Shown piece after piece: positions 1 through 40,186 of a stretch of DNA of 40,186 bases. Each line of letters begins with the position of its first letter. Within the stretch, counting starts at the first letter, position 1. The notes beneath the pieces were generated by a model. The model saw only the letters and a program-made list of their open reading frames with translations. It had not been told where the DNA came from and did no database searches. The position numbers were made by a program, and so were the translations under genes. The stretch is from a virus, in IMG/VR virus record IMGVR_UViG_3300023284_002520, positions 1 through 40,186 of that record; one strand, written 5' to 3'.

Positions 1-144
1 GAAGCTGATAAATCAAAACTTAATACTCCAGAAAAGCCATGAAAACCTTCCGATGTTCCTGTTTTAATTTGAATTAACGTTAAGTTTAATGTTCTAATGA
101 ATTCCGGTTTAGCATTTTCAAAATTATCCTCACGTTGCCACACT
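1..144. repeat. Terminal direct repeat, copy 1 (identical to 40043..40186)
   Basis: Bases 1-144 match the last 144 bases of the window base for base. This implies a 40,042-bp circular or terminally redundant unit. Confidence 0.95.
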
Positions 145-539
145 CTATCAGTTTTGGGAAATATACCGGTATTATTGACAGGATTATAAATTGTTTTAAT
201 TATTCTTTCAACTTCTTCACACATATCTTCCACGTCAGTTTCAGCTAATTCAAATAATGATTCATCGACACCTTGTATCCTATATCTTACACGAATTTTA
301 TAATTGTCTCTTGTTTCTTCAAACTGTGGATGAGCAATTACATTTTCACGCTCATTGGAGTTAATTTTTGTGACCTCAATAACTTTTACTTCCTCATCTC
401 CTTCAGGTTGTGCATGTGCATAAAAGAATACTGGGTTTTCCATTACATCAACAGTAGCATTTTTGGAAATACGTTGTGTACCAGTAAAACTCCAATTCGT
501 TTCGATTGAGTCCTTTAATGTTTCTGCTGCTGATGCCAT
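1..539 (-). CDS. Virion/tail-proximal structural protein, 5' part of a CDS that wraps the genome junction (321 aa in total with 39616..40042)
   Basis: ATG at 539..537 follows the TAA TAA of the upstream gene. The reading frame at 143..141 is the same as at 40185..40183, so the two pieces join in frame. The ORF track missed this piece because it runs off the window edge. Confidence 0.7.
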   Translation of the reverse strand, partial: MASAAETLKDSIETNWSFTGTQRISKNATVDVMENPVFFYAHAQPEGDEEVKVIEVTKINSNERENVIAHPQFEETRDNYKIRVRYRIQGVDESLFELAETDVEDMCEEVERIIKTIYNPVNNTGIFPKTDRVWQREDNFENAKPEFIRTLNLTLIQIKTGTSEGFHGFSGVLSFDLSA

Positions 540-542
540 TTA

Positions 543-920
543 TTAGAATCCGTCAATTGCTGAAACTGTTTTGGTAAAAACCACACCAGCGGCATGGCCA
601 TCTGGATTTTTTCTACCGTATGTAGCTAAAATATAATACACTACTTCTTTTTGAATATCTATTACCACTTGATATAATTTATCTGACTTTTTTGGTGAAG
701 TCCAATAATTATAAGATGCAGCGGCTAATCGTGTAGATAGACCAGTAAGATCTGCGTCAGTTGGAGAAATTGGGCTTGTAGCATGCAATTTGATTTGAGT
801 ATTGATATAACCCTCGGCTTCATTTAATAATTCAGTTAATTTGGTATCTGCTGACGTTATTGATAAATCAAGATTAATTTTCCTTTTAACACCATTCAGA
901 GTGCCGTAATCAAATGACAT
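543..920 (-). CDS. Head-tail connector/adaptor-like protein (gp6-like)
   Basis: 125-aa ORF between the head-module genes and the tail genes. Its size and the N-terminal helix pattern (TELLNEAEGYI) resemble the HK97 gp6/SPP1 gp15 class. Assigned by eye only. Confidence 0.4.
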   Translation of the reverse strand: MSFDYGTLNGVKRKINLDLSITSADTKLTELLNEAEGYINTQIKLHATSPISPTDADLTGLSTRLAAASYNYWTSPKKSDKLYQVVIDIQKEVVYYILATYGRKNPDGHAAGVVFTKTVSAIDGF

Positions 921-957
921 ATCTATATTGTAAACCGATGATATTTAGTTGTTAATG

Positions 958-1770
958 CTAGACTGCAACCCTATAAGGCACGTTTTTAACAAATCTGCCT
1001 CGTAATCTCCTGGCTCTAAAGTGGTTTAATCTTCTAAAGAATCTACGACCATATCCCTGCTCCCATCTTTGAATATCACTATCTGACCAGATAAATGCGT
1101 CTTCATTGATGGTATCGTCAGAATTGTATCCTCTCTTTGCAATTGGATATAAAATACTACGTTCAGACAGTTCATTGTGATGATATCCATGAATGTGTTT
1201 GAATTCATGCATACCAACGTGTAATAATGGTTGTGTACCGAGCATTTTGAGAGTACCGTCTGTCCATTTTTCGCCTTCAGTATAATGAACATGATCAACT
1301 AAATATGCTGGTAGTGAATCACCAAATGGTGTAAAAAACATATTATCATTCCATTCTGTTACGCCATTTTTGGTTCCCTGAGGATGAAACAGATATGCGT
1401 GTGCAATAACCATTTTTCTACCACCAAAAACTTCTATGTCGTCAGTAAATCTAATTGTAAAATCACTCTTTGACTCATTTCTAACAAACCAATACTTTCG
1501 TGGAATAATAAAACCAATAGTTCTAAAAACTGCAGCAAAAGTACGCATCTGCCAATATCTATCAGCTATATCGGGAGTATAATTCAAAAATTTCCAAGTA
1601 AATATGGTTTTTTCTGCAGGATATTTGTATCTCCAATTTTCACGGCCAATATCTATTAACTCATTTTTAGATAACGGATCACCGTTTTCTGTCTGAAATT
1701 CAAAAGTTGGTTCTATAGCATCAAATTTAGGGTTATGTATCAATGCACAACGAATAGGCTCATCGAACAT
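958..1770 (-). CDS. Matrixin-like (M10 metzincin) zinc metalloprotease
   Basis: Exact HExxHxxGxxH motif (HEFKHIHGYHH, nt 1209..1177). Upstream VIAHAY resembles matrixin LAHAF. Downstream SILYP lies at the Met-turn position, and the C-terminal DSDIQRWEQGYG resembles matrixin DDIxGIQxLYG. Confidence 0.7.
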   Translation of the reverse strand: MFDEPIRCALIHNPKFDAIEPTFEFQTENGDPLSKNELIDIGRENWRYKYPAEKTIFTWKFLNYTPDIADRYWQMRTFAAVFRTIGFIIPRKYWFVRNESKSDFTIRFTDDIEVFGGRKMVIAHAYLFHPQGTKNGVTEWNDNMFFTPFGDSLPAYLVDHVHYTEGEKWTDGTLKMLGTQPLLHVGMHEFKHIHGYHHNELSERSILYPIAKRGYNSDDTINEDAFIWSDSDIQRWEQGYGRRFFRRLNHFRARRLRGRFVKNVPYRVAV

Positions 1771-1780
1771 TATTTATCGA

Positions 1781-1939
1781 TTATTGTATATAGTTAAAAA
1801 GATTGTGATAATACTCTTTATCTTCTTCCTCAACATCTTCAACGTCAGGTTTTTCTTTTGGTTTTTTCTTTGGATCGACATCTGGTATTAGATCATCATC
1901 ATCGTATAGAAGCCTGTCATCGTCCAGCATTCTTGACAT
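1781..1939 (-). CDS. Small highly acidic protein (52 aa, MSRMLDDDRLLYDDDDLIPDVD...)
   Basis: Manually found ORF below the track cut-off. It fills the 1771..1916 gap and overlaps the 3' end of the wHTH gene. No clear SD. Confidence 0.3.
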   Translation of the reverse strand: MSRMLDDDRLLYDDDDLIPDVDPKKKPKEKPDVEDVEEEDKEYYHNLFNYIQ

Positions 1940-2222
1940 TTTTAACAAACCCAAACATGTGAATGAGGTGAAACATTTTCCTATTTGGTAGTTTTACATT
2001 TTTATATCCTAAATCCTTCAAAACTCCATCAGCAGTTAATCTACGTAAAATATTAGAAGCTGATTCTTTTGGAATGCCAAACTCAGTTAGCAATGTGCCA
2101 CAAACGAAACCATATTTTTTCTTACAATTTTCTACAATTACTTCTGGATCATCACGAATTTGTACATTAGCGTTTAATGGTATTACAACATCATCCTCAT
2201 AAATCGTTACTTTTTTTCTCAA
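1917..2222 (-). CDS. Winged-helix DNA-binding protein
   Basis: 101-aa ORF with TTG start in a TTGA overlap with the upstream stop. HTH-like segment GTLLTEFGIPKESASNILRRLTADGVLKDLG. Confidence 0.5.
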   Translation of the reverse strand: MRKKVTIYEDDVVIPLNANVQIRDDPEVIVENCKKKYGFVCGTLLTEFGIPKESASNILRRLTADGVLKDLGYKNVKLPNRKMFHLIHMFGFVKNVKNAGR

Positions 2223-3082
2223 TAGTGTAACTCCCTTGGTTTTATTTTTAGTTCAGTTACGTGAGGCTCAATTAGAGTGTGACCGTTTGGTTCCACAATT
2301 ACTTCAACACATCCGACATCTGGTGTAATACCACCTGCCCCACCACGATATGCAAAAGCATCTGCAAACTTCCAGGCAGGATTTATGAAACCTTTCGTAT
2401 GAACAAAATTTACATTAACAAAATAATGAACGTGTGATCTAACATAGATGTCGATTGGTCCAACAACAGCTTTAGATTTATCAAAATGCATTGCTGCCAT
2501 TTCACGAGCTAGTGCTGTAGTTCTATATGCAAACCAACGATTAAAACCTATGTGATGTGTACAGTGAAAGTGTTTACCATACATTTCAAACTTTGCAAAA
2601 TAATCTGTAAAACCTCCCCTATCTTCTCTTTGTTCTCCTTTAAATTTTGGTATTTCTATTTTCCCCCACGCACGATATCTATCCGCATTTAATTCTCTTG
2701 CAACACGTTCTTCAAAATTTGTACCATCTATATCAACATGATATGGTGAACCACGTATCAATAATGTGTGCTCAGCCGGTATTTCTTTAATTAATTTTAC
2801 AGAGTCAGTAACTTGATCATTAATATCGGTCGTCCAATTATCTTTTCCTAGTGATTTTCTATTTCCACCGTTTATAGGCTCACCATTAATTACTTTAACA
2901 CGTGGTTTTTGTAAAAAGTCATCAGTCGTTTCACTCCAAATTTGTTTTAATTCTTTTTGTAATCGATTTGGCCTCCAATCTGTATCAGCGTTAGTTATTT
3001 CTGGATCTGCTGTACATGGAGCAAAAACAGAACCTACATGCATATCTGAATAAAATACTGCAGATTTCGATGAATTAGCCAT
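2219..3082 (-). CDS. Calcineurin-like metallophosphoesterase
   Basis: Motif order YSDMHVGS (DxH), INGEPING (GDxxD-like), RGSPYH (GNHx-like), CTHHIG, RSHVHY (GHxH-like). Confidence 0.55.
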   Translation of the reverse strand: MANSSKSAVFYSDMHVGSVFAPCTADPEITNADTDWRPNRLQKELKQIWSETTDDFLQKPRVKVINGEPINGGNRKSLGKDNWTTDINDQVTDSVKLIKEIPAEHTLLIRGSPYHVDIDGTNFEERVARELNADRYRAWGKIEIPKFKGEQREDRGGFTDYFAKFEMYGKHFHCTHHIGFNRWFAYRTTALAREMAAMHFDKSKAVVGPIDIYVRSHVHYFVNVNFVHTKGFINPAWKFADAFAYRGGAGGITPDVGCVEVIVEPNGHTLIEPHVTELKIKPRELHY

Positions 3083-3157
3083 CTAAGATATTACAGAATC
3101 TTATCGATTATTTGTGTTATTGTAATGGTTTTAGTTGAGTTAAGGTAAAATAAAAAA

Positions 3158-3394
3158 TTATGTTGATTCTTTTGCTTGGGCTTTCCTGAAATAAAACACA
3201 TAGATCAATGTAATTGTGTTTATTAACCCTCCTAGAATCAACAATAGAATAGGATTATCTTTTATTGCGGGATCTGTAACTACTTGATACACTACATAAC
3301 CAAAGATCCCAGTCATAATTAACGCAAGAATTATCCTCGCTTTTATTTTTTCTAAAATCCTTTCTCCTAATGAATTTGGTTGATTTGTTGACAT
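3158..3394 (-). CDS. Small membrane protein with 2 predicted TM segments, holin-like
   Basis: 78 aa with two hydrophobic stretches (IILALIMTGIFGYVVY and ILLLILGGLINTITLIYVFYF) and a charged C-terminus. Confidence 0.4.
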   Translation of the reverse strand: MSTNQPNSLGERILEKIKARIILALIMTGIFGYVVYQVVTDPAIKDNPILLLILGGLINTITLIYVFYFRKAQAKEST

Positions 3395-3506
3395 TATATT
3401 TCACAAAATAATTGATATCTAAAAGTGTTGTGGTTAATCTAATTCATCATGAAATGGAATTAAATAACTTAGGAATCGGGTATAACCACATTTTGAATTT
3501 GTACAT

Positions 3507-3707
3507 TTATTGCTTTTGCCCTTCGCCATATTTCTTTACCTCGTAACTGATTGATAGACCTGATAAAATTCCTGCGGTTAATGCTGCACCATATACTACC
3601 TGCCAAGGATCAACATCTATAATCAATTCAAACGCCACCAAGGAACCAAAAAATGTGACACCAAAATTACCACAGGTTCTTGCAAATATTCTCACTAAGC
3701 GATTCAT
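3507..3707 (-). CDS. Small membrane protein with 2 predicted TM segments, holin-like (r1t-type pattern)
   Basis: 66 aa. The N-terminal VRIFARTxG followed by two TM stretches and a charged tail resembles r1t/LL-H type holins. Assigned by eye only. Confidence 0.4.
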   Translation of the reverse strand: MNRLVRIFARTCGNFGVTFFGSLVAFELIIDVDPWQVVYGAALTAGILSGLSISYEVKKYGEGQKQ

Positions 3708-3737
3708 GATAGGATAATAAAAAAAGAAAGTTTAGAG

Positions 3738-3965
3738 TCATTTTCGACTCTTTGAGGTATTTCTACCTATTTTTTCTGGACTTTTAGCGACCTTAGTTTC
3801 AATTTTCTGTGGTTCAACTTTTCCGATAACATCATACGTTGGATTGATGTTTGCACATGGCCTTCCCCTATAGATTCCGATAGCATGATCAACTTTGTTT
3901 TTAGCTTCATCGATTGAATCAGCTTCAGCTTCTCCATGACATCTTTGACATCTTACTTTGACCAT
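3738..3965 (-). CDS. Small basic CxxC protein
   Basis: The likely start is ATG 3965, preceded by TAGGTGAT. The track's GTG at 3974 lies inside that SD. MVKVRCQRCHG..., Lys-rich tail. Confidence 0.5.
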   Translation of the reverse strand: MVKVRCQRCHGEAEADSIDEAKNKVDHAIGIYRGRPCANINPTYDVIGKVEPQKIETKVAKSPEKIGRNTSKSRK

Positions 3966-3974
3966 CCAAATCAC

Positions 3975-5186
3975 CTAAAATGCCGTTATCTTGAATGCAC
4001 CGTCTTCGAAAGCTTCTTTCACATCAAATCTGATTAACAAATCAGTTTGATATAGACCACCAACTGTCAAGTCGAAATTCTCAAGTGTTAGATCCTCACG
4101 GAGTCCTACTACTTGTGCGACATCACGTTTTGTGATCATTACTGTGTTTTCAGCAATTTGTGGTGTTTCCCAAACGTTCTTCAATCCTAAACTAGCAGCC
4201 AAGCCGGAGTTATTCACTACGTCTTTGTTGTCAGTTGGTCCTAAGAGGAATCTAGACAAGAATGGATATGTACCACTTGCACCGGTCGATGTAGCTACTG
4301 CAGCAAATGCATCGGCTGGATGAATGAACATAGTGTCTGCTCTATTTCTCTGAGTTCCTGGGAATTTGGATCTTATCACGTTAGATAATGCTTCAAATTC
4401 CGCATGGACTGGTGTTGCTAGATCTAATACTGCTTTCGTGGCAGTGTTTGTAGTTGTGTCGGCTACAAGTCTATCAATAAGACGTTTGCCTGCTAAGTAG
4501 TAATACAAGTTGCCTGCATTTTTCAATGGTTGTTCTACTGCTAAGAAATTATTGTCTTTGACATCATTTCTGTTTACAGCGATGGTTCCCCTAAATGAGT
4601 TCTTGGTTGTTGAACAATCAAGCTCAATGGTTTCCATCTTACCACCGATTTGCACTGTACCACTCTTTGCACCTGCTTCCTTGTATATGTCGATTGAGAA
4701 AGCTGTACTAGCTTTGTCACCACCGACAGTATCAGTGTACTGTGTTTTTGGTACATTTACTTTTGGCGTGTCCATTTCAACAATTCTTGAATATTGTTTC
4801 CAATCACTCCAAGGTTCTGCACCCTCAATGATTTCGTCAACAATTTTCAGTGTTGATAATGTACCAGGTACGGCAATTGTTTCTCTTAATGGTTTGCCAC
4901 CAATTTGAGGATTTGTTTTTGCAATCTCACCCATACGGATGTTATAGTGATGAAACCATACTTCCGGTAAGTGTGGATTGATTTTCATGTCCTCCATTGA
5001 ACCGTCACTTTTTGCAAAGAAAACGTCTAATGGAGTTTCTCGAATTGGCTTCCAAAGATCATATGGTTCTCCAAATCTTTCCATGCGAGCTTCAGCACCA
5101 AGTTGTAAAGTTTCCCTTACATGTGCCAACTCCGTCATGTTCAAAAGTTTTGAACGAGACCATTGTGTTTTATCTCTGACAGTCAT
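3975..5186 (-). CDS. Major capsid protein (HK97-fold candidate)
   Basis: 403-aa ORF immediately after the protease, scaffold and decoration genes. Size, position and composition fit an HK97-like MCP. Confidence 0.65.
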   Translation of the reverse strand: MTVRDKTQWSRSKLLNMTELAHVRETLQLGAEARMERFGEPYDLWKPIRETPLDVFFAKSDGSMEDMKINPHLPEVWFHHYNIRMGEIAKTNPQIGGKPLRETIAVPGTLSTLKIVDEIIEGAEPWSDWKQYSRIVEMDTPKVNVPKTQYTDTVGGDKASTAFSIDIYKEAGAKSGTVQIGGKMETIELDCSTTKNSFRGTIAVNRNDVKDNNFLAVEQPLKNAGNLYYYLAGKRLIDRLVADTTTNTATKAVLDLATPVHAEFEALSNVIRSKFPGTQRNRADTMFIHPADAFAAVATSTGASGTYPFLSRFLLGPTDNKDVVNNSGLAASLGLKNVWETPQIAENTVMITKRDVAQVVGLREDLTLENFDLTVGGLYQTDLLIRFDVKEAFEDGAFKITAF

Positions 5187-5188
5187 TT

Positions 5189-5668
5189 CTAGAATATACC
5201 TCTCTTGTCTACGTCAACTACTATGAAGTCACTTGCGTTTGTTGATGCGTCATGTGCTAATGCAAAAATAATATCTGCAGCTATACCTTTTTCGGCATGG
5301 CCTGTGGTTGCTGATGCGGTTAAAGGATCACCACGAACTATTGCTGTGCCATCACCCTTAACTCTAGCTTTACATCTACCACGAACACAAATTACTACTG
5401 CTTCACCTGCGGCTGCGGCAACTTGTTCAGTTGTCGTAGTTCCGGTGCCATCATCATAAATTCCGTTATTATCGCCATCTACAGCAACACCATAAACTTC
5501 CGCACCTTGAGATGTAGTTTCTGCAACTCTTGGTAAAAGTTCACCGGTTCCTGGGGCAGCTAAAACAACGGGAGATCCAATTCTGATTGAAGCATTAGCT
5601 ATTGCATTAACTGTACGAGCATCTGCGTCTACTGGTCCACTTGCGAGTCCCAAGTGTTTGTCTGTCAT
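5189..5668 (-). CDS. Capsid decoration/cement-like protein (DUF2190-like)
   Basis: 159 aa, Gly/Ala/Val-rich beta pattern (GEAVVICVRGRCKARVKGDGTAIVRGDPL) just upstream of the MCP. SD GAGGAT. Confidence 0.45.
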   Translation of the reverse strand: MTDKHLGLASGPVDADARTVNAIANASIRIGSPVVLAAPGTGELLPRVAETTSQGAEVYGVAVDGDNNGIYDDGTGTTTTEQVAAAAGEAVVICVRGRCKARVKGDGTAIVRGDPLTASATTGHAEKGIAADIIFALAHDASTNASDFIVVDVDKRGIF

Positions 5669-5719
5669 TATTAATAATCGATCCTCGTATTATTATATAA
5701 GTGTCTTTAAAAAATGAAG

Positions 5720-6577
5720 TTACTCTGTGGGGGTATAATATGAGCCGTCAGAGATACTGTTATTTAGGGATCTAATATTTGATCTGGTGTCATTCAATTT
5801 TAATAAATTGAATTTTATTGGTGGGGGTATTTCAACACCATAAGCTTTTTCAACTTCACGAATTTGGGTTTTTCCGGCAGTTTTTTTGACTGAACCTAAT
5901 TCATAAGACATTGTACCTTGTTTGGCAGAAATCTCTTTGAATTGCTTGCCCATCGCAATTAACGCCTCATGCTGTTTTTTAATTATACTAATTAATGGAC
6001 GTGTTTCTTGTTTTACGGTATATTGGATTTGTTTCATCATTTGTGGTGTATTCATTTGTGGCATTGGGGGCATATTAGGTTGCATTTGTGCCATAACTTC
6101 CGGACACATACCACCTTGCATTTGCTGAGGCGGTCCACCTGGCATTTGTGGTTGCATTCCAGGTGGCATGTTTTCTCTCATTTGATCTTCACCTGATGCG
6201 GTTTGCATAGATTCGATATCAGTGTTTGGTGCGTCTTTACCCTGTTTCTCTAAACCCTCGATGTTTGAAGATTGATGAGAATCAAGTGCTCCGGTTATTT
6301 TATCTGTTTCGTGCATGTCATCTGCGTCTGTAGATTTTTTATGTGGATTATCTACGTGCTTTCCATCTACGGCACCATTACCTTCCTGTAATTGCTGAAT
6401 AGCTGCACTTAACATTCCTTGTCCGTGTTGTTGTTGAACTTTATCTGGATGATTCTTCAAAATAACACCGATTTCAACTAGTTTTTTTATAGCTGGGCCG
6501 GCTCTAATTTGATTTAGAATCGCTCCTGCTTCAGTAATACTAGTGCATTCTTGAAGCTGTCTGATGTAATCTGTCAT
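5720..6577 (-). CDS. Scaffolding protein candidate
   Basis: 285 aa between protease and capsid genes. Helical ends and a central Met/Pro/Gln-rich low-complexity region. Confidence 0.45.
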   Translation of the reverse strand: MTDYIRQLQECTSITEAGAILNQIRAGPAIKKLVEIGVILKNHPDKVQQQHGQGMLSAAIQQLQEGNGAVDGKHVDNPHKKSTDADDMHETDKITGALDSHQSSNIEGLEKQGKDAPNTDIESMQTASGEDQMRENMPPGMQPQMPGGPPQQMQGGMCPEVMAQMQPNMPPMPQMNTPQMMKQIQYTVKQETRPLISIIKKQHEALIAMGKQFKEISAKQGTMSYELGSVKKTAGKTQIREVEKAYGVEIPPPIKFNLLKLNDTRSNIRSLNNSISDGSYYTPTE

Positions 6578-6620
6578 ACTATATCGACTAAATAATCGTA
6601 TTTAGGCGTTTTTATAACCC

Positions 6621-8282
6621 CTACAGAATTTCTATTTTTGTACTTTTAACACCTGGATTTGCAGGTGGAATCCATTCACCACGCCAATACATTCCTAATG
6701 GATTTGTAACTACATAGGTAAATGCAATATTATCAGTTTCCCCAAGAATTACACCATGAGGTACAATAAAACACTCTCCACTATTATCACAGGGTTGTCC
6801 ATTCAGCATTTCGAATGACTCTGATCGTGGTGGACCTCCATTAATACTAACTCCGCTAATTGTATCATTTTTAATCGCTTCAATGATTTCAGGATCGGGT
6901 TCTAGATGTAAGAATTGAACTTGTTGTAATTCCTTGTTATAATCACCATCCATGACTTTACCACCTGTTTCATGCTGAGGATCGTGATTAATGTCAGAGC
7001 CTTTCAGTACGCCAGTTCTAGACAATCCATGAAGCTCGTCACCACTTAGCAATCTTCTGAACGGTTCACCTTCACCACGATGATCAGTAATTGCAACTTC
7101 ACTTGCACGAATCAATAACCATTTACCATTAGCTTCCTGTTTTTTTACGGCCTTAATATGATCTGGTGTTAGCCATGTAAATTCTTTTTTTAATTCTGAT
7201 ATTGTCTCACGTATTTTCAATGATGAATTATCCATGTCTAATTCGAATGTTAGTTTTTTGGTGGAAGCCACTTTTGGTTTAACAGATATAGACATATATG
7301 GTTCATCTTCGGGTTTGTTAAAGTTGTAATCTTTTTCTATAACATCGGGTAGAGTAGTATCAATATCAGTATGAATGGCGGGAATATCTAGCTTGAATCT
7401 ATCCGTTGTTTTTATCATGTCTTTAGGATCTTTTGCCGGCTTTGCTTGTACAATCATGTAAGGTTGTTCACCTGGTTTAGGACGGTTGTATTCTTTTTCG
7501 ATAGTATCCGGTAAGCTTGTATCAGTATCAGAATGATAAGTTGGAATATTTAGTTTTAATCCCTCTTTTAACAGGTCTTTGTAAATAACATTATGATCAC
7601 CTTGCAACGCATCAGCTTGTGTATTAACTCCAAAGTCCCAAGGTGTTGTTAAATCGCTCATGAAACCCTCTCTACCATGCATACTTGGTTGTGACTCTGG
7701 TTTGTTCGATGTACCTAACCAATTAGTTTGATCTTGATATATGTTTGGTCCTTTCCATCCCATACCGCTAGGACGTGGTGGATAACCAGAATCAAAAATT
7801 AATTCCGGATGAATTTTAGGTAACAAGTCAAGTCCGATAACTTGAGGTGGCCATTCATTTAAAATTGGTCCAGGTTCAGAAAATTCTCCAATAACAACAC
7901 GTGTTGCTTCCATATCTGGAATTCCTTCACCAACTAAAGCTTGATATCTTCTAAGAATATTTTCAACTTCTCTACGTGCAGTTTCTTTCATTAAAGACTC
8001 TCTTACCTCTGCAAGTGTTTGAGTATCATTATAATCAATAATTTCATTTATTTTAGAAAATGTGGCACGGGTTCTTCCCTCAACAGAATCAACATTAACC
8101 CTGTAATCTATTCCTCCACGAGTAACTATTTCATTATCCTGAAACTGGTTTGCGTTATCACCAAACAGACGAAAAGTGTCTTCTCCTTTTTTTTGTTTAA
8201 GTGATATCATTCGATCAGCTTTGCCACGTTCCCTAGACTCCCAAGCTTTTTTTGCACTTGCAGAATCTTCTTTAATTTTCAT
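6621..8282 (-). CDS. Prohead protease candidate (HK97 U35/S78-like C-terminal domain) with a long N-terminal extension
   Basis: C-terminal GSDINHD...GGKVMDG and ISGVSINGG resemble the His and Ser regions of HK97-type proteases. Located between portal and scaffold. ATGA overlap with the upstream gene. Confidence 0.45.
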   Translation of the reverse strand: MKIKEDSASAKKAWESRERGKADRMISLKQKKGEDTFRLFGDNANQFQDNEIVTRGGIDYRVNVDSVEGRTRATFSKINEIIDYNDTQTLAEVRESLMKETARREVENILRRYQALVGEGIPDMEATRVVIGEFSEPGPILNEWPPQVIGLDLLPKIHPELIFDSGYPPRPSGMGWKGPNIYQDQTNWLGTSNKPESQPSMHGREGFMSDLTTPWDFGVNTQADALQGDHNVIYKDLLKEGLKLNIPTYHSDTDTSLPDTIEKEYNRPKPGEQPYMIVQAKPAKDPKDMIKTTDRFKLDIPAIHTDIDTTLPDVIEKDYNFNKPEDEPYMSISVKPKVASTKKLTFELDMDNSSLKIRETISELKKEFTWLTPDHIKAVKKQEANGKWLLIRASEVAITDHRGEGEPFRRLLSGDELHGLSRTGVLKGSDINHDPQHETGGKVMDGDYNKELQQVQFLHLEPDPEIIEAIKNDTISGVSINGGPPRSESFEMLNGQPCDNSGECFIVPHGVILGETDNIAFTYVVTNPLGMYWRGEWIPPANPGVKSTKIEIL

Positions 8283-8797
8283 GATCGAACACCAAGCTGG
8301 CTTAGATAGAAATTTTTCGTTTCGGGATCAAGGCTATTCCAAAAACTATTTTCAACATAGCTCTTGTCAGACGAATTAATAATATCATCATGGGTGCTTG
8401 GCAATACATCTTGTAATTCATATTGCATTTTATCTATATCGGGATAAGGTGTTGTCTCATGTACTTTTTTGTCACCACCGATTGATACACCTGATAACGA
8501 TGATGGAATTGCAACAGTTTCCAATCCATAGTGATCTAACACTTGGTTTGTAATCCCGTAAGGATCAGTATCATTTTCGAATTCCTTTAGAATGTTGTAA
8601 ATTGCATTTTGTGGTGTGGGTTCGTTAATTTCTTTTTGCTTGTCTAATATTTTAGTAAGAATATTTTCAGCTTCATTTAAAACAATATCTAACGGTGATT
8701 CCTGTTCATCTAGACTGGTGTGACAAACTGCATATGGATTATCTGCACTTCCCGATGCTTTTACTTTATCAACACATCTATCAAATTTTTCGGGCAT
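8279..8797 (-). CDS. Head-module protein of unknown function
   Basis: 172 aa, SD AAGGAT. N-terminal FDRCVDKVKASGSADNPYAVCHTS motif that I cannot assign to a named family. Confidence 0.5.
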   Translation of the reverse strand: MPEKFDRCVDKVKASGSADNPYAVCHTSLDEQESPLDIVLNEAENILTKILDKQKEINEPTPQNAIYNILKEFENDTDPYGITNQVLDHYGLETVAIPSSLSGVSIGGDKKVHETTPYPDIDKMQYELQDVLPSTHDDIINSSDKSYVENSFWNSLDPETKNFYLSQLGVRS

Positions 8798-8798
8798 C

Positions 8799-9023
8799 TT
8801 AATCCTTATGAATTGTTATCGTGATGTTATCTACCTTAATTATCATATCGTTACCTATTATTTTCCCAATTGGATTAAGAATTTTCACTTGTTGAGGTAA
8901 TGGCTTAGGTTTGTGTTTCGCACAATATCTAAGATATTTTTCAGGTGCATATGTATTAGTAAAAGTTGTTTGATATCTTTCCGGCACATCTACAAGACAT
9001 CCACAATCTAGTTTTTGCATCAT
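8799..9023 (-). CDS. Hypothetical small protein
   Basis: 74-aa ORF with ATGATG start overlapping the portal stop codon. Confidence 0.5.
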   Translation of the reverse strand: MMQKLDCGCLVDVPERYQTTFTNTYAPEKYLRYCAKHKPKPLPQQVKILNPIGKIIGNDMIIKVDNITITIHKD

Positions 9024-10699
9024 TTTGTTAAAGCCTCCAATTCTTTCATCATTTTTTCATACATGCGTCCAATGTTAAAGTCCTGTGAAGTGTTACTAGG
9101 TTGAGGTTCAAATTTTTCCGGTATTAAACCACTACGAATGTTTTGTGACATGTCATCATAAATAGGATTTGAATTTGGTGGTGTACCCATTACTTGATTA
9201 TCAAACTGCGGAGTCATCGGTATGTTTCCACCTATATCGAATGTGGGTTGAGGCATTCCAAAGTCTTGAGGCATTACATTATCTGGGTTGTATTGTTGTT
9301 CAATTTGGTCGGTCATTTCTTTTGTAAGTCCAAGTCCAGCATCATCATATAGTTTACGCATTTCAATTAGATCATTAACAGCTCCTCTATCAATTGCTGA
9401 CTCTATTAATTTAATTTGGTGCTCAATTGGTATGTCTTGTTTTTCTACTTGTCCGAAGTTTAATTCAAATTCACAAATATCCCACGGCATAGGAACATAA
9501 CCACCACCATAATAAGGATCATAAATTGGATTTGATTCATACCAAGGCTTGAATAATTTATCAATTAATTGCCTTGTAACGTGTAACGGGAATGCCGCTA
9601 AACCAATTTCACTCAACACTTTCGATGTTTCTGCATTTGCAAACTGGTGTGATGATTCCTGGCCTTGCTTGCCTCTAAAATCATTTAATGCTTTGAATAT
9701 GGGGCTTTGTGTAACTTCCGTAAATTGTGTAGGATTAAATGCACGAGCTTGTTGTCCAATTTCTATCGGTTTTACTTCAGTTCCGGTAACAATATCCTCA
9801 CCAACATCCAAATGTGCTAACTGAGCTGTTAACGCAGCTCTTTGTGGTTCATCCGCATCTATGGCGTTATAAATAATATGATTGACATATCTTTTCTCCG
9901 TTAGCATCATAGTAAAGTATGTAGATAGTTTTCTGTCAAGCATTGATGGAAGTTTTCTTGTTTCTGAACCACCAGGTACTAACCATTCAAATTCACGTGC
10001 TGATAACATGGAAATAGCAAAACCAGTACCAAATGCACTCGCATTAACGGGATTCCAAGTGAAATGAATTATATCTTCTGGATTATGATAACCTTGATAC
10101 TCTGCACCACGAAATTCATATTTGTATGGAATACGTTGTCTGTCCCACCATATACGAACAGCACTACCAATAGGTATTTGCATCAAGTCATCGAATCTTC
10201 TGATGTTTCTAATACCCATACGTGGCTTCCAAAATGAATTACCATACCATAATAATTCTTTAACTAACATTGTGTCAAATGTATCAAAATTAAGATCCTT
10301 TGAAAATTGTTCCAAATAATTTATCATAAAATCTTCCTTGCCTTTCCAGTAATGAGCACCACCAGTAATTTGTGACGACAAGCCGTTAATAGCTAGCTGT
10401 ACATCTTCATCCGTAGATAATGCAATAGCTTGAGTTTTAAAATTAACAAGTGGTTTATCGAAAGTTCTTGATGTATATCCCTCACGTGAATATGCACCAA
10501 CTGAAGAAATTTCCGGACCCCAGACTGGTTGTGAGAAAGAAGGTACTAATTCTGACATTTCCATTCTACTTGGATTATAATAACTTCTAACTTCGTGAAC
10601 ATTGAGTGACATGCCTGATCTATAGGTTGGTAACGGCTGCTCTCCCGTTTGGACAAATTTTGCTATGCCATTTCTAATTCTGCCTAATGCATTGGCCAT
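9020..10699 (-). CDS. Portal protein candidate
   Basis: 559-aa ORF upstream of the protease/scaffold/MCP set. Size and synteny fit a portal. No motif was verified. Confidence 0.6.
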   Translation of the reverse strand: MANALGRIRNGIAKFVQTGEQPLPTYRSGMSLNVHEVRSYYNPSRMEMSELVPSFSQPVWGPEISSVGAYSREGYTSRTFDKPLVNFKTQAIALSTDEDVQLAINGLSSQITGGAHYWKGKEDFMINYLEQFSKDLNFDTFDTMLVKELLWYGNSFWKPRMGIRNIRRFDDLMQIPIGSAVRIWWDRQRIPYKYEFRGAEYQGYHNPEDIIHFTWNPVNASAFGTGFAISMLSAREFEWLVPGGSETRKLPSMLDRKLSTYFTMMLTEKRYVNHIIYNAIDADEPQRAALTAQLAHLDVGEDIVTGTEVKPIEIGQQARAFNPTQFTEVTQSPIFKALNDFRGKQGQESSHQFANAETSKVLSEIGLAAFPLHVTRQLIDKLFKPWYESNPIYDPYYGGGYVPMPWDICEFELNFGQVEKQDIPIEHQIKLIESAIDRGAVNDLIEMRKLYDDAGLGLTKEMTDQIEQQYNPDNVMPQDFGMPQPTFDIGGNIPMTPQFDNQVMGTPPNSNPIYDDMSQNIRSGLIPEKFEPQPSNTSQDFNIGRMYEKMMKELEALTK

Positions 10700-10743
10700 A
10701 GCTATAATTCGATTTATGAGTTAAATGTGTTTTTCTCGGCTTT

Positions 10744-11250
10744 TTATAATGATCCCGTCTTAGTAATCGATATTTTAGCAGATGGTATATCTGTACCAAC
10801 CAACGGACTAAATGCCATTAATTCTAAATTAGTGTTATCTACTATATTTTGGAATCTTATTTTATTATTTCTATCTAACTTTACTTCCATTTGAAATGTT
10901 ACTGTTCTGGATACGTTTGCAGATGTTCCAACACCAGTAGCAACACTTTGGGTGCTAGAATTCGGTATATCTACAAACCCAGATCCTATGTCTTTTTGTA
11001 ACCATAAACAGTATGTCATTTCTCCGTTGGCAGTTTTCACTATCTGGACAGTACATAATATCAGATAACTTCCAGTATCTATGACCTGAAATTCTCCATT
11101 TCCCAACGAATTAATTTTTTCGTTTTCTAATAATGTATCAAAATCTATAATCTGAGCAGTATCAGCTAACGCAAATGATTGATTTTCTGAATCAATTGCT
11201 GAAAGATAAACTGATCTTACTACAAATCCCTGAGCCGGAAATCTTGCCAT
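10744..11250 (-). CDS. C1q/TNF-like jelly-roll protein candidate
   Basis: 168 aa, all-beta pattern (IIDFDTLLEN...GEFQVIDTGSYLILCTVQI...KLDRNNKIRFQ) reminiscent of C1q/BclA-CTD domains. Confidence 0.3.
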   Translation of the reverse strand: MARFPAQGFVVRSVYLSAIDSENQSFALADTAQIIDFDTLLENEKINSLGNGEFQVIDTGSYLILCTVQIVKTANGEMTYCLWLQKDIGSGFVDIPNSSTQSVATGVGTSANVSRTVTFQMEVKLDRNNKIRFQNIVDNTNLELMAFSPLVGTDIPSAKISITKTGSL

Positions 11251-11254
11251 TTAA

Positions 11255-11590
11255 TCACGCATCCACGTCTTCAATAATGGCACCAAAAATAACATTCGCC
11301 CCACCAGCAGTAGGAGTTCTAAAATTAATTAGATCACCGTTTACTGTAAAAACATCAAATTGAAATAATTGATTTGCTCCTATCGCAACGCCTGAATTTA
11401 GAGCCGCCCAATTTGAACCGCTATCAAACGTAACTTCTATGACTACAGTGGCATCAAGTGAAAACTGACAAATTAGATCAGCACACTTTCCAGGTGGAAT
11501 ATCAATCGGTATAAAATCATTGGCTGACCACTCAGTATTTTGAGGTTTTAAACCGCTTATTTCTAATCTGTCAAATAAATTACTACCCAT
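11255..11590 (-). CDS. Hypothetical beta-rich protein
   Basis: 111-aa ORF in the co-directional fibre/lectin cluster. Confidence 0.5.
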   Translation of the reverse strand: MGSNLFDRLEISGLKPQNTEWSANDFIPIDIPPGKCADLICQFSLDATVVIEVTFDSGSNWAALNSGVAIGANQLFQFDVFTVNGDLINFRTPTAGGANVIFGAIIEDVDA

Positions 11591-11624
11591 AATGATAGTT
11601 GGATAGTTTAATAGTTAAGTGTTT

Positions 11625-11765
11625 CTATCCGGTTCTTGGACCAGAATCAAGTGAACGTCTGTCTAATGTTCTTCCACTTGCAGCCGCATCGGCCACGGTA
11701 GTATCCAATGAAAAGCTTGTACTTGTAAAACTAGCTGCCGTAAAAGATCCTTCTAAATGTCCCAT
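11625..11765 (-). CDS. Possible small Ser/Thr/Ala-rich protein (46 aa)
   Basis: Manually found ATG ORF that fills the 211-nt gap after the LamG gene. It is separated from that gene by TGA TAA TGA. Confidence 0.25.
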   Translation of the reverse strand: MGHLEGSFTAASFTSTSFSLDTTVADAAASGRTLDRRSLDSGPRTG

Positions 11766-11801
11766 TAATAAATCACCATTATTGGAACTGATACCTCATT
11801 A

Positions 11802-12932
11802 TCATGTTGGCACCGCATTATCAGGCGTTGCCCCTGATCCTCCATTGAAAAGTCCACCTCGTTCTGATGTTGTGAGTACACGACCCCATATACTGGGATC
11901 GTCTAGAGTATAAGACAGCCCACTTGACTCATCAGCATTAGCCGCCAAATTTAGACCACTTGTATGATCAAAATTATCACTATGGCTTGTTTCATCTACT
12001 GTACCCTCGCTGACATTATCAATAAACACTTCTAAATTATCTGTAGTTGCATCATCCTTTCGGGTATATGTCATCATCCTAAAGTTGGTATCATCAGTCC
12101 AATCTCCCATAATACCACCAGATTTTGCTACACCATTCTGGCGTATTTCAACAGCCATTTGACGAAGTGTTCCACTCTCAGGCATTGATATATTTATACC
12201 AGTGTCGCCTGCTCCTGTAAAAGAACTAAATATAAATCCGTTACCTTGATTAATATCTCCACTTTTGAACCAAAAATTAATTGTAGAAAGTAGTGCAGAG
12301 CCCGTTAAAAATTTAAATTGTGTTACAGATGTTCCAAGACTCCAACCTTCTGTTGTCCTTACCGCTTTAATCGCATTTCCTATTTTACCCGTTTGAGAAT
12401 ATTCAGGAGTACCAAATTCAACTCCATCAGCAGCAGTTCCAAGACTATCAGTAGAACCGATGGCAGTAGCTTGATTAACTATAGGAGTACCAGTATCCTC
12501 ACAATCATAATATGCTTTAAGATCAGCAAGAGACATGGTTGGGACAGGGGGGGGAATCGCTCCAACAAACGCAGGATCAAATAAGCTTAATCCACCGTGT
12601 AGTATGTGTGACCTGTAATCTTTTTTGACCCAGTTATTTATTTGCCTTAGTATTCCATATCTAGTAGCTACTTGATTTTTCTTAAAGGCATCCACAGAAT
12701 TAGATACGACAAAATTTCCACGAGATTTTGAAAATATTTTAGCAATCCTTTGATTAATTCCTTCAAAAATTTGTTTTTCTGTCATATAGCTCATTATAGT
12801 TTCATAATGAGTTTTTCTAGGAAGTTCTATGATGTCTTTTTGTTTAGTACAATTTTCGTTGATTATTTGATTTCTAATATTATACCAGACAGATAGTGGC
12901 GGTTTTACCCTCTGAATTAATTTCTGTTTCAT
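11802..12932 (-). CDS. LamG/concanavalin-A-like lectin domain protein
   Basis: The C-terminal ~230 aa match the Laminin_G_3 pattern, ending LDDPSIWGRVLTTSERGGLF (compare iDevriwnraLs..Ei). TAATG overlap with the upstream gene. Confidence 0.55.
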   Translation of the reverse strand: MKQKLIQRVKPPLSVWYNIRNQIINENCTKQKDIIELPRKTHYETIMSYMTEKQIFEGINQRIAKIFSKSRGNFVVSNSVDAFKKNQVATRYGILRQINNWVKKDYRSHILHGGLSLFDPAFVGAIPPPVPTMSLADLKAYYDCEDTGTPIVNQATAIGSTDSLGTAADGVEFGTPEYSQTGKIGNAIKAVRTTEGWSLGTSVTQFKFLTGSALLSTINFWFKSGDINQGNGFIFSSFTGAGDTGINISMPESGTLRQMAVEIRQNGVAKSGGIMGDWTDDTNFRMMTYTRKDDATTDNLEVFIDNVSEGTVDETSHSDNFDHTSGLNLAANADESSGLSYTLDDPSIWGRVLTTSERGGLFNGGSGATPDNAVPT

Positions 12933-14590
12933 TATGCCTGAACTGCATAGGCAACTCTTATTCCTGCTTCTGCTGCTGTAGTAGACGTTAATGTTAACGT
13001 ACCAACCTTGCTTGCTGCCTGGTCAGCGGGTTTTGCACCCTGGAATATCCAACCTGCCGGAAATGTCAATGTTCTAAGAGTTCCATCGGTTGTGATAAAA
13101 ACTGTTTTAGATTTACCGATTGCATAATTTACACCCGTAAAAGTTGTATTCGCTGCTATGGAGATGGTTTGTTGTTGATCCTCATTAAAGTCAATATCCG
13201 TACCACTCACAGATTGATCAAGAATTAGGTTTTGAGTATTATCTAAATCATTACCAGCTAGATCAACATTTGCACCGGACATTGTAAGCACTGCAGAAAG
13301 TGTTAATGCACCTGAAACTGTCTGTGCTAATCCCAAAGTCATTAAGGTGTCAGTCGCAGTGGTTAGTGGCAAATTCAATATTCTTGCCGCAGCTATTGCT
13401 GCTGCCGTAATAGTATAACTGAATGTGGCCGCTGGGTTTTGAATTAATAATTTATCATCCTGGTAAGTCTTAGCACCTGTTATGGTTTGTGCAACGCTTA
13501 GATGTTGAGTATCTGCATCTAAAAATGCACTTGCTACTGCCGTACCTTGCCATACACCGGTAGTTATAGTTCCAAGTGTTGTAAGAAGTCCACCACCTGC
13601 AGCGTTTGAATGATCATGAGTTGCATTTACAAAACTAGCAATAGTTGGTGTTACAATAGTTGGTGACGTACCAAATACTAATAATCCTGTTCCGGTTTCA
13701 TTTGAAATAACACCAAGTAATTGTGCGGAAGTGGTAGCTGCAAATTGTGATAATGGGTTTGTTGTTAACGCATCACCTACTCCGGCTGCTACTAATTCAA
13801 ATTCATCATTGGTTGCATTATAAGATACAACAAAACCATCAGACGGAGTGCCAAATTGTGCAATAGGCATTGCGACAACACCAACTTCTTCACCATCAAA
13901 ATATTTCATTATTCCATGTGAAAAGTCCGTTACTGTTGTATCTATTGCAAAGTCTCCATCAACTGCCATTGTCGGAGTTGCAGATAATGGAATTCGCATT
14001 GTTCCCGCTGTAATTCGAATTGCTCCTGTAACTACATTAGTTGAAGCAAATGTCATAAAACTATCACCAGTTAATGATGTGTTATATTGTGCAACAGAAG
14101 ATGCAGCTAATGCACTAATATTATCAGCGTTAAGAACGAATGTACCATCAGAGTTTGCAGCGTCAAATTGAGCACTAGTTGATGTGGCCATATTTGAAAT
14201 ATTATTAGAAATATAGAAAAATGTGTCATCGGTTACAGCAGTATTAAATTCTGCTGCCGTGCCAGATATTGTATTGCTGCCAAGTGCCAGAGTTTTATTC
14301 GTTATAGTGGCCGCAAAAGCTTCGAATACAAAAATGTCATTGCCAGTAAGAAGTGGAATAGTAATATCACGGTTAGCTACAATTGCACTTGTTCTAACTA
14401 AGTAATGAAATGTATTAGCAGGATTACGAAATTGAAACTTATTATCTCTTATACGAAACTGAGAATTAACATCACCGGATAAAACATCAAGAGCCGCAGA
14501 GAAATATTTGTCAAAATTATCCCAGTCATCACCGCCAACATGATCAACGTCACCAGCATCTGCATTTACTACTTGTTTAATGAAAACCAA
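12932..14590 (-). CDS. Fibre-like structural protein
   Basis: 552 aa, Thr/Ala/Ser/Asn-rich. Two copies of the module NPAxTFxY...AIxAxR...PL.T..D (aa ~56-100 and ~385-430). TTG start with SD GAGGGTG. Confidence 0.5.
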   Translation of the reverse strand: MVFIKQVVNADAGDVDHVGGDDWDNFDKYFSAALDVLSGDVNSQFRIRDNKFQFRNPANTFHYLVRTSAIVANRDITIPLLTGNDIFVFEAFAATITNKTLALGSNTISGTAAEFNTAVTDDTFFYISNNISNMATSTSAQFDAANSDGTFVLNADNISALAASSVAQYNTSLTGDSFMTFASTNVVTGAIRITAGTMRIPLSATPTMAVDGDFAIDTTVTDFSHGIMKYFDGEEVGVVAMPIAQFGTPSDGFVVSYNATNDEFELVAAGVGDALTTNPLSQFAATTSAQLLGVISNETGTGLLVFGTSPTIVTPTIASFVNATHDHSNAAGGGLLTTLGTITTGVWQGTAVASAFLDADTQHLSVAQTITGAKTYQDDKLLIQNPAATFSYTITAAAIAAARILNLPLTTATDTLMTLGLAQTVSGALTLSAVLTMSGANVDLAGNDLDNTQNLILDQSVSGTDIDFNEDQQQTISIAANTTFTGVNYAIGKSKTVFITTDGTLRTLTFPAGWIFQGAKPADQAASKVGTLTLTSTTAAEAGIRVAYAVQA

Positions 14591-14803
14591 CTAAGCACCC
14601 TCCGGCATTACATACAATCCTTCGAATCTTTTCAATCTGTCTTTTAGATATTCCCCTGCAATAATTTCCTCTTTATCAAATGTGAAAGTTGCTTGTACTC
14701 CCTTATCCATTATATTGATTGACTTTACAATTATATTGAAAGTGCGTCTTCTTTTTGTATCCGTAGCCTTTCCAGTTTTAGCTAGTATCTCGTTCATATG
14801 CAT
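14591..14803 (-). CDS. Hypothetical protein
   Basis: 70-aa ORF in the co-directional operon. Confidence 0.45.
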   Translation of the reverse strand: MHMNEILAKTGKATDTKRRRTFNIIVKSINIMDKGVQATFTFDKEEIIAGEYLKDRLKRFEGLYVMPEGA

Positions 14804-14839
14804 AGTTATACTCTCACGAAAATGTACAAAAGTGTTTTG

Positions 14840-15271
14840 CTAGTATCCATGGGATCTAGCCCAAATTTTAATGATTGGTGTGCCTGCAGAAGCTTTAGCT
14901 GTTATACGAACCCACGCCCATTGAACAGTAAAGGATTCATACCAGACTCCCAAAGCTGGTAAAACAAATGATTTTGTATCATCATAATTAGCTGGTGTAA
15001 CTGTACTAGCCACATTTAAAATATTAAACCAAGAATCGTCTGCATCTGCGGGTGGAGTGATCAAACCATTAGCAGAACCAAAAATTTTAATAGTAATTGT
15101 ATTAACAGCATCAGTATTATAGAGATTAAACAACGTGTCACGAATTCTTCTGGCATCTGATGTAAATATTGTACTTTCAACGGTTGAAGTAGTAACACCA
15201 TTATTATCACGCTCAAACTGGTCTAGTGTCTCGACTCCTGGAAATTTCTGGAAATCAGTTAAAAATACCAT
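14840..15271 (-). CDS. Hypothetical beta-rich structural protein
   Basis: 143-aa ORF with ATG start. Confidence 0.5.
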   Translation of the reverse strand: MVFLTDFQKFPGVETLDQFERDNNGVTTSTVESTIFTSDARRIRDTLFNLYNTDAVNTITIKIFGSANGLITPPADADDSWFNILNVASTVTPANYDDTKSFVLPALGVWYESFTVQWAWVRITAKASAGTPIIKIWARSHGY

Positions 15272-15279
15272 AATTTAGT

Positions 15280-15492
15280 TTAATTATTAATTATAATAGA
15301 GTTTTCTTCGAATCTTCCGAATTGCTTGAATTTGATGGTTTTTGGATATTTATAGCCAACGCCATGATATTTTTGTTTAATGTAATCTTTCGGATGCAGT
15401 TTGTTGGCACATTGATAACATAATTGATGTTTTTGAAAATTCTTTGCAGATGGATTCTTAACTGTCTTTAGACAATTTCTACACCGAGCCAT
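15280..15492 (-). CDS. Zinc-ribbon protein
   Basis: 70 aa with CRNC...CYQC (two CxxC pairs). Confidence 0.5.
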   Translation of the reverse strand: MARCRNCLKTVKNPSAKNFQKHQLCYQCANKLHPKDYIKQKYHGVGYKYPKTIKFKQFGRFEENSIIINN

Positions 15493-15533
15493 CTATACTC
15501 TTATTAGTTAGAACATGATAAAATGTATCGTTT

Positions 15534-15665
15534 TTATTTTTGTTGACAAATCGATTCAATATCTTGAATATTATTCTCTTCACAGATTATTGCAATTTCT
15601 TTTTTTAATATTTCTCTATTCATAATTAACAAAACTCCCTCGGAAGTAAAAGTATCATTATTCAT
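15534..15665 (-). CDS. Possible small protein (43 aa, MNNDTFTSEGVLLIMNREILKK...)
   Basis: Manual call. TAATG overlap with the upstream micro-ORF. Confidence 0.3.
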   Translation of the reverse strand: MNNDTFTSEGVLLIMNREILKKEIAIICEENNIQDIESICQQK

Positions 15666-15751
15666 TAATTATTACCCAATAATCTAAATTGTTTTTGTGT
15701 GATTTTACAATCATAAAACAATGGAGTACCTTTAGCTAATTTAAATTTCAT
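15665..15751 (-). CDS. Possible small protein (28 aa, MKFKLAKGTPLFYDCKITQKQFRLLGNN)
   Basis: Manual call. The ATG lies 2 nt after the terminase TAA. Confidence 0.25.
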   Translation of the reverse strand: MKFKLAKGTPLFYDCKITQKQFRLLGNN

Positions 15752-15753
15752 TA

Positions 15754-17604
15754 TTATTTCCTTATTCTTCCTATTTTATAAGCTGATGGGTCATAGGTCT
15801 GATCAGCTACCAGGTTGTAAATAATTGACATTACAGAGTCCGGTGGATGATTAAATTCTTTTTTCGCCTTCTGACGAGGATCATCTTCATCATCTTTCTT
15901 TTTAGGATCTAAATCCTTGCGGGTTAGATTACAAAGTTCATTGAGCAGCCAATCAGTCTCATACTCTCTATCTTTGCCCATTGGAATAATAAATTTAGTT
16001 AACTTCTTGAAAGGATCAGACTCGGCAGGTGTACTCCATGCAATAAAGTCTACAAAGTTTTGTAGTGTAGTTGTTTTATCAATTCGGAGATGAGCTTTAA
16101 CGGGACCTTTTTCATCTACCTCGGTTTTGTATTGTAGCTCTGGTTTAGTGGGATCACCATATGTCTGGCATGCCTTGAATTTACTTTTACCAATTCCCGT
16201 AATATGATCACCTTTAGTATCGTAACCACCATCTTGAATTAATGGTATTTGTGTTTGGCCGTATCCAATATCTCCAACACCTAAATCAACATTGTATTGA
16301 TTCTTACCAAACATATCGGCAATGTAATGAGCTTGCATAGCTTGATCTCCTGGATGGATGTCTGAAACTTTTCTTATCGCTGCTAATTGATAACGTCCAG
16401 TCTTTTGCCATTTAATAATTATACTCGCAATTGTTTCAGAAGCTTTTGGATGACTGCCGAAATCAACACCACCAAGAACTCTAATCGCTTGTTGATGTTT
16501 TGATTTTAATTTTTGCACTTCTATCGGAGATAATAGATATAGTTTGTAATCATAACAAGCTTTAACCATTTCCGGTGTAATTGGTCTTCTTTCCGCTCTG
16601 TAAAATCTAGCGAGTGTGTGAGATAAATAGATATTACGAGGATAATGTAACTTTTGATATTCTACCGATAGTTCCGGATGGGTATTATATTTTGTTATCG
16701 CATCATGGATGGTTAATGGAATGTGTGGAAATTGTTCTTGAGATAGATGATAGCCTCGATAGTTTTTATTTTCTGGTGCTTGTGCAATCCAATGGCCTTT
16801 TAGAATTGTGTCAAGCTCTTCCGGTGTGTTTAGAATGTCACCATTTGTTGCATGTCGTAGCTTGTTACGCCATCCTTGTTCTGGCCAAACTCTTTTTGTT
16901 GACGGGTCTGTATAATCCGTTTTATCATCATATTCCCACTCACGCTGATCAGTCTTTTGCCATTGTCTTTCATATTCTGAACCAGCTTCACCACCGATTC
17001 CAAACGACCAGCAATCTCCATGTGTTTTAGATAAAGTGTACATCGCAATAGTTTTGTATTGTTGATCCTGAGCTTGATCCTCATCAAAAATCATTACACG
17101 ATTTGCCTTTCCCTCAAAATAATGGTATTTGTTTTCGTCAGTTCCTAAGTAGATAAATGTACCGTTGAGCAACCTAACTCTTCTGATTGCAGCTCTACCG
17201 AAAGGTAAGTATTGTCGCAACAAAGGGTTTGCAAGAAACGTGTCATATCGAAGTCTTTGCTCACTGAAGGTAGAACGGTGTTCCTCGTCATCAGCACAGT
17301 AAGAGACTTCGGAGCCTGGATAACTAATCGCATACTTTGCCAACAAGTTTGCACAGTTAGTCGTTTTAAAGGTTTGTCTAGCTAATAGGCCACGAATGTT
17401 TGGATGATTGTCTAAAAGAATATCAATCCACATTGGAGCTAAATTAAAGGTTTGAGGAATGGCACCGATGGATGGCCTATATGTTGCAATGAATTCTAAT
17501 GAGTTTGTGGGACCTATTGGTAGTTTAGTTACGGTTAACTCTGGAAATCCAAATGAATCATCATCACGATCTAAACTATCCATATCGTTTACATCTCTGT
17601 TCAA
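15754..17604 (-). CDS. terL: Terminase large subunit (T4 gp17-like class)
   Basis: 616 aa. Walker A-like ARQTFKTT (compare gp17 SRQLGKTT), Walker B MIFDED, nuclease-region GGVDFGS. TTG start with SD AAGGAT. Confidence 0.8.
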   Translation of the reverse strand: MNRDVNDMDSLDRDDDSFGFPELTVTKLPIGPTNSLEFIATYRPSIGAIPQTFNLAPMWIDILLDNHPNIRGLLARQTFKTTNCANLLAKYAISYPGSEVSYCADDEEHRSTFSEQRLRYDTFLANPLLRQYLPFGRAAIRRVRLLNGTFIYLGTDENKYHYFEGKANRVMIFDEDQAQDQQYKTIAMYTLSKTHGDCWSFGIGGEAGSEYERQWQKTDQREWEYDDKTDYTDPSTKRVWPEQGWRNKLRHATNGDILNTPEELDTILKGHWIAQAPENKNYRGYHLSQEQFPHIPLTIHDAITKYNTHPELSVEYQKLHYPRNIYLSHTLARFYRAERRPITPEMVKACYDYKLYLLSPIEVQKLKSKHQQAIRVLGGVDFGSHPKASETIASIIIKWQKTGRYQLAAIRKVSDIHPGDQAMQAHYIADMFGKNQYNVDLGVGDIGYGQTQIPLIQDGGYDTKGDHITGIGKSKFKACQTYGDPTKPELQYKTEVDEKGPVKAHLRIDKTTTLQNFVDFIAWSTPAESDPFKKLTKFIIPMGKDREYETDWLLNELCNLTRKDLDPKKKDDEDDPRQKAKKEFNHPPDSVMSIIYNLVADQTYDPSAYKIGRIRK

Positions 17605-17607
17605 CTG

Positions 17608-17685
17608 TCATCCTTGCCAACCTCTCGCTCTTTTATAACATTCGTCTGAACAGAACAAGTGTCTACCACTTGGAAATCCACACAT
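17608..17685 (-). CDS. 25-aa FCS-type zinc microprotein (MCGFPSGRHLFCSDECYKRARGWQG)
   Basis: Manual call. Its TGA lies 3 nt upstream of the terL start. C...FCSxxC motif. Confidence 0.35.
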   Translation of the reverse strand: MCGFPSGRHLFCSDECYKRARGWQG

Positions 17686-17775
17686 AAGACATTCTCTGTT
17701 AAGTGTCAACGTGTATCACCAAATAATCAAGCCCATAGCCAGCAGTATATTCTAGTTTACAGTCTTTACTAACTG

Positions 17776-18255
17776 TCATTTCGCTTTCTGTCGTAGTTCT
17801 TCAGATTTTTTCTCTTCATTTTTCTTCAAACTAGCTAGATTCTTTTGTGCAACAATAACGGAATTCATATGTTTAATACTGGATAACATCATTGGTATTA
17901 ATTTTGCCCTCTTAAAAAGTGCATCATTACTAGATTTAAAATCATTATTTCTCATCGCAAGAATAGCATTGCGAGCCAAGTCATGTCTGATTGATCTTAT
18001 CTCTTCATTGGCCTTTAGAAATGTTGCAACCAAATCAGTGTTGGCCAGAGATTCCGCTCTCTCCATCGCATGATCATCTATCCAATTAGACAAACGATAA
18101 AACTGTGATTTTGATAATTCATAATCCTGGGAACCTAGATACGCAATTGACTCGGTCCAGGTTAGATCCGCTCTCCGGCACAATAAAATACAGAGTTCTC
18201 TATCGTACCACTCTGGTGAACTTTTTAGAATTAAATTTTTCCTATCCTGTGCCAT
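17776..18255 (-). CDS. Terminase small subunit candidate
   Basis: 159 aa, first gene after a 190-nt intergenic region and upstream of terL. N-terminal HTH-like region and C-terminal coiled coil. Assigned by position only. Confidence 0.35.
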   Translation of the reverse strand: MAQDRKNLILKSSPEWYDRELCILLCRRADLTWTESIAYLGSQDYELSKSQFYRLSNWIDDHAMERAESLANTDLVATFLKANEEIRSIRHDLARNAILAMRNNDFKSSNDALFKRAKLIPMMLSSIKHMNSVIVAQKNLASLKKNEEKKSEELRQKAK

Positions 18256-18445
18256 AAATCGAACCTAATACAGATGTATTATTCCCCTCATTGTATTAGA
18301 ATTAAGCTAAAATAGAGTATAAAAACAAGTGTGTTGATAAAATTAACTAAATATGGGGCCTAGGTGTGGAAATGAACAATTTTACTATGTCATGTGTGAT
18401 CTACCTAGGCAAAGCATTAAAGATCAAGAATAGATAGTAATTATG
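18256..18445. promoter_or_regulatory. 190-nt intergenic region upstream of the packaging/structural genes, with two 8-bp-stem inverted repeats
   Basis: CTAATACA/TGTATTAG (18265..18299) and GCCTAGGT/ACCTAGGC (18358..18410). This is the only sizeable gap in the 28.6-kb minus-strand unit. Confidence 0.3.
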
Positions 18446-18670
18446 CTATATTAATTTTGTAGTCGTAATTTGCCAACCCCACATAAAATTAGGTGGGCTA
18501 AACATTACCGGTGTTTCCATTGTTATTATACTACATTTTGGATTTTTACATTGTTTTTGAGGCATTTGTGTATTAAATGCACTGAATTTGATGAAACATT
18601 TTCTATCTATATTAGGATTAAATTCTGTATCTGCAAAAGTCATTGTTGGATAATTAAAGCCGTTGATCAT
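18446..18670 (-). CDS. Hypothetical protein (74 aa)
   Basis: Track ORF. ATGA overlap with the upstream micro-ORF. Last gene of the micro-gene array. Confidence 0.5.
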   Translation of the reverse strand: MINGFNYPTMTFADTEFNPNIDRKCFIKFSAFNTQMPQKQCKNPKCSIITMETPVMFSPPNFMWGWQITTTKLI

Positions 18671-18801
18671 AATTCTATTATTACTTTCTCTGCATTAACT
18701 GTAGCGTAATAGTGCTTACATTCTCCGCATATCATTACCTTAAAATTATCATCTACATCTTGATTTCCACAATTAGGACAAGATCTACCGTTTACTTTCA
18801 T
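18667..18801 (-). CDS. Zinc-ribbon microprotein (44 aa, MKVNGRSCPNCGNQD...CGECKHYY)
   Basis: Manual call. SD AAGGAA and two CxxC pairs. Confidence 0.45.
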   Translation of the reverse strand: MKVNGRSCPNCGNQDVDDNFKVMICGECKHYYATVNAEKVIIEL

Positions 18802-18826
18802 TATTCCTTACCTATCATACTAAGAT

Positions 18827-18961
18827 TTAATAAATTTCCTCTTTTAATGGTGTGAAATCTTCAGGCATTTCTTTATTCCAAAGTTCTAACGCTGATTTAC
18901 TACTTTTCATGAATTTTTTCATATTTTCAGTTTGTTTTTTTGTTGCTTTATGTTCTTCCAT
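18827..18961 (-). CDS. Small protein (44 aa, MEEHKATKKQTENMKKF...)
   Basis: Manual call. The ATG abuts the TAG of the upstream gene, with the AGGAGT motif upstream. Confidence 0.4.
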   Translation of the reverse strand: MEEHKATKKQTENMKKFMKSSKSALELWNKEMPEDFTPLKEEIY

Positions 18962-19351
18962 CTATCTTTCACTCCTAAGATTAATTTCTTGATGGCATGA
19001 ACAAGGACATCCTTTCCAAGTACAGTTCATACAACTATCATTAAATCTCTCTATAGAATATATAACGAATTCTCCATCTTCATCAGGTCGCCATTCCTCA
19101 TTTACTCTATATCCTGCTTGAATAGATTTAGCGACTGAGGCAGTATCTATAACTATTCCCCCACAATATCTATCATGTCCACAACATGATCCGAGTGTTC
19201 TTATTCCTTGACTATGTAATGTTGTTATTAATGGTACGAGACAACAATCTACCTTAACTTGTTTGTATTTAGTGAATGTTTTGTCATTATTATATAATAT
19301 ATAAAATGGTAGTGGTTCTTCTAATCCATCAGGTTGAATACGTTTACACAT
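18962..19351 (-). CDS. Cys-rich protein of unknown function (CC...GSCCGHD...CxxC...CPCSC)
   Basis: 129-aa track ORF. SD TAGGAGTAAG 4 nt upstream of the ATG. Confidence 0.6.
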   Translation of the reverse strand: MCKRIQPDGLEEPLPFYILYNNDKTFTKYKQVKVDCCLVPLITTLHSQGIRTLGSCCGHDRYCGGIVIDTASVAKSIQAGYRVNEEWRPDEDGEFVIYSIERFNDSCMNCTWKGCPCSCHQEINLRSER

Positions 19352-19368
19352 ATATCTTACTCCTAAGA

Positions 19369-19458
19369 TTAATCATCCTCTGCCAATAACGCAAAAAATT
19401 TACCATCGCAGTATTTATCAAGAAGTTCCTCTGTTATTCTATCAAGTTTTTTATCCAT
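19369..19458 (-). CDS. Microprotein (29 aa, MDKKLDRITEELLDKYCDGKFFALLAEDD)
   Basis: Manual call. SD AGGAGTAAGG. The ATG directly follows the upstream TAG. Confidence 0.35.
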   Translation of the reverse strand: MDKKLDRITEELLDKYCDGKFFALLAEDD

Positions 19459-19563
19459 CTAGTCCTTACTCCTATGTTTTATTCTATCTAGGATTTTTTG
19501 TGTATGCCAATCTGCATATTTTTTAATCCTATGATTCATACCACAAATACAAGGATATCTCAT
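19459..19563 (-). CDS. Microprotein (34 aa, MRYPCICGMNHRIKKYADWHTQK...)
   Basis: Manual call. SD AGGAGTAAG upstream. Confidence 0.4.
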   Translation of the reverse strand: MRYPCICGMNHRIKKYADWHTQKILDRIKHRSKD

Positions 19564-19588
19564 TTACTTCTTACTCCTATGTTTTAAG

Positions 19589-19684
19589 TTAGTCATGTAT
19601 TTTTCTCCAACATATTCTACAATAAGTTGTATCCTTATGAGTAATTGTGGTATAATGTTTACATTCATTATCTAAGTTAGTCAA
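19589..19684 (-). CDS. Zinc microprotein (31 aa, TNLDNECKHYTTITHKDTTYCRICWRKIHD), paralog of 19681..19797
   Basis: Manual call. TTG start in a TTGA overlap. Shares the xNxECK N-terminus with the upstream ORF. Confidence 0.35.
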   Translation of the reverse strand: MTNLDNECKHYTTITHKDTTYCRICWRKIHD

Positions 19685-19797
19685 TCAAAAACACTCCAAG
19701 ATTTGTAAAGTAAACCACAAGCAGTACAAAAAATAGCGTTAGATATAGTTAACCAACTATGAATAACACACTTACATTCATTATTTACTGTCGTCAT
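19681..19797 (-). CDS. Zinc microprotein (38 aa, MTTVNNECKCVIHSW...FCTACG...)
   Basis: Manual call with ATGA overlap. Confidence 0.4.
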   Translation of the reverse strand: MTTVNNECKCVIHSWLTISNAIFCTACGLLYKSWSVFD

Positions 19798-19919
19798 TCT
19801 TTATTACCCATATCTCTTATACATTTCAGTATTCTATATTGAGTGAGTGTAATCTCTCCATGTCCTTTACATTGAGTATATTGTATATAATCCCATATTT
19901 TTTTTAGTTTTGTTATCAT
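19794..19919 (-). CDS. Microprotein (41 aa, MITKLKKIWDYIQYTQCKGHGE...)
   Basis: Manual call. The ATG lies 1 nt after the upstream TAG. Confidence 0.4.
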   Translation of the reverse strand: MITKLKKIWDYIQYTQCKGHGEITLTQYRILKCIRDMGNKE

Positions 19920-19920
19920 T

Positions 19921-20046
19921 CTATTTCTTCCTTATTACCTCAAAATCTTTTGGTGGTTTCTGATTCCAGTCTATTTTATTCTGTTTAACTACGGTTCTTA
20001 GAATTATATTATAGAGGAATTTTTCATCTGATCTTAATAGTCTCAT
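19921..20046 (-). CDS. Microprotein (41 aa, MRLLRSDEKFLYNIILRTVVKQ...)
   Basis: Manual call with ATGA overlap to the 66-aa ORF. Confidence 0.4.
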   Translation of the reverse strand: MRLLRSDEKFLYNIILRTVVKQNKIDWNQKPPKDFEVIRKK

Positions 20047-20243
20047 TTTAACAAACCCGTAAATTTTTTTAGAAATTCTTCTGGATTTAGATAACCTTGA
20101 TAGTGTGGTGTACGTATTTCAACTTTATAAGCTACGCCCTTTTTGTCTATCCAAATTCTAAATATGTAATCATCACCGTGTTTTAATAGAGTAATGAAAG
20201 CTTTCCCGTAATAATCAGGATCTTTATCTTTTTCTTCAGACAT
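20043..20243 (-). CDS. Hypothetical protein (66 aa)
   Basis: Track ORF with TAATG overlap upstream. Confidence 0.55.
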   Translation of the reverse strand: MSEEKDKDPDYYGKAFITLLKHGDDYIFRIWIDKKGVAYKVEIRTPHYQGYLNPEEFLKKFTGLLK

Positions 20244-20326
20244 TAATTAATCACCAAAATTACTAACGAAACTCCCAAGGCAAATATAGGAAAACCCCAA
20301 CGAATACATTCTTTGTAATCTGTCAA
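20243..20326 (-). CDS. Possible 27-aa membrane peptide (TDYKECIRWGFPIFALGVSLVILVIN)
   Basis: Manual call. TTG start in a TTGA overlap and TAATG overlap at the 3' end. Hydrophobic C-terminal half. Confidence 0.3.
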   Translation of the reverse strand: MTDYKECIRWGFPIFALGVSLVILVIN

Positions 20327-20445
20327 CTAGAAATATACTCCTTTAAGGCTTTTTGATATTCATCATAAACTTTATCTAATTTTAATTTTAAAGCATGATA
20401 TTGCTTAGTTTTCCTATCTAGTTTACTCTTTTTGTAATTTATCAT
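20323..20445 (-). CDS. Microprotein (40 aa, Lys-rich helical)
   Basis: Manual call with ATGA overlap. Confidence 0.4.
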   Translation of the reverse strand: MINYKKSKLDRKTKQYHALKLKLDKVYDEYQKALKEYISS

Positions 20446-20543
20446 TCTATTACATCATGTCCAGGTCTATATCCATTATTATGTACTAATTGATAATGAT
20501 TAATCTCTTGGCCACAACCGCACTTACAGGTCATTTTACCCAT
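20442..20543 (-). CDS. Cys/His microprotein (33 aa, MGKMTCKCGCGQEINHYQLVHNN...)
   Basis: Manual call with TAATG overlap. Confidence 0.4.
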   Translation of the reverse strand: MGKMTCKCGCGQEINHYQLVHNNGYRPGHDVIE

Positions 20544-20671
20544 TATTCTAACTCCAAGTTAATCACACCTTTAGTTTGCTTCACAATTATAGTATTACGC
20601 TTTTTACAATGTTTACATTTTACATGTCGTTTTTCTCTTCTTTGAATTGTTCTAGTTTCTATAAAGCTCAT
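20543..20671 (-). CDS. Basic zinc microprotein (42 aa, ...KRHVKCKHCKKRN...)
   Basis: Manual call. SD GGTGGG upstream. Confidence 0.4.
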   Translation of the reverse strand: MSFIETRTIQRREKRHVKCKHCKKRNTIIVKQTKGVINLELE

Positions 20672-20672
20672 T

Positions 20673-20801
20673 TTACCCACCTTTACAGCCCTCTCCTATG
20701 TGATCTGTAACCTTTAACGGAATTAAAGGACCAGCTTGTAACCCACATTTAGAACATTTTCCATTTGCTACGTAAAACTCTTTTGAATGTAAATTACCCA
20801 A
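20673..20801 (-). CDS. Zinc microprotein (42 aa, GNLHSKEFYVANGKCSKCG...), first gene of the minus-strand unit
   Basis: Manual call. TTG start 7 nt after GGAG. Confidence 0.35.
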   Translation of the reverse strand: MGNLHSKEFYVANGKCSKCGLQAGPLIPLKVTDHIGEGCKGG

Positions 20802-20880
20802 CTTTTTTCTCCAATAAGTTAGTATATAATTATCACTATTTAAATATTAGATAATATTAGTTTACGCATGAAGGTAAATC
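20802..20880. promoter_or_regulatory. Divergent promoter region between the minus-strand unit and plus-strand early block A
   Basis: 79-nt AT-rich spacer with the palindromic ATTTAAAT core and TATAAT (20825..20830). No transcript data. Confidence 0.35.
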
Positions 20881-21294
20881 ATGGTATTAATAAAAAACCC
20901 AAATAACATCGGCTATGTAGCGTTACAACCTGATCCTCATTGGGAACCTATCAAATCCGCTTTCGATATAGAATATTACAAGTTTAATTATCTTCGAGGA
21001 TTGAAACCCCTACAAGAAGAGAGAAAACTAATTTTTGTTGTATCCACTACGAAAGAAATAGAAGAGAAATATAAAATTAAGCCTATTCCGTTAGATAAAT
21101 ATGAGCATCCGGAAACTAATGCTGTCTATGTGTTTGGTCCAGACAAATATGCAGAGTTTGTAAAAGATATTAAAATGGTACATTTAGAGGGCGACTATAT
21201 CACAATACCTATAGATAATAAAGAGATGCCGTTGTTTAGCTATCAAGCAGTATGTATAATAATTTGGGACAGAAGGATGCGAGGATTTGAATGA
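20881..21294 (+). CDS. SPOUT (TrmL/SpoU)-like protein candidate
   Basis: 137 aa. AVYVFGPDKY...ITIPIDNKEMPLFSYQAVCIIIWDR parallels TrmL DYLMFGPETRG...IRIPM...SMNLSNAVSVVVYEA. Remote similarity judged by eye only. Confidence 0.3.
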   Translation: MVLIKNPNNIGYVALQPDPHWEPIKSAFDIEYYKFNYLRGLKPLQEERKLIFVVSTTKEIEEKYKIKPIPLDKYEHPETNAVYVFGPDKYAEFVKDIKMVHLEGDYITIPIDNKEMPLFSYQAVCIIIWDRRMRGFE

Positions 21295-21312
21295 ATATAA
21301 CGGGAGAAAGAA

Positions 21313-21849
21313 TTGATTAACGAGAAACAACTTGAATATAAAGACAATGGGATTGTGGTTATTCAAAAGAAAAGCCTAACCTGGAGACAGATAACAAATT
21401 ATAAAAATCAACTTAGCGGTAAAATTGCTAATTATTATAATCAAGTTCAAGAGTGTGAAGATAAAATTAACTCATTTAAACAAAAAATCGAATCGTTAGA
21501 ATTAGAATTAAAAAAGTTAAATTCAAAAGAAGTTGAATCCATTATATGGCAACAAAGAGAAGATGAAAAAATAGCACACAAACGAGCATTAGATTTACTC
21601 CGTGAACATATTGGAATTGAAGCTTATACAGAACTTATGGAAAAACATAGGATTTTTTGGAAAACTAATAACGGTATGAGGTATAAAATGACTGATGTAG
21701 GTCAAGTTTACCGACATGAAAATAAAAAATGGTATAAACTTTGTATTATTCGTCCTAAATCATTACCATTACCTGACACCATTCTAGCTATTCTAACATC
21801 TGTAAAAAATAATCCTAGAAAATTTCCAAATGTTAGGAGAAGGAGGTGA
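21313..21849 (+). CDS. Hypothetical coiled-coil protein with basic C-terminus
   Basis: 178-aa track ORF. TTG start 6 nt after GGGAG. Confidence 0.5.
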   Translation: MINEKQLEYKDNGIVVIQKKSLTWRQITNYKNQLSGKIANYYNQVQECEDKINSFKQKIESLELELKKLNSKEVESIIWQQREDEKIAHKRALDLLREHIGIEAYTELMEKHRIFWKTNNGMRYKMTDVGQVYRHENKKWYKLCIIRPKSLPLPDTILAILTSVKNNPRKFPNVRRRR

Positions 21850-21853
21850 TTTT

Positions 21854-22060
21854 ATGGTTAAGGTAAAACAAATGAGTAAAAAAGGTGATGAACGAGAAGA
21901 TATGCCAAAACAACAATTACTAACTCTATTAGAAAAACTCGGTAAAAATAAACACTTCTTAGTAAATGCTGAAACAAACACAATCATTAAAGATCATTCT
22001 GAGATTACAGAAGATATGGCAATAACAATCATGCCAGTTGTATCAGGAGGAAATATGTAA
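21854..22060 (+). CDS. ThiS/MoaD/SAMP-like ubiquitin-like (beta-grasp) protein, C-terminus ...MPVVSGG-NM
   Basis: The real start is ATG 21854, directly after GGAGGTGAT. The track start at 21830 lies upstream of that SD. 68 aa whose pattern matches ThiS/MoaD (LLxLLExLG...VNxxxI...EDxxIxIxPxVSGG). Confidence 0.55.
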   Translation: MVKVKQMSKKGDEREDMPKQQLLTLLEKLGKNKHFLVNAETNTIIKDHSEITEDMAITIMPVVSGGNM

Positions 22061-22261
22061 ATGACTAAAACACAGATAAACAAGAAATGGTTAGTACAAT
22101 ACGTGATGTCTGAAAAACACGTGAGTAACTTTGACTATTGGAGCTTTTGGTTCATACATGACATCAAGGCAAAGATGTGGAAGAAATATGGTGTCGTTGG
22201 TTTTCTATGGATAGAGATCAAACAACTTCTTGCGTGTATTGGATTAGTGCCTAAAATATAA
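22061..22261 (+). CDS. Hypothetical protein, Trp-rich with hydrophobic C-terminus
   Basis: 66-aa track ORF. SD AGGAGG is supplied by the GG codons of the upstream gene. Confidence 0.5.
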   Translation: MTKTQINKKWLVQYVMSEKHVSNFDYWSFWFIHDIKAKMWKKYGVVGFLWIEIKQLLACIGLVPKI

Positions 22262-22464
22262 TGCTGCCAGTTAGTGAGGCATACAAGCGTAAAGGTAGAA
22301 GAGAATCTAGACTGCCTGACTTTAGAAAAAAACCTGACTATGGAACAAAAACAAAGCTTCCGACTGAATTAAAAACTAAGAAGGTTTGTTTCATATGTGG
22401 TAGAAAAGCCGTAACAACTTTTAAGGAAGATTTTAGATGTGAGACACACCAGGCTTATGAGTGA
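22261..22464 (+). CDS. Basic zinc-binding protein (CFIC...C..H)
   Basis: 67-aa track ORF. Confidence 0.5.
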   Translation: MLPVSEAYKRKGRRESRLPDFRKKPDYGTKTKLPTELKTKKVCFICGRKAVTTFKEDFRCETHQAYE

Positions 22465-22870
22465 AATTGAAGACAATGAAATAATTGAGGTTGCAATAGA
22501 CGATGTAAAGCTAGATCCTGACAATCCTAACAAGATGACTCAACGTGAAGAGGACGGCCTTGAAGCTTCTATGAAAGGTAAATCTGGTTATGCGAATTTA
22601 ATAGCTGTTGATGCTAACATGATTATTGTAAATGGAGAGCATCGATACAACAAACTAAAAGCTAGTGGCCGTACAAAAATCAAAGTCATTAAACTAAATA
22701 AAATTAAAACCGCTACTGAAAGAAAATTTGAAAGACAAATTCAGAATAAGCTACATGGTAGATTCGATAAAAAGATGGAGCTTGAAGAATATAAGGAATT
22801 TTTAGAAAAGAAGCTTTTACCGGACTTGGCACACAAATTAGGTAGTAATGAGGACGAATTCATTGCATAA
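22457..22870 (+). CDS. ParB-like nuclease (ParB N-terminal) domain protein
   Basis: IEVAIDDVKLDPDNPN...IIVNGEHRY pattern. ATG 22457 overlaps the upstream stop. Ends at TAA 22868..22870, in frame with the methylase sequence. Confidence 0.6.
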   Translation: MSEIEDNEIIEVAIDDVKLDPDNPNKMTQREEDGLEASMKGKSGYANLIAVDANMIIVNGEHRYNKLKASGRTKIKVIKLNKIKTATERKFERQIQNKLHGRFDKKMELEEYKEFLEKKLLPDLAHKLGSNEDEFIA

Positions 22871-22987
22871 CTTGAAGCTGCATTCGGTGTAGCTAAGAAT
22901 CTGGACCAAGTACCTGAGAAGGTTAACACTCGTACTAAATTTGGTGACATATGGGAGCTGGGAGAGCATAGAGTAGTAGTCGGTGAT

Positions 22988-23572
22988 GTGTTCAAAGAAG
23001 AATCAATGGAAAAGCTTATCGGTACAGGCAAACAACCTAGATTGATTTTAACTGATCCTCCATACGACATGAAAGAATATGATTATTTCAAGCCGTTTTT
23101 TGAAGCTCAACAAAACATAGAGGTTTTAATCATGATGGATGATCACGGTAGTAAGGAATTATGCCTAAGATATCATAAATATTTTGTGGGTAATTTTGTA
23201 CTTGTATTTAATGCTCCCAGTAAATTCCCTAATCAACCAATGAATTCACATAGATTGATATGCCATTATCGTAAAGGCAGAACCAACTTTCAAAACCTAC
23301 ATGATGCATTCGGTACTGTACATAATATGGTACTGGCCAAGACGGGACTAATAAAACAAGAGAAACCGATAGAACTGCCGAAGAGATTCATTATACACTA
23401 TACAAGACTTGGTGAAATAGTACTGGATTTGTTTGGTGGATCTGGCAGTACACTAATTGCATGTGAATCTGCAGGACGTGTATGTTATACTATGGAGATT
23501 GACCCTAAACATGTTGACTATATTATACAAAGATGGGAAGATTTGACTCATAAAGAAGCAATTAAGGTTTAG
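22988..23572 (+). CDS. DNA methyltransferase (N6A/N4C class, DPPY) with truncated start. Conserved sequence extends upstream to 22871 without a start codon
   Basis: TDPPY at 23054..23065 and FGGSGST near the C-terminus. The in-frame upstream segment encodes TKFGDIWELGEHRVVVGD, typical of ParB-methylase fusions. Confidence 0.6.
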   Translation: MFKEESMEKLIGTGKQPRLILTDPPYDMKEYDYFKPFFEAQQNIEVLIMMDDHGSKELCLRYHKYFVGNFVLVFNAPSKFPNQPMNSHRLICHYRKGRTNFQNLHDAFGTVHNMVLAKTGLIKQEKPIELPKRFIIHYTRLGEIVLDLFGGSGSTLIACESAGRVCYTMEIDPKHVDYIIQRWEDLTHKEAIKV

Positions 23573-23751
23573 TAGCCTCTGTTTCTCTCTTTAAGTTCTT
23601 TATCTCTTTGTGCGTCTGTTTGTTTTTGAAATCGCATTGTATGTGAATTCACAATGGCGGTTAGATCAGTAAGCTTATCCATTAACTCATTGACAGTAGT
23701 AACGAGTTTTACTACTTCTGGATCTTGGCTGAAAGAGTAAACGTGTTGCAT
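23569..23751 (-). CDS. Hypothetical coiled-coil protein
   Basis: 60-aa track ORF, last gene of minus block B. Confidence 0.45.
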   Translation of the reverse strand: MQHVYSFSQDPEVVKLVTTVNELMDKLTDLTAIVNSHTMRFQKQTDAQRDKELKERNRGY

Positions 23752-23779
23752 TATCTCTCCATTTTTATTTGTTCCCTAT

Positions 23780-23857
23780 TCATGTTAGTCCTTCTGCTTC
23801 TCCGATAGAACAAAAATCATCATGGTCGCCTGCTACTCCTCCGCACTCACTACACAC
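23780..23857 (-). CDS. Possible 25-aa CxxC peptide (CSECGGVAGDHDDFCS...)
   Basis: Manual call. GTG start (or TTG at 23872), no SD, in a locally GC-richer patch. Confidence 0.2.
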   Translation of the reverse strand: MCSECGGVAGDHDDFCSIGEAEGLT

Positions 23858-23917
23858 CTGGTTAACTGACAATAAGATTGTTATTACAACACAAGAATAA
23901 AAAGCTAGGGTTAGTCT

Positions 23918-24316
23918 CTACAAACTATGGTTATTGTAATATTCAAAAGCTCCTTTCAAATATACTTGGAATACTATTATAATTTGTTTTTTTCCATATT
24001 CCTTATCTTGAAACTTTGATAGTTGTGTATTTTGTTCTAGTCTACCGATTGCTTCAATGGCTTTAGCTGTGCAGATCTCAAACATTTTGTCAACTCCCCT
24101 AGCTAAACGGTCCAATTCTGGGTCAACATCGGGTGTATTACTAGATTTATTTATTTTTTCTGATTCAAATACACCTAGTTTTTGAGTTGATTTATTATTT
24201 TTACAATTTTCATCAATACACCAATGCTCATTTACTTTTACGATAGTAGCATCTTTTTTAATTATTCTATCACAAATAGGACATGGGTGATCTTTAAATT
24301 TAGATTTCATTTTCAT
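23918..24316 (-). CDS. Zinc-ribbon protein (CPIC...C...C) with helical C-terminal domain
   Basis: Track ORF, with the start trimmed to the first ATG. Confidence 0.55.
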   Translation of the reverse strand: MKMKSKFKDHPCPICDRIIKKDATIVKVNEHWCIDENCKNNKSTQKLGVFESEKINKSSNTPDVDPELDRLARGVDKMFEICTAKAIEAIGRLEQNTQLSKFQDKEYGKKQIIIVFQVYLKGAFEYYNNHSL

Positions 24317-24398
24317 CACATACTATACAAAGTCTTTTTTTAAAATCTCCATAAACAATAATCTCTTTACCGCAATTAGCACAAAGCTCACTAGTCAT
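24300..24398 (-). CDS. Zinc-ribbon microprotein (32 aa, MTSELCANCGKEIIVYGDFKKRLCIVCDENEI)
   Basis: Manual call with ATGA overlap and two CxxC pairs. Confidence 0.4.
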   Translation of the reverse strand: MTSELCANCGKEIIVYGDFKKRLCIVCDENEI

Positions 24399-24526
24399 AT
24401 CCACTCATACCTTAAACAATTAGTACAAACAACTTTTGCCAACGGTCCATCAATTCCATCTTTAACCTCATCTATACAAAGATCATTACTACCACAATTA
24501 GAACATTTAAATGAATCACTCAGTTT
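24395..24526 (-). CDS. Zinc-ribbon ORF with no canonical start (KLSDSFKCSNCGSNDLC...CTNCLRYEWI)
   Basis: Open frame with two CxxC pairs. The only candidate start before the first Cys is CTG 24523. It lies in the -1 frame relative to 24520..24675. Confidence 0.25.
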   Translation of the reverse strand, partial: KLSDSFKCSNCGSNDLCIDEVKDGIDGPLAKVVCTNCLRYEWI

Positions 24527-24675
24527 TTAATCACCGGAATAAATTTTGTTTGTGGACATAGCCAATTGCCAAGCTTACGCTTTTTATTTTTATTGTTAAA
24601 GTAATCCCTAACAGACTGAGATCCCCTAGAAACAGCTTTGTCTAGTGCATTGAATGTAGAATTATAAAAGCTCAT
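24520..24675 (-). CDS. Small basic protein (51 aa)
   Basis: Manual call with ATGA overlap to the upstream gene. Confidence 0.4.
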   Translation of the reverse strand: MSFYNSTFNALDKAVSRGSQSVRDYFNNKNKKRKLGNWLCPQTKFIPVIKN

Positions 24676-24914
24676 TCTGACTTGCTCCGATGTTCTTCTT
24701 GTTTCGTTTGTAATAAGCTCAAACTCTTTTTCATTACTTTGATCTTTTTTTTTGAATTCTTTATTACTTTTTTCCTAACTTTTACAAGCTGTTCTTTATA
24801 ATCTTCATTTTTATCTTTTAGTAATTGTAAATCTTGAATTGTTGGTTTGCCATATCTTCCAGGATTTAATGCTCTTCTTGTTGCCCACGCTAACAAAGCA
24901 GCTTCAGTGGTCAA
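24672..24914 (-). CDS. Lys-rich hypothetical protein
   Basis: 80-aa track ORF with TTG start. Contains an intact A9 run. Confidence 0.45.
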   Translation of the reverse strand: MTTEAALLAWATRRALNPGRYGKPTIQDLQLLKDKNEDYKEQLVKVRKKVIKNSKKKIKVMKKSLSLLQTKQEEHRSKSE

Positions 24915-25071
24915 TTTTTAACTGATCCTCCAATTCTGCAATTTTTTTTCTTAATTGCATATTTTCTCTCGCAAATTCTAAAGTTTCATTTTCACAGTCT
25001 GTAATACGGCTTTCAAACTTTGTTAATTTATTAAGAAAATTATTAAGTTTAGCTTCATCTTCAGCATTCAT
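24904..25071 (-). CDS. Coiled-coil microprotein (55 aa)
   Basis: Manual call with ATGA overlap. Confidence 0.4.
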   Translation of the reverse strand: MNAEDEAKLNNFLNKLTKFESRITDCENETLEFARENMQLRKKIAELEDQLKIDH

Positions 25072-25235
25072 AGTGATTTAATAAACTCCTTAAGATCTTT
25101 TACAACGTCATTCAATACAGATAAATCAATTTTAGGATCTTGATGACTAGTCGCAATTGCTACTGCAACAATTTGGTATAAATTAGATTTTTCTGGGTCA
25201 TTATGATAGCTACGATTCATAAATACAGCCGCCAT
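25068..25235 (-). CDS. Small protein (55 aa, MAAVFMNRSYHNDPEKSNLYQIVAVAIATSH...)
   Basis: Manual call. The ATG abuts the upstream TAA. Confidence 0.4.
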   Translation of the reverse strand: MAAVFMNRSYHNDPEKSNLYQIVAVAIATSHQDPKIDLSVLNDVVKDLKEFIKSL

Positions 25236-25667
25236 TTAATTTTCAACGCTCCTTAGAATATCATTACTGACAATTTCAATATAACCATCTAATTTTTCAG
25301 AATCAATTTTTTGCAAAAATGTATCTGAATTATATCTTAATGATTGAAGTAAATCAAGCTGTTTCTTTTTTGGAAAGTGGTCACCTTGTTTTAAAACATT
25401 AATTTTATACATGATAACATTTTGGCCAATCTCATATTTTCCATATGTTTGCAAATATTCACATTGATTTGCAATAATCAACCTTTCCCAAAACCATCTA
25501 TAATTATCTAATCTGATTTCTAAATCATCCCTACTTTCATGTTTGTGTAAAGCTTCTTGTTTCGCTACTTGTTGATCTTCATAACTATCAATGTAATCAT
25601 GAAAATCTCTATAAAATGAGCTTGCAAGACTTGAAATTGTACCTTCAGTATATTTTATTGTGCTCAA
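25236..25667 (-). CDS. Hypothetical acidic protein
   Basis: 143-aa track ORF with TTG start in a TTGA overlap. Confidence 0.5.
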   Translation of the reverse strand: MSTIKYTEGTISSLASSFYRDFHDYIDSYEDQQVAKQEALHKHESRDDLEIRLDNYRWFWERLIIANQCEYLQTYGKYEIGQNVIMYKINVLKQGDHFPKKKQLDLLQSLRYNSDTFLQKIDSEKLDGYIEIVSNDILRSVEN

Positions 25668-25786
25668 TGTTTACCCTCAAAAAAACAAAAATCTTGTTTG
25701 CTTAACCATGCATTTTTATCTCTAGGGTTTTTCATATCTTCAACTGTAAATGGTGCATATACTTTGTGGCATGTTGTACATCTCAT
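25664..25786 (-). CDS. Zinc microprotein (40 aa, MRCTTCHKVYAPF...)
   Basis: Manual call with ATGA overlap to the DUF3560-like gene. Confidence 0.4.
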   Translation of the reverse strand: MRCTTCHKVYAPFTVEDMKNPRDKNAWLSKQDFCFFEGKH

Positions 25787-26490
25787 AATTTTAAAATCTC
25801 CTCTTTTGCAAAATCTAAATTCCATTGATTAATGAAGCTTTGCCATGCCATATTTCTGGGGCTCCATCTAAAGCCATGATGTTTTAATTTTGTTCTTGTC
25901 TCTTCATCTGGTTTACCTGGGAAAAATAACATGATTCTATTTTCATCTTTATCAACTTCTAAAGTGATATTGTTATTTTCAAATTTTTGTTCCTTAACTG
26001 CATTTAATTTTTCAATAGATTCAATTCTTTTTTTACACCTTCTAATTTCTGCAGATAAACTAGTTAAATGCAAAGATCTCATATCTTCTTTAGAAAAACT
26101 GTAATCTCTTTCAATTTTCTTAAGCTTTTTTGTTTCAGCTCTTTCAATCTCTAAAGCTCTAATTTTTCCATTTAATTTTTGTATTGCTTCTGGATCATCT
26201 TGTGATATATTATAATTTAGGTCCATAGTTTTGACTTTACTTTCATAATATTTAGCTTTGCTGCTTGTTTCAAAAGATTTTCTATATTTGTTATCAATTT
26301 TATTTCTGTAATTTCTATCTCTTTTTTCTGAATGATGGCCCACCAAAATTGGTTGACCAAATGGGATCACACTTGCCATTTTTTTAGCTTGGTTAAATTC
26401 TGACTCAGCTTGATTTTTATTTTTTTCTGCAAGCTCTTGATACCTTTCTTTTTTCTCTTCTTGTCGCTCTGCATAGTCTGCTTTGGGCAT
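25783..26490 (-). CDS. DUF3560-like protein
   Basis: GQPILVGHHSEKRDRNYRNK...KAKYYE...FFPGKPDEETRTKLKHHGFRWSPRNMAWQ matches my recollection of the DUF3560 pattern. Confidence 0.5.
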   Translation of the reverse strand: MPKADYAERQEEKKERYQELAEKNKNQAESEFNQAKKMASVIPFGQPILVGHHSEKRDRNYRNKIDNKYRKSFETSSKAKYYESKVKTMDLNYNISQDDPEAIQKLNGKIRALEIERAETKKLKKIERDYSFSKEDMRSLHLTSLSAEIRRCKKRIESIEKLNAVKEQKFENNNITLEVDKDENRIMLFFPGKPDEETRTKLKHHGFRWSPRNMAWQSFINQWNLDFAKEEILKL

Positions 26491-26684
26491 TAATTACTCA
26501 CCACATTAAGAGTTAATTCAAAATTAGACACTTGCATTCCTTCATTTTTTGCAATATATTCAATTTCCTGAGCTTCAGATTTTGACACAAAGCTAACAAA
26601 TTTATTATTTTTAAAGTAGTGAATGAAGCTCAAGATCTGGGCCCCATTATGAATAAATTTAATGCTGCTAGATGTGAGCACCAT
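26490..26684 (-). CDS. Hypothetical protein (64 aa). Its start overlaps the SWIM gene by 55 nt
   Basis: Track ORF with no SD. It may be a separate gene or a frame-shifted continuation of the SWIM gene. Confidence 0.35.
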   Translation of the reverse strand: MVLTSSSIKFIHNGAQILSFIHYFKNNKFVSFVSKSEAQEIEYIAKNEGMQVSNFELTLNVVSN

Positions 26685-26875
26685 TTTCTATGAATAAAAG
26701 ATTTACATTCACACTCAAATTTTTGAGTAGATAGATCAGATCTGGTTAAATTGTAGACTTGATTTTTATTACTTTGTGATTTAATTTGATAGTGATCTTT
26801 ATTGACTTTTTTAATATTTTCTTGAAATACTATCCTATTTGCTAAAGCCAATTGATAGTTTGTTGATTTCTTCAT
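26630..26875 (-). CDS. SWIM zinc-finger protein
   Basis: CECKSFIHRKWCSHLAAL = CxCx(n)CxH. Start trimmed to ATG 26875. The track's longer hydrophobic N-terminus runs into the promoter region. Confidence 0.55.
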   Translation of the reverse strand: MKKSTNYQLALANRIVFQENIKKVNKDHYQIKSQSNKNQVYNLTRSDLSTQKFECECKSFIHRKWCSHLAALNLFIMGPRS

Positions 26876-26932
26876 ACATAGTATAACATACACTAATATT
26901 AATACATATTGCATAATATGGTCTAATATCAC

Positions 26933-27015
26933 CCTAAACCTTATATAATATTAAAAAATATGTGTTTTAGGTGTGAATTTTAGGTCAAAAAACTGTTGAA
27001 AGGCACAGAATTGCT
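26933..27015. promoter_or_regulatory. Divergent intergenic region with TTTTAGGT direct repeat (26965..26972 and 26978..26985)
   Basis: Lies between minus block B and plus block C. Contains TTATATAATATTAAAAAATA. Confidence 0.3.
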
Positions 27016-27315
27016 GTGAGAAAATCTAGATTGAAATATAGACTTAATGATCTTAAAAGGAAAAAAAAGAGAATTAATTTTAAAGGTAAATTAATAGGAT
27101 TGGAAAAAGAGCCTAGAATTGGTATTTGTTCCAAATGTGGTAAATCTGTAAAAAAAGGAGAGATAAAAAGAACTAATTTACACCATTTAAAATATGATCC
27201 TAAAAATCCATTAAATCATACAATAGAATTATGTGTTGGATGCCATAATAAAATTCATCCAGAAAAATATGTAAATAGAACTTTGAAAATAAGGAAGAAA
27301 AATCAACATGGGTGA
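27016..27315 (+). CDS. HNH endonuclease
   Basis: CSKCG...NLHHLKYDPKNPLNHTIELCVGCHNKIH. Confidence 0.65.
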   Translation: MRKSRLKYRLNDLKRKKKRINFKGKLIGLEKEPRIGICSKCGKSVKKGEIKRTNLHHLKYDPKNPLNHTIELCVGCHNKIHPEKYVNRTLKIRKKNQHG

Positions 27316-28039
27316 AAAAACCTCAATTGAGTGGGCCGATTCAACACTTAACACAGCTTGGGGCTGCACAAAAGTAAGTGCTGGGTGTGAAAATTGCTAC
27401 ATGTTCAGATTATCAAAGATTTTTGGTAAAAATGCTGAAAACCCAAAACCTAGGGAAATGAAGAATATTTTAAGAGACTTGAAGAAATTCAGAGATCAAA
27501 AGAGAATTATATTTTTAAATTCCATGACAGACACCTTTCATGAGAATTTTTCAAATGAATTAATTAATGAATGGTTTGATCTGTTTGAAGCTCAAGAGCA
27601 TGAATTTATAATTTTGACTAAGAGAATTAACAGAGCCTACAATTATTTTAAAACCAGGGAAGTACCAAAAAATTGTTGGATAGGAACAAGTATTGAGAAC
27701 AAAGCTTGTTTACATAGACTAACTAAACTTAAAATGATTGATGCACCCATACTTTTTGTTAGCTTTGAACCTTTGCTTGAGGGACTGGGAAAGATTGATC
27801 TTGAGGGTATCTCATGGGTCATTGTCGGTGGAGAATCTGATTACCGTAATCCGAGACCTTTCAGTGTTGAGTGGGCGAGGGAAATTAGAGATCAATGCCG
27901 AGAATCTAGCATCCCTTTTTTCTACAAACAGTCAGGCGGTACTAGAAAAATTAAAGGAACATGGGGTAGTAATGAAATTGATGGCCAAAAACATCTAGAA
28001 ATGCCGATATTATTAGCAACAAAACAAAGTACGTTGTGA
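27308..28039 (+). CDS. Phage Gp37/Gp68 family (DUF5131) three-Cys-motif protein
   Basis: The N-terminal TSIEWADSTLNTAWGCTKVSAGCENCY is the family signature. SD AGGAAG. Confidence 0.65.
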   Translation: MGEKTSIEWADSTLNTAWGCTKVSAGCENCYMFRLSKIFGKNAENPKPREMKNILRDLKKFRDQKRIIFLNSMTDTFHENFSNELINEWFDLFEAQEHEFIILTKRINRAYNYFKTREVPKNCWIGTSIENKACLHRLTKLKMIDAPILFVSFEPLLEGLGKIDLEGISWVIVGGESDYRNPRPFSVEWAREIRDQCRESSIPFFYKQSGGTRKIKGTWGSNEIDGQKHLEMPILLATKQSTL

Positions 28040-28095
28040 TGGGAATGATGAAAAATTTTAGCTTACTTGATGCTAAATCCTGTAGTCTCTGACCC

Positions 28096-28455
28096 TCACA
28101 TATTAATTATAAGGTTAGGGCGAATATAAACGGCAAGTGTGCCTTTTGGGATATTTTGTTGTGCACCATGACAATCCTCACATAACTCGATTGTATCTTT
28201 TAACATATCATCATCATGATATACAATATGATGGATTTGTGTATGGTTAACACTATTACAAAATGATATTTGGCAAACTCCTTTTTTGATAGGTTTGTCC
28301 ATTTTGATCATTTTTCCTTTATACTCAAATTGACTTAGATTATAATTATGATATTTTCTATAGTGTTTTTGATGTTTTGATATATTTTCGAACCTTTGGC
28401 CACATTTATGACAAAGATATGGTAAATTCCAATATATCTCAGGAACAGATTTCAT
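28096..28455 (-). CDS. C2H2 zinc finger fused to an HNH endonuclease
   Basis: YLCHKCGQRFENISKHQKHYRKYH fits C-x2-C-x12-H-x4-H. The C-terminal QIHHIVYHDDDMLKDTIELCEDCH is paralogous to 27016..27315. Confidence 0.6.
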   Translation of the reverse strand: MKSVPEIYWNLPYLCHKCGQRFENISKHQKHYRKYHNYNLSQFEYKGKMIKMDKPIKKGVCQISFCNSVNHTQIHHIVYHDDDMLKDTIELCEDCHGAQQNIPKGTLAVYIRPNLIINM

Positions 28456-28674
28456 AATTATCTTAATAAATATTTAGTATATAAAAAAGACTTGTATTTC
28501 CACTCTTGAACAAACTCACACGCTAGTATTTCCACTGTTTCATTTATTAAAAAATTTTTTAAGAGAGTATATATAATAAATATTGAAATACCTTTTGGAT
28601 GAGTCGGTATTTTGGGATTAGTTATCCCTCTTCATGACTATGATTCCAAAAAGATTTTGATATGAAATGATGGC
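28456..28674. promoter_or_regulatory. Divergent intergenic region with GTATTTCCACT direct repeat (28494..28504 and 28526..28536)
   Basis: Lies between the minus HNH gene and plus block D. AT-rich TATA-like tracts. Confidence 0.3.
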
Positions 28675-28728
28675 GTGTGTGTTTTTATTCCTAAATTAAA
28701 CAAATTTTGTCTACTTTGTCTACTTTAC

Positions 28729-28929
28729 ATGCCTAGAAGGGAAATATGGTTATTCTGTGATATGGTTCACTTGGAGAAAATTCAATGCCCTTACTGTGAT
28801 CCATATACTACAAATCATGATTATCACTGTCATCAATGTAATCAAGGATTTGAATCGATGTCTGAGGTAGTAATTCATAGTAGATGGTATGGAGACTGCC
28901 GATTATCAATATCTTTTAATATTACTTAA
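28729..28929 (+). CDS. C2H2/C2HC-type zinc-finger protein
   Basis: CPYC...HDYH and CHQCNQGFESMSEVVIH. The start is uncertain (GTG 28675, ATG 28729 or ATG 28762). Confidence 0.5.
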   Translation: MPRREIWLFCDMVHLEKIQCPYCDPYTTNHDYHCHQCNQGFESMSEVVIHSRWYGDCRLSISFNIT

Positions 28930-28943
28930 TATAGTAGGTACTT

Positions 28944-29102
28944 GTGAAGAAAAAAGCTCCTAAGAAAACTAAATCTGAGATGTCAGAAATTGCTCAAAAA
29001 GCTGTACAATCTCGTAGACAAAATCATCCTGAATGGGGCCAAAAAGGTCGTGATAAAAAGAAATTACAAGAGGTTAAAGTCTAATGCCATTTTTTTCAAT
29101 AG
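28944..29102 (+). CDS. Possible Lys-rich small protein (52 aa)
   Basis: Manual call with GTG start. The 3' end is uncertain because of neighbouring homopolymer runs. Confidence 0.25.
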
Positions 29103-29230
29103 ATAAAGATGATGAGAAAATCTATGAGAAATTTGTAGAGTATTGTGATAGCAGCGGTTACAAAATAGGCAAATCAATTATTATTTTAATCCAGGATGAA
29201 TTAAAAAAAGTAGGTGTGATTAAGAAATAA
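29083..29230 (+). pseudogene. Ribbon-helix-helix-like small ORF broken by one extra T in a T8 run
   Basis: ATG 29083 with SD AGAGGT reads MPFFFNR-stop. The frame shifted by +1 after the T-run (29089..29096) stays open to 29230 and encodes SIDKDDEKIYEKFVEYCDSSGYKIGKSIIILIQDELKK. Confidence 0.3.
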
Positions 29231-29259
29231 AAAAGAATTCAAGGAGGTGGCTATAAAAC

Positions 29260-29457
29260 ATGGTTAATTTTATAAAAGAGAGCTTACCACAAAAGATTTA
29301 CCAAAATGCAGATAAACCGACAGACATGAAAACATTTTACAAAATATGTAAACCTGCACCAGAATCTTCAGTAAGACGTGCAACATACTATCTACGAGAT
29401 AATGGTTTGTTGATTAGATTAGAGAATGGTAAGTGGGAGAATATACCTTATGACTAG
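29260..29457 (+). CDS. Winged-helix DNA-binding protein candidate
   Basis: 65 aa. SD AAGGAGGTGG. VRRATYYLRDNGLLIRL. Confidence 0.5.
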   Translation: MVNFIKESLPQKIYQNADKPTDMKTFYKICKPAPESSVRRATYYLRDNGLLIRLENGKWENIPYD

Positions 29458-29638
29458 TGATGCAAAAGCAGAAGTCTCGTTAATAAGAGATTTAAAAGAG
29501 GATAGTTATTTTAGAGTAATTTTAAAACTCGGCACTCATGTTTTACATTCTGAAAAATTGAATTTAGAAACTGCATTTAGTTTTGCATGTAAAATTAAAG
29601 AGCATAACTTAATCCTAAAGGATTTTTGGATGAATTAA
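29450..29638 (+). CDS. Hypothetical protein (62 aa)
   Basis: Track frame trimmed to ATG 29450, which overlaps the upstream stop. Confidence 0.45.
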   Translation: MTSDAKAEVSLIRDLKEDSYFRVILKLGTHVLHSEKLNLETAFSFACKIKEHNLILKDFWMN

Positions 29639-29639
29639 A

Positions 29640-30002
29640 ATGACTAGTATCACATTTGAAGGTCAGCTAATTGAGTACAATCACAATTCAAAGGTAGCTA
29701 GAACTACAATTCATGAACCATTTTATTCAGCCGGTAAAAAATTAGGTTGGAAAAATAAATCTCCTGGAATTGGACTAAATCAAACACTGATAAAATTTGT
29801 TCTTAAAACCCATTGTAGGCTTGTAGTATTTGTATTGTCTGCCGATAGAAACTACTGGATCACATCTGAGAAACTAAGAGATTTTATGCAGAGAAATAAC
29901 TGTGATTGGAAAGTAGCCGGTAACACTTGGTTAAAGGTGTTTGATTGGAAACTTTTCACATATAAACCGGAACAACACAGACAAGAGGTTTTGTTGATAT
30001 GA
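29640..30002 (+). CDS. Hypothetical protein
   Basis: 120-aa track ORF. Confidence 0.5.
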   Translation: MTSITFEGQLIEYNHNSKVARTTIHEPFYSAGKKLGWKNKSPGIGLNQTLIKFVLKTHCRLVVFVLSADRNYWITSEKLRDFMQRNNCDWKVAGNTWLKVFDWKLFTYKPEQHRQEVLLI

Positions 30003-30031
30003 ACATTAACATAATGAGGGATATGTAAGAA

Positions 30032-30262
30032 TTGTTTAAGAAAAAATGTAAATTAGAATTTGACGATGAAAAGGATATTCCTGTTTGTAAACGACAAGCA
30101 AGTGGAATGATAGGCTTTGCAGAGATAATTATGAAAGATGCTTTAAATCTTAATGGTAAGCCTTTTGATGTAGTCGAAGGAGATAATCCATATTATAGAA
30201 TTTGGTTCGACGCTAAACAAATTAAAGAATTTATGGAAAGGAGATTAATCGCTTGTTACTAG
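30032..30262 (+). CDS. Hypothetical protein
   Basis: 76-aa track ORF. TTG start 10 nt after GAGGGAT. Confidence 0.45.
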   Translation: MFKKKCKLEFDDEKDIPVCKRQASGMIGFAEIIMKDALNLNGKPFDVVEGDNPYYRIWFDAKQIKEFMERRLIACY

Positions 30263-30289
30263 TTCTTACAGTTCGAGGTAGATGTTAAA

Positions 30290-30448
30290 ATGAAAGATAA
30301 AAGAAAGGTTTTGTCATTACAACAAATTAACGAAGGAATTAATTTCTGTAGATGGTGTTATAAAGAAGTTGCATTATTGTTGCATTTTTGTGATGATAAA
30401 TGTTTTGGAAAATATATTGTAGATTTAACATCTAAGGAGAAATGTTAA
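30290..30448 (+). CDS. FCS-type zinc microprotein (52 aa, ...FCRWC...HFCDDKCFGKY...)
   Basis: Manual call. SD GAGGTAG. The stop is followed directly by the next ATG. Confidence 0.45.
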   Translation: MKDKRKVLSLQQINEGINFCRWCYKEVALLLHFCDDKCFGKYIVDLTSKEKC

Positions 30449-30694
30449 ATGGACCCAGAAGCTAGAATATATCAACAAACAATAATTAAATTACTTTACG
30501 CTAATTTGATAATTAACCAAAGTCAATATTTAAGAACTCCTACAAGTGAAGATGAGAATGATCTTATTGCAAAACTTAGATTTGAGGTAGAAAAGGAATG
30601 CGAATTTATCTTCCGAGAGGCAAAAAAAGCTTCATCCACAAAGCCCGTAAAGAAAGGAACGACCCAGTTGACACACCGGAAATCTGGAAGTTAA
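30449..30694 (+). CDS. Hypothetical protein; zero-frame product of a possible -1 frameshift pair
   Basis: 81-aa track ORF with SD AGGAGA. Contains A_AAA_AAA at 30622..30628. Confidence 0.5.
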   Translation: MDPEARIYQQTIIKLLYANLIINQSQYLRTPTSEDENDLIAKLRFEVEKECEFIFREAKKASSTKPVKKGTTQLTHRKSGS

Positions 30695-31005
30695 TCAGAA
30701 TACTTCGAGATTATTTTGGTCTGGTTGGTCTTACTGGTGAGGTCTTCAAGACATTGGAAGGGTTGGTATATCCTGACGTGTACAACAAATCACATCAAAT
30801 TGCGTTTGAGTTAGATGGTGAGTATCACGGATATGGTGATGATATCAGTACGTCTGACGGAACCTGGAAGAGAAATTCAAGATACAAGTCTGCTAATATA
30901 AAATTAATCATAATAAATAAAGCTGCAACTCATTATAGTGACAAGGCAATCATTGAAGTATTAGAAACACATGGATTAGTTAGAATTAGAGATGCTGAAG
31001 AATAG
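30598..31005 (+). CDS. PD-(D/E)XK nuclease, DUF559/Vsr-like
   Basis: KARKERNDPVDTPEIWKLIR resembles the DUF559 N-terminal helix. YPDVY...IAFELDGEYHG resembles the D...E.DG..H core. The ATG has no properly spaced SD. Confidence 0.45.
   Translation: MRIYLPRGKKSFIHKARKERNDPVDTPEIWKLIRILRDYFGLVGLTGEVFKTLEGLVYPDVYNKSHQIAFELDGEYHGYGDDISTSDGTWKRNSRYKSANIKLIIINKAATHYSDKAIIEVLETHGLVRIRDAEE
30622..30628 (+). other. Candidate -1 ribosomal slippery heptamer A_AAA_AAA
   Basis: GCA AAA AAA GCT in the 30449 frame. A -1 slip enters the 30598 frame at AGC (Ser). Confidence 0.35.
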
Positions 31006-32242
31006 AACAATATATCAAGGCGATGTAATTGAAAAGCTAAGAGAATTACCGAATGAATGTGTAGATGTAGAAATAACAAGTCCGCCCTATTGGGGTTTAC
31101 GAGATTACGGTGTATCAGGTCAATGGGGATTAGAACAAGATTTTCATAATTACCTAGATAAAATGCGTTTGTTTATGGATGAAATGAAACGTGTATTAAA
31201 AAAAACAGGTACGTGTTGGATTAACTTGGGTGATACTTATTCCGGAGGGAATGCTCATAGTGATTGGTCAGGTTCAGATAAAAACTTTGATCAGAAACGT
31301 CAGGCTGGTGGTAAATTTAATTCTATAAAGAAAACACAGATTCAAGCTAAATCTAGATATGGAATACCAGAAAGATTTTATGCTAACTGTATTGATGATG
31401 GTTGGATAGCTCGTAATCACATTCCTTGGGTAAAAGAAAATTCAATGCCGTCTAGTGTTAAAGATAGATTTACTAACAAATGGGAATCTGTTTTCTTTTT
31501 TGCAAAAGAACAAAAATATTATTTTAATTTAAATGCAGTACGAGTGAAACCCAAAGGAGGTTACAAACCATTTAATCGCAGAGTACGAGATGCTAAAATA
31601 CTAAAACAATTAGGATTAGACGGTGCTATCATAATGGCCAAATCTAATGATAGGGAGATGGCTAGAACAGATAAGTATGGAGCACCATGGAAAGCAAAAA
31701 CAAACACTTACAAAGAATATCAAAAAGTTTTTGGTGAGACGAGAGGTAATACAGGTCTTGAGCGTAAACAAGATAATACATTAGGTGCAAACGGTAAACC
31801 TAAAGCTAACTACACAGGATTTAATAATAGATGGAAGAAACATTATGATTCGAATGGTAATTGTTTGGGATGTGGTAGACCTTGGCGACAACATACTGTT
31901 TCTGAAAGGGCAAAAGGTTCAATGAGTGAGGTAATAAAAAGAACTGAAAGCATATGTTGGTGTAATTCCAGAGGTAAGAATCCAGGCGATGTCTTTGAAA
32001 TAAATCCTAAACCTTTTCCGGAAGCACATTTCGCAACATTTCCTATAGACTTGCCGTTAAAGATACTAAAATGTGCATGTCCACCTGGGGGTTTTGTACT
32101 AGATCCCTTCTTTGGTGCAGGTACCGTAGGGCTTGCGGCAGAAAAACTTGGATTAAATTGGATAGGAATAGAATTACATGAAAAATATATTGAGATAGCG
32201 AAAAAAAGATTATCTAAATATGAGAGTGAAAAATTACTTTAA
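30992..32242 (+). CDS. DNA methyltransferase, beta class (SPPY; N4-cytosine or N6-adenine)
   Basis: TSPPYWGLRDY (about 31089..31100) lies N-terminal and LDPFFGAGTVG lies C-terminal. A long insert carries CLGCG...CWCN. The start overlaps the nuclease gene by 14 nt. Confidence 0.75.
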   Translation: MLKNRTIYQGDVIEKLRELPNECVDVEITSPPYWGLRDYGVSGQWGLEQDFHNYLDKMRLFMDEMKRVLKKTGTCWINLGDTYSGGNAHSDWSGSDKNFDQKRQAGGKFNSIKKTQIQAKSRYGIPERFYANCIDDGWIARNHIPWVKENSMPSSVKDRFTNKWESVFFFAKEQKYYFNLNAVRVKPKGGYKPFNRRVRDAKILKQLGLDGAIIMAKSNDREMARTDKYGAPWKAKTNTYKEYQKVFGETRGNTGLERKQDNTLGANGKPKANYTGFNNRWKKHYDSNGNCLGCGRPWRQHTVSERAKGSMSEVIKRTESICWCNSRGKNPGDVFEINPKPFPEAHFATFPIDLPLKILKCACPPGGFVLDPFFGAGTVGLAAEKLGLNWIGIELHEKYIEIAKKRLSKYESEKLL

Positions 32243-32686
32243 TTGAGTAATTAACTGTGCATTATAGTCTTCTATAATATTATGAATTTGGCCATTTAGA
32301 TTAACGGAAATGTTTTCGGTTGCGGAGTTTAGCAATTCCATAAATCTTTTCAAGTCTTCCTTGTCGACTGACCATTCAGCCTTATCTTTATGTAGAATAT
32401 TATTCATCTTAGTTATATAAGAAAAGATTTTTGCAGCATCCTCATTAGTTTTTGCCCTTATACCTTGTGATAATATCTGTATCAATCCATCTCCTAAAGT
32501 CATATTTGGACACTGTTGGAGTAATGCATCGGGAGAAAGATCCTTTATTTGATCATTAAATTCCATGTCTGTCAATTTTTTAAATTTGTCGCTGTTTCTC
32601 AGCTTTTGCGGTTGTTTCATTATCTCGCCTTCGAGACCTTTTAATGGATCTTTTAATTTGATCTTAATTGTTGGCTCATCAGACAT
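32234..32686 (-). CDS. Hypothetical protein, last gene of the late operon
   Basis: 150-aa track ORF downstream of the fibre gene. Converges on, and overlaps, the methylase 3' end. Confidence 0.5.
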   Translation of the reverse strand: MSDEPTIKIKLKDPLKGLEGEIMKQPQKLRNSDKFKKLTDMEFNDQIKDLSPDALLQQCPNMTLGDGLIQILSQGIRAKTNEDAAKIFSYITKMNNILHKDKAEWSVDKEDLKRFMELLNSATENISVNLNGQIHNIIEDYNAQLITQLK

Positions 32687-32723
32687 TATATCTCAATAAA
32701 TTATCTAATATTAAAAGATATTG

Positions 32724-35339
32724 TTAACTCGCTGCCGTGAATCCTGTAGATGCTAACATTGCATTAATTGCAATAATTGCGGTTCTTGCTTGTGAATCAA
32801 CGGTTGCTCCGCCTGTTGGATCTGCTATATGAGATGGTTGTGTTACACCTGGAGTATTCCAAAATCCTATCTTATCAGTGGTGGCATTTCCAATATCTAT
32901 ATTTAAGCTGTTTATACTAATAGTGTTTGAGTCAACTGTGAGCGTAGTTCCTGCTGGGATAACAATTCCAGTACCAGTTCTTTTTATTGTCAATATTAGA
33001 TTGGCATAAGTATTATCAAAAAATTCGAATTTATCAGTAACACCAGTATTAAATTGTACATCCCCACTAGATTGAATATGTTTTATTACGGAAGCTCCAT
33101 TCATCCAAAGTTCTGAGTTCCCTCCAGCTAATTCTGCAATATTAAAAATAGGCCCGCTCCAAACAAGCTGATCAGAGCTATCAGTATTCAAAAATAAGTC
33201 AACAGTGCCTGCATTATTTAACCATGATATTTTTGCTGCCTGTGGAAATCTAATTGCTCCTGCGACAGCCACACTAACAGTGCTGCTAACATTATCAATA
33301 TTTTTTCCATTCATGTCTAAATCTTGTGTAGCTGTATGATTACCTAAATCATCACCAGAACCACCAGCTAATGACATATCTCTTTCCGTGCCTGCGGAGT
33401 TTTTATAGAAATATTCTGTAATTCCGGCCTTATCTTTTGCATATACTCGTAATGTATTAGCATCTGGTGCTGTTGGGATAGTTATTTCTTCAACCTGCAT
33501 GAAAGTTGAAATATTTCCTAAAACAGCTATGTTATCAGCATTAGAATCTCCAAGAGTTACGTCAGCATTGAGGTTGATTAGATTTGTAAAAATGTTGACT
33601 CCTGTCCAAGTATTTGCCCCTCCTAATGATGGCAACGCTGAAAAATTTATTAGAGTACCGCCTGAAAATACTTTAACATCAGTTCCATTCATTCTCATAT
33701 TTCCATTTACTGCAGGATCAACCGCTGAATTTTGGAATTGAATATGTGAATCCACTTCAACGATAGGAAAGTCTAACTTTCCCAATCCTCCAGATTCAAG
33801 GATAAATCCTCGCTGTACTCCGTTGAACCAAAATGTATAGGTGTTACTGGTTAGATTAACATTAAAGTCCATATTTCCGCCTGCATCTGAGGAAATTCTT
33901 GATCCAGTTGAAGCACTAGGGTCTGCTGAACCGTCAGCAAATCTAACTTTCCCAATCCATAGATCATCAAACGCAAAACTTGTACTTCCTAAATCCACAG
34001 CTCCCGCAGCATTAGGGAGCAAGGCATTATTGAATTCAAAAAAATCAGCTCCAGCATTTGTAAATACTAATTTACCGCTCAGGGGTTGAATAATATGTCC
34101 GAAGGTCCAAATAATTCCGCCTAATGCATCGGCATTGTTGTTATTAAAATCTAAATCCCCATCTGTATCAACACCAATTCCTTCAACACCATTTACTTCA
34201 AATGCAATTCTTCTTGTACTTGGAACATTTATTTTTAATTCATTACTACCGGTTTCAACGTAAATTCCGAATTCTGTAGAGATAGTGGTTGCTACATTAG
34301 GAAATTTAATACGTTCAATAAAGAAATCTTGAAATGCTAACGCAGTTGTTCCAAGGTCAACTGTACCATCTGCATTTGGTTGGATTAATGCATTAAATTC
34401 AAAGAAATCTCCTGAAGGTGCAATAAACTGTAATCTATCTGAGAGTGCAGATATTGAATGACTAAATCCACCAAACAATGTAAAGAATATACCAGCAACA
34501 GCATCTGCACTGTTATTGTTAAAATTCAAATCACCATCAGCTTCTACAGCTATTTGTTCAACAGCGTTAACTTCGAATACTGTCCTGCGGGTAGATGGTA
34601 CGTTGATTTTCAAATCATTGCTGCCTGTTTCTACATAAATACCGTATTCCGTGGAAATTGTAGTCGATACGTTTGGAAACTTAATCCTGTCAATAAACAA
34701 GTCATGAAATGCTAATGTTGTTGAACCGATGTCAAGTGTTCCGTCAGCATCAGGAAGTATGTCTTGTGTTGCAATATGATTACCTAAATTATCTCCTACC
34801 CCAGACGTTCCACCAATATTTGTCCATTGGTTTGAAACAGCATCAAAAATAAGCCATACGTCAGATTGAGGTGTCATAACAATATCAAGAGCTGTAGAAG
34901 TACGGATGTTTGCACCACCCACGGCAGGATCTAAATGTTTTATTGTAAGATTTTCACCGAGTAGGGATTGTACAATTAAAAGTTGGCCAGCAAAAGTAGC
35001 GTTATCAATTCTAGAAAGATCATCATTGGGAGGAGTTTGTAATGCTACTATAAGACGAGATGAATAATTAGTAGTTAACGCACCAATATCTATTATACCT
35101 GCTGCTATAGTAACCGCAGCAGGGAAAAATGCTATTGGGCCAATCATAGTTCCACCGGCAGTTCTTAGAAAACCTTCATCAACTGATGTATCACCAGCAA
35201 CACTGCCAGAACCACCAACAGATCCAGTTTGTTGTGGGAGAAACCTCATTCTATTTAGACCGTGAAGTTGTTTAACATAATGGATTTGTTGTAACAGCCT
35301 ATCACTTTTTGTTGGAGCTAGTCTTGCTTTTCCTACCAT
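32724..35339 (-). CDS. Tail fibre protein with internal ~124-aa tandem repeats
   Basis: 871 aa, Gly/Thr/Asn/Ala-rich. GDNLGNHIATQD and GDDLGNHTATQD motifs, and 2.2 tandem repeat units. Confidence 0.65.
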   Translation of the reverse strand: MVGKARLAPTKSDRLLQQIHYVKQLHGLNRMRFLPQQTGSVGGSGSVAGDTSVDEGFLRTAGGTMIGPIAFFPAAVTIAAGIIDIGALTTNYSSRLIVALQTPPNDDLSRIDNATFAGQLLIVQSLLGENLTIKHLDPAVGGANIRTSTALDIVMTPQSDVWLIFDAVSNQWTNIGGTSGVGDNLGNHIATQDILPDADGTLDIGSTTLAFHDLFIDRIKFPNVSTTISTEYGIYVETGSNDLKINVPSTRRTVFEVNAVEQIAVEADGDLNFNNNSADAVAGIFFTLFGGFSHSISALSDRLQFIAPSGDFFEFNALIQPNADGTVDLGTTALAFQDFFIERIKFPNVATTISTEFGIYVETGSNELKINVPSTRRIAFEVNGVEGIGVDTDGDLDFNNNNADALGGIIWTFGHIIQPLSGKLVFTNAGADFFEFNNALLPNAAGAVDLGSTSFAFDDLWIGKVRFADGSADPSASTGSRISSDAGGNMDFNVNLTSNTYTFWFNGVQRGFILESGGLGKLDFPIVEVDSHIQFQNSAVDPAVNGNMRMNGTDVKVFSGGTLINFSALPSLGGANTWTGVNIFTNLINLNADVTLGDSNADNIAVLGNISTFMQVEEITIPTAPDANTLRVYAKDKAGITEYFYKNSAGTERDMSLAGGSGDDLGNHTATQDLDMNGKNIDNVSSTVSVAVAGAIRFPQAAKISWLNNAGTVDLFLNTDSSDQLVWSGPIFNIAELAGGNSELWMNGASVIKHIQSSGDVQFNTGVTDKFEFFDNTYANLILTIKRTGTGIVIPAGTTLTVDSNTISINSLNIDIGNATTDKIGFWNTPGVTQPSHIADPTGGATVDSQARTAIIAINAMLASTGFTAAS

Positions 35340-38047
35340 TATGCTATCAACCTTTTAACACCCGTTATAGTACGTAAAAATCCACCTGGACCTTGAGGAA
35401 ATTTATCGATTGTATATTTGATTTTCTTTGCAACTAATCTTATAGTGTTTGGTGTACCACCCGAATCAGCAGTACGTGTATCAGCATCATTTACAAGAAT
35501 TGGGTCATTTAAGAAGAACGTATCAAATAATTTAATGTCAGTTGCACCAATAGTTGTAACCTCAAACTCTTTTAATCTAAATCTAGAAATTTCATTATCT
35601 GCTAGATTGGCCTGATCATTCTGATAATGATTAGTAATAAACGGTCTTTCATTGAATTCGGGAAATAAAGCTCTTTCACCTCCTCCAGTTTGAGGTGAAG
35701 TTATAGATAAGATGGGTTTAGGAAAATTCAAAACATCAATATCCCATTTTATATTATAACCATCAACCACCAAACCAAGTAGAATATCTTCGAGTGAAGG
35801 AAGTACAATATCCTGTTTTATAATTGGAAAGTAACGACCGTCACTATCATATGGGCCTGTCCATTGCCAACAGATTAGCTTAATGTTTTTAAATTCAAAT
35901 CTATTTAGAATTTCAATACCTTGTAAGAATATGTTTTGACTAAGATTGCCAAATGCTATTGGAAGTCGGCCTCTGTATGGTTTGAATTGAGACCAAGGAA
36001 TAAAAATTTCTTCCCATAACCCGTTTACTGGAATGGTAAAATCTGCAGCATCGACATTATCTGAAGTATCAAAAATAAAACATTTACATTTAAAATTTCC
36101 AGCGTTTACAAAGCTACCAGAGCCATCCTTTTGATATCGCCAAGAGAATGTATTGGCAAATTTTATACCCTCAAGTGGACCCTTTTCCTTGGCTTCGTTA
36201 TTATTAAAACCAACCTTACCAGACGGTGATAAATGCATGTTGTTAATATCTAAAGTTACAGGTTCTCGCTTTGTGGCATTATTTCCAAAAATATTTCCTA
36301 TGGTTTCTCCATTAAATGAACTTGGGGAAAATGGTATTTCCATATTGACCCAAGCCCCTATTCTATAATATTTTGAAGCGTTTAAGGTTGTCAAATCACT
36401 TTTAGAATATCGAAATTCATATCTTACGGCAGAATTATCACCGTAATCACCACCAGCTCCATCCAACTTATTATTCCATCCTTGAGTATTTGTAATTTGA
36501 AAAACAGCATGAAAACAATCCTGAGTTTGATCCGTTGCCGAGACATCAACCCACGTTCCACCAGAATTTTTTTCAAATACAATTGCAGATCCTCCACCGA
36601 TTGAAGAAAATCTAACTGCACATAAGTCATCAGTGCCAGTAGTACGAAATTTTCTCCATGCAGTGCCGGTAAATTCCACAACTTCATTGCTAAAGGAAGC
36701 AAAATCACCCACACCGGTTCCGTTCACCAAATTTCTAAATCCACGATAGAAATTTCCAGTATATTTATAATTTGCGGAGATACTAGCTGGATTTGTTGCA
36801 TCCGTATGAACCCAAGTTCTTATTCTATTACCGTCTTGAAATACCAAATTTCCATCAAATACTTGTAACGATGTGAATGAAGGTGGATCATCAAGTTGAG
36901 TACCTGATTGATTTGCTCCCGAATTTTTCCATGCATCATTTCTGAAATTTGTGAAAGGGGAATAATCTCCAACAAAACCAATTTCGATTGTTAAGAAATC
37001 CCTAAAGTGATAGATATCCCAATCTGCGTTAGAAGTTTCTGTTGTAGGTGGAGCTATTCCTGTATCTTTATTTGCCTTATAATGAAACTCGTCACCTTGA
37101 TCATCAGGCCCAGTATCAGCTCTTCTTGTTATACTACCAGATGGATATGTGGTAATTGTTGCATCAAAGTTTGATAATCGTGGCCAAGCTTCCAATGCAC
37201 CAGCAAATAAAGATGTGTTAGCACGTAAAGAACCAAATCCATTAGCTCCCCAACAGGCATTAACAGTTCCTTCGGTAGAATGTAGTCCGCCCTCTTCTTC
37301 AGCCGGATTTACTGAAATGGCTTCACTAATAGTAACTTCACTGCCTGGTGACGGATCAATACCAGATTTTTTTGCACGAAACTTTATTTGGTTAAAATTA
37401 GAAGTGTCAGTTTCATAAGCAAGCTCCCAAAAATCACCACCGCCACCTGCAGGTGTAGAAGAACCCATTCTATCAACTAGTTCGATAAGTGCTTGGTAAG
37501 TTGTTATTTCAGAAATGTTAAAATCCATCTGACTAGCTGTAAATTTAGGTAGTTGGTTTCCAGTAGAATTATCATGATCGATTACTACTGGTTGTCCTAA
37601 TCCTTTGGAATCAGGGTCGTTGTAAAAGTCTATTATATCCTTTCCAATATTAAAACCGTTTTCAAAATAATATTGTTTGGCAAACGGTATTTTTCCCTGA
37701 TGTCTTTCTGGGCCTAACAAATCAACTTCACAAGTATAACCGCCTGGGCCGGATTTTAATGGATAAATAACATCAATTTCTAACGTGTCATCTGCAGGAG
37801 TATTTCCGAATTGATCAGTAATTTGTATTCTAATCTTGTCGAATTCAGTTAAAATAGGTGTTGTACCTGCATGAGAATTGGACATAAAATTACCGTCAGT
37901 TCCGTTAAGAACCAACTTTCCACTTCTTATAATTCCAGTACCATCTAATTCAACTGTTAATCTTTGTACATTTGGATCAGTGATGTCAGTTGCGACACCT
38001 TCTGGTTTGTATGTAACTATATAGCTCCAAAGTGTATTTTGTACCAT
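35339..38047 (-). CDS. Large tail/baseplate (host-recognition) protein
   Basis: 902-aa ORF between the small tail proteins and the fibre. TAATG overlap. Confidence 0.5.
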   Translation of the reverse strand: MVQNTLWSYIVTYKPEGVATDITDPNVQRLTVELDGTGIIRSGKLVLNGTDGNFMSNSHAGTTPILTEFDKIRIQITDQFGNTPADDTLEIDVIYPLKSGPGGYTCEVDLLGPERHQGKIPFAKQYYFENGFNIGKDIIDFYNDPDSKGLGQPVVIDHDNSTGNQLPKFTASQMDFNISEITTYQALIELVDRMGSSTPAGGGGDFWELAYETDTSNFNQIKFRAKKSGIDPSPGSEVTISEAISVNPAEEEGGLHSTEGTVNACWGANGFGSLRANTSLFAGALEAWPRLSNFDATITTYPSGSITRRADTGPDDQGDEFHYKANKDTGIAPPTTETSNADWDIYHFRDFLTIEIGFVGDYSPFTNFRNDAWKNSGANQSGTQLDDPPSFTSLQVFDGNLVFQDGNRIRTWVHTDATNPASISANYKYTGNFYRGFRNLVNGTGVGDFASFSNEVVEFTGTAWRKFRTTGTDDLCAVRFSSIGGGSAIVFEKNSGGTWVDVSATDQTQDCFHAVFQITNTQGWNNKLDGAGGDYGDNSAVRYEFRYSKSDLTTLNASKYYRIGAWVNMEIPFSPSSFNGETIGNIFGNNATKREPVTLDINNMHLSPSGKVGFNNNEAKEKGPLEGIKFANTFSWRYQKDGSGSFVNAGNFKCKCFIFDTSDNVDAADFTIPVNGLWEEIFIPWSQFKPYRGRLPIAFGNLSQNIFLQGIEILNRFEFKNIKLICWQWTGPYDSDGRYFPIIKQDIVLPSLEDILLGLVVDGYNIKWDIDVLNFPKPILSITSPQTGGGERALFPEFNERPFITNHYQNDQANLADNEISRFRLKEFEVTTIGATDIKLFDTFFLNDPILVNDADTRTADSGGTPNTIRLVAKKIKYTIDKFPQGPGGFLRTITGVKRLIA

Positions 38048-38536
38048 TTATGAGATAGCACCGTTTCTCCATAATTTTGCAATAAAAGCAACTTCATCAC
38101 GTGGTGACTCTGCATCTATAATATCAATAAAATGAAGAATGTATCCAACTGTTGCCGAGGCCGTTAAATCTACTGTATTATTAAATGAATTATCTAAGCG
38201 AATTCCAAATCTACCAAATTGAAGTGCTGTATTTACGGCTGGATCAATCATAAACTGTTTCAATCTAGCTGGCCCCTGTGTTGTACCATGAGAAATAAAA
38301 TAACCAGTTAAAACAACTTCAAAGGTTCCTAAAAGCGAATCAGTTGCATAATCTAAAACTCTGCCTGGATTTGGATGAAAGTTAACATCTCGCCTCATGT
38401 TAAAAGAGTTTTGAATTATTCTACCAGTACTATCAGGAATTGCACCGGCATTAAATTCAATTTTTTCGGAAGCTCCTAATGAAGCTTCTGTATCGGTTAT
38501 CAAAGTTGACCTAAATATTGCTGAATCGCCTGCCAT
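38048..38536 (-). CDS. Tail-module protein
   Basis: 162-aa ORF. Its ATG abuts the upstream TAG after GGAGGT. Confidence 0.5.
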   Translation of the reverse strand: MAGDSAIFRSTLITDTEASLGASEKIEFNAGAIPDSTGRIIQNSFNMRRDVNFHPNPGRVLDYATDSLLGTFEVVLTGYFISHGTTQGPARLKQFMIDPAVNTALQFGRFGIRLDNSFNNTVDLTASATVGYILHFIDIIDAESPRDEVAFIAKLWRNGAIS

Positions 38537-39187
38537 CTAACCACCAAACAATAATTTAGAATGATCTTTGGGACCAATCCTGTCAAGCCTACTTCCGTTT
38601 ACACCACCATCTCTAATAAATCGTAAATTATCTTCATGCATGGCTCCACTTTTTGCAATCATGCCGGCTTTAGATGATACAATAACCTGCCTTAATCCAA
38701 TTTCCGTATCACGCTGAGTTTGTCTATCTAAAAATGCATTATCTTCTTCTTCGGCATAACGCTTCCATCTAACATCCAATGGTCCACCAGGTCTTGAGAT
38801 GTATTTTATGACAAATGGTACGGTTGCAAGTGCTACTGCAATTACAACAGCATGAGGTAGAAAACCAACACCTGTATTAATTAAACCGGCTGGGTTTCGT
38901 GCCATTGAAAGGCCACTACCAAATAATCTGGCACCTTCATCTATTTTACTTCCGTCTTTTTTGCTTTTTATATTTGTGCTAGAACCATCTGCTATACCAC
39001 CCTCAGATTCTATTTCTTCTCGGCTCTCTTCCATTATTCTTTTAACTTCAGATTCTACAATCTGGTCAAAATCTTCTGGAAAAATATCAACAGCTTCAAT
39101 TTTATAATCGTCAAATCTGGGCGAAACAATATACGCACTTTTAATGCCCTGCTCAATCATTTGCCTAACAACGTCAGCTAAAGTCAT
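38537..39187 (-). CDS. Tail-module protein with one central TM-like segment (short tape-measure or ejection protein?)
   Basis: 216 aa. Hydrophobic FLPHAVVIAVALATVPFVI. ATGA overlap upstream. Confidence 0.4.
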   Translation of the reverse strand: MTLADVVRQMIEQGIKSAYIVSPRFDDYKIEAVDIFPEDFDQIVESEVKRIMEESREEIESEGGIADGSSTNIKSKKDGSKIDEGARLFGSGLSMARNPAGLINTGVGFLPHAVVIAVALATVPFVIKYISRPGGPLDVRWKRYAEEEDNAFLDRQTQRDTEIGLRQVIVSSKAGMIAKSGAMHEDNLRFIRDGGVNGSRLDRIGPKDHSKLLFGG

Positions 39188-39615
39188 GCCACTGTCACCA
39201 AATCTGTCGTAGCTTCAATAACTACATTTAATTGAATTAATCCTCTTCCGAGATCTATAGTATCTAAAATTCTAAGCTGACCTGTTATCTGATATGAACG
39301 AGTTCCAGAGGAAACGTCAGTCATGTTTACTTTCCAAGTTTTAATTGGCATTTGATTATTAGTTTGTACACGTAATGCCATCAAACTAGATAATTCTGGT
39401 GTTGTACCAGTAATCGTTCCTTCTATGTTAATCATGTTTAGATCGTATAGCTTTTCTTGCACGCTGTCAGTTCTTTGATGAACAACTGCTAACGGTGCTG
39501 AATCACCAAATCTCCAATTTAATGTTTGTCTGTAAATTAATGCGTCAGTTATATTTTCTAGATTAGTAAACTGAGAATCAATAAATTCTCCTTCGTTACC
39601 AGCTTGAGCACTCAT
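39184..39615 (-). CDS. Tail-module protein
   Basis: 143-aa ORF directly after the wrap-around CDS. Confidence 0.5.
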   Translation of the reverse strand: MSAQAGNEGEFIDSQFTNLENITDALIYRQTLNWRFGDSAPLAVVHQRTDSVQEKLYDLNMINIEGTITGTTPELSSLMALRVQTNNQMPIKTWKVNMTDVSSGTRSYQITGQLRILDTIDLGRGLIQLNVVIEATTDLVTVA

Positions 39616-40185
39616 TTAAGCCACCATATAACCTGTTGGTGCTAAGATTGTTGCACGAAATCTATATTTCACCAATGTTTCGTCACCAGCTAGTTTTATC
39701 ATTCTTGCAATTTTTGTTTTAGTAGAAGTGGTCAGAACTTTTGGCACGCTTTCTGTGTTTGTGTGTGCGTGTAAAAATACAGCTTCTATGTGTTGGCCGT
39801 TAGCTTGCATTTTGTAAATGTTATCAAGTTTTTCTGCGGATGTACCATCCAAGTCAGATCTTTTTGCATTCATTTCTCCAATCATCAAACCAGAAAATTC
39901 ACCTCGTACTTGAAACGGTATTCCACGTCCTCTTTCAGTGGATTTAGTTAGATAGGAAATTGTGTTGAATCCTTCATCGATGACAACATTACTAACTTCT
40001 GTAAAAATATAATCAGCTCCTGGTGGAGTATCCATGTTTGCCGAAGCTGATAAATCAAAACTTAATACTCCAGAAAAGCCATGAAAACCTTCCGATGTTC
40101 CTGTTTTAATTTGAATTAACGTTAAGTTTAATGTTCTAATGAATTCCGGTTTAGCATTTTCAAAATTATCCTCACGTTGCCACAC
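39616..40185 (-). CDS. Same wrap-around structural protein, 3' part (TAA stop at 39618..39616)
   Basis: Open to the window end. The leading M in the track is really GTG = Val at an internal position. In frame with 1..539 through the 144-bp repeat. Confidence 0.7.
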   Translation of the reverse strand: MWQREDNFENAKPEFIRTLNLTLIQIKTGTSEGFHGFSGVLSFDLSASANMDTPPGADYIFTEVSNVVIDEGFNTISYLTKSTERGRGIPFQVRGEFSGLMIGEMNAKRSDLDGTSAEKLDNIYKMQANGQHIEAVFLHAHTNTESVPKVLTTSTKTKIARMIKLAGDETLVKYRFRATILAPTGYMVA

Positions 40186-40186
40186 T
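40043..40186. repeat. Terminal direct repeat, copy 2 (identical to 1..144)
   Basis: Direct comparison of both window ends. Confidence 0.95.

What the first reader, a model, noticed from the sequence alone, without database searches (positions are those of the whole stretch)
21854..22060. Virus-encoded ThiS/MoaD/SAMP-like ubiquitin-like protein ending in Gly-Gly plus a two-residue tail
The 68-aa ORF sits directly after GGAGGTGAT. Its sequence is MVKVKQMSKKGDEREDMPKQQLLTLLEKLGKNKHFLVNAETNTIIKDHSEITEDMAITIMPVVSGGNM. It follows the ThiS/MoaD beta-grasp pattern: an N-terminal strand, an LLxLLExLG helix, VNxxxI, and an acidic turn followed by IxIxPxVSGG. The di-glycine is followed by NM, like precursor forms that need C-terminal processing before activation. 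I see no E1-like (ThiF/MoeB/UbaA), E2-like or JAB/JAMM gene in the genome. A functional Ubl would therefore have to use host sulfur-carrier or sampylation/urmylation-type enzymes, or act as a decoy for them. A free-standing early-gene Ubl of this type is not a standard phage feature.
Basis: partly seen in the sequence, partly recalled or inferred. Interest (0 to 1): 0.7.

Follow-up and report, generated by a model that had tools for sequence, protein, structure and literature searches.

The report
Virus-encoded ThiS/MoaD-type ubiquitin-like protein
A complete 40-kb tailed-virus genome, probably of an archaeal virus, carries a conserved gene for a tiny ubiquitin-like protein with an invariant Gly-Gly end, always paired with an unknown 178-aa protein, and has no activating enzyme of its own, so it most likely plugs into the host's protein-tagging or sulfur-carrier machinery.

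Summary
ORF 21854..22060 (+) encodes the stated 68-aa protein behind GGAGGTGAT. It is a real gene: 28 homolog clusters, dN/dS 0.06-0.36 with synonymous sites near saturation. AlphaFold2 (pLDDT 82.5) gives a beta-grasp fold. All top PDB fold matches are ubiquitin-like, best TM with the sulfur carrier TtuB (0.64-0.71). 17 of 18 members hit Pfam ThiS, all below threshold, with Gly-Gly at the profile end.

Gly-Gly is invariant in all 31 relatives. It uses six codon pairs and persists where it cannot be a ribosome-binding site. The 0-2-residue tail is the SD-to-start spacer, so it is not a designed propeptide.

New findings: the Ubl always follows, translationally coupled, an orphan 178-aa coiled-coil protein. 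This pair is the only thing shared by eight otherwise unrelated virus contexts. Relatives encode TFB and a crenarchaeal-type SSB, so hosts are probably archaea. The genome is complete (144-bp terminal repeat) and no E1, E2 or JAB was detected.

Best reading: a viral SAMP/Urm1-like modifier charged by the host E1. This is not tested. It is a new variant of a known kind.

The parts
21854..22060 (+). Gene for the 68-aa ThiS/MoaD-type beta-grasp ubiquitin-like protein (66-aa core ending in Gly-Gly, plus Asn-Met tail)
   Evidence: ORF and translation. Pfam ThiS E=0.0025, residues 11-66 aligned to profile 12-76/76. AF2 pLDDT 82.5 with strands 2-8, 11-17, helix 19-29, strands 34-38 and 56-61. Foldseek hits are all Ub-like. 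dN/dS is 0.06-0.36.
21842..21850 (+). Shine-Dalgarno GGAGGTGAT of the Ubl gene; it contains the TGA stop (21847-21849) of the upstream partner gene, giving translational coupling
   Evidence: Sequence. The same arrangement occurs in L001, L005, L006, L010, L011 and L012.
22046..22051 (+). Gly-Gly codons (GGA GGA). They encode the invariant C-terminal di-glycine and also form a GGAGGA Shine-Dalgarno 9 nt before the next gene's ATG.
   Evidence: Relatives use GGT GGT, GGG GGT, GGA GGT, GGT GGC and GGT GGA. In L012 and L004 the GG codons are not near a start codon, yet they are kept.
22052..22057 (+). Two-residue tail (Asn-Met) after Gly-Gly; the SD-to-start spacer of the downstream gene
   Evidence: Tail lengths over 28 clusters: 0 aa in 6, 1 aa in 1, 2 aa in 15, 3 aa in 1, 9 aa in 1, 13-48 aa in 4. 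The ATGA start/stop overlap is read directly in L011. The Ser-x (x = Q/I/L/V) tails of the other clusters are compatible with it.
21313..21849 (+). Conserved 178-aa partner gene (orphan). It has an N-terminal beta-hairpin, a long helical hairpin (about residues 24-100) and a small C-terminal beta/alpha domain with invariant H99, H112 and C144.
   Evidence: 19 homolog clusters, alignment A2. It sits directly upstream of the Ubl in all 8 distinct contexts. AF2 pLDDT 79.6. No structural or family match.
22061..22261 (+). Downstream 66-aa ORF whose ribosome-binding site is the Ubl's GG codons. It is not conserved among relatives and is probably not part of the functional module.
   Evidence: No Pfam or PADLOC hit. 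Relatives carry a different downstream gene: an approximately 80-aa family in L001, L006, L010 and L011.

Best explanation
ORF 21854..22060 is a functional gene for a minimal beta-grasp ubiquitin-like protein (66-aa core). It belongs to the ThiS/MoaD/TtuB/CysO-SAMP-Urm1 superfamily, and its C-terminal Gly-Gly is its working end.

It is the second gene of a translationally coupled two-gene cassette. The first gene encodes a 178-aa coiled-coil protein. This cassette travels among otherwise unrelated, probably archaeal, tailed viruses.

The complete genome has no detectable E1, E2 or JAB gene. I therefore infer the following steps:
1. The protein is made together with its partner.
2. Where a short tail follows Gly-Gly, a host JAMM-type or other peptidase trims it.
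3. The host's single E1-like enzyme (UbaA/MoeB/Uba4 type) adenylates the Gly-Gly carboxylate.
4. The protein is then attached to lysines of target proteins, in the E2/E3-independent manner of archaeal SAMPs and Urm1.
5. The 178-aa protein acts as its bound adaptor, target or chaperone.

The likely purpose is to redirect host (or viral) proteins during takeover, for example towards the proteasome.

What is shown: gene reality, fold, superfamily-level similarity, invariance of Gly-Gly, the cassette, and the lack of detectable viral enzymes. What is inferred: activation by a host E1, tail trimming, conjugation, and the partner's role.

The short tail itself is best explained as the spacer between the GG codons, which double as the next gene's Shine-Dalgarno, and that gene's start codon.
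For: Fold and family:
- AF2 pLDDT is 82.5 with a beta-beta-alpha-beta-beta topology and a flexible C-terminus.
- All top Foldseek PDB hits are ubiquitin-like. The highest TM-scores are with TtuB: 5gha_H 0.67/0.71 and 5ztb_E 0.64/0.66.
- Pfam ThiS is hit by 17 of 18 family members (best E 3.6e-4), with GG at the profile end.
- NCBIfam Urm1_like is hit by 14 of 18 members and moaD_arch reaches E 0.0011.
- The family profile aligns to the exact C-termini of CysO (3dwg_C) and a ThiS/MoaD protein (4n6e_B): '..TILPAVAGG'.
- hhalign gives CysO 71%, TtuB 30% over 45 columns end to end, and ThiS 6%. Shuffled versions of these three references reach at most 1.8%; the highest shuffle of any of the eight references is 5.2%.

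Gly-Gly under protein-level selection:
- It is invariant in 28 clusters and in the loci.
- Six different codon pairs are used.
- It is kept in L012, where the downstream SD lies in the 9-aa tail, and in L004, where a 48-aa tail follows.
- dS is near saturation and dN/dS is 0.06-0.36.

Cassette:
- The 178-aa gene and the Ubl are the only families shared by all 8 contexts.
- The partner's stop codon lies inside the Ubl's SD.
- Seven further pairs of Ubl and partner clusters have identical longest-contig lengths: 3125, 1950, 2155, 1276, 1002, 941 and 937 bp.

No viral enzymes:
- Pfam scans of all non-shadow ORFs of at least 90 aa found no ThiF, UQ_con, JAB or sulfurtransferase.
- The genome is complete.

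Archaeal setting:
- A relative, L011, encodes TFB (E 8.7e-15 to Pyrococcus TFB).
- L010, whose Ubl is 76% identical to the window's, encodes a crenarchaeal-type SSB (E 1.9e-9 to S. solfataricus SSB).
- There is no excess of sigma-70 promoters or intrinsic terminators, and no peptidoglycan hydrolase was detected.

E1-only conjugation of ThiS/MoaD-type proteins is established for Haloferax SAMPs and for Urm1 (established knowledge; PMC2948915, PMC9574740).
Against: - No sequence hit reaches a curated family threshold. ThiS scores 18.8 bits against 22.5; Urm1_like scores 12.8 against 70.
- All Foldseek E-values are 0.02 or higher.
- Similarity to SAMP1, SAMP2, Urm1 and ubiquitin themselves is at noise level in hhalign. 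The nearest sequences are sulfur carriers (TtuB, CysO), not proven modifiers.
- 22 of 28 clusters carry residues after GG, and the virus encodes no recognisable peptidase for them. A free GG end therefore depends on an unproven host activity.
- The archaeal host is inferred from relatives that share only this cassette with the window. The window itself carries no archaeal hallmark gene.
- The partner has no recognisable fold, so its role is a guess.
- No experiment or complex prediction was possible.
Confidence: 0.42

Rival explanations
1. Decoy or inhibitor. The viral Ubl mimics the host SAMP/Urm1/sulfur carrier. It ties up the host E1, JAMM peptidase or Ubl receptors, possibly together with the 178-aa partner. 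This would blunt a host Ubl-dependent stress, proteasome or antiviral response. No productive conjugation would be needed.
For: - No viral E1, E2 or JAB was detected.
- The gene lies in the non-structural takeover region, next to methyltransferases.
- The cassette is exchanged among unrelated viruses, as counter-defence genes often are.
- Tails after GG are tolerated in 22 of 28 clusters, which fits a binder better than a substrate.
- Borg elements of archaea carry many putative deSAMPylases and one SAMP, read as a response to SAMP-based host defence (PMC12660748).
- Bacterial Ubl conjugation is antiviral (Bil; 10.1101/2023.09.04.556158).
Against: - No archaeal Ubl-based antiviral system has been demonstrated.
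- PADLOC gives no hit.
- An invariant GG and strong purifying selection fit a substrate equally well.
- A decoy would be expected to track host Ubl sequences, yet similarity to any cellular Ubl is remote.
Confidence: 0.2
2. Auxiliary sulfur carrier. The host E1 or rhodanese converts the protein to a C-terminal thiocarboxylate. It then supplies sulfur to host pathways that the virus wants boosted, such as tRNA 2-thiolation (TtuB/Urm1 type), cysteine (CysO type), molybdopterin or thiamine.
For: - The closest sequence and structure relatives are sulfur carriers: TtuB (TM 0.64-0.71; hhalign 30% over 45 columns) and CysO (C-terminal motif).
- One source annotates a homolog as 'molybdopterin converting factor small subunit'.
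- CysO- and QbsE-type carriers are known with C-terminal extensions removed by JAMM peptidases (my own knowledge; not checked in a paper here).
Against: - The complete genome has no sulfurtransferase, PP-loop ATPase, MoaE, ThiG, CysM, rhodanese or cysteine desulfurase.
- The obligatory partner is a coiled-coil orphan unlike any sulfur-transfer enzyme.
- Supplying only an extra carrier gives little obvious benefit.
- The cassette sits among DNA-modification and regulatory genes, not metabolic genes.
Confidence: 0.15
3. Non-covalent beta-grasp subunit. The protein acts only as a small adaptor bound to the 178-aa protein, for example in a regulatory or DNA-associated complex. Gly-Gly would be kept as a flexible end plus ribosome-binding site, with no C-terminal chemistry.
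For: - Tight translational coupling with the partner and strict co-occurrence.
- Tails of 1-48 residues are tolerated.
- The GG codons do form the SD of the next gene in most contexts.
- The partner's C-terminal domain gives weak winged-helix hints (HTH_45 E 0.027-0.078).
Against: - GG is kept in L012 and L004, where it is not an SD, despite saturated synonymous divergence.
- The whole C-terminal motif (TI[MI]P.V.GG) matches that of active carriers.
- Beta-grasp adaptor domains without C-terminal chemistry generally lose the di-glycine (Iyer et al. 2006, PMC1779556).
Confidence: 0.18
4. Artefact. The ORF's Gly-Gly exists only because GGAGGA is the downstream gene's Shine-Dalgarno, and the ThiS resemblance is chance.
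For: - In six of eight contexts the GG codons form GGAGG or GGTGG 3-9 nt before the next start.
- All family hits are below threshold.
Against: - The amino acids are invariant while the codons vary at both third positions, changing GGAGG to the weaker GGTGG.
- GG is retained without an adjacent start in L012 and L004.
- The upstream gene's SD-encoding C-terminus varies at the amino-acid level (RRRR, RHRR, RGRR, RRVR and others), which shows what SD-only constraint looks like.
- The fold prediction and 17 of 18 ThiS hits are independent of the GG codons.
Confidence: 0.03

Closest known systems
ThiS/MoaD-family sulfur carriers (Pfam PF02597), especially TtuB of Thermus and CysO of Mycobacterium
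   Same: About 65 aa, with a beta-grasp fold and a C-terminal '..TI.P.V.GG' motif aligned to the very end. They give the best structural TM-scores (TtuB) and the best profile hits (CysO, TtuB, ThiS).
   Different: Those are cellular proteins encoded next to, or working with, dedicated E1-like and sulfur-acceptor enzymes. Here there are none in the genome. The host element is a virus, the partner is an orphan coiled-coil protein, and scores stay below every curated threshold.
Archaeal protein modifiers SAMP1-3 (Haloferax) and archaeal/eukaryotic Urm1
   Same: Small ThiS/MoaD-type beta-grasp proteins with a GG end that need only one E1 (UbaA/Uba4) and no E2 or E3. That is exactly what a virus lacking all enzymes could exploit. 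The setting is probably archaeal. NCBIfam Urm1_like is the most frequent hit (14 of 18 members).
   Different: No significant direct sequence similarity to SAMP1, SAMP2 or Urm1. Conjugation is not shown. Most viral copies carry a short tail, whereas SAMPs and Urm1 end at GG.
[quoted passage not shown]
   Same: This is the one long-known Ubl of prokaryotic viruses. It is ThiS/MoaD-related with a conserved C-terminal glycine (PMC1779556). Three of 18 members give weak Lambda_tail_I hits.
   Different: TAPI is a fusion to a second domain through a Gly-rich linker. It sits in the tail-assembly cluster and is flanked by a JAB peptidase. The present protein is free-standing, lies in the non-structural region, and has no JAB nearby.
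SAMP encoded by Lilac Borg, and the Borg deSAMPylases (extrachromosomal elements of Methanoperedens)
   Same: [quoted passage not shown] It is interpreted as interplay with host sampylation (PMC12660748).
   Different: Borgs are huge elements that also encode many JAMM peptidases. Here a 40-kb tailed virus carries only the Ubl plus an orphan partner, as a conserved two-gene cassette.
Bacterial antiviral Ubl systems (Bil, CBASS Cap2/Cap3, Bub operons)
   Same: Prokaryotic beta-grasp Ubls conjugated through a C-terminal glycine in virus-host conflict.
   Different: Those are host-encoded operons with their own E1, E2 and JAB. None is present here and PADLOC finds nothing.
Ubiquitin genes of eukaryotic viruses (baculovirus v-ubi, pestivirus inserts, giant viruses)
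   Same: The virus brings the modifier and relies on host enzymes. These are the only viral structural matches in BFVD.
   Different: Those are true ubiquitins captured from eukaryotic hosts. TM-scores here are only about 0.5, and the sequence class is ThiS/MoaD, not ubiquitin.

Membership tests
ThiS/MoaD superfamily (Pfam PF02597, sulfur-carrier-type Ubl) | Beta-grasp fold (beta-beta-alpha-beta-beta) of about 65-90 residues | tested here: met
   The AF2 model has pLDDT 82.5 with strands 2-8, 11-17, helix 19-29, strands 34-38 and 56-61. All top Foldseek PDB hits are Ub-like, and TtuB gives TM 0.64-0.71.
ThiS/MoaD superfamily (Pfam PF02597, sulfur-carrier-type Ubl) | C-terminal Gly-Gly at the end of the last strand's flexible tail, conserved across the family | tested here: met
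   GG is invariant in 28 clusters and in the loci. It aligns to profile positions 75-76 of 76 and to the last residues of CysO, 4n6e_B, TtuB and ThiS.
ThiS/MoaD superfamily (Pfam PF02597, sulfur-carrier-type Ubl) | Sequence score at or above the curated gathering threshold | tested here: not met
   The window protein scores 18.8 bits against a 22.5 cut-off. 17 of 18 members hit the family but the best E-value is only 3.6e-4. The profile against PDB gives E 0.6-1.3.
ThiS/MoaD superfamily (Pfam PF02597, sulfur-carrier-type Ubl) | Works with an E1-like adenylating enzyme (ThiF/MoeB) and a sulfur acceptor enzyme, usually encoded nearby | tested here: not met
   No ThiF, MoeB, MoaE, ThiG, CysM, TtuA or rhodanese was found in any ORF of at least 90 aa of the complete genome. 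Host enzymes cannot be examined.
ThiS/MoaD superfamily (Pfam PF02597, sulfur-carrier-type Ubl) | Formation of a C-terminal acyl-adenylate or thiocarboxylate | not testable with these tools
   This needs biochemistry or mass spectrometry.
SAMP / Urm1-type protein modifiers | Archaeal (or eukaryotic) cellular setting with a single non-canonical E1 (UbaA/Uba4) | tested here: inconclusive
   Relatives carrying the cassette encode TFB and a crenarchaeal-type SSB. The window has no hallmark gene of its own. No provirus was found in GTDB genomes.
SAMP / Urm1-type protein modifiers | Recognisable sequence similarity to SAMP1-3 or Urm1 | tested here: not met
   NCBIfam Urm1_like scores 12.8 bits against a cut-off of 70; the best family E-value is 0.0099. 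hhalign to SAMP1, SAMP2 and Urm1 gives about 1% or less, at the level of shuffled controls.
SAMP / Urm1-type protein modifiers | Isopeptide conjugation of the GG carboxylate to target lysines | not testable with these tools
   This needs proteomics of infected or co-expressing cells.
[quoted passage not shown] | Ubl domain fused via a Gly-rich linker to a C-terminal domain, located in the tail-assembly cluster beside TAPK (JAB/NlpC-P60) and TAPJ | tested here: not met
   The protein is free-standing at 68 aa. Its neighbours are the 178-aa orphan and a ParB-methyltransferase. There is no JAB or NlpC/P60 in the genome. Only 3 of 18 members hit Lambda_tail_I weakly (E 0.016). The definition is taken from PMC1779556.
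Bacterial Ubl defence operons (Bil, Bub, CBASS type II) | Ubl encoded in an operon with E1, E2 and JAB/DUB genes | tested here: not met
   No such genes were found. PADLOC gives no hit for the Ubl.
Ubiquitin proper | 76-aa ubiquitin sequence and fold with an LRLRGG tail | tested here: not met
   Ubiquitin structures match only at TM about 0.5. hhalign probability is 0.9%.

The most novel reading that the evidence does not exclude
A set of archaeal tailed viruses carries its own SAMP/Urm1-like modifier together with a dedicated specificity protein (the 178-aa orphan). The host's single E1 charges the viral modifier. The pair then tags chosen host proteins, for destruction or rewiring, during takeover. 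This would be the first virus-encoded conjugation modifier of the prokaryotic (ThiS/MoaD) type. It would parallel viral ubiquitin hijacking in eukaryotes. The orphan partner would represent a new kind of E3-like or adaptor protein.
Probability: 0.27. Interest if true: 0.82.

Novelty: new variant of a known kind. Interest (0 to 1): 0.6.

Why it matters
Ubiquitin-like tagging is thought to have grown out of ThiS/MoaD-type sulfur carriers. Archaea still use such proteins (SAMPs, Urm1) as one-enzyme protein tags.

Eukaryotic viruses routinely steal or subvert ubiquitin. For prokaryotic viruses the only classical case is the lambda tail-assembly Ubl, which has its own JAB peptidase.

Here a free-standing Ubl with an invariant Gly-Gly is strongly conserved and paired with an unknown protein. 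The pair is exchanged among otherwise unrelated, probably archaeal, viruses. This suggests that manipulation of host Ubl pathways by viruses predates eukaryotes.

The cassette offers a compact two-gene handle to test that idea. It could also reveal a new partner class for Ubls.

If the function turns out to be ordinary sulfur transfer or plain binding, the finding reduces to a new small viral gene family.

Tried and rejected
- **Known phage element?** No DNA or protein match for the region, the Ubl, the partner, the 403-aa ORF 3975..5186 or the 553-aa ORF 6621..8282 (presumed capsid and portal, by position only) in GenBank phages. None in IMG/VR. The large terminase is only about 25% identical to Bacillus and Haloarcula virus terminases.
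- **Provirus or host search** in 185,579 GTDB genomes with the Ubl and partner profiles found nothing. The host is therefore not identified directly. No tRNA genes are present.
- **Is the partner an E1, E2, RWD or JAB protein?** The AF2 model has no meaningful PDB match (TMq below 0.2). The profile against PDB gives only coiled-coil noise. Isolated C-terminal domains give no UQ_con, RWD or JAB hit, only weak winged-helix hints. PADLOC PbeC and LmuB hits are coiled-coil matches. Rejected.
- **My hunch that the upstream 137-aa ORF (20881..21294) is SPOUT-like** found no support in Pfam, PHROGs or PDB. That ORF is also not conserved with the cassette. Dropped.
- **SD-only explanation of GG** is rejected (see rivals), but its true half is kept.
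- **DUF5131 (27308..28039) as a possible sulfur-chemistry partner** is not linked. It is absent from all related contexts.
- **The 76-aa upstream start (21830)** is rejected on homolog N-termini.
- **Literature.** They found no description of a free-standing GG-terminated Ubl in a phage or archaeal tailed virus. One search was wasted because 'ThiS' matched the word 'this'.
- **Look-up of the window's own contig record** failed.
Full report
**1. Observation**

The ORF is exactly as described.
- ATG is at 21854 and TAA at 22058-22060.
- It encodes 68 aa: MVKVKQMSKKGDEREDMPKQQLLTLLEKLGKNKHFLVNAETNTIIKDHSEITEDMAITIMPVVSGGNM.
- GGAGGTGAT lies at 21842-21850.
- The TGA stop of the upstream 178-aa ORF (21313..21849) lies inside that Shine-Dalgarno, so the two genes are translationally coupled.
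- A longer 76-aa form from ATG 21830 is what a gene caller produced (P0001). Homologs start at MVKV/MTKV/LVKV with ATG or TTG, and the N-terminal strand is conserved. I therefore accept 21854 as the start.

A C-terminal GG alone is not remarkable: 2 of 123 ORFs of at least 50 aa in the window end in GG plus 0-3 residues.

The window carries an exact 144-bp terminal direct repeat. It is therefore a complete viral genome of about 40.0 kb. A large terminase lies at 15754..17604 (phrog_675).

**2. It is a real, constrained gene**

- The 5.8-billion-protein search found 11 homologs.
- Exhaustive phmmer over 1.84 billion representatives added three more and nothing else credible.
- A profile search brought the family to 28 clusters.
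- Across eight distinct DNA contexts, pairwise dN/dS is 0.06-0.36, and synonymous differences are near or beyond saturation (pS 0.5-0.8).

**3. Fold and family**

Structure:
- AlphaFold2 with the family alignment gives pLDDT 82.5. The topology is strand 2-8, strand 11-17, helix 19-29, strand 34-38, strand 56-61, with a disordered end at residues 66-68. This is the classic beta-grasp.
- The top 50 Foldseek PDB matches are almost all ubiquitin-like or other beta-grasp-type domains (Ddi1 UBL, kindlin and FERM F1 subdomains, UBX, ISG15, ubiquitin, PB1 and CIDE-N).
- The best TM-scores belong to the sulfur carrier TtuB: 5gha_H 0.67/0.71 and 5ztb_E 0.64/0.66.
- No E-value is better than 0.018.
- In the viral structure library only eukaryotic-virus ubiquitins and a few unannotated proteins appear, at TM about 0.5.

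Sequence:
- Pfam ThiS is hit at E 0.0025 (18.8 bits, cut-off 22.5). Residues 11-66 align to profile positions 12-76 of 76, so GG falls on the profile's terminal GG.
- 17 of 18 family members hit ThiS independently (best E 3.6e-4), and 3 of 18 touch Lambda_tail_I.
- In NCBIfam, 14 of 18 hit Urm1_like, 6 hit moaD and 2 hit moaD_arch (best E 0.0011). All are far below the cut-offs.
- The family profile aligns to the exact C-termini of M. tuberculosis CysO and a ThiS/MoaD protein: 'DSVTILPAVAGG' and 'DTLTILPAVAGG' against viral 'DQTITIIPAVAGG'. E-values are 0.6-1.2.
- hhalign of the profile against single reference sequences gives CysO 71%, TtuB 30% (45 columns, end to end) and ThiS 6%. Shuffled versions of these three references reach at most 1.8%; the highest shuffle of any of the eight references is 5.2% (Urm1). 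SAMP1, SAMP2, Urm1, MoaD and ubiquitin are at noise level. Only the C-terminal 17 residues of CysO are printed in a tool output. For TtuB, one search shows the matched range only.

Conclusion: superfamily membership is well supported by convergent weak evidence plus the fold. Membership of any curated family is not met.

**4. The Gly-Gly and the tail**

GG is invariant in every one of the 28 clusters and in the loci sequences.

Tail lengths after GG:

| Tail length | Clusters |
|---|---|
| none | 6 |
| 1 aa | 1 |
| 2 aa | 15 (13 are Ser-x) |
| 3 aa | 1 |
| 9 aa | 1 |
| 13-48 aa | 4 |

It is half true.
- In six of eight contexts the GG codons form GGAGG or GGTGG 3-9 nt before the next gene's start.
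- In L011 the tail runs into an ATGA start/stop overlap with the next gene (GGT GGT TCT CAA TGA). The Ser-x tails with x = Q, I, L or V in the other clusters are compatible with the same 'NNA TGA' arrangement, but I did not read their DNA.
- The tail is thus the SD-to-start spacer, not a designed propeptide.

But protein-level selection on GG is clear.
- Six codon pairs are used: GGA GGA, GGT GGT, GGG GGT, GGA GGT, GGT GGC and GGT GGA. Both third positions vary, which turns GGAGG into the weaker GGTGG.
- In L012 the downstream SD (GAGAGGAG) lies inside a 9-aa tail, and GG sits about 38 nt before the start.
- In L004 a 48-aa read-through tail follows, with no nearby start.
- By contrast, the partner's SD-encoding C-terminus does vary in amino acids (RRRR, RHRR, RGRR, RRVR, RRRG).

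**5. Context: a two-gene cassette**

- The 178-aa ORF has 19 homolog clusters.
- It sits directly upstream of the Ubl in all eight distinct contexts: the window, L001, L004, L005, L006, L010, L011 and L012.
- Seven further pairs of Ubl and partner clusters have matching longest-contig lengths.
- All-against-all BLAST of every ORF in the window and in up to 18 kb of each related locus shows one clear result. These two genes are the only families shared by all contexts. One downstream gene of about 80 aa is shared by four contexts, and almost nothing else is shared.
- The partner model (pLDDT 79.6) has a beta-hairpin, a long helical hairpin and a small beta/alpha domain with invariant H99, H112 and C144.
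- The partner matches nothing in the PDB by fold (TMq below 0.2) or by profile. It does not match Pfam either, even as an isolated C-terminal domain.

**6. No viral enzymes**

Pfam scans of all non-shadow ORFs of at least 90 aa found the following:
- N6_N4 methyltransferase
- DUF5131
- DUF3560
- a Peptidase_M10-like protein
- Laminin_G_3
- cement-protein hints

PHROGs additionally identified a ParB-N domain and a second methyltransferase.

There is no ThiF/E1, UQ_con/E2, JAB/MPN or sulfurtransferase. Most proteins of this virus hit nothing at all, so a very divergent enzyme cannot be excluded.

**7. Host domain**

- Relatives carrying the cassette encode archaeal hallmark genes.
  - L011 has a 311-aa TFB (best hits Pyrococcus TFB 1d3u_B and 1ais_B, E about 1e-14).
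  - L010 has a single-OB SSB closest to Sulfolobus solfataricus SSB (E 1.9e-9, followed by RPA and hSSB1 but no bacterial SSB). Its Ubl is 76% identical to the window's.
  - L006 has a weak Hjc hit.
- In the window there is no excess of sigma-70-like promoters (66 against 74 expected) or intrinsic terminators (2 against 5.8 expected). No peptidoglycan hydrolase was detected.
- One source sample belongs to a marine metagenome compilation.
- I rate an archaeal host at about 70-75%. The lineage is unknown. Low-GC Nitrososphaeria is only a guess.

**8. Mechanism**

Established background: ThiS/MoaD-type proteins are activated at the GG carboxylate by an E1-like adenylating enzyme. In archaea (SAMPs) and for Urm1, the same single E1 suffices for lysine conjugation without an E2 or E3 (PMC2948915, PMC9574740). 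JAMM peptidases remove SAMPs; that they also cut linear extensions after GG is my own knowledge, not checked in a paper here.

Inference: a virus that brings only the modifier, plus a co-translated binding partner, can exploit exactly such a system.

I therefore favour a viral SAMP/Urm1-like modifier charged by the host E1 (confidence 0.42 for the whole chain). The ranking of readings is:

| Reading | Confidence |
|---|---|
| Viral modifier charged by host E1 | 0.42 |
| Decoy or inhibitor of host Ubl machinery | 0.20 |
| Non-covalent subunit of a complex with the partner | 0.18 |
| Auxiliary sulfur carrier | 0.15 |
| SD-only artefact | 0.03 |

Sub-claims stand higher. I give about 0.9 for the beta-grasp fold and ThiS/MoaD superfamily, and about 0.75 for a functionally required GG end.

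**9. Comparison with what is known**

- The classical prokaryotic-virus Ubl is lambda/T1 TAPI. It is fused to a second domain, sits in the tail cluster and is flanked by a JAB peptidase (PMC1779556). None of these features holds here.
- Lilac Borg encodes a SAMP, and Borgs encode many putative deSAMPylases (PMC12660748).
- The Asgard virus Nidhogg encodes E1-like ThiF proteins (10.1101/2021.07.29.454249).
- Two large surveys of archaeal viruses that I checked do not mention ubiquitin, MoaD or sulfur carriers.
- Bil, CBASS and Bub are host operons with their own enzymes, and PADLOC finds nothing here.

**10. Verdict**

It is a new, compact family of the ThiS/MoaD class in a new setting: a free-standing gene, obligatorily paired with an orphan protein, in probably archaeal tailed viruses without any cognate enzyme. 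I classify it as a new variant of a known kind, with interest 0.6. Function is untested. The decisive work is complex prediction with host E1 and JAMM proteins, host assignment, and mass spectrometry for activated or conjugated forms.

Noticed in passing
window 1-144 and 40043-40186: An exact 144-bp terminal direct repeat. The window is a complete (circularly closed or DTR) viral genome of about 40,042 unique bp.
   Followed up: partly
window 22439-23572 (+), stop at 22868-22870: The ParB-N domain ORF and the N6/N4 DNA methyltransferase ORF are one continuous reading frame (phrog_498 architecture), interrupted by a single in-frame TAA. The canonical 'GDIWELGEHRVVVGD' motif follows the stop. 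This could be a nonsense mutation, read-through or an assembly error.
   Followed up: partly
L011 4619-5554; L010 9771-10055; L006 8413-8718: Viruses that share only the Ubl cassette with the window encode a TFB/TFIIB homolog (E 8.7e-15 to Pyrococcus TFB), a crenarchaeal-type single-OB SSB (E 1.9e-9 to S. solfataricus SSB) and a weak Hjc-like protein. These mark them as archaeal viruses.
   Followed up: yes
window 21313-22060 versus L001, L004, L005, L006, L010, L011, L012: The 178-aa gene and the Ubl gene are the only gene families shared by all eight genomic contexts. The flanking genes show no detectable similarity. The pair therefore behaves as a mobile or exceptionally conserved cassette.
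   Followed up: yes
L004 435-455; L005 about 1637-1660: G/C palindromes sit right at or after the Ubl gene end: GGGGGTTCTACCCCC in L004, which straddles the GG codons and opens the 48-aa tail, and GGGGGGACCCCCCC in L005. Four clusters with long tails start with Ser-Thr/Asp-Pro/Glu. L004 is the only one of these with DNA in hand, so whether the other three carry the palindrome is unknown. This may be a hairpin element or terminator inserted after the gene.
   Followed up: no
window 19459-20801 (- strand): A run of about ten very small ORFs (33-45 aa), several with CxxC...CxxC zinc-ribbon patterns. They are transcribed divergently from the Ubl operon. Similar tiny Cys-rich ORFs follow the cassette in L012 and L005.
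   Followed up: no
window 27016-28455: A DUF5131 (phage Gp37/Gp68) gene at 27308..28039 has an N-terminal Cys-x6-Cys-x2-Cys motif. It is flanked by two HNH-like small ORFs: 27016..27315 (+) and 28096..28455 (-).
   Followed up: no
window 958-1770 (-): A Peptidase_M10 (matrixin)-like zinc metalloprotease (E 9.8e-9) is the only hydrolase-like hit. No recognisable peptidoglycan hydrolase or holin was found in the genome, which is consistent with a host lacking murein.
   Followed up: no
window 1-40186: The virus lineage is very remote. The 403-aa ORF at 3975..5186 and the 553-aa ORF at 6621..8282, which I took by position and size to be capsid and portal candidates (neither has a family hit), have no match in GenBank phages. 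The terminase has no relative in IMG/VR and is only about 25% identical to Bacillus and Haloarcula virus terminases in GenBank.
   Followed up: partly
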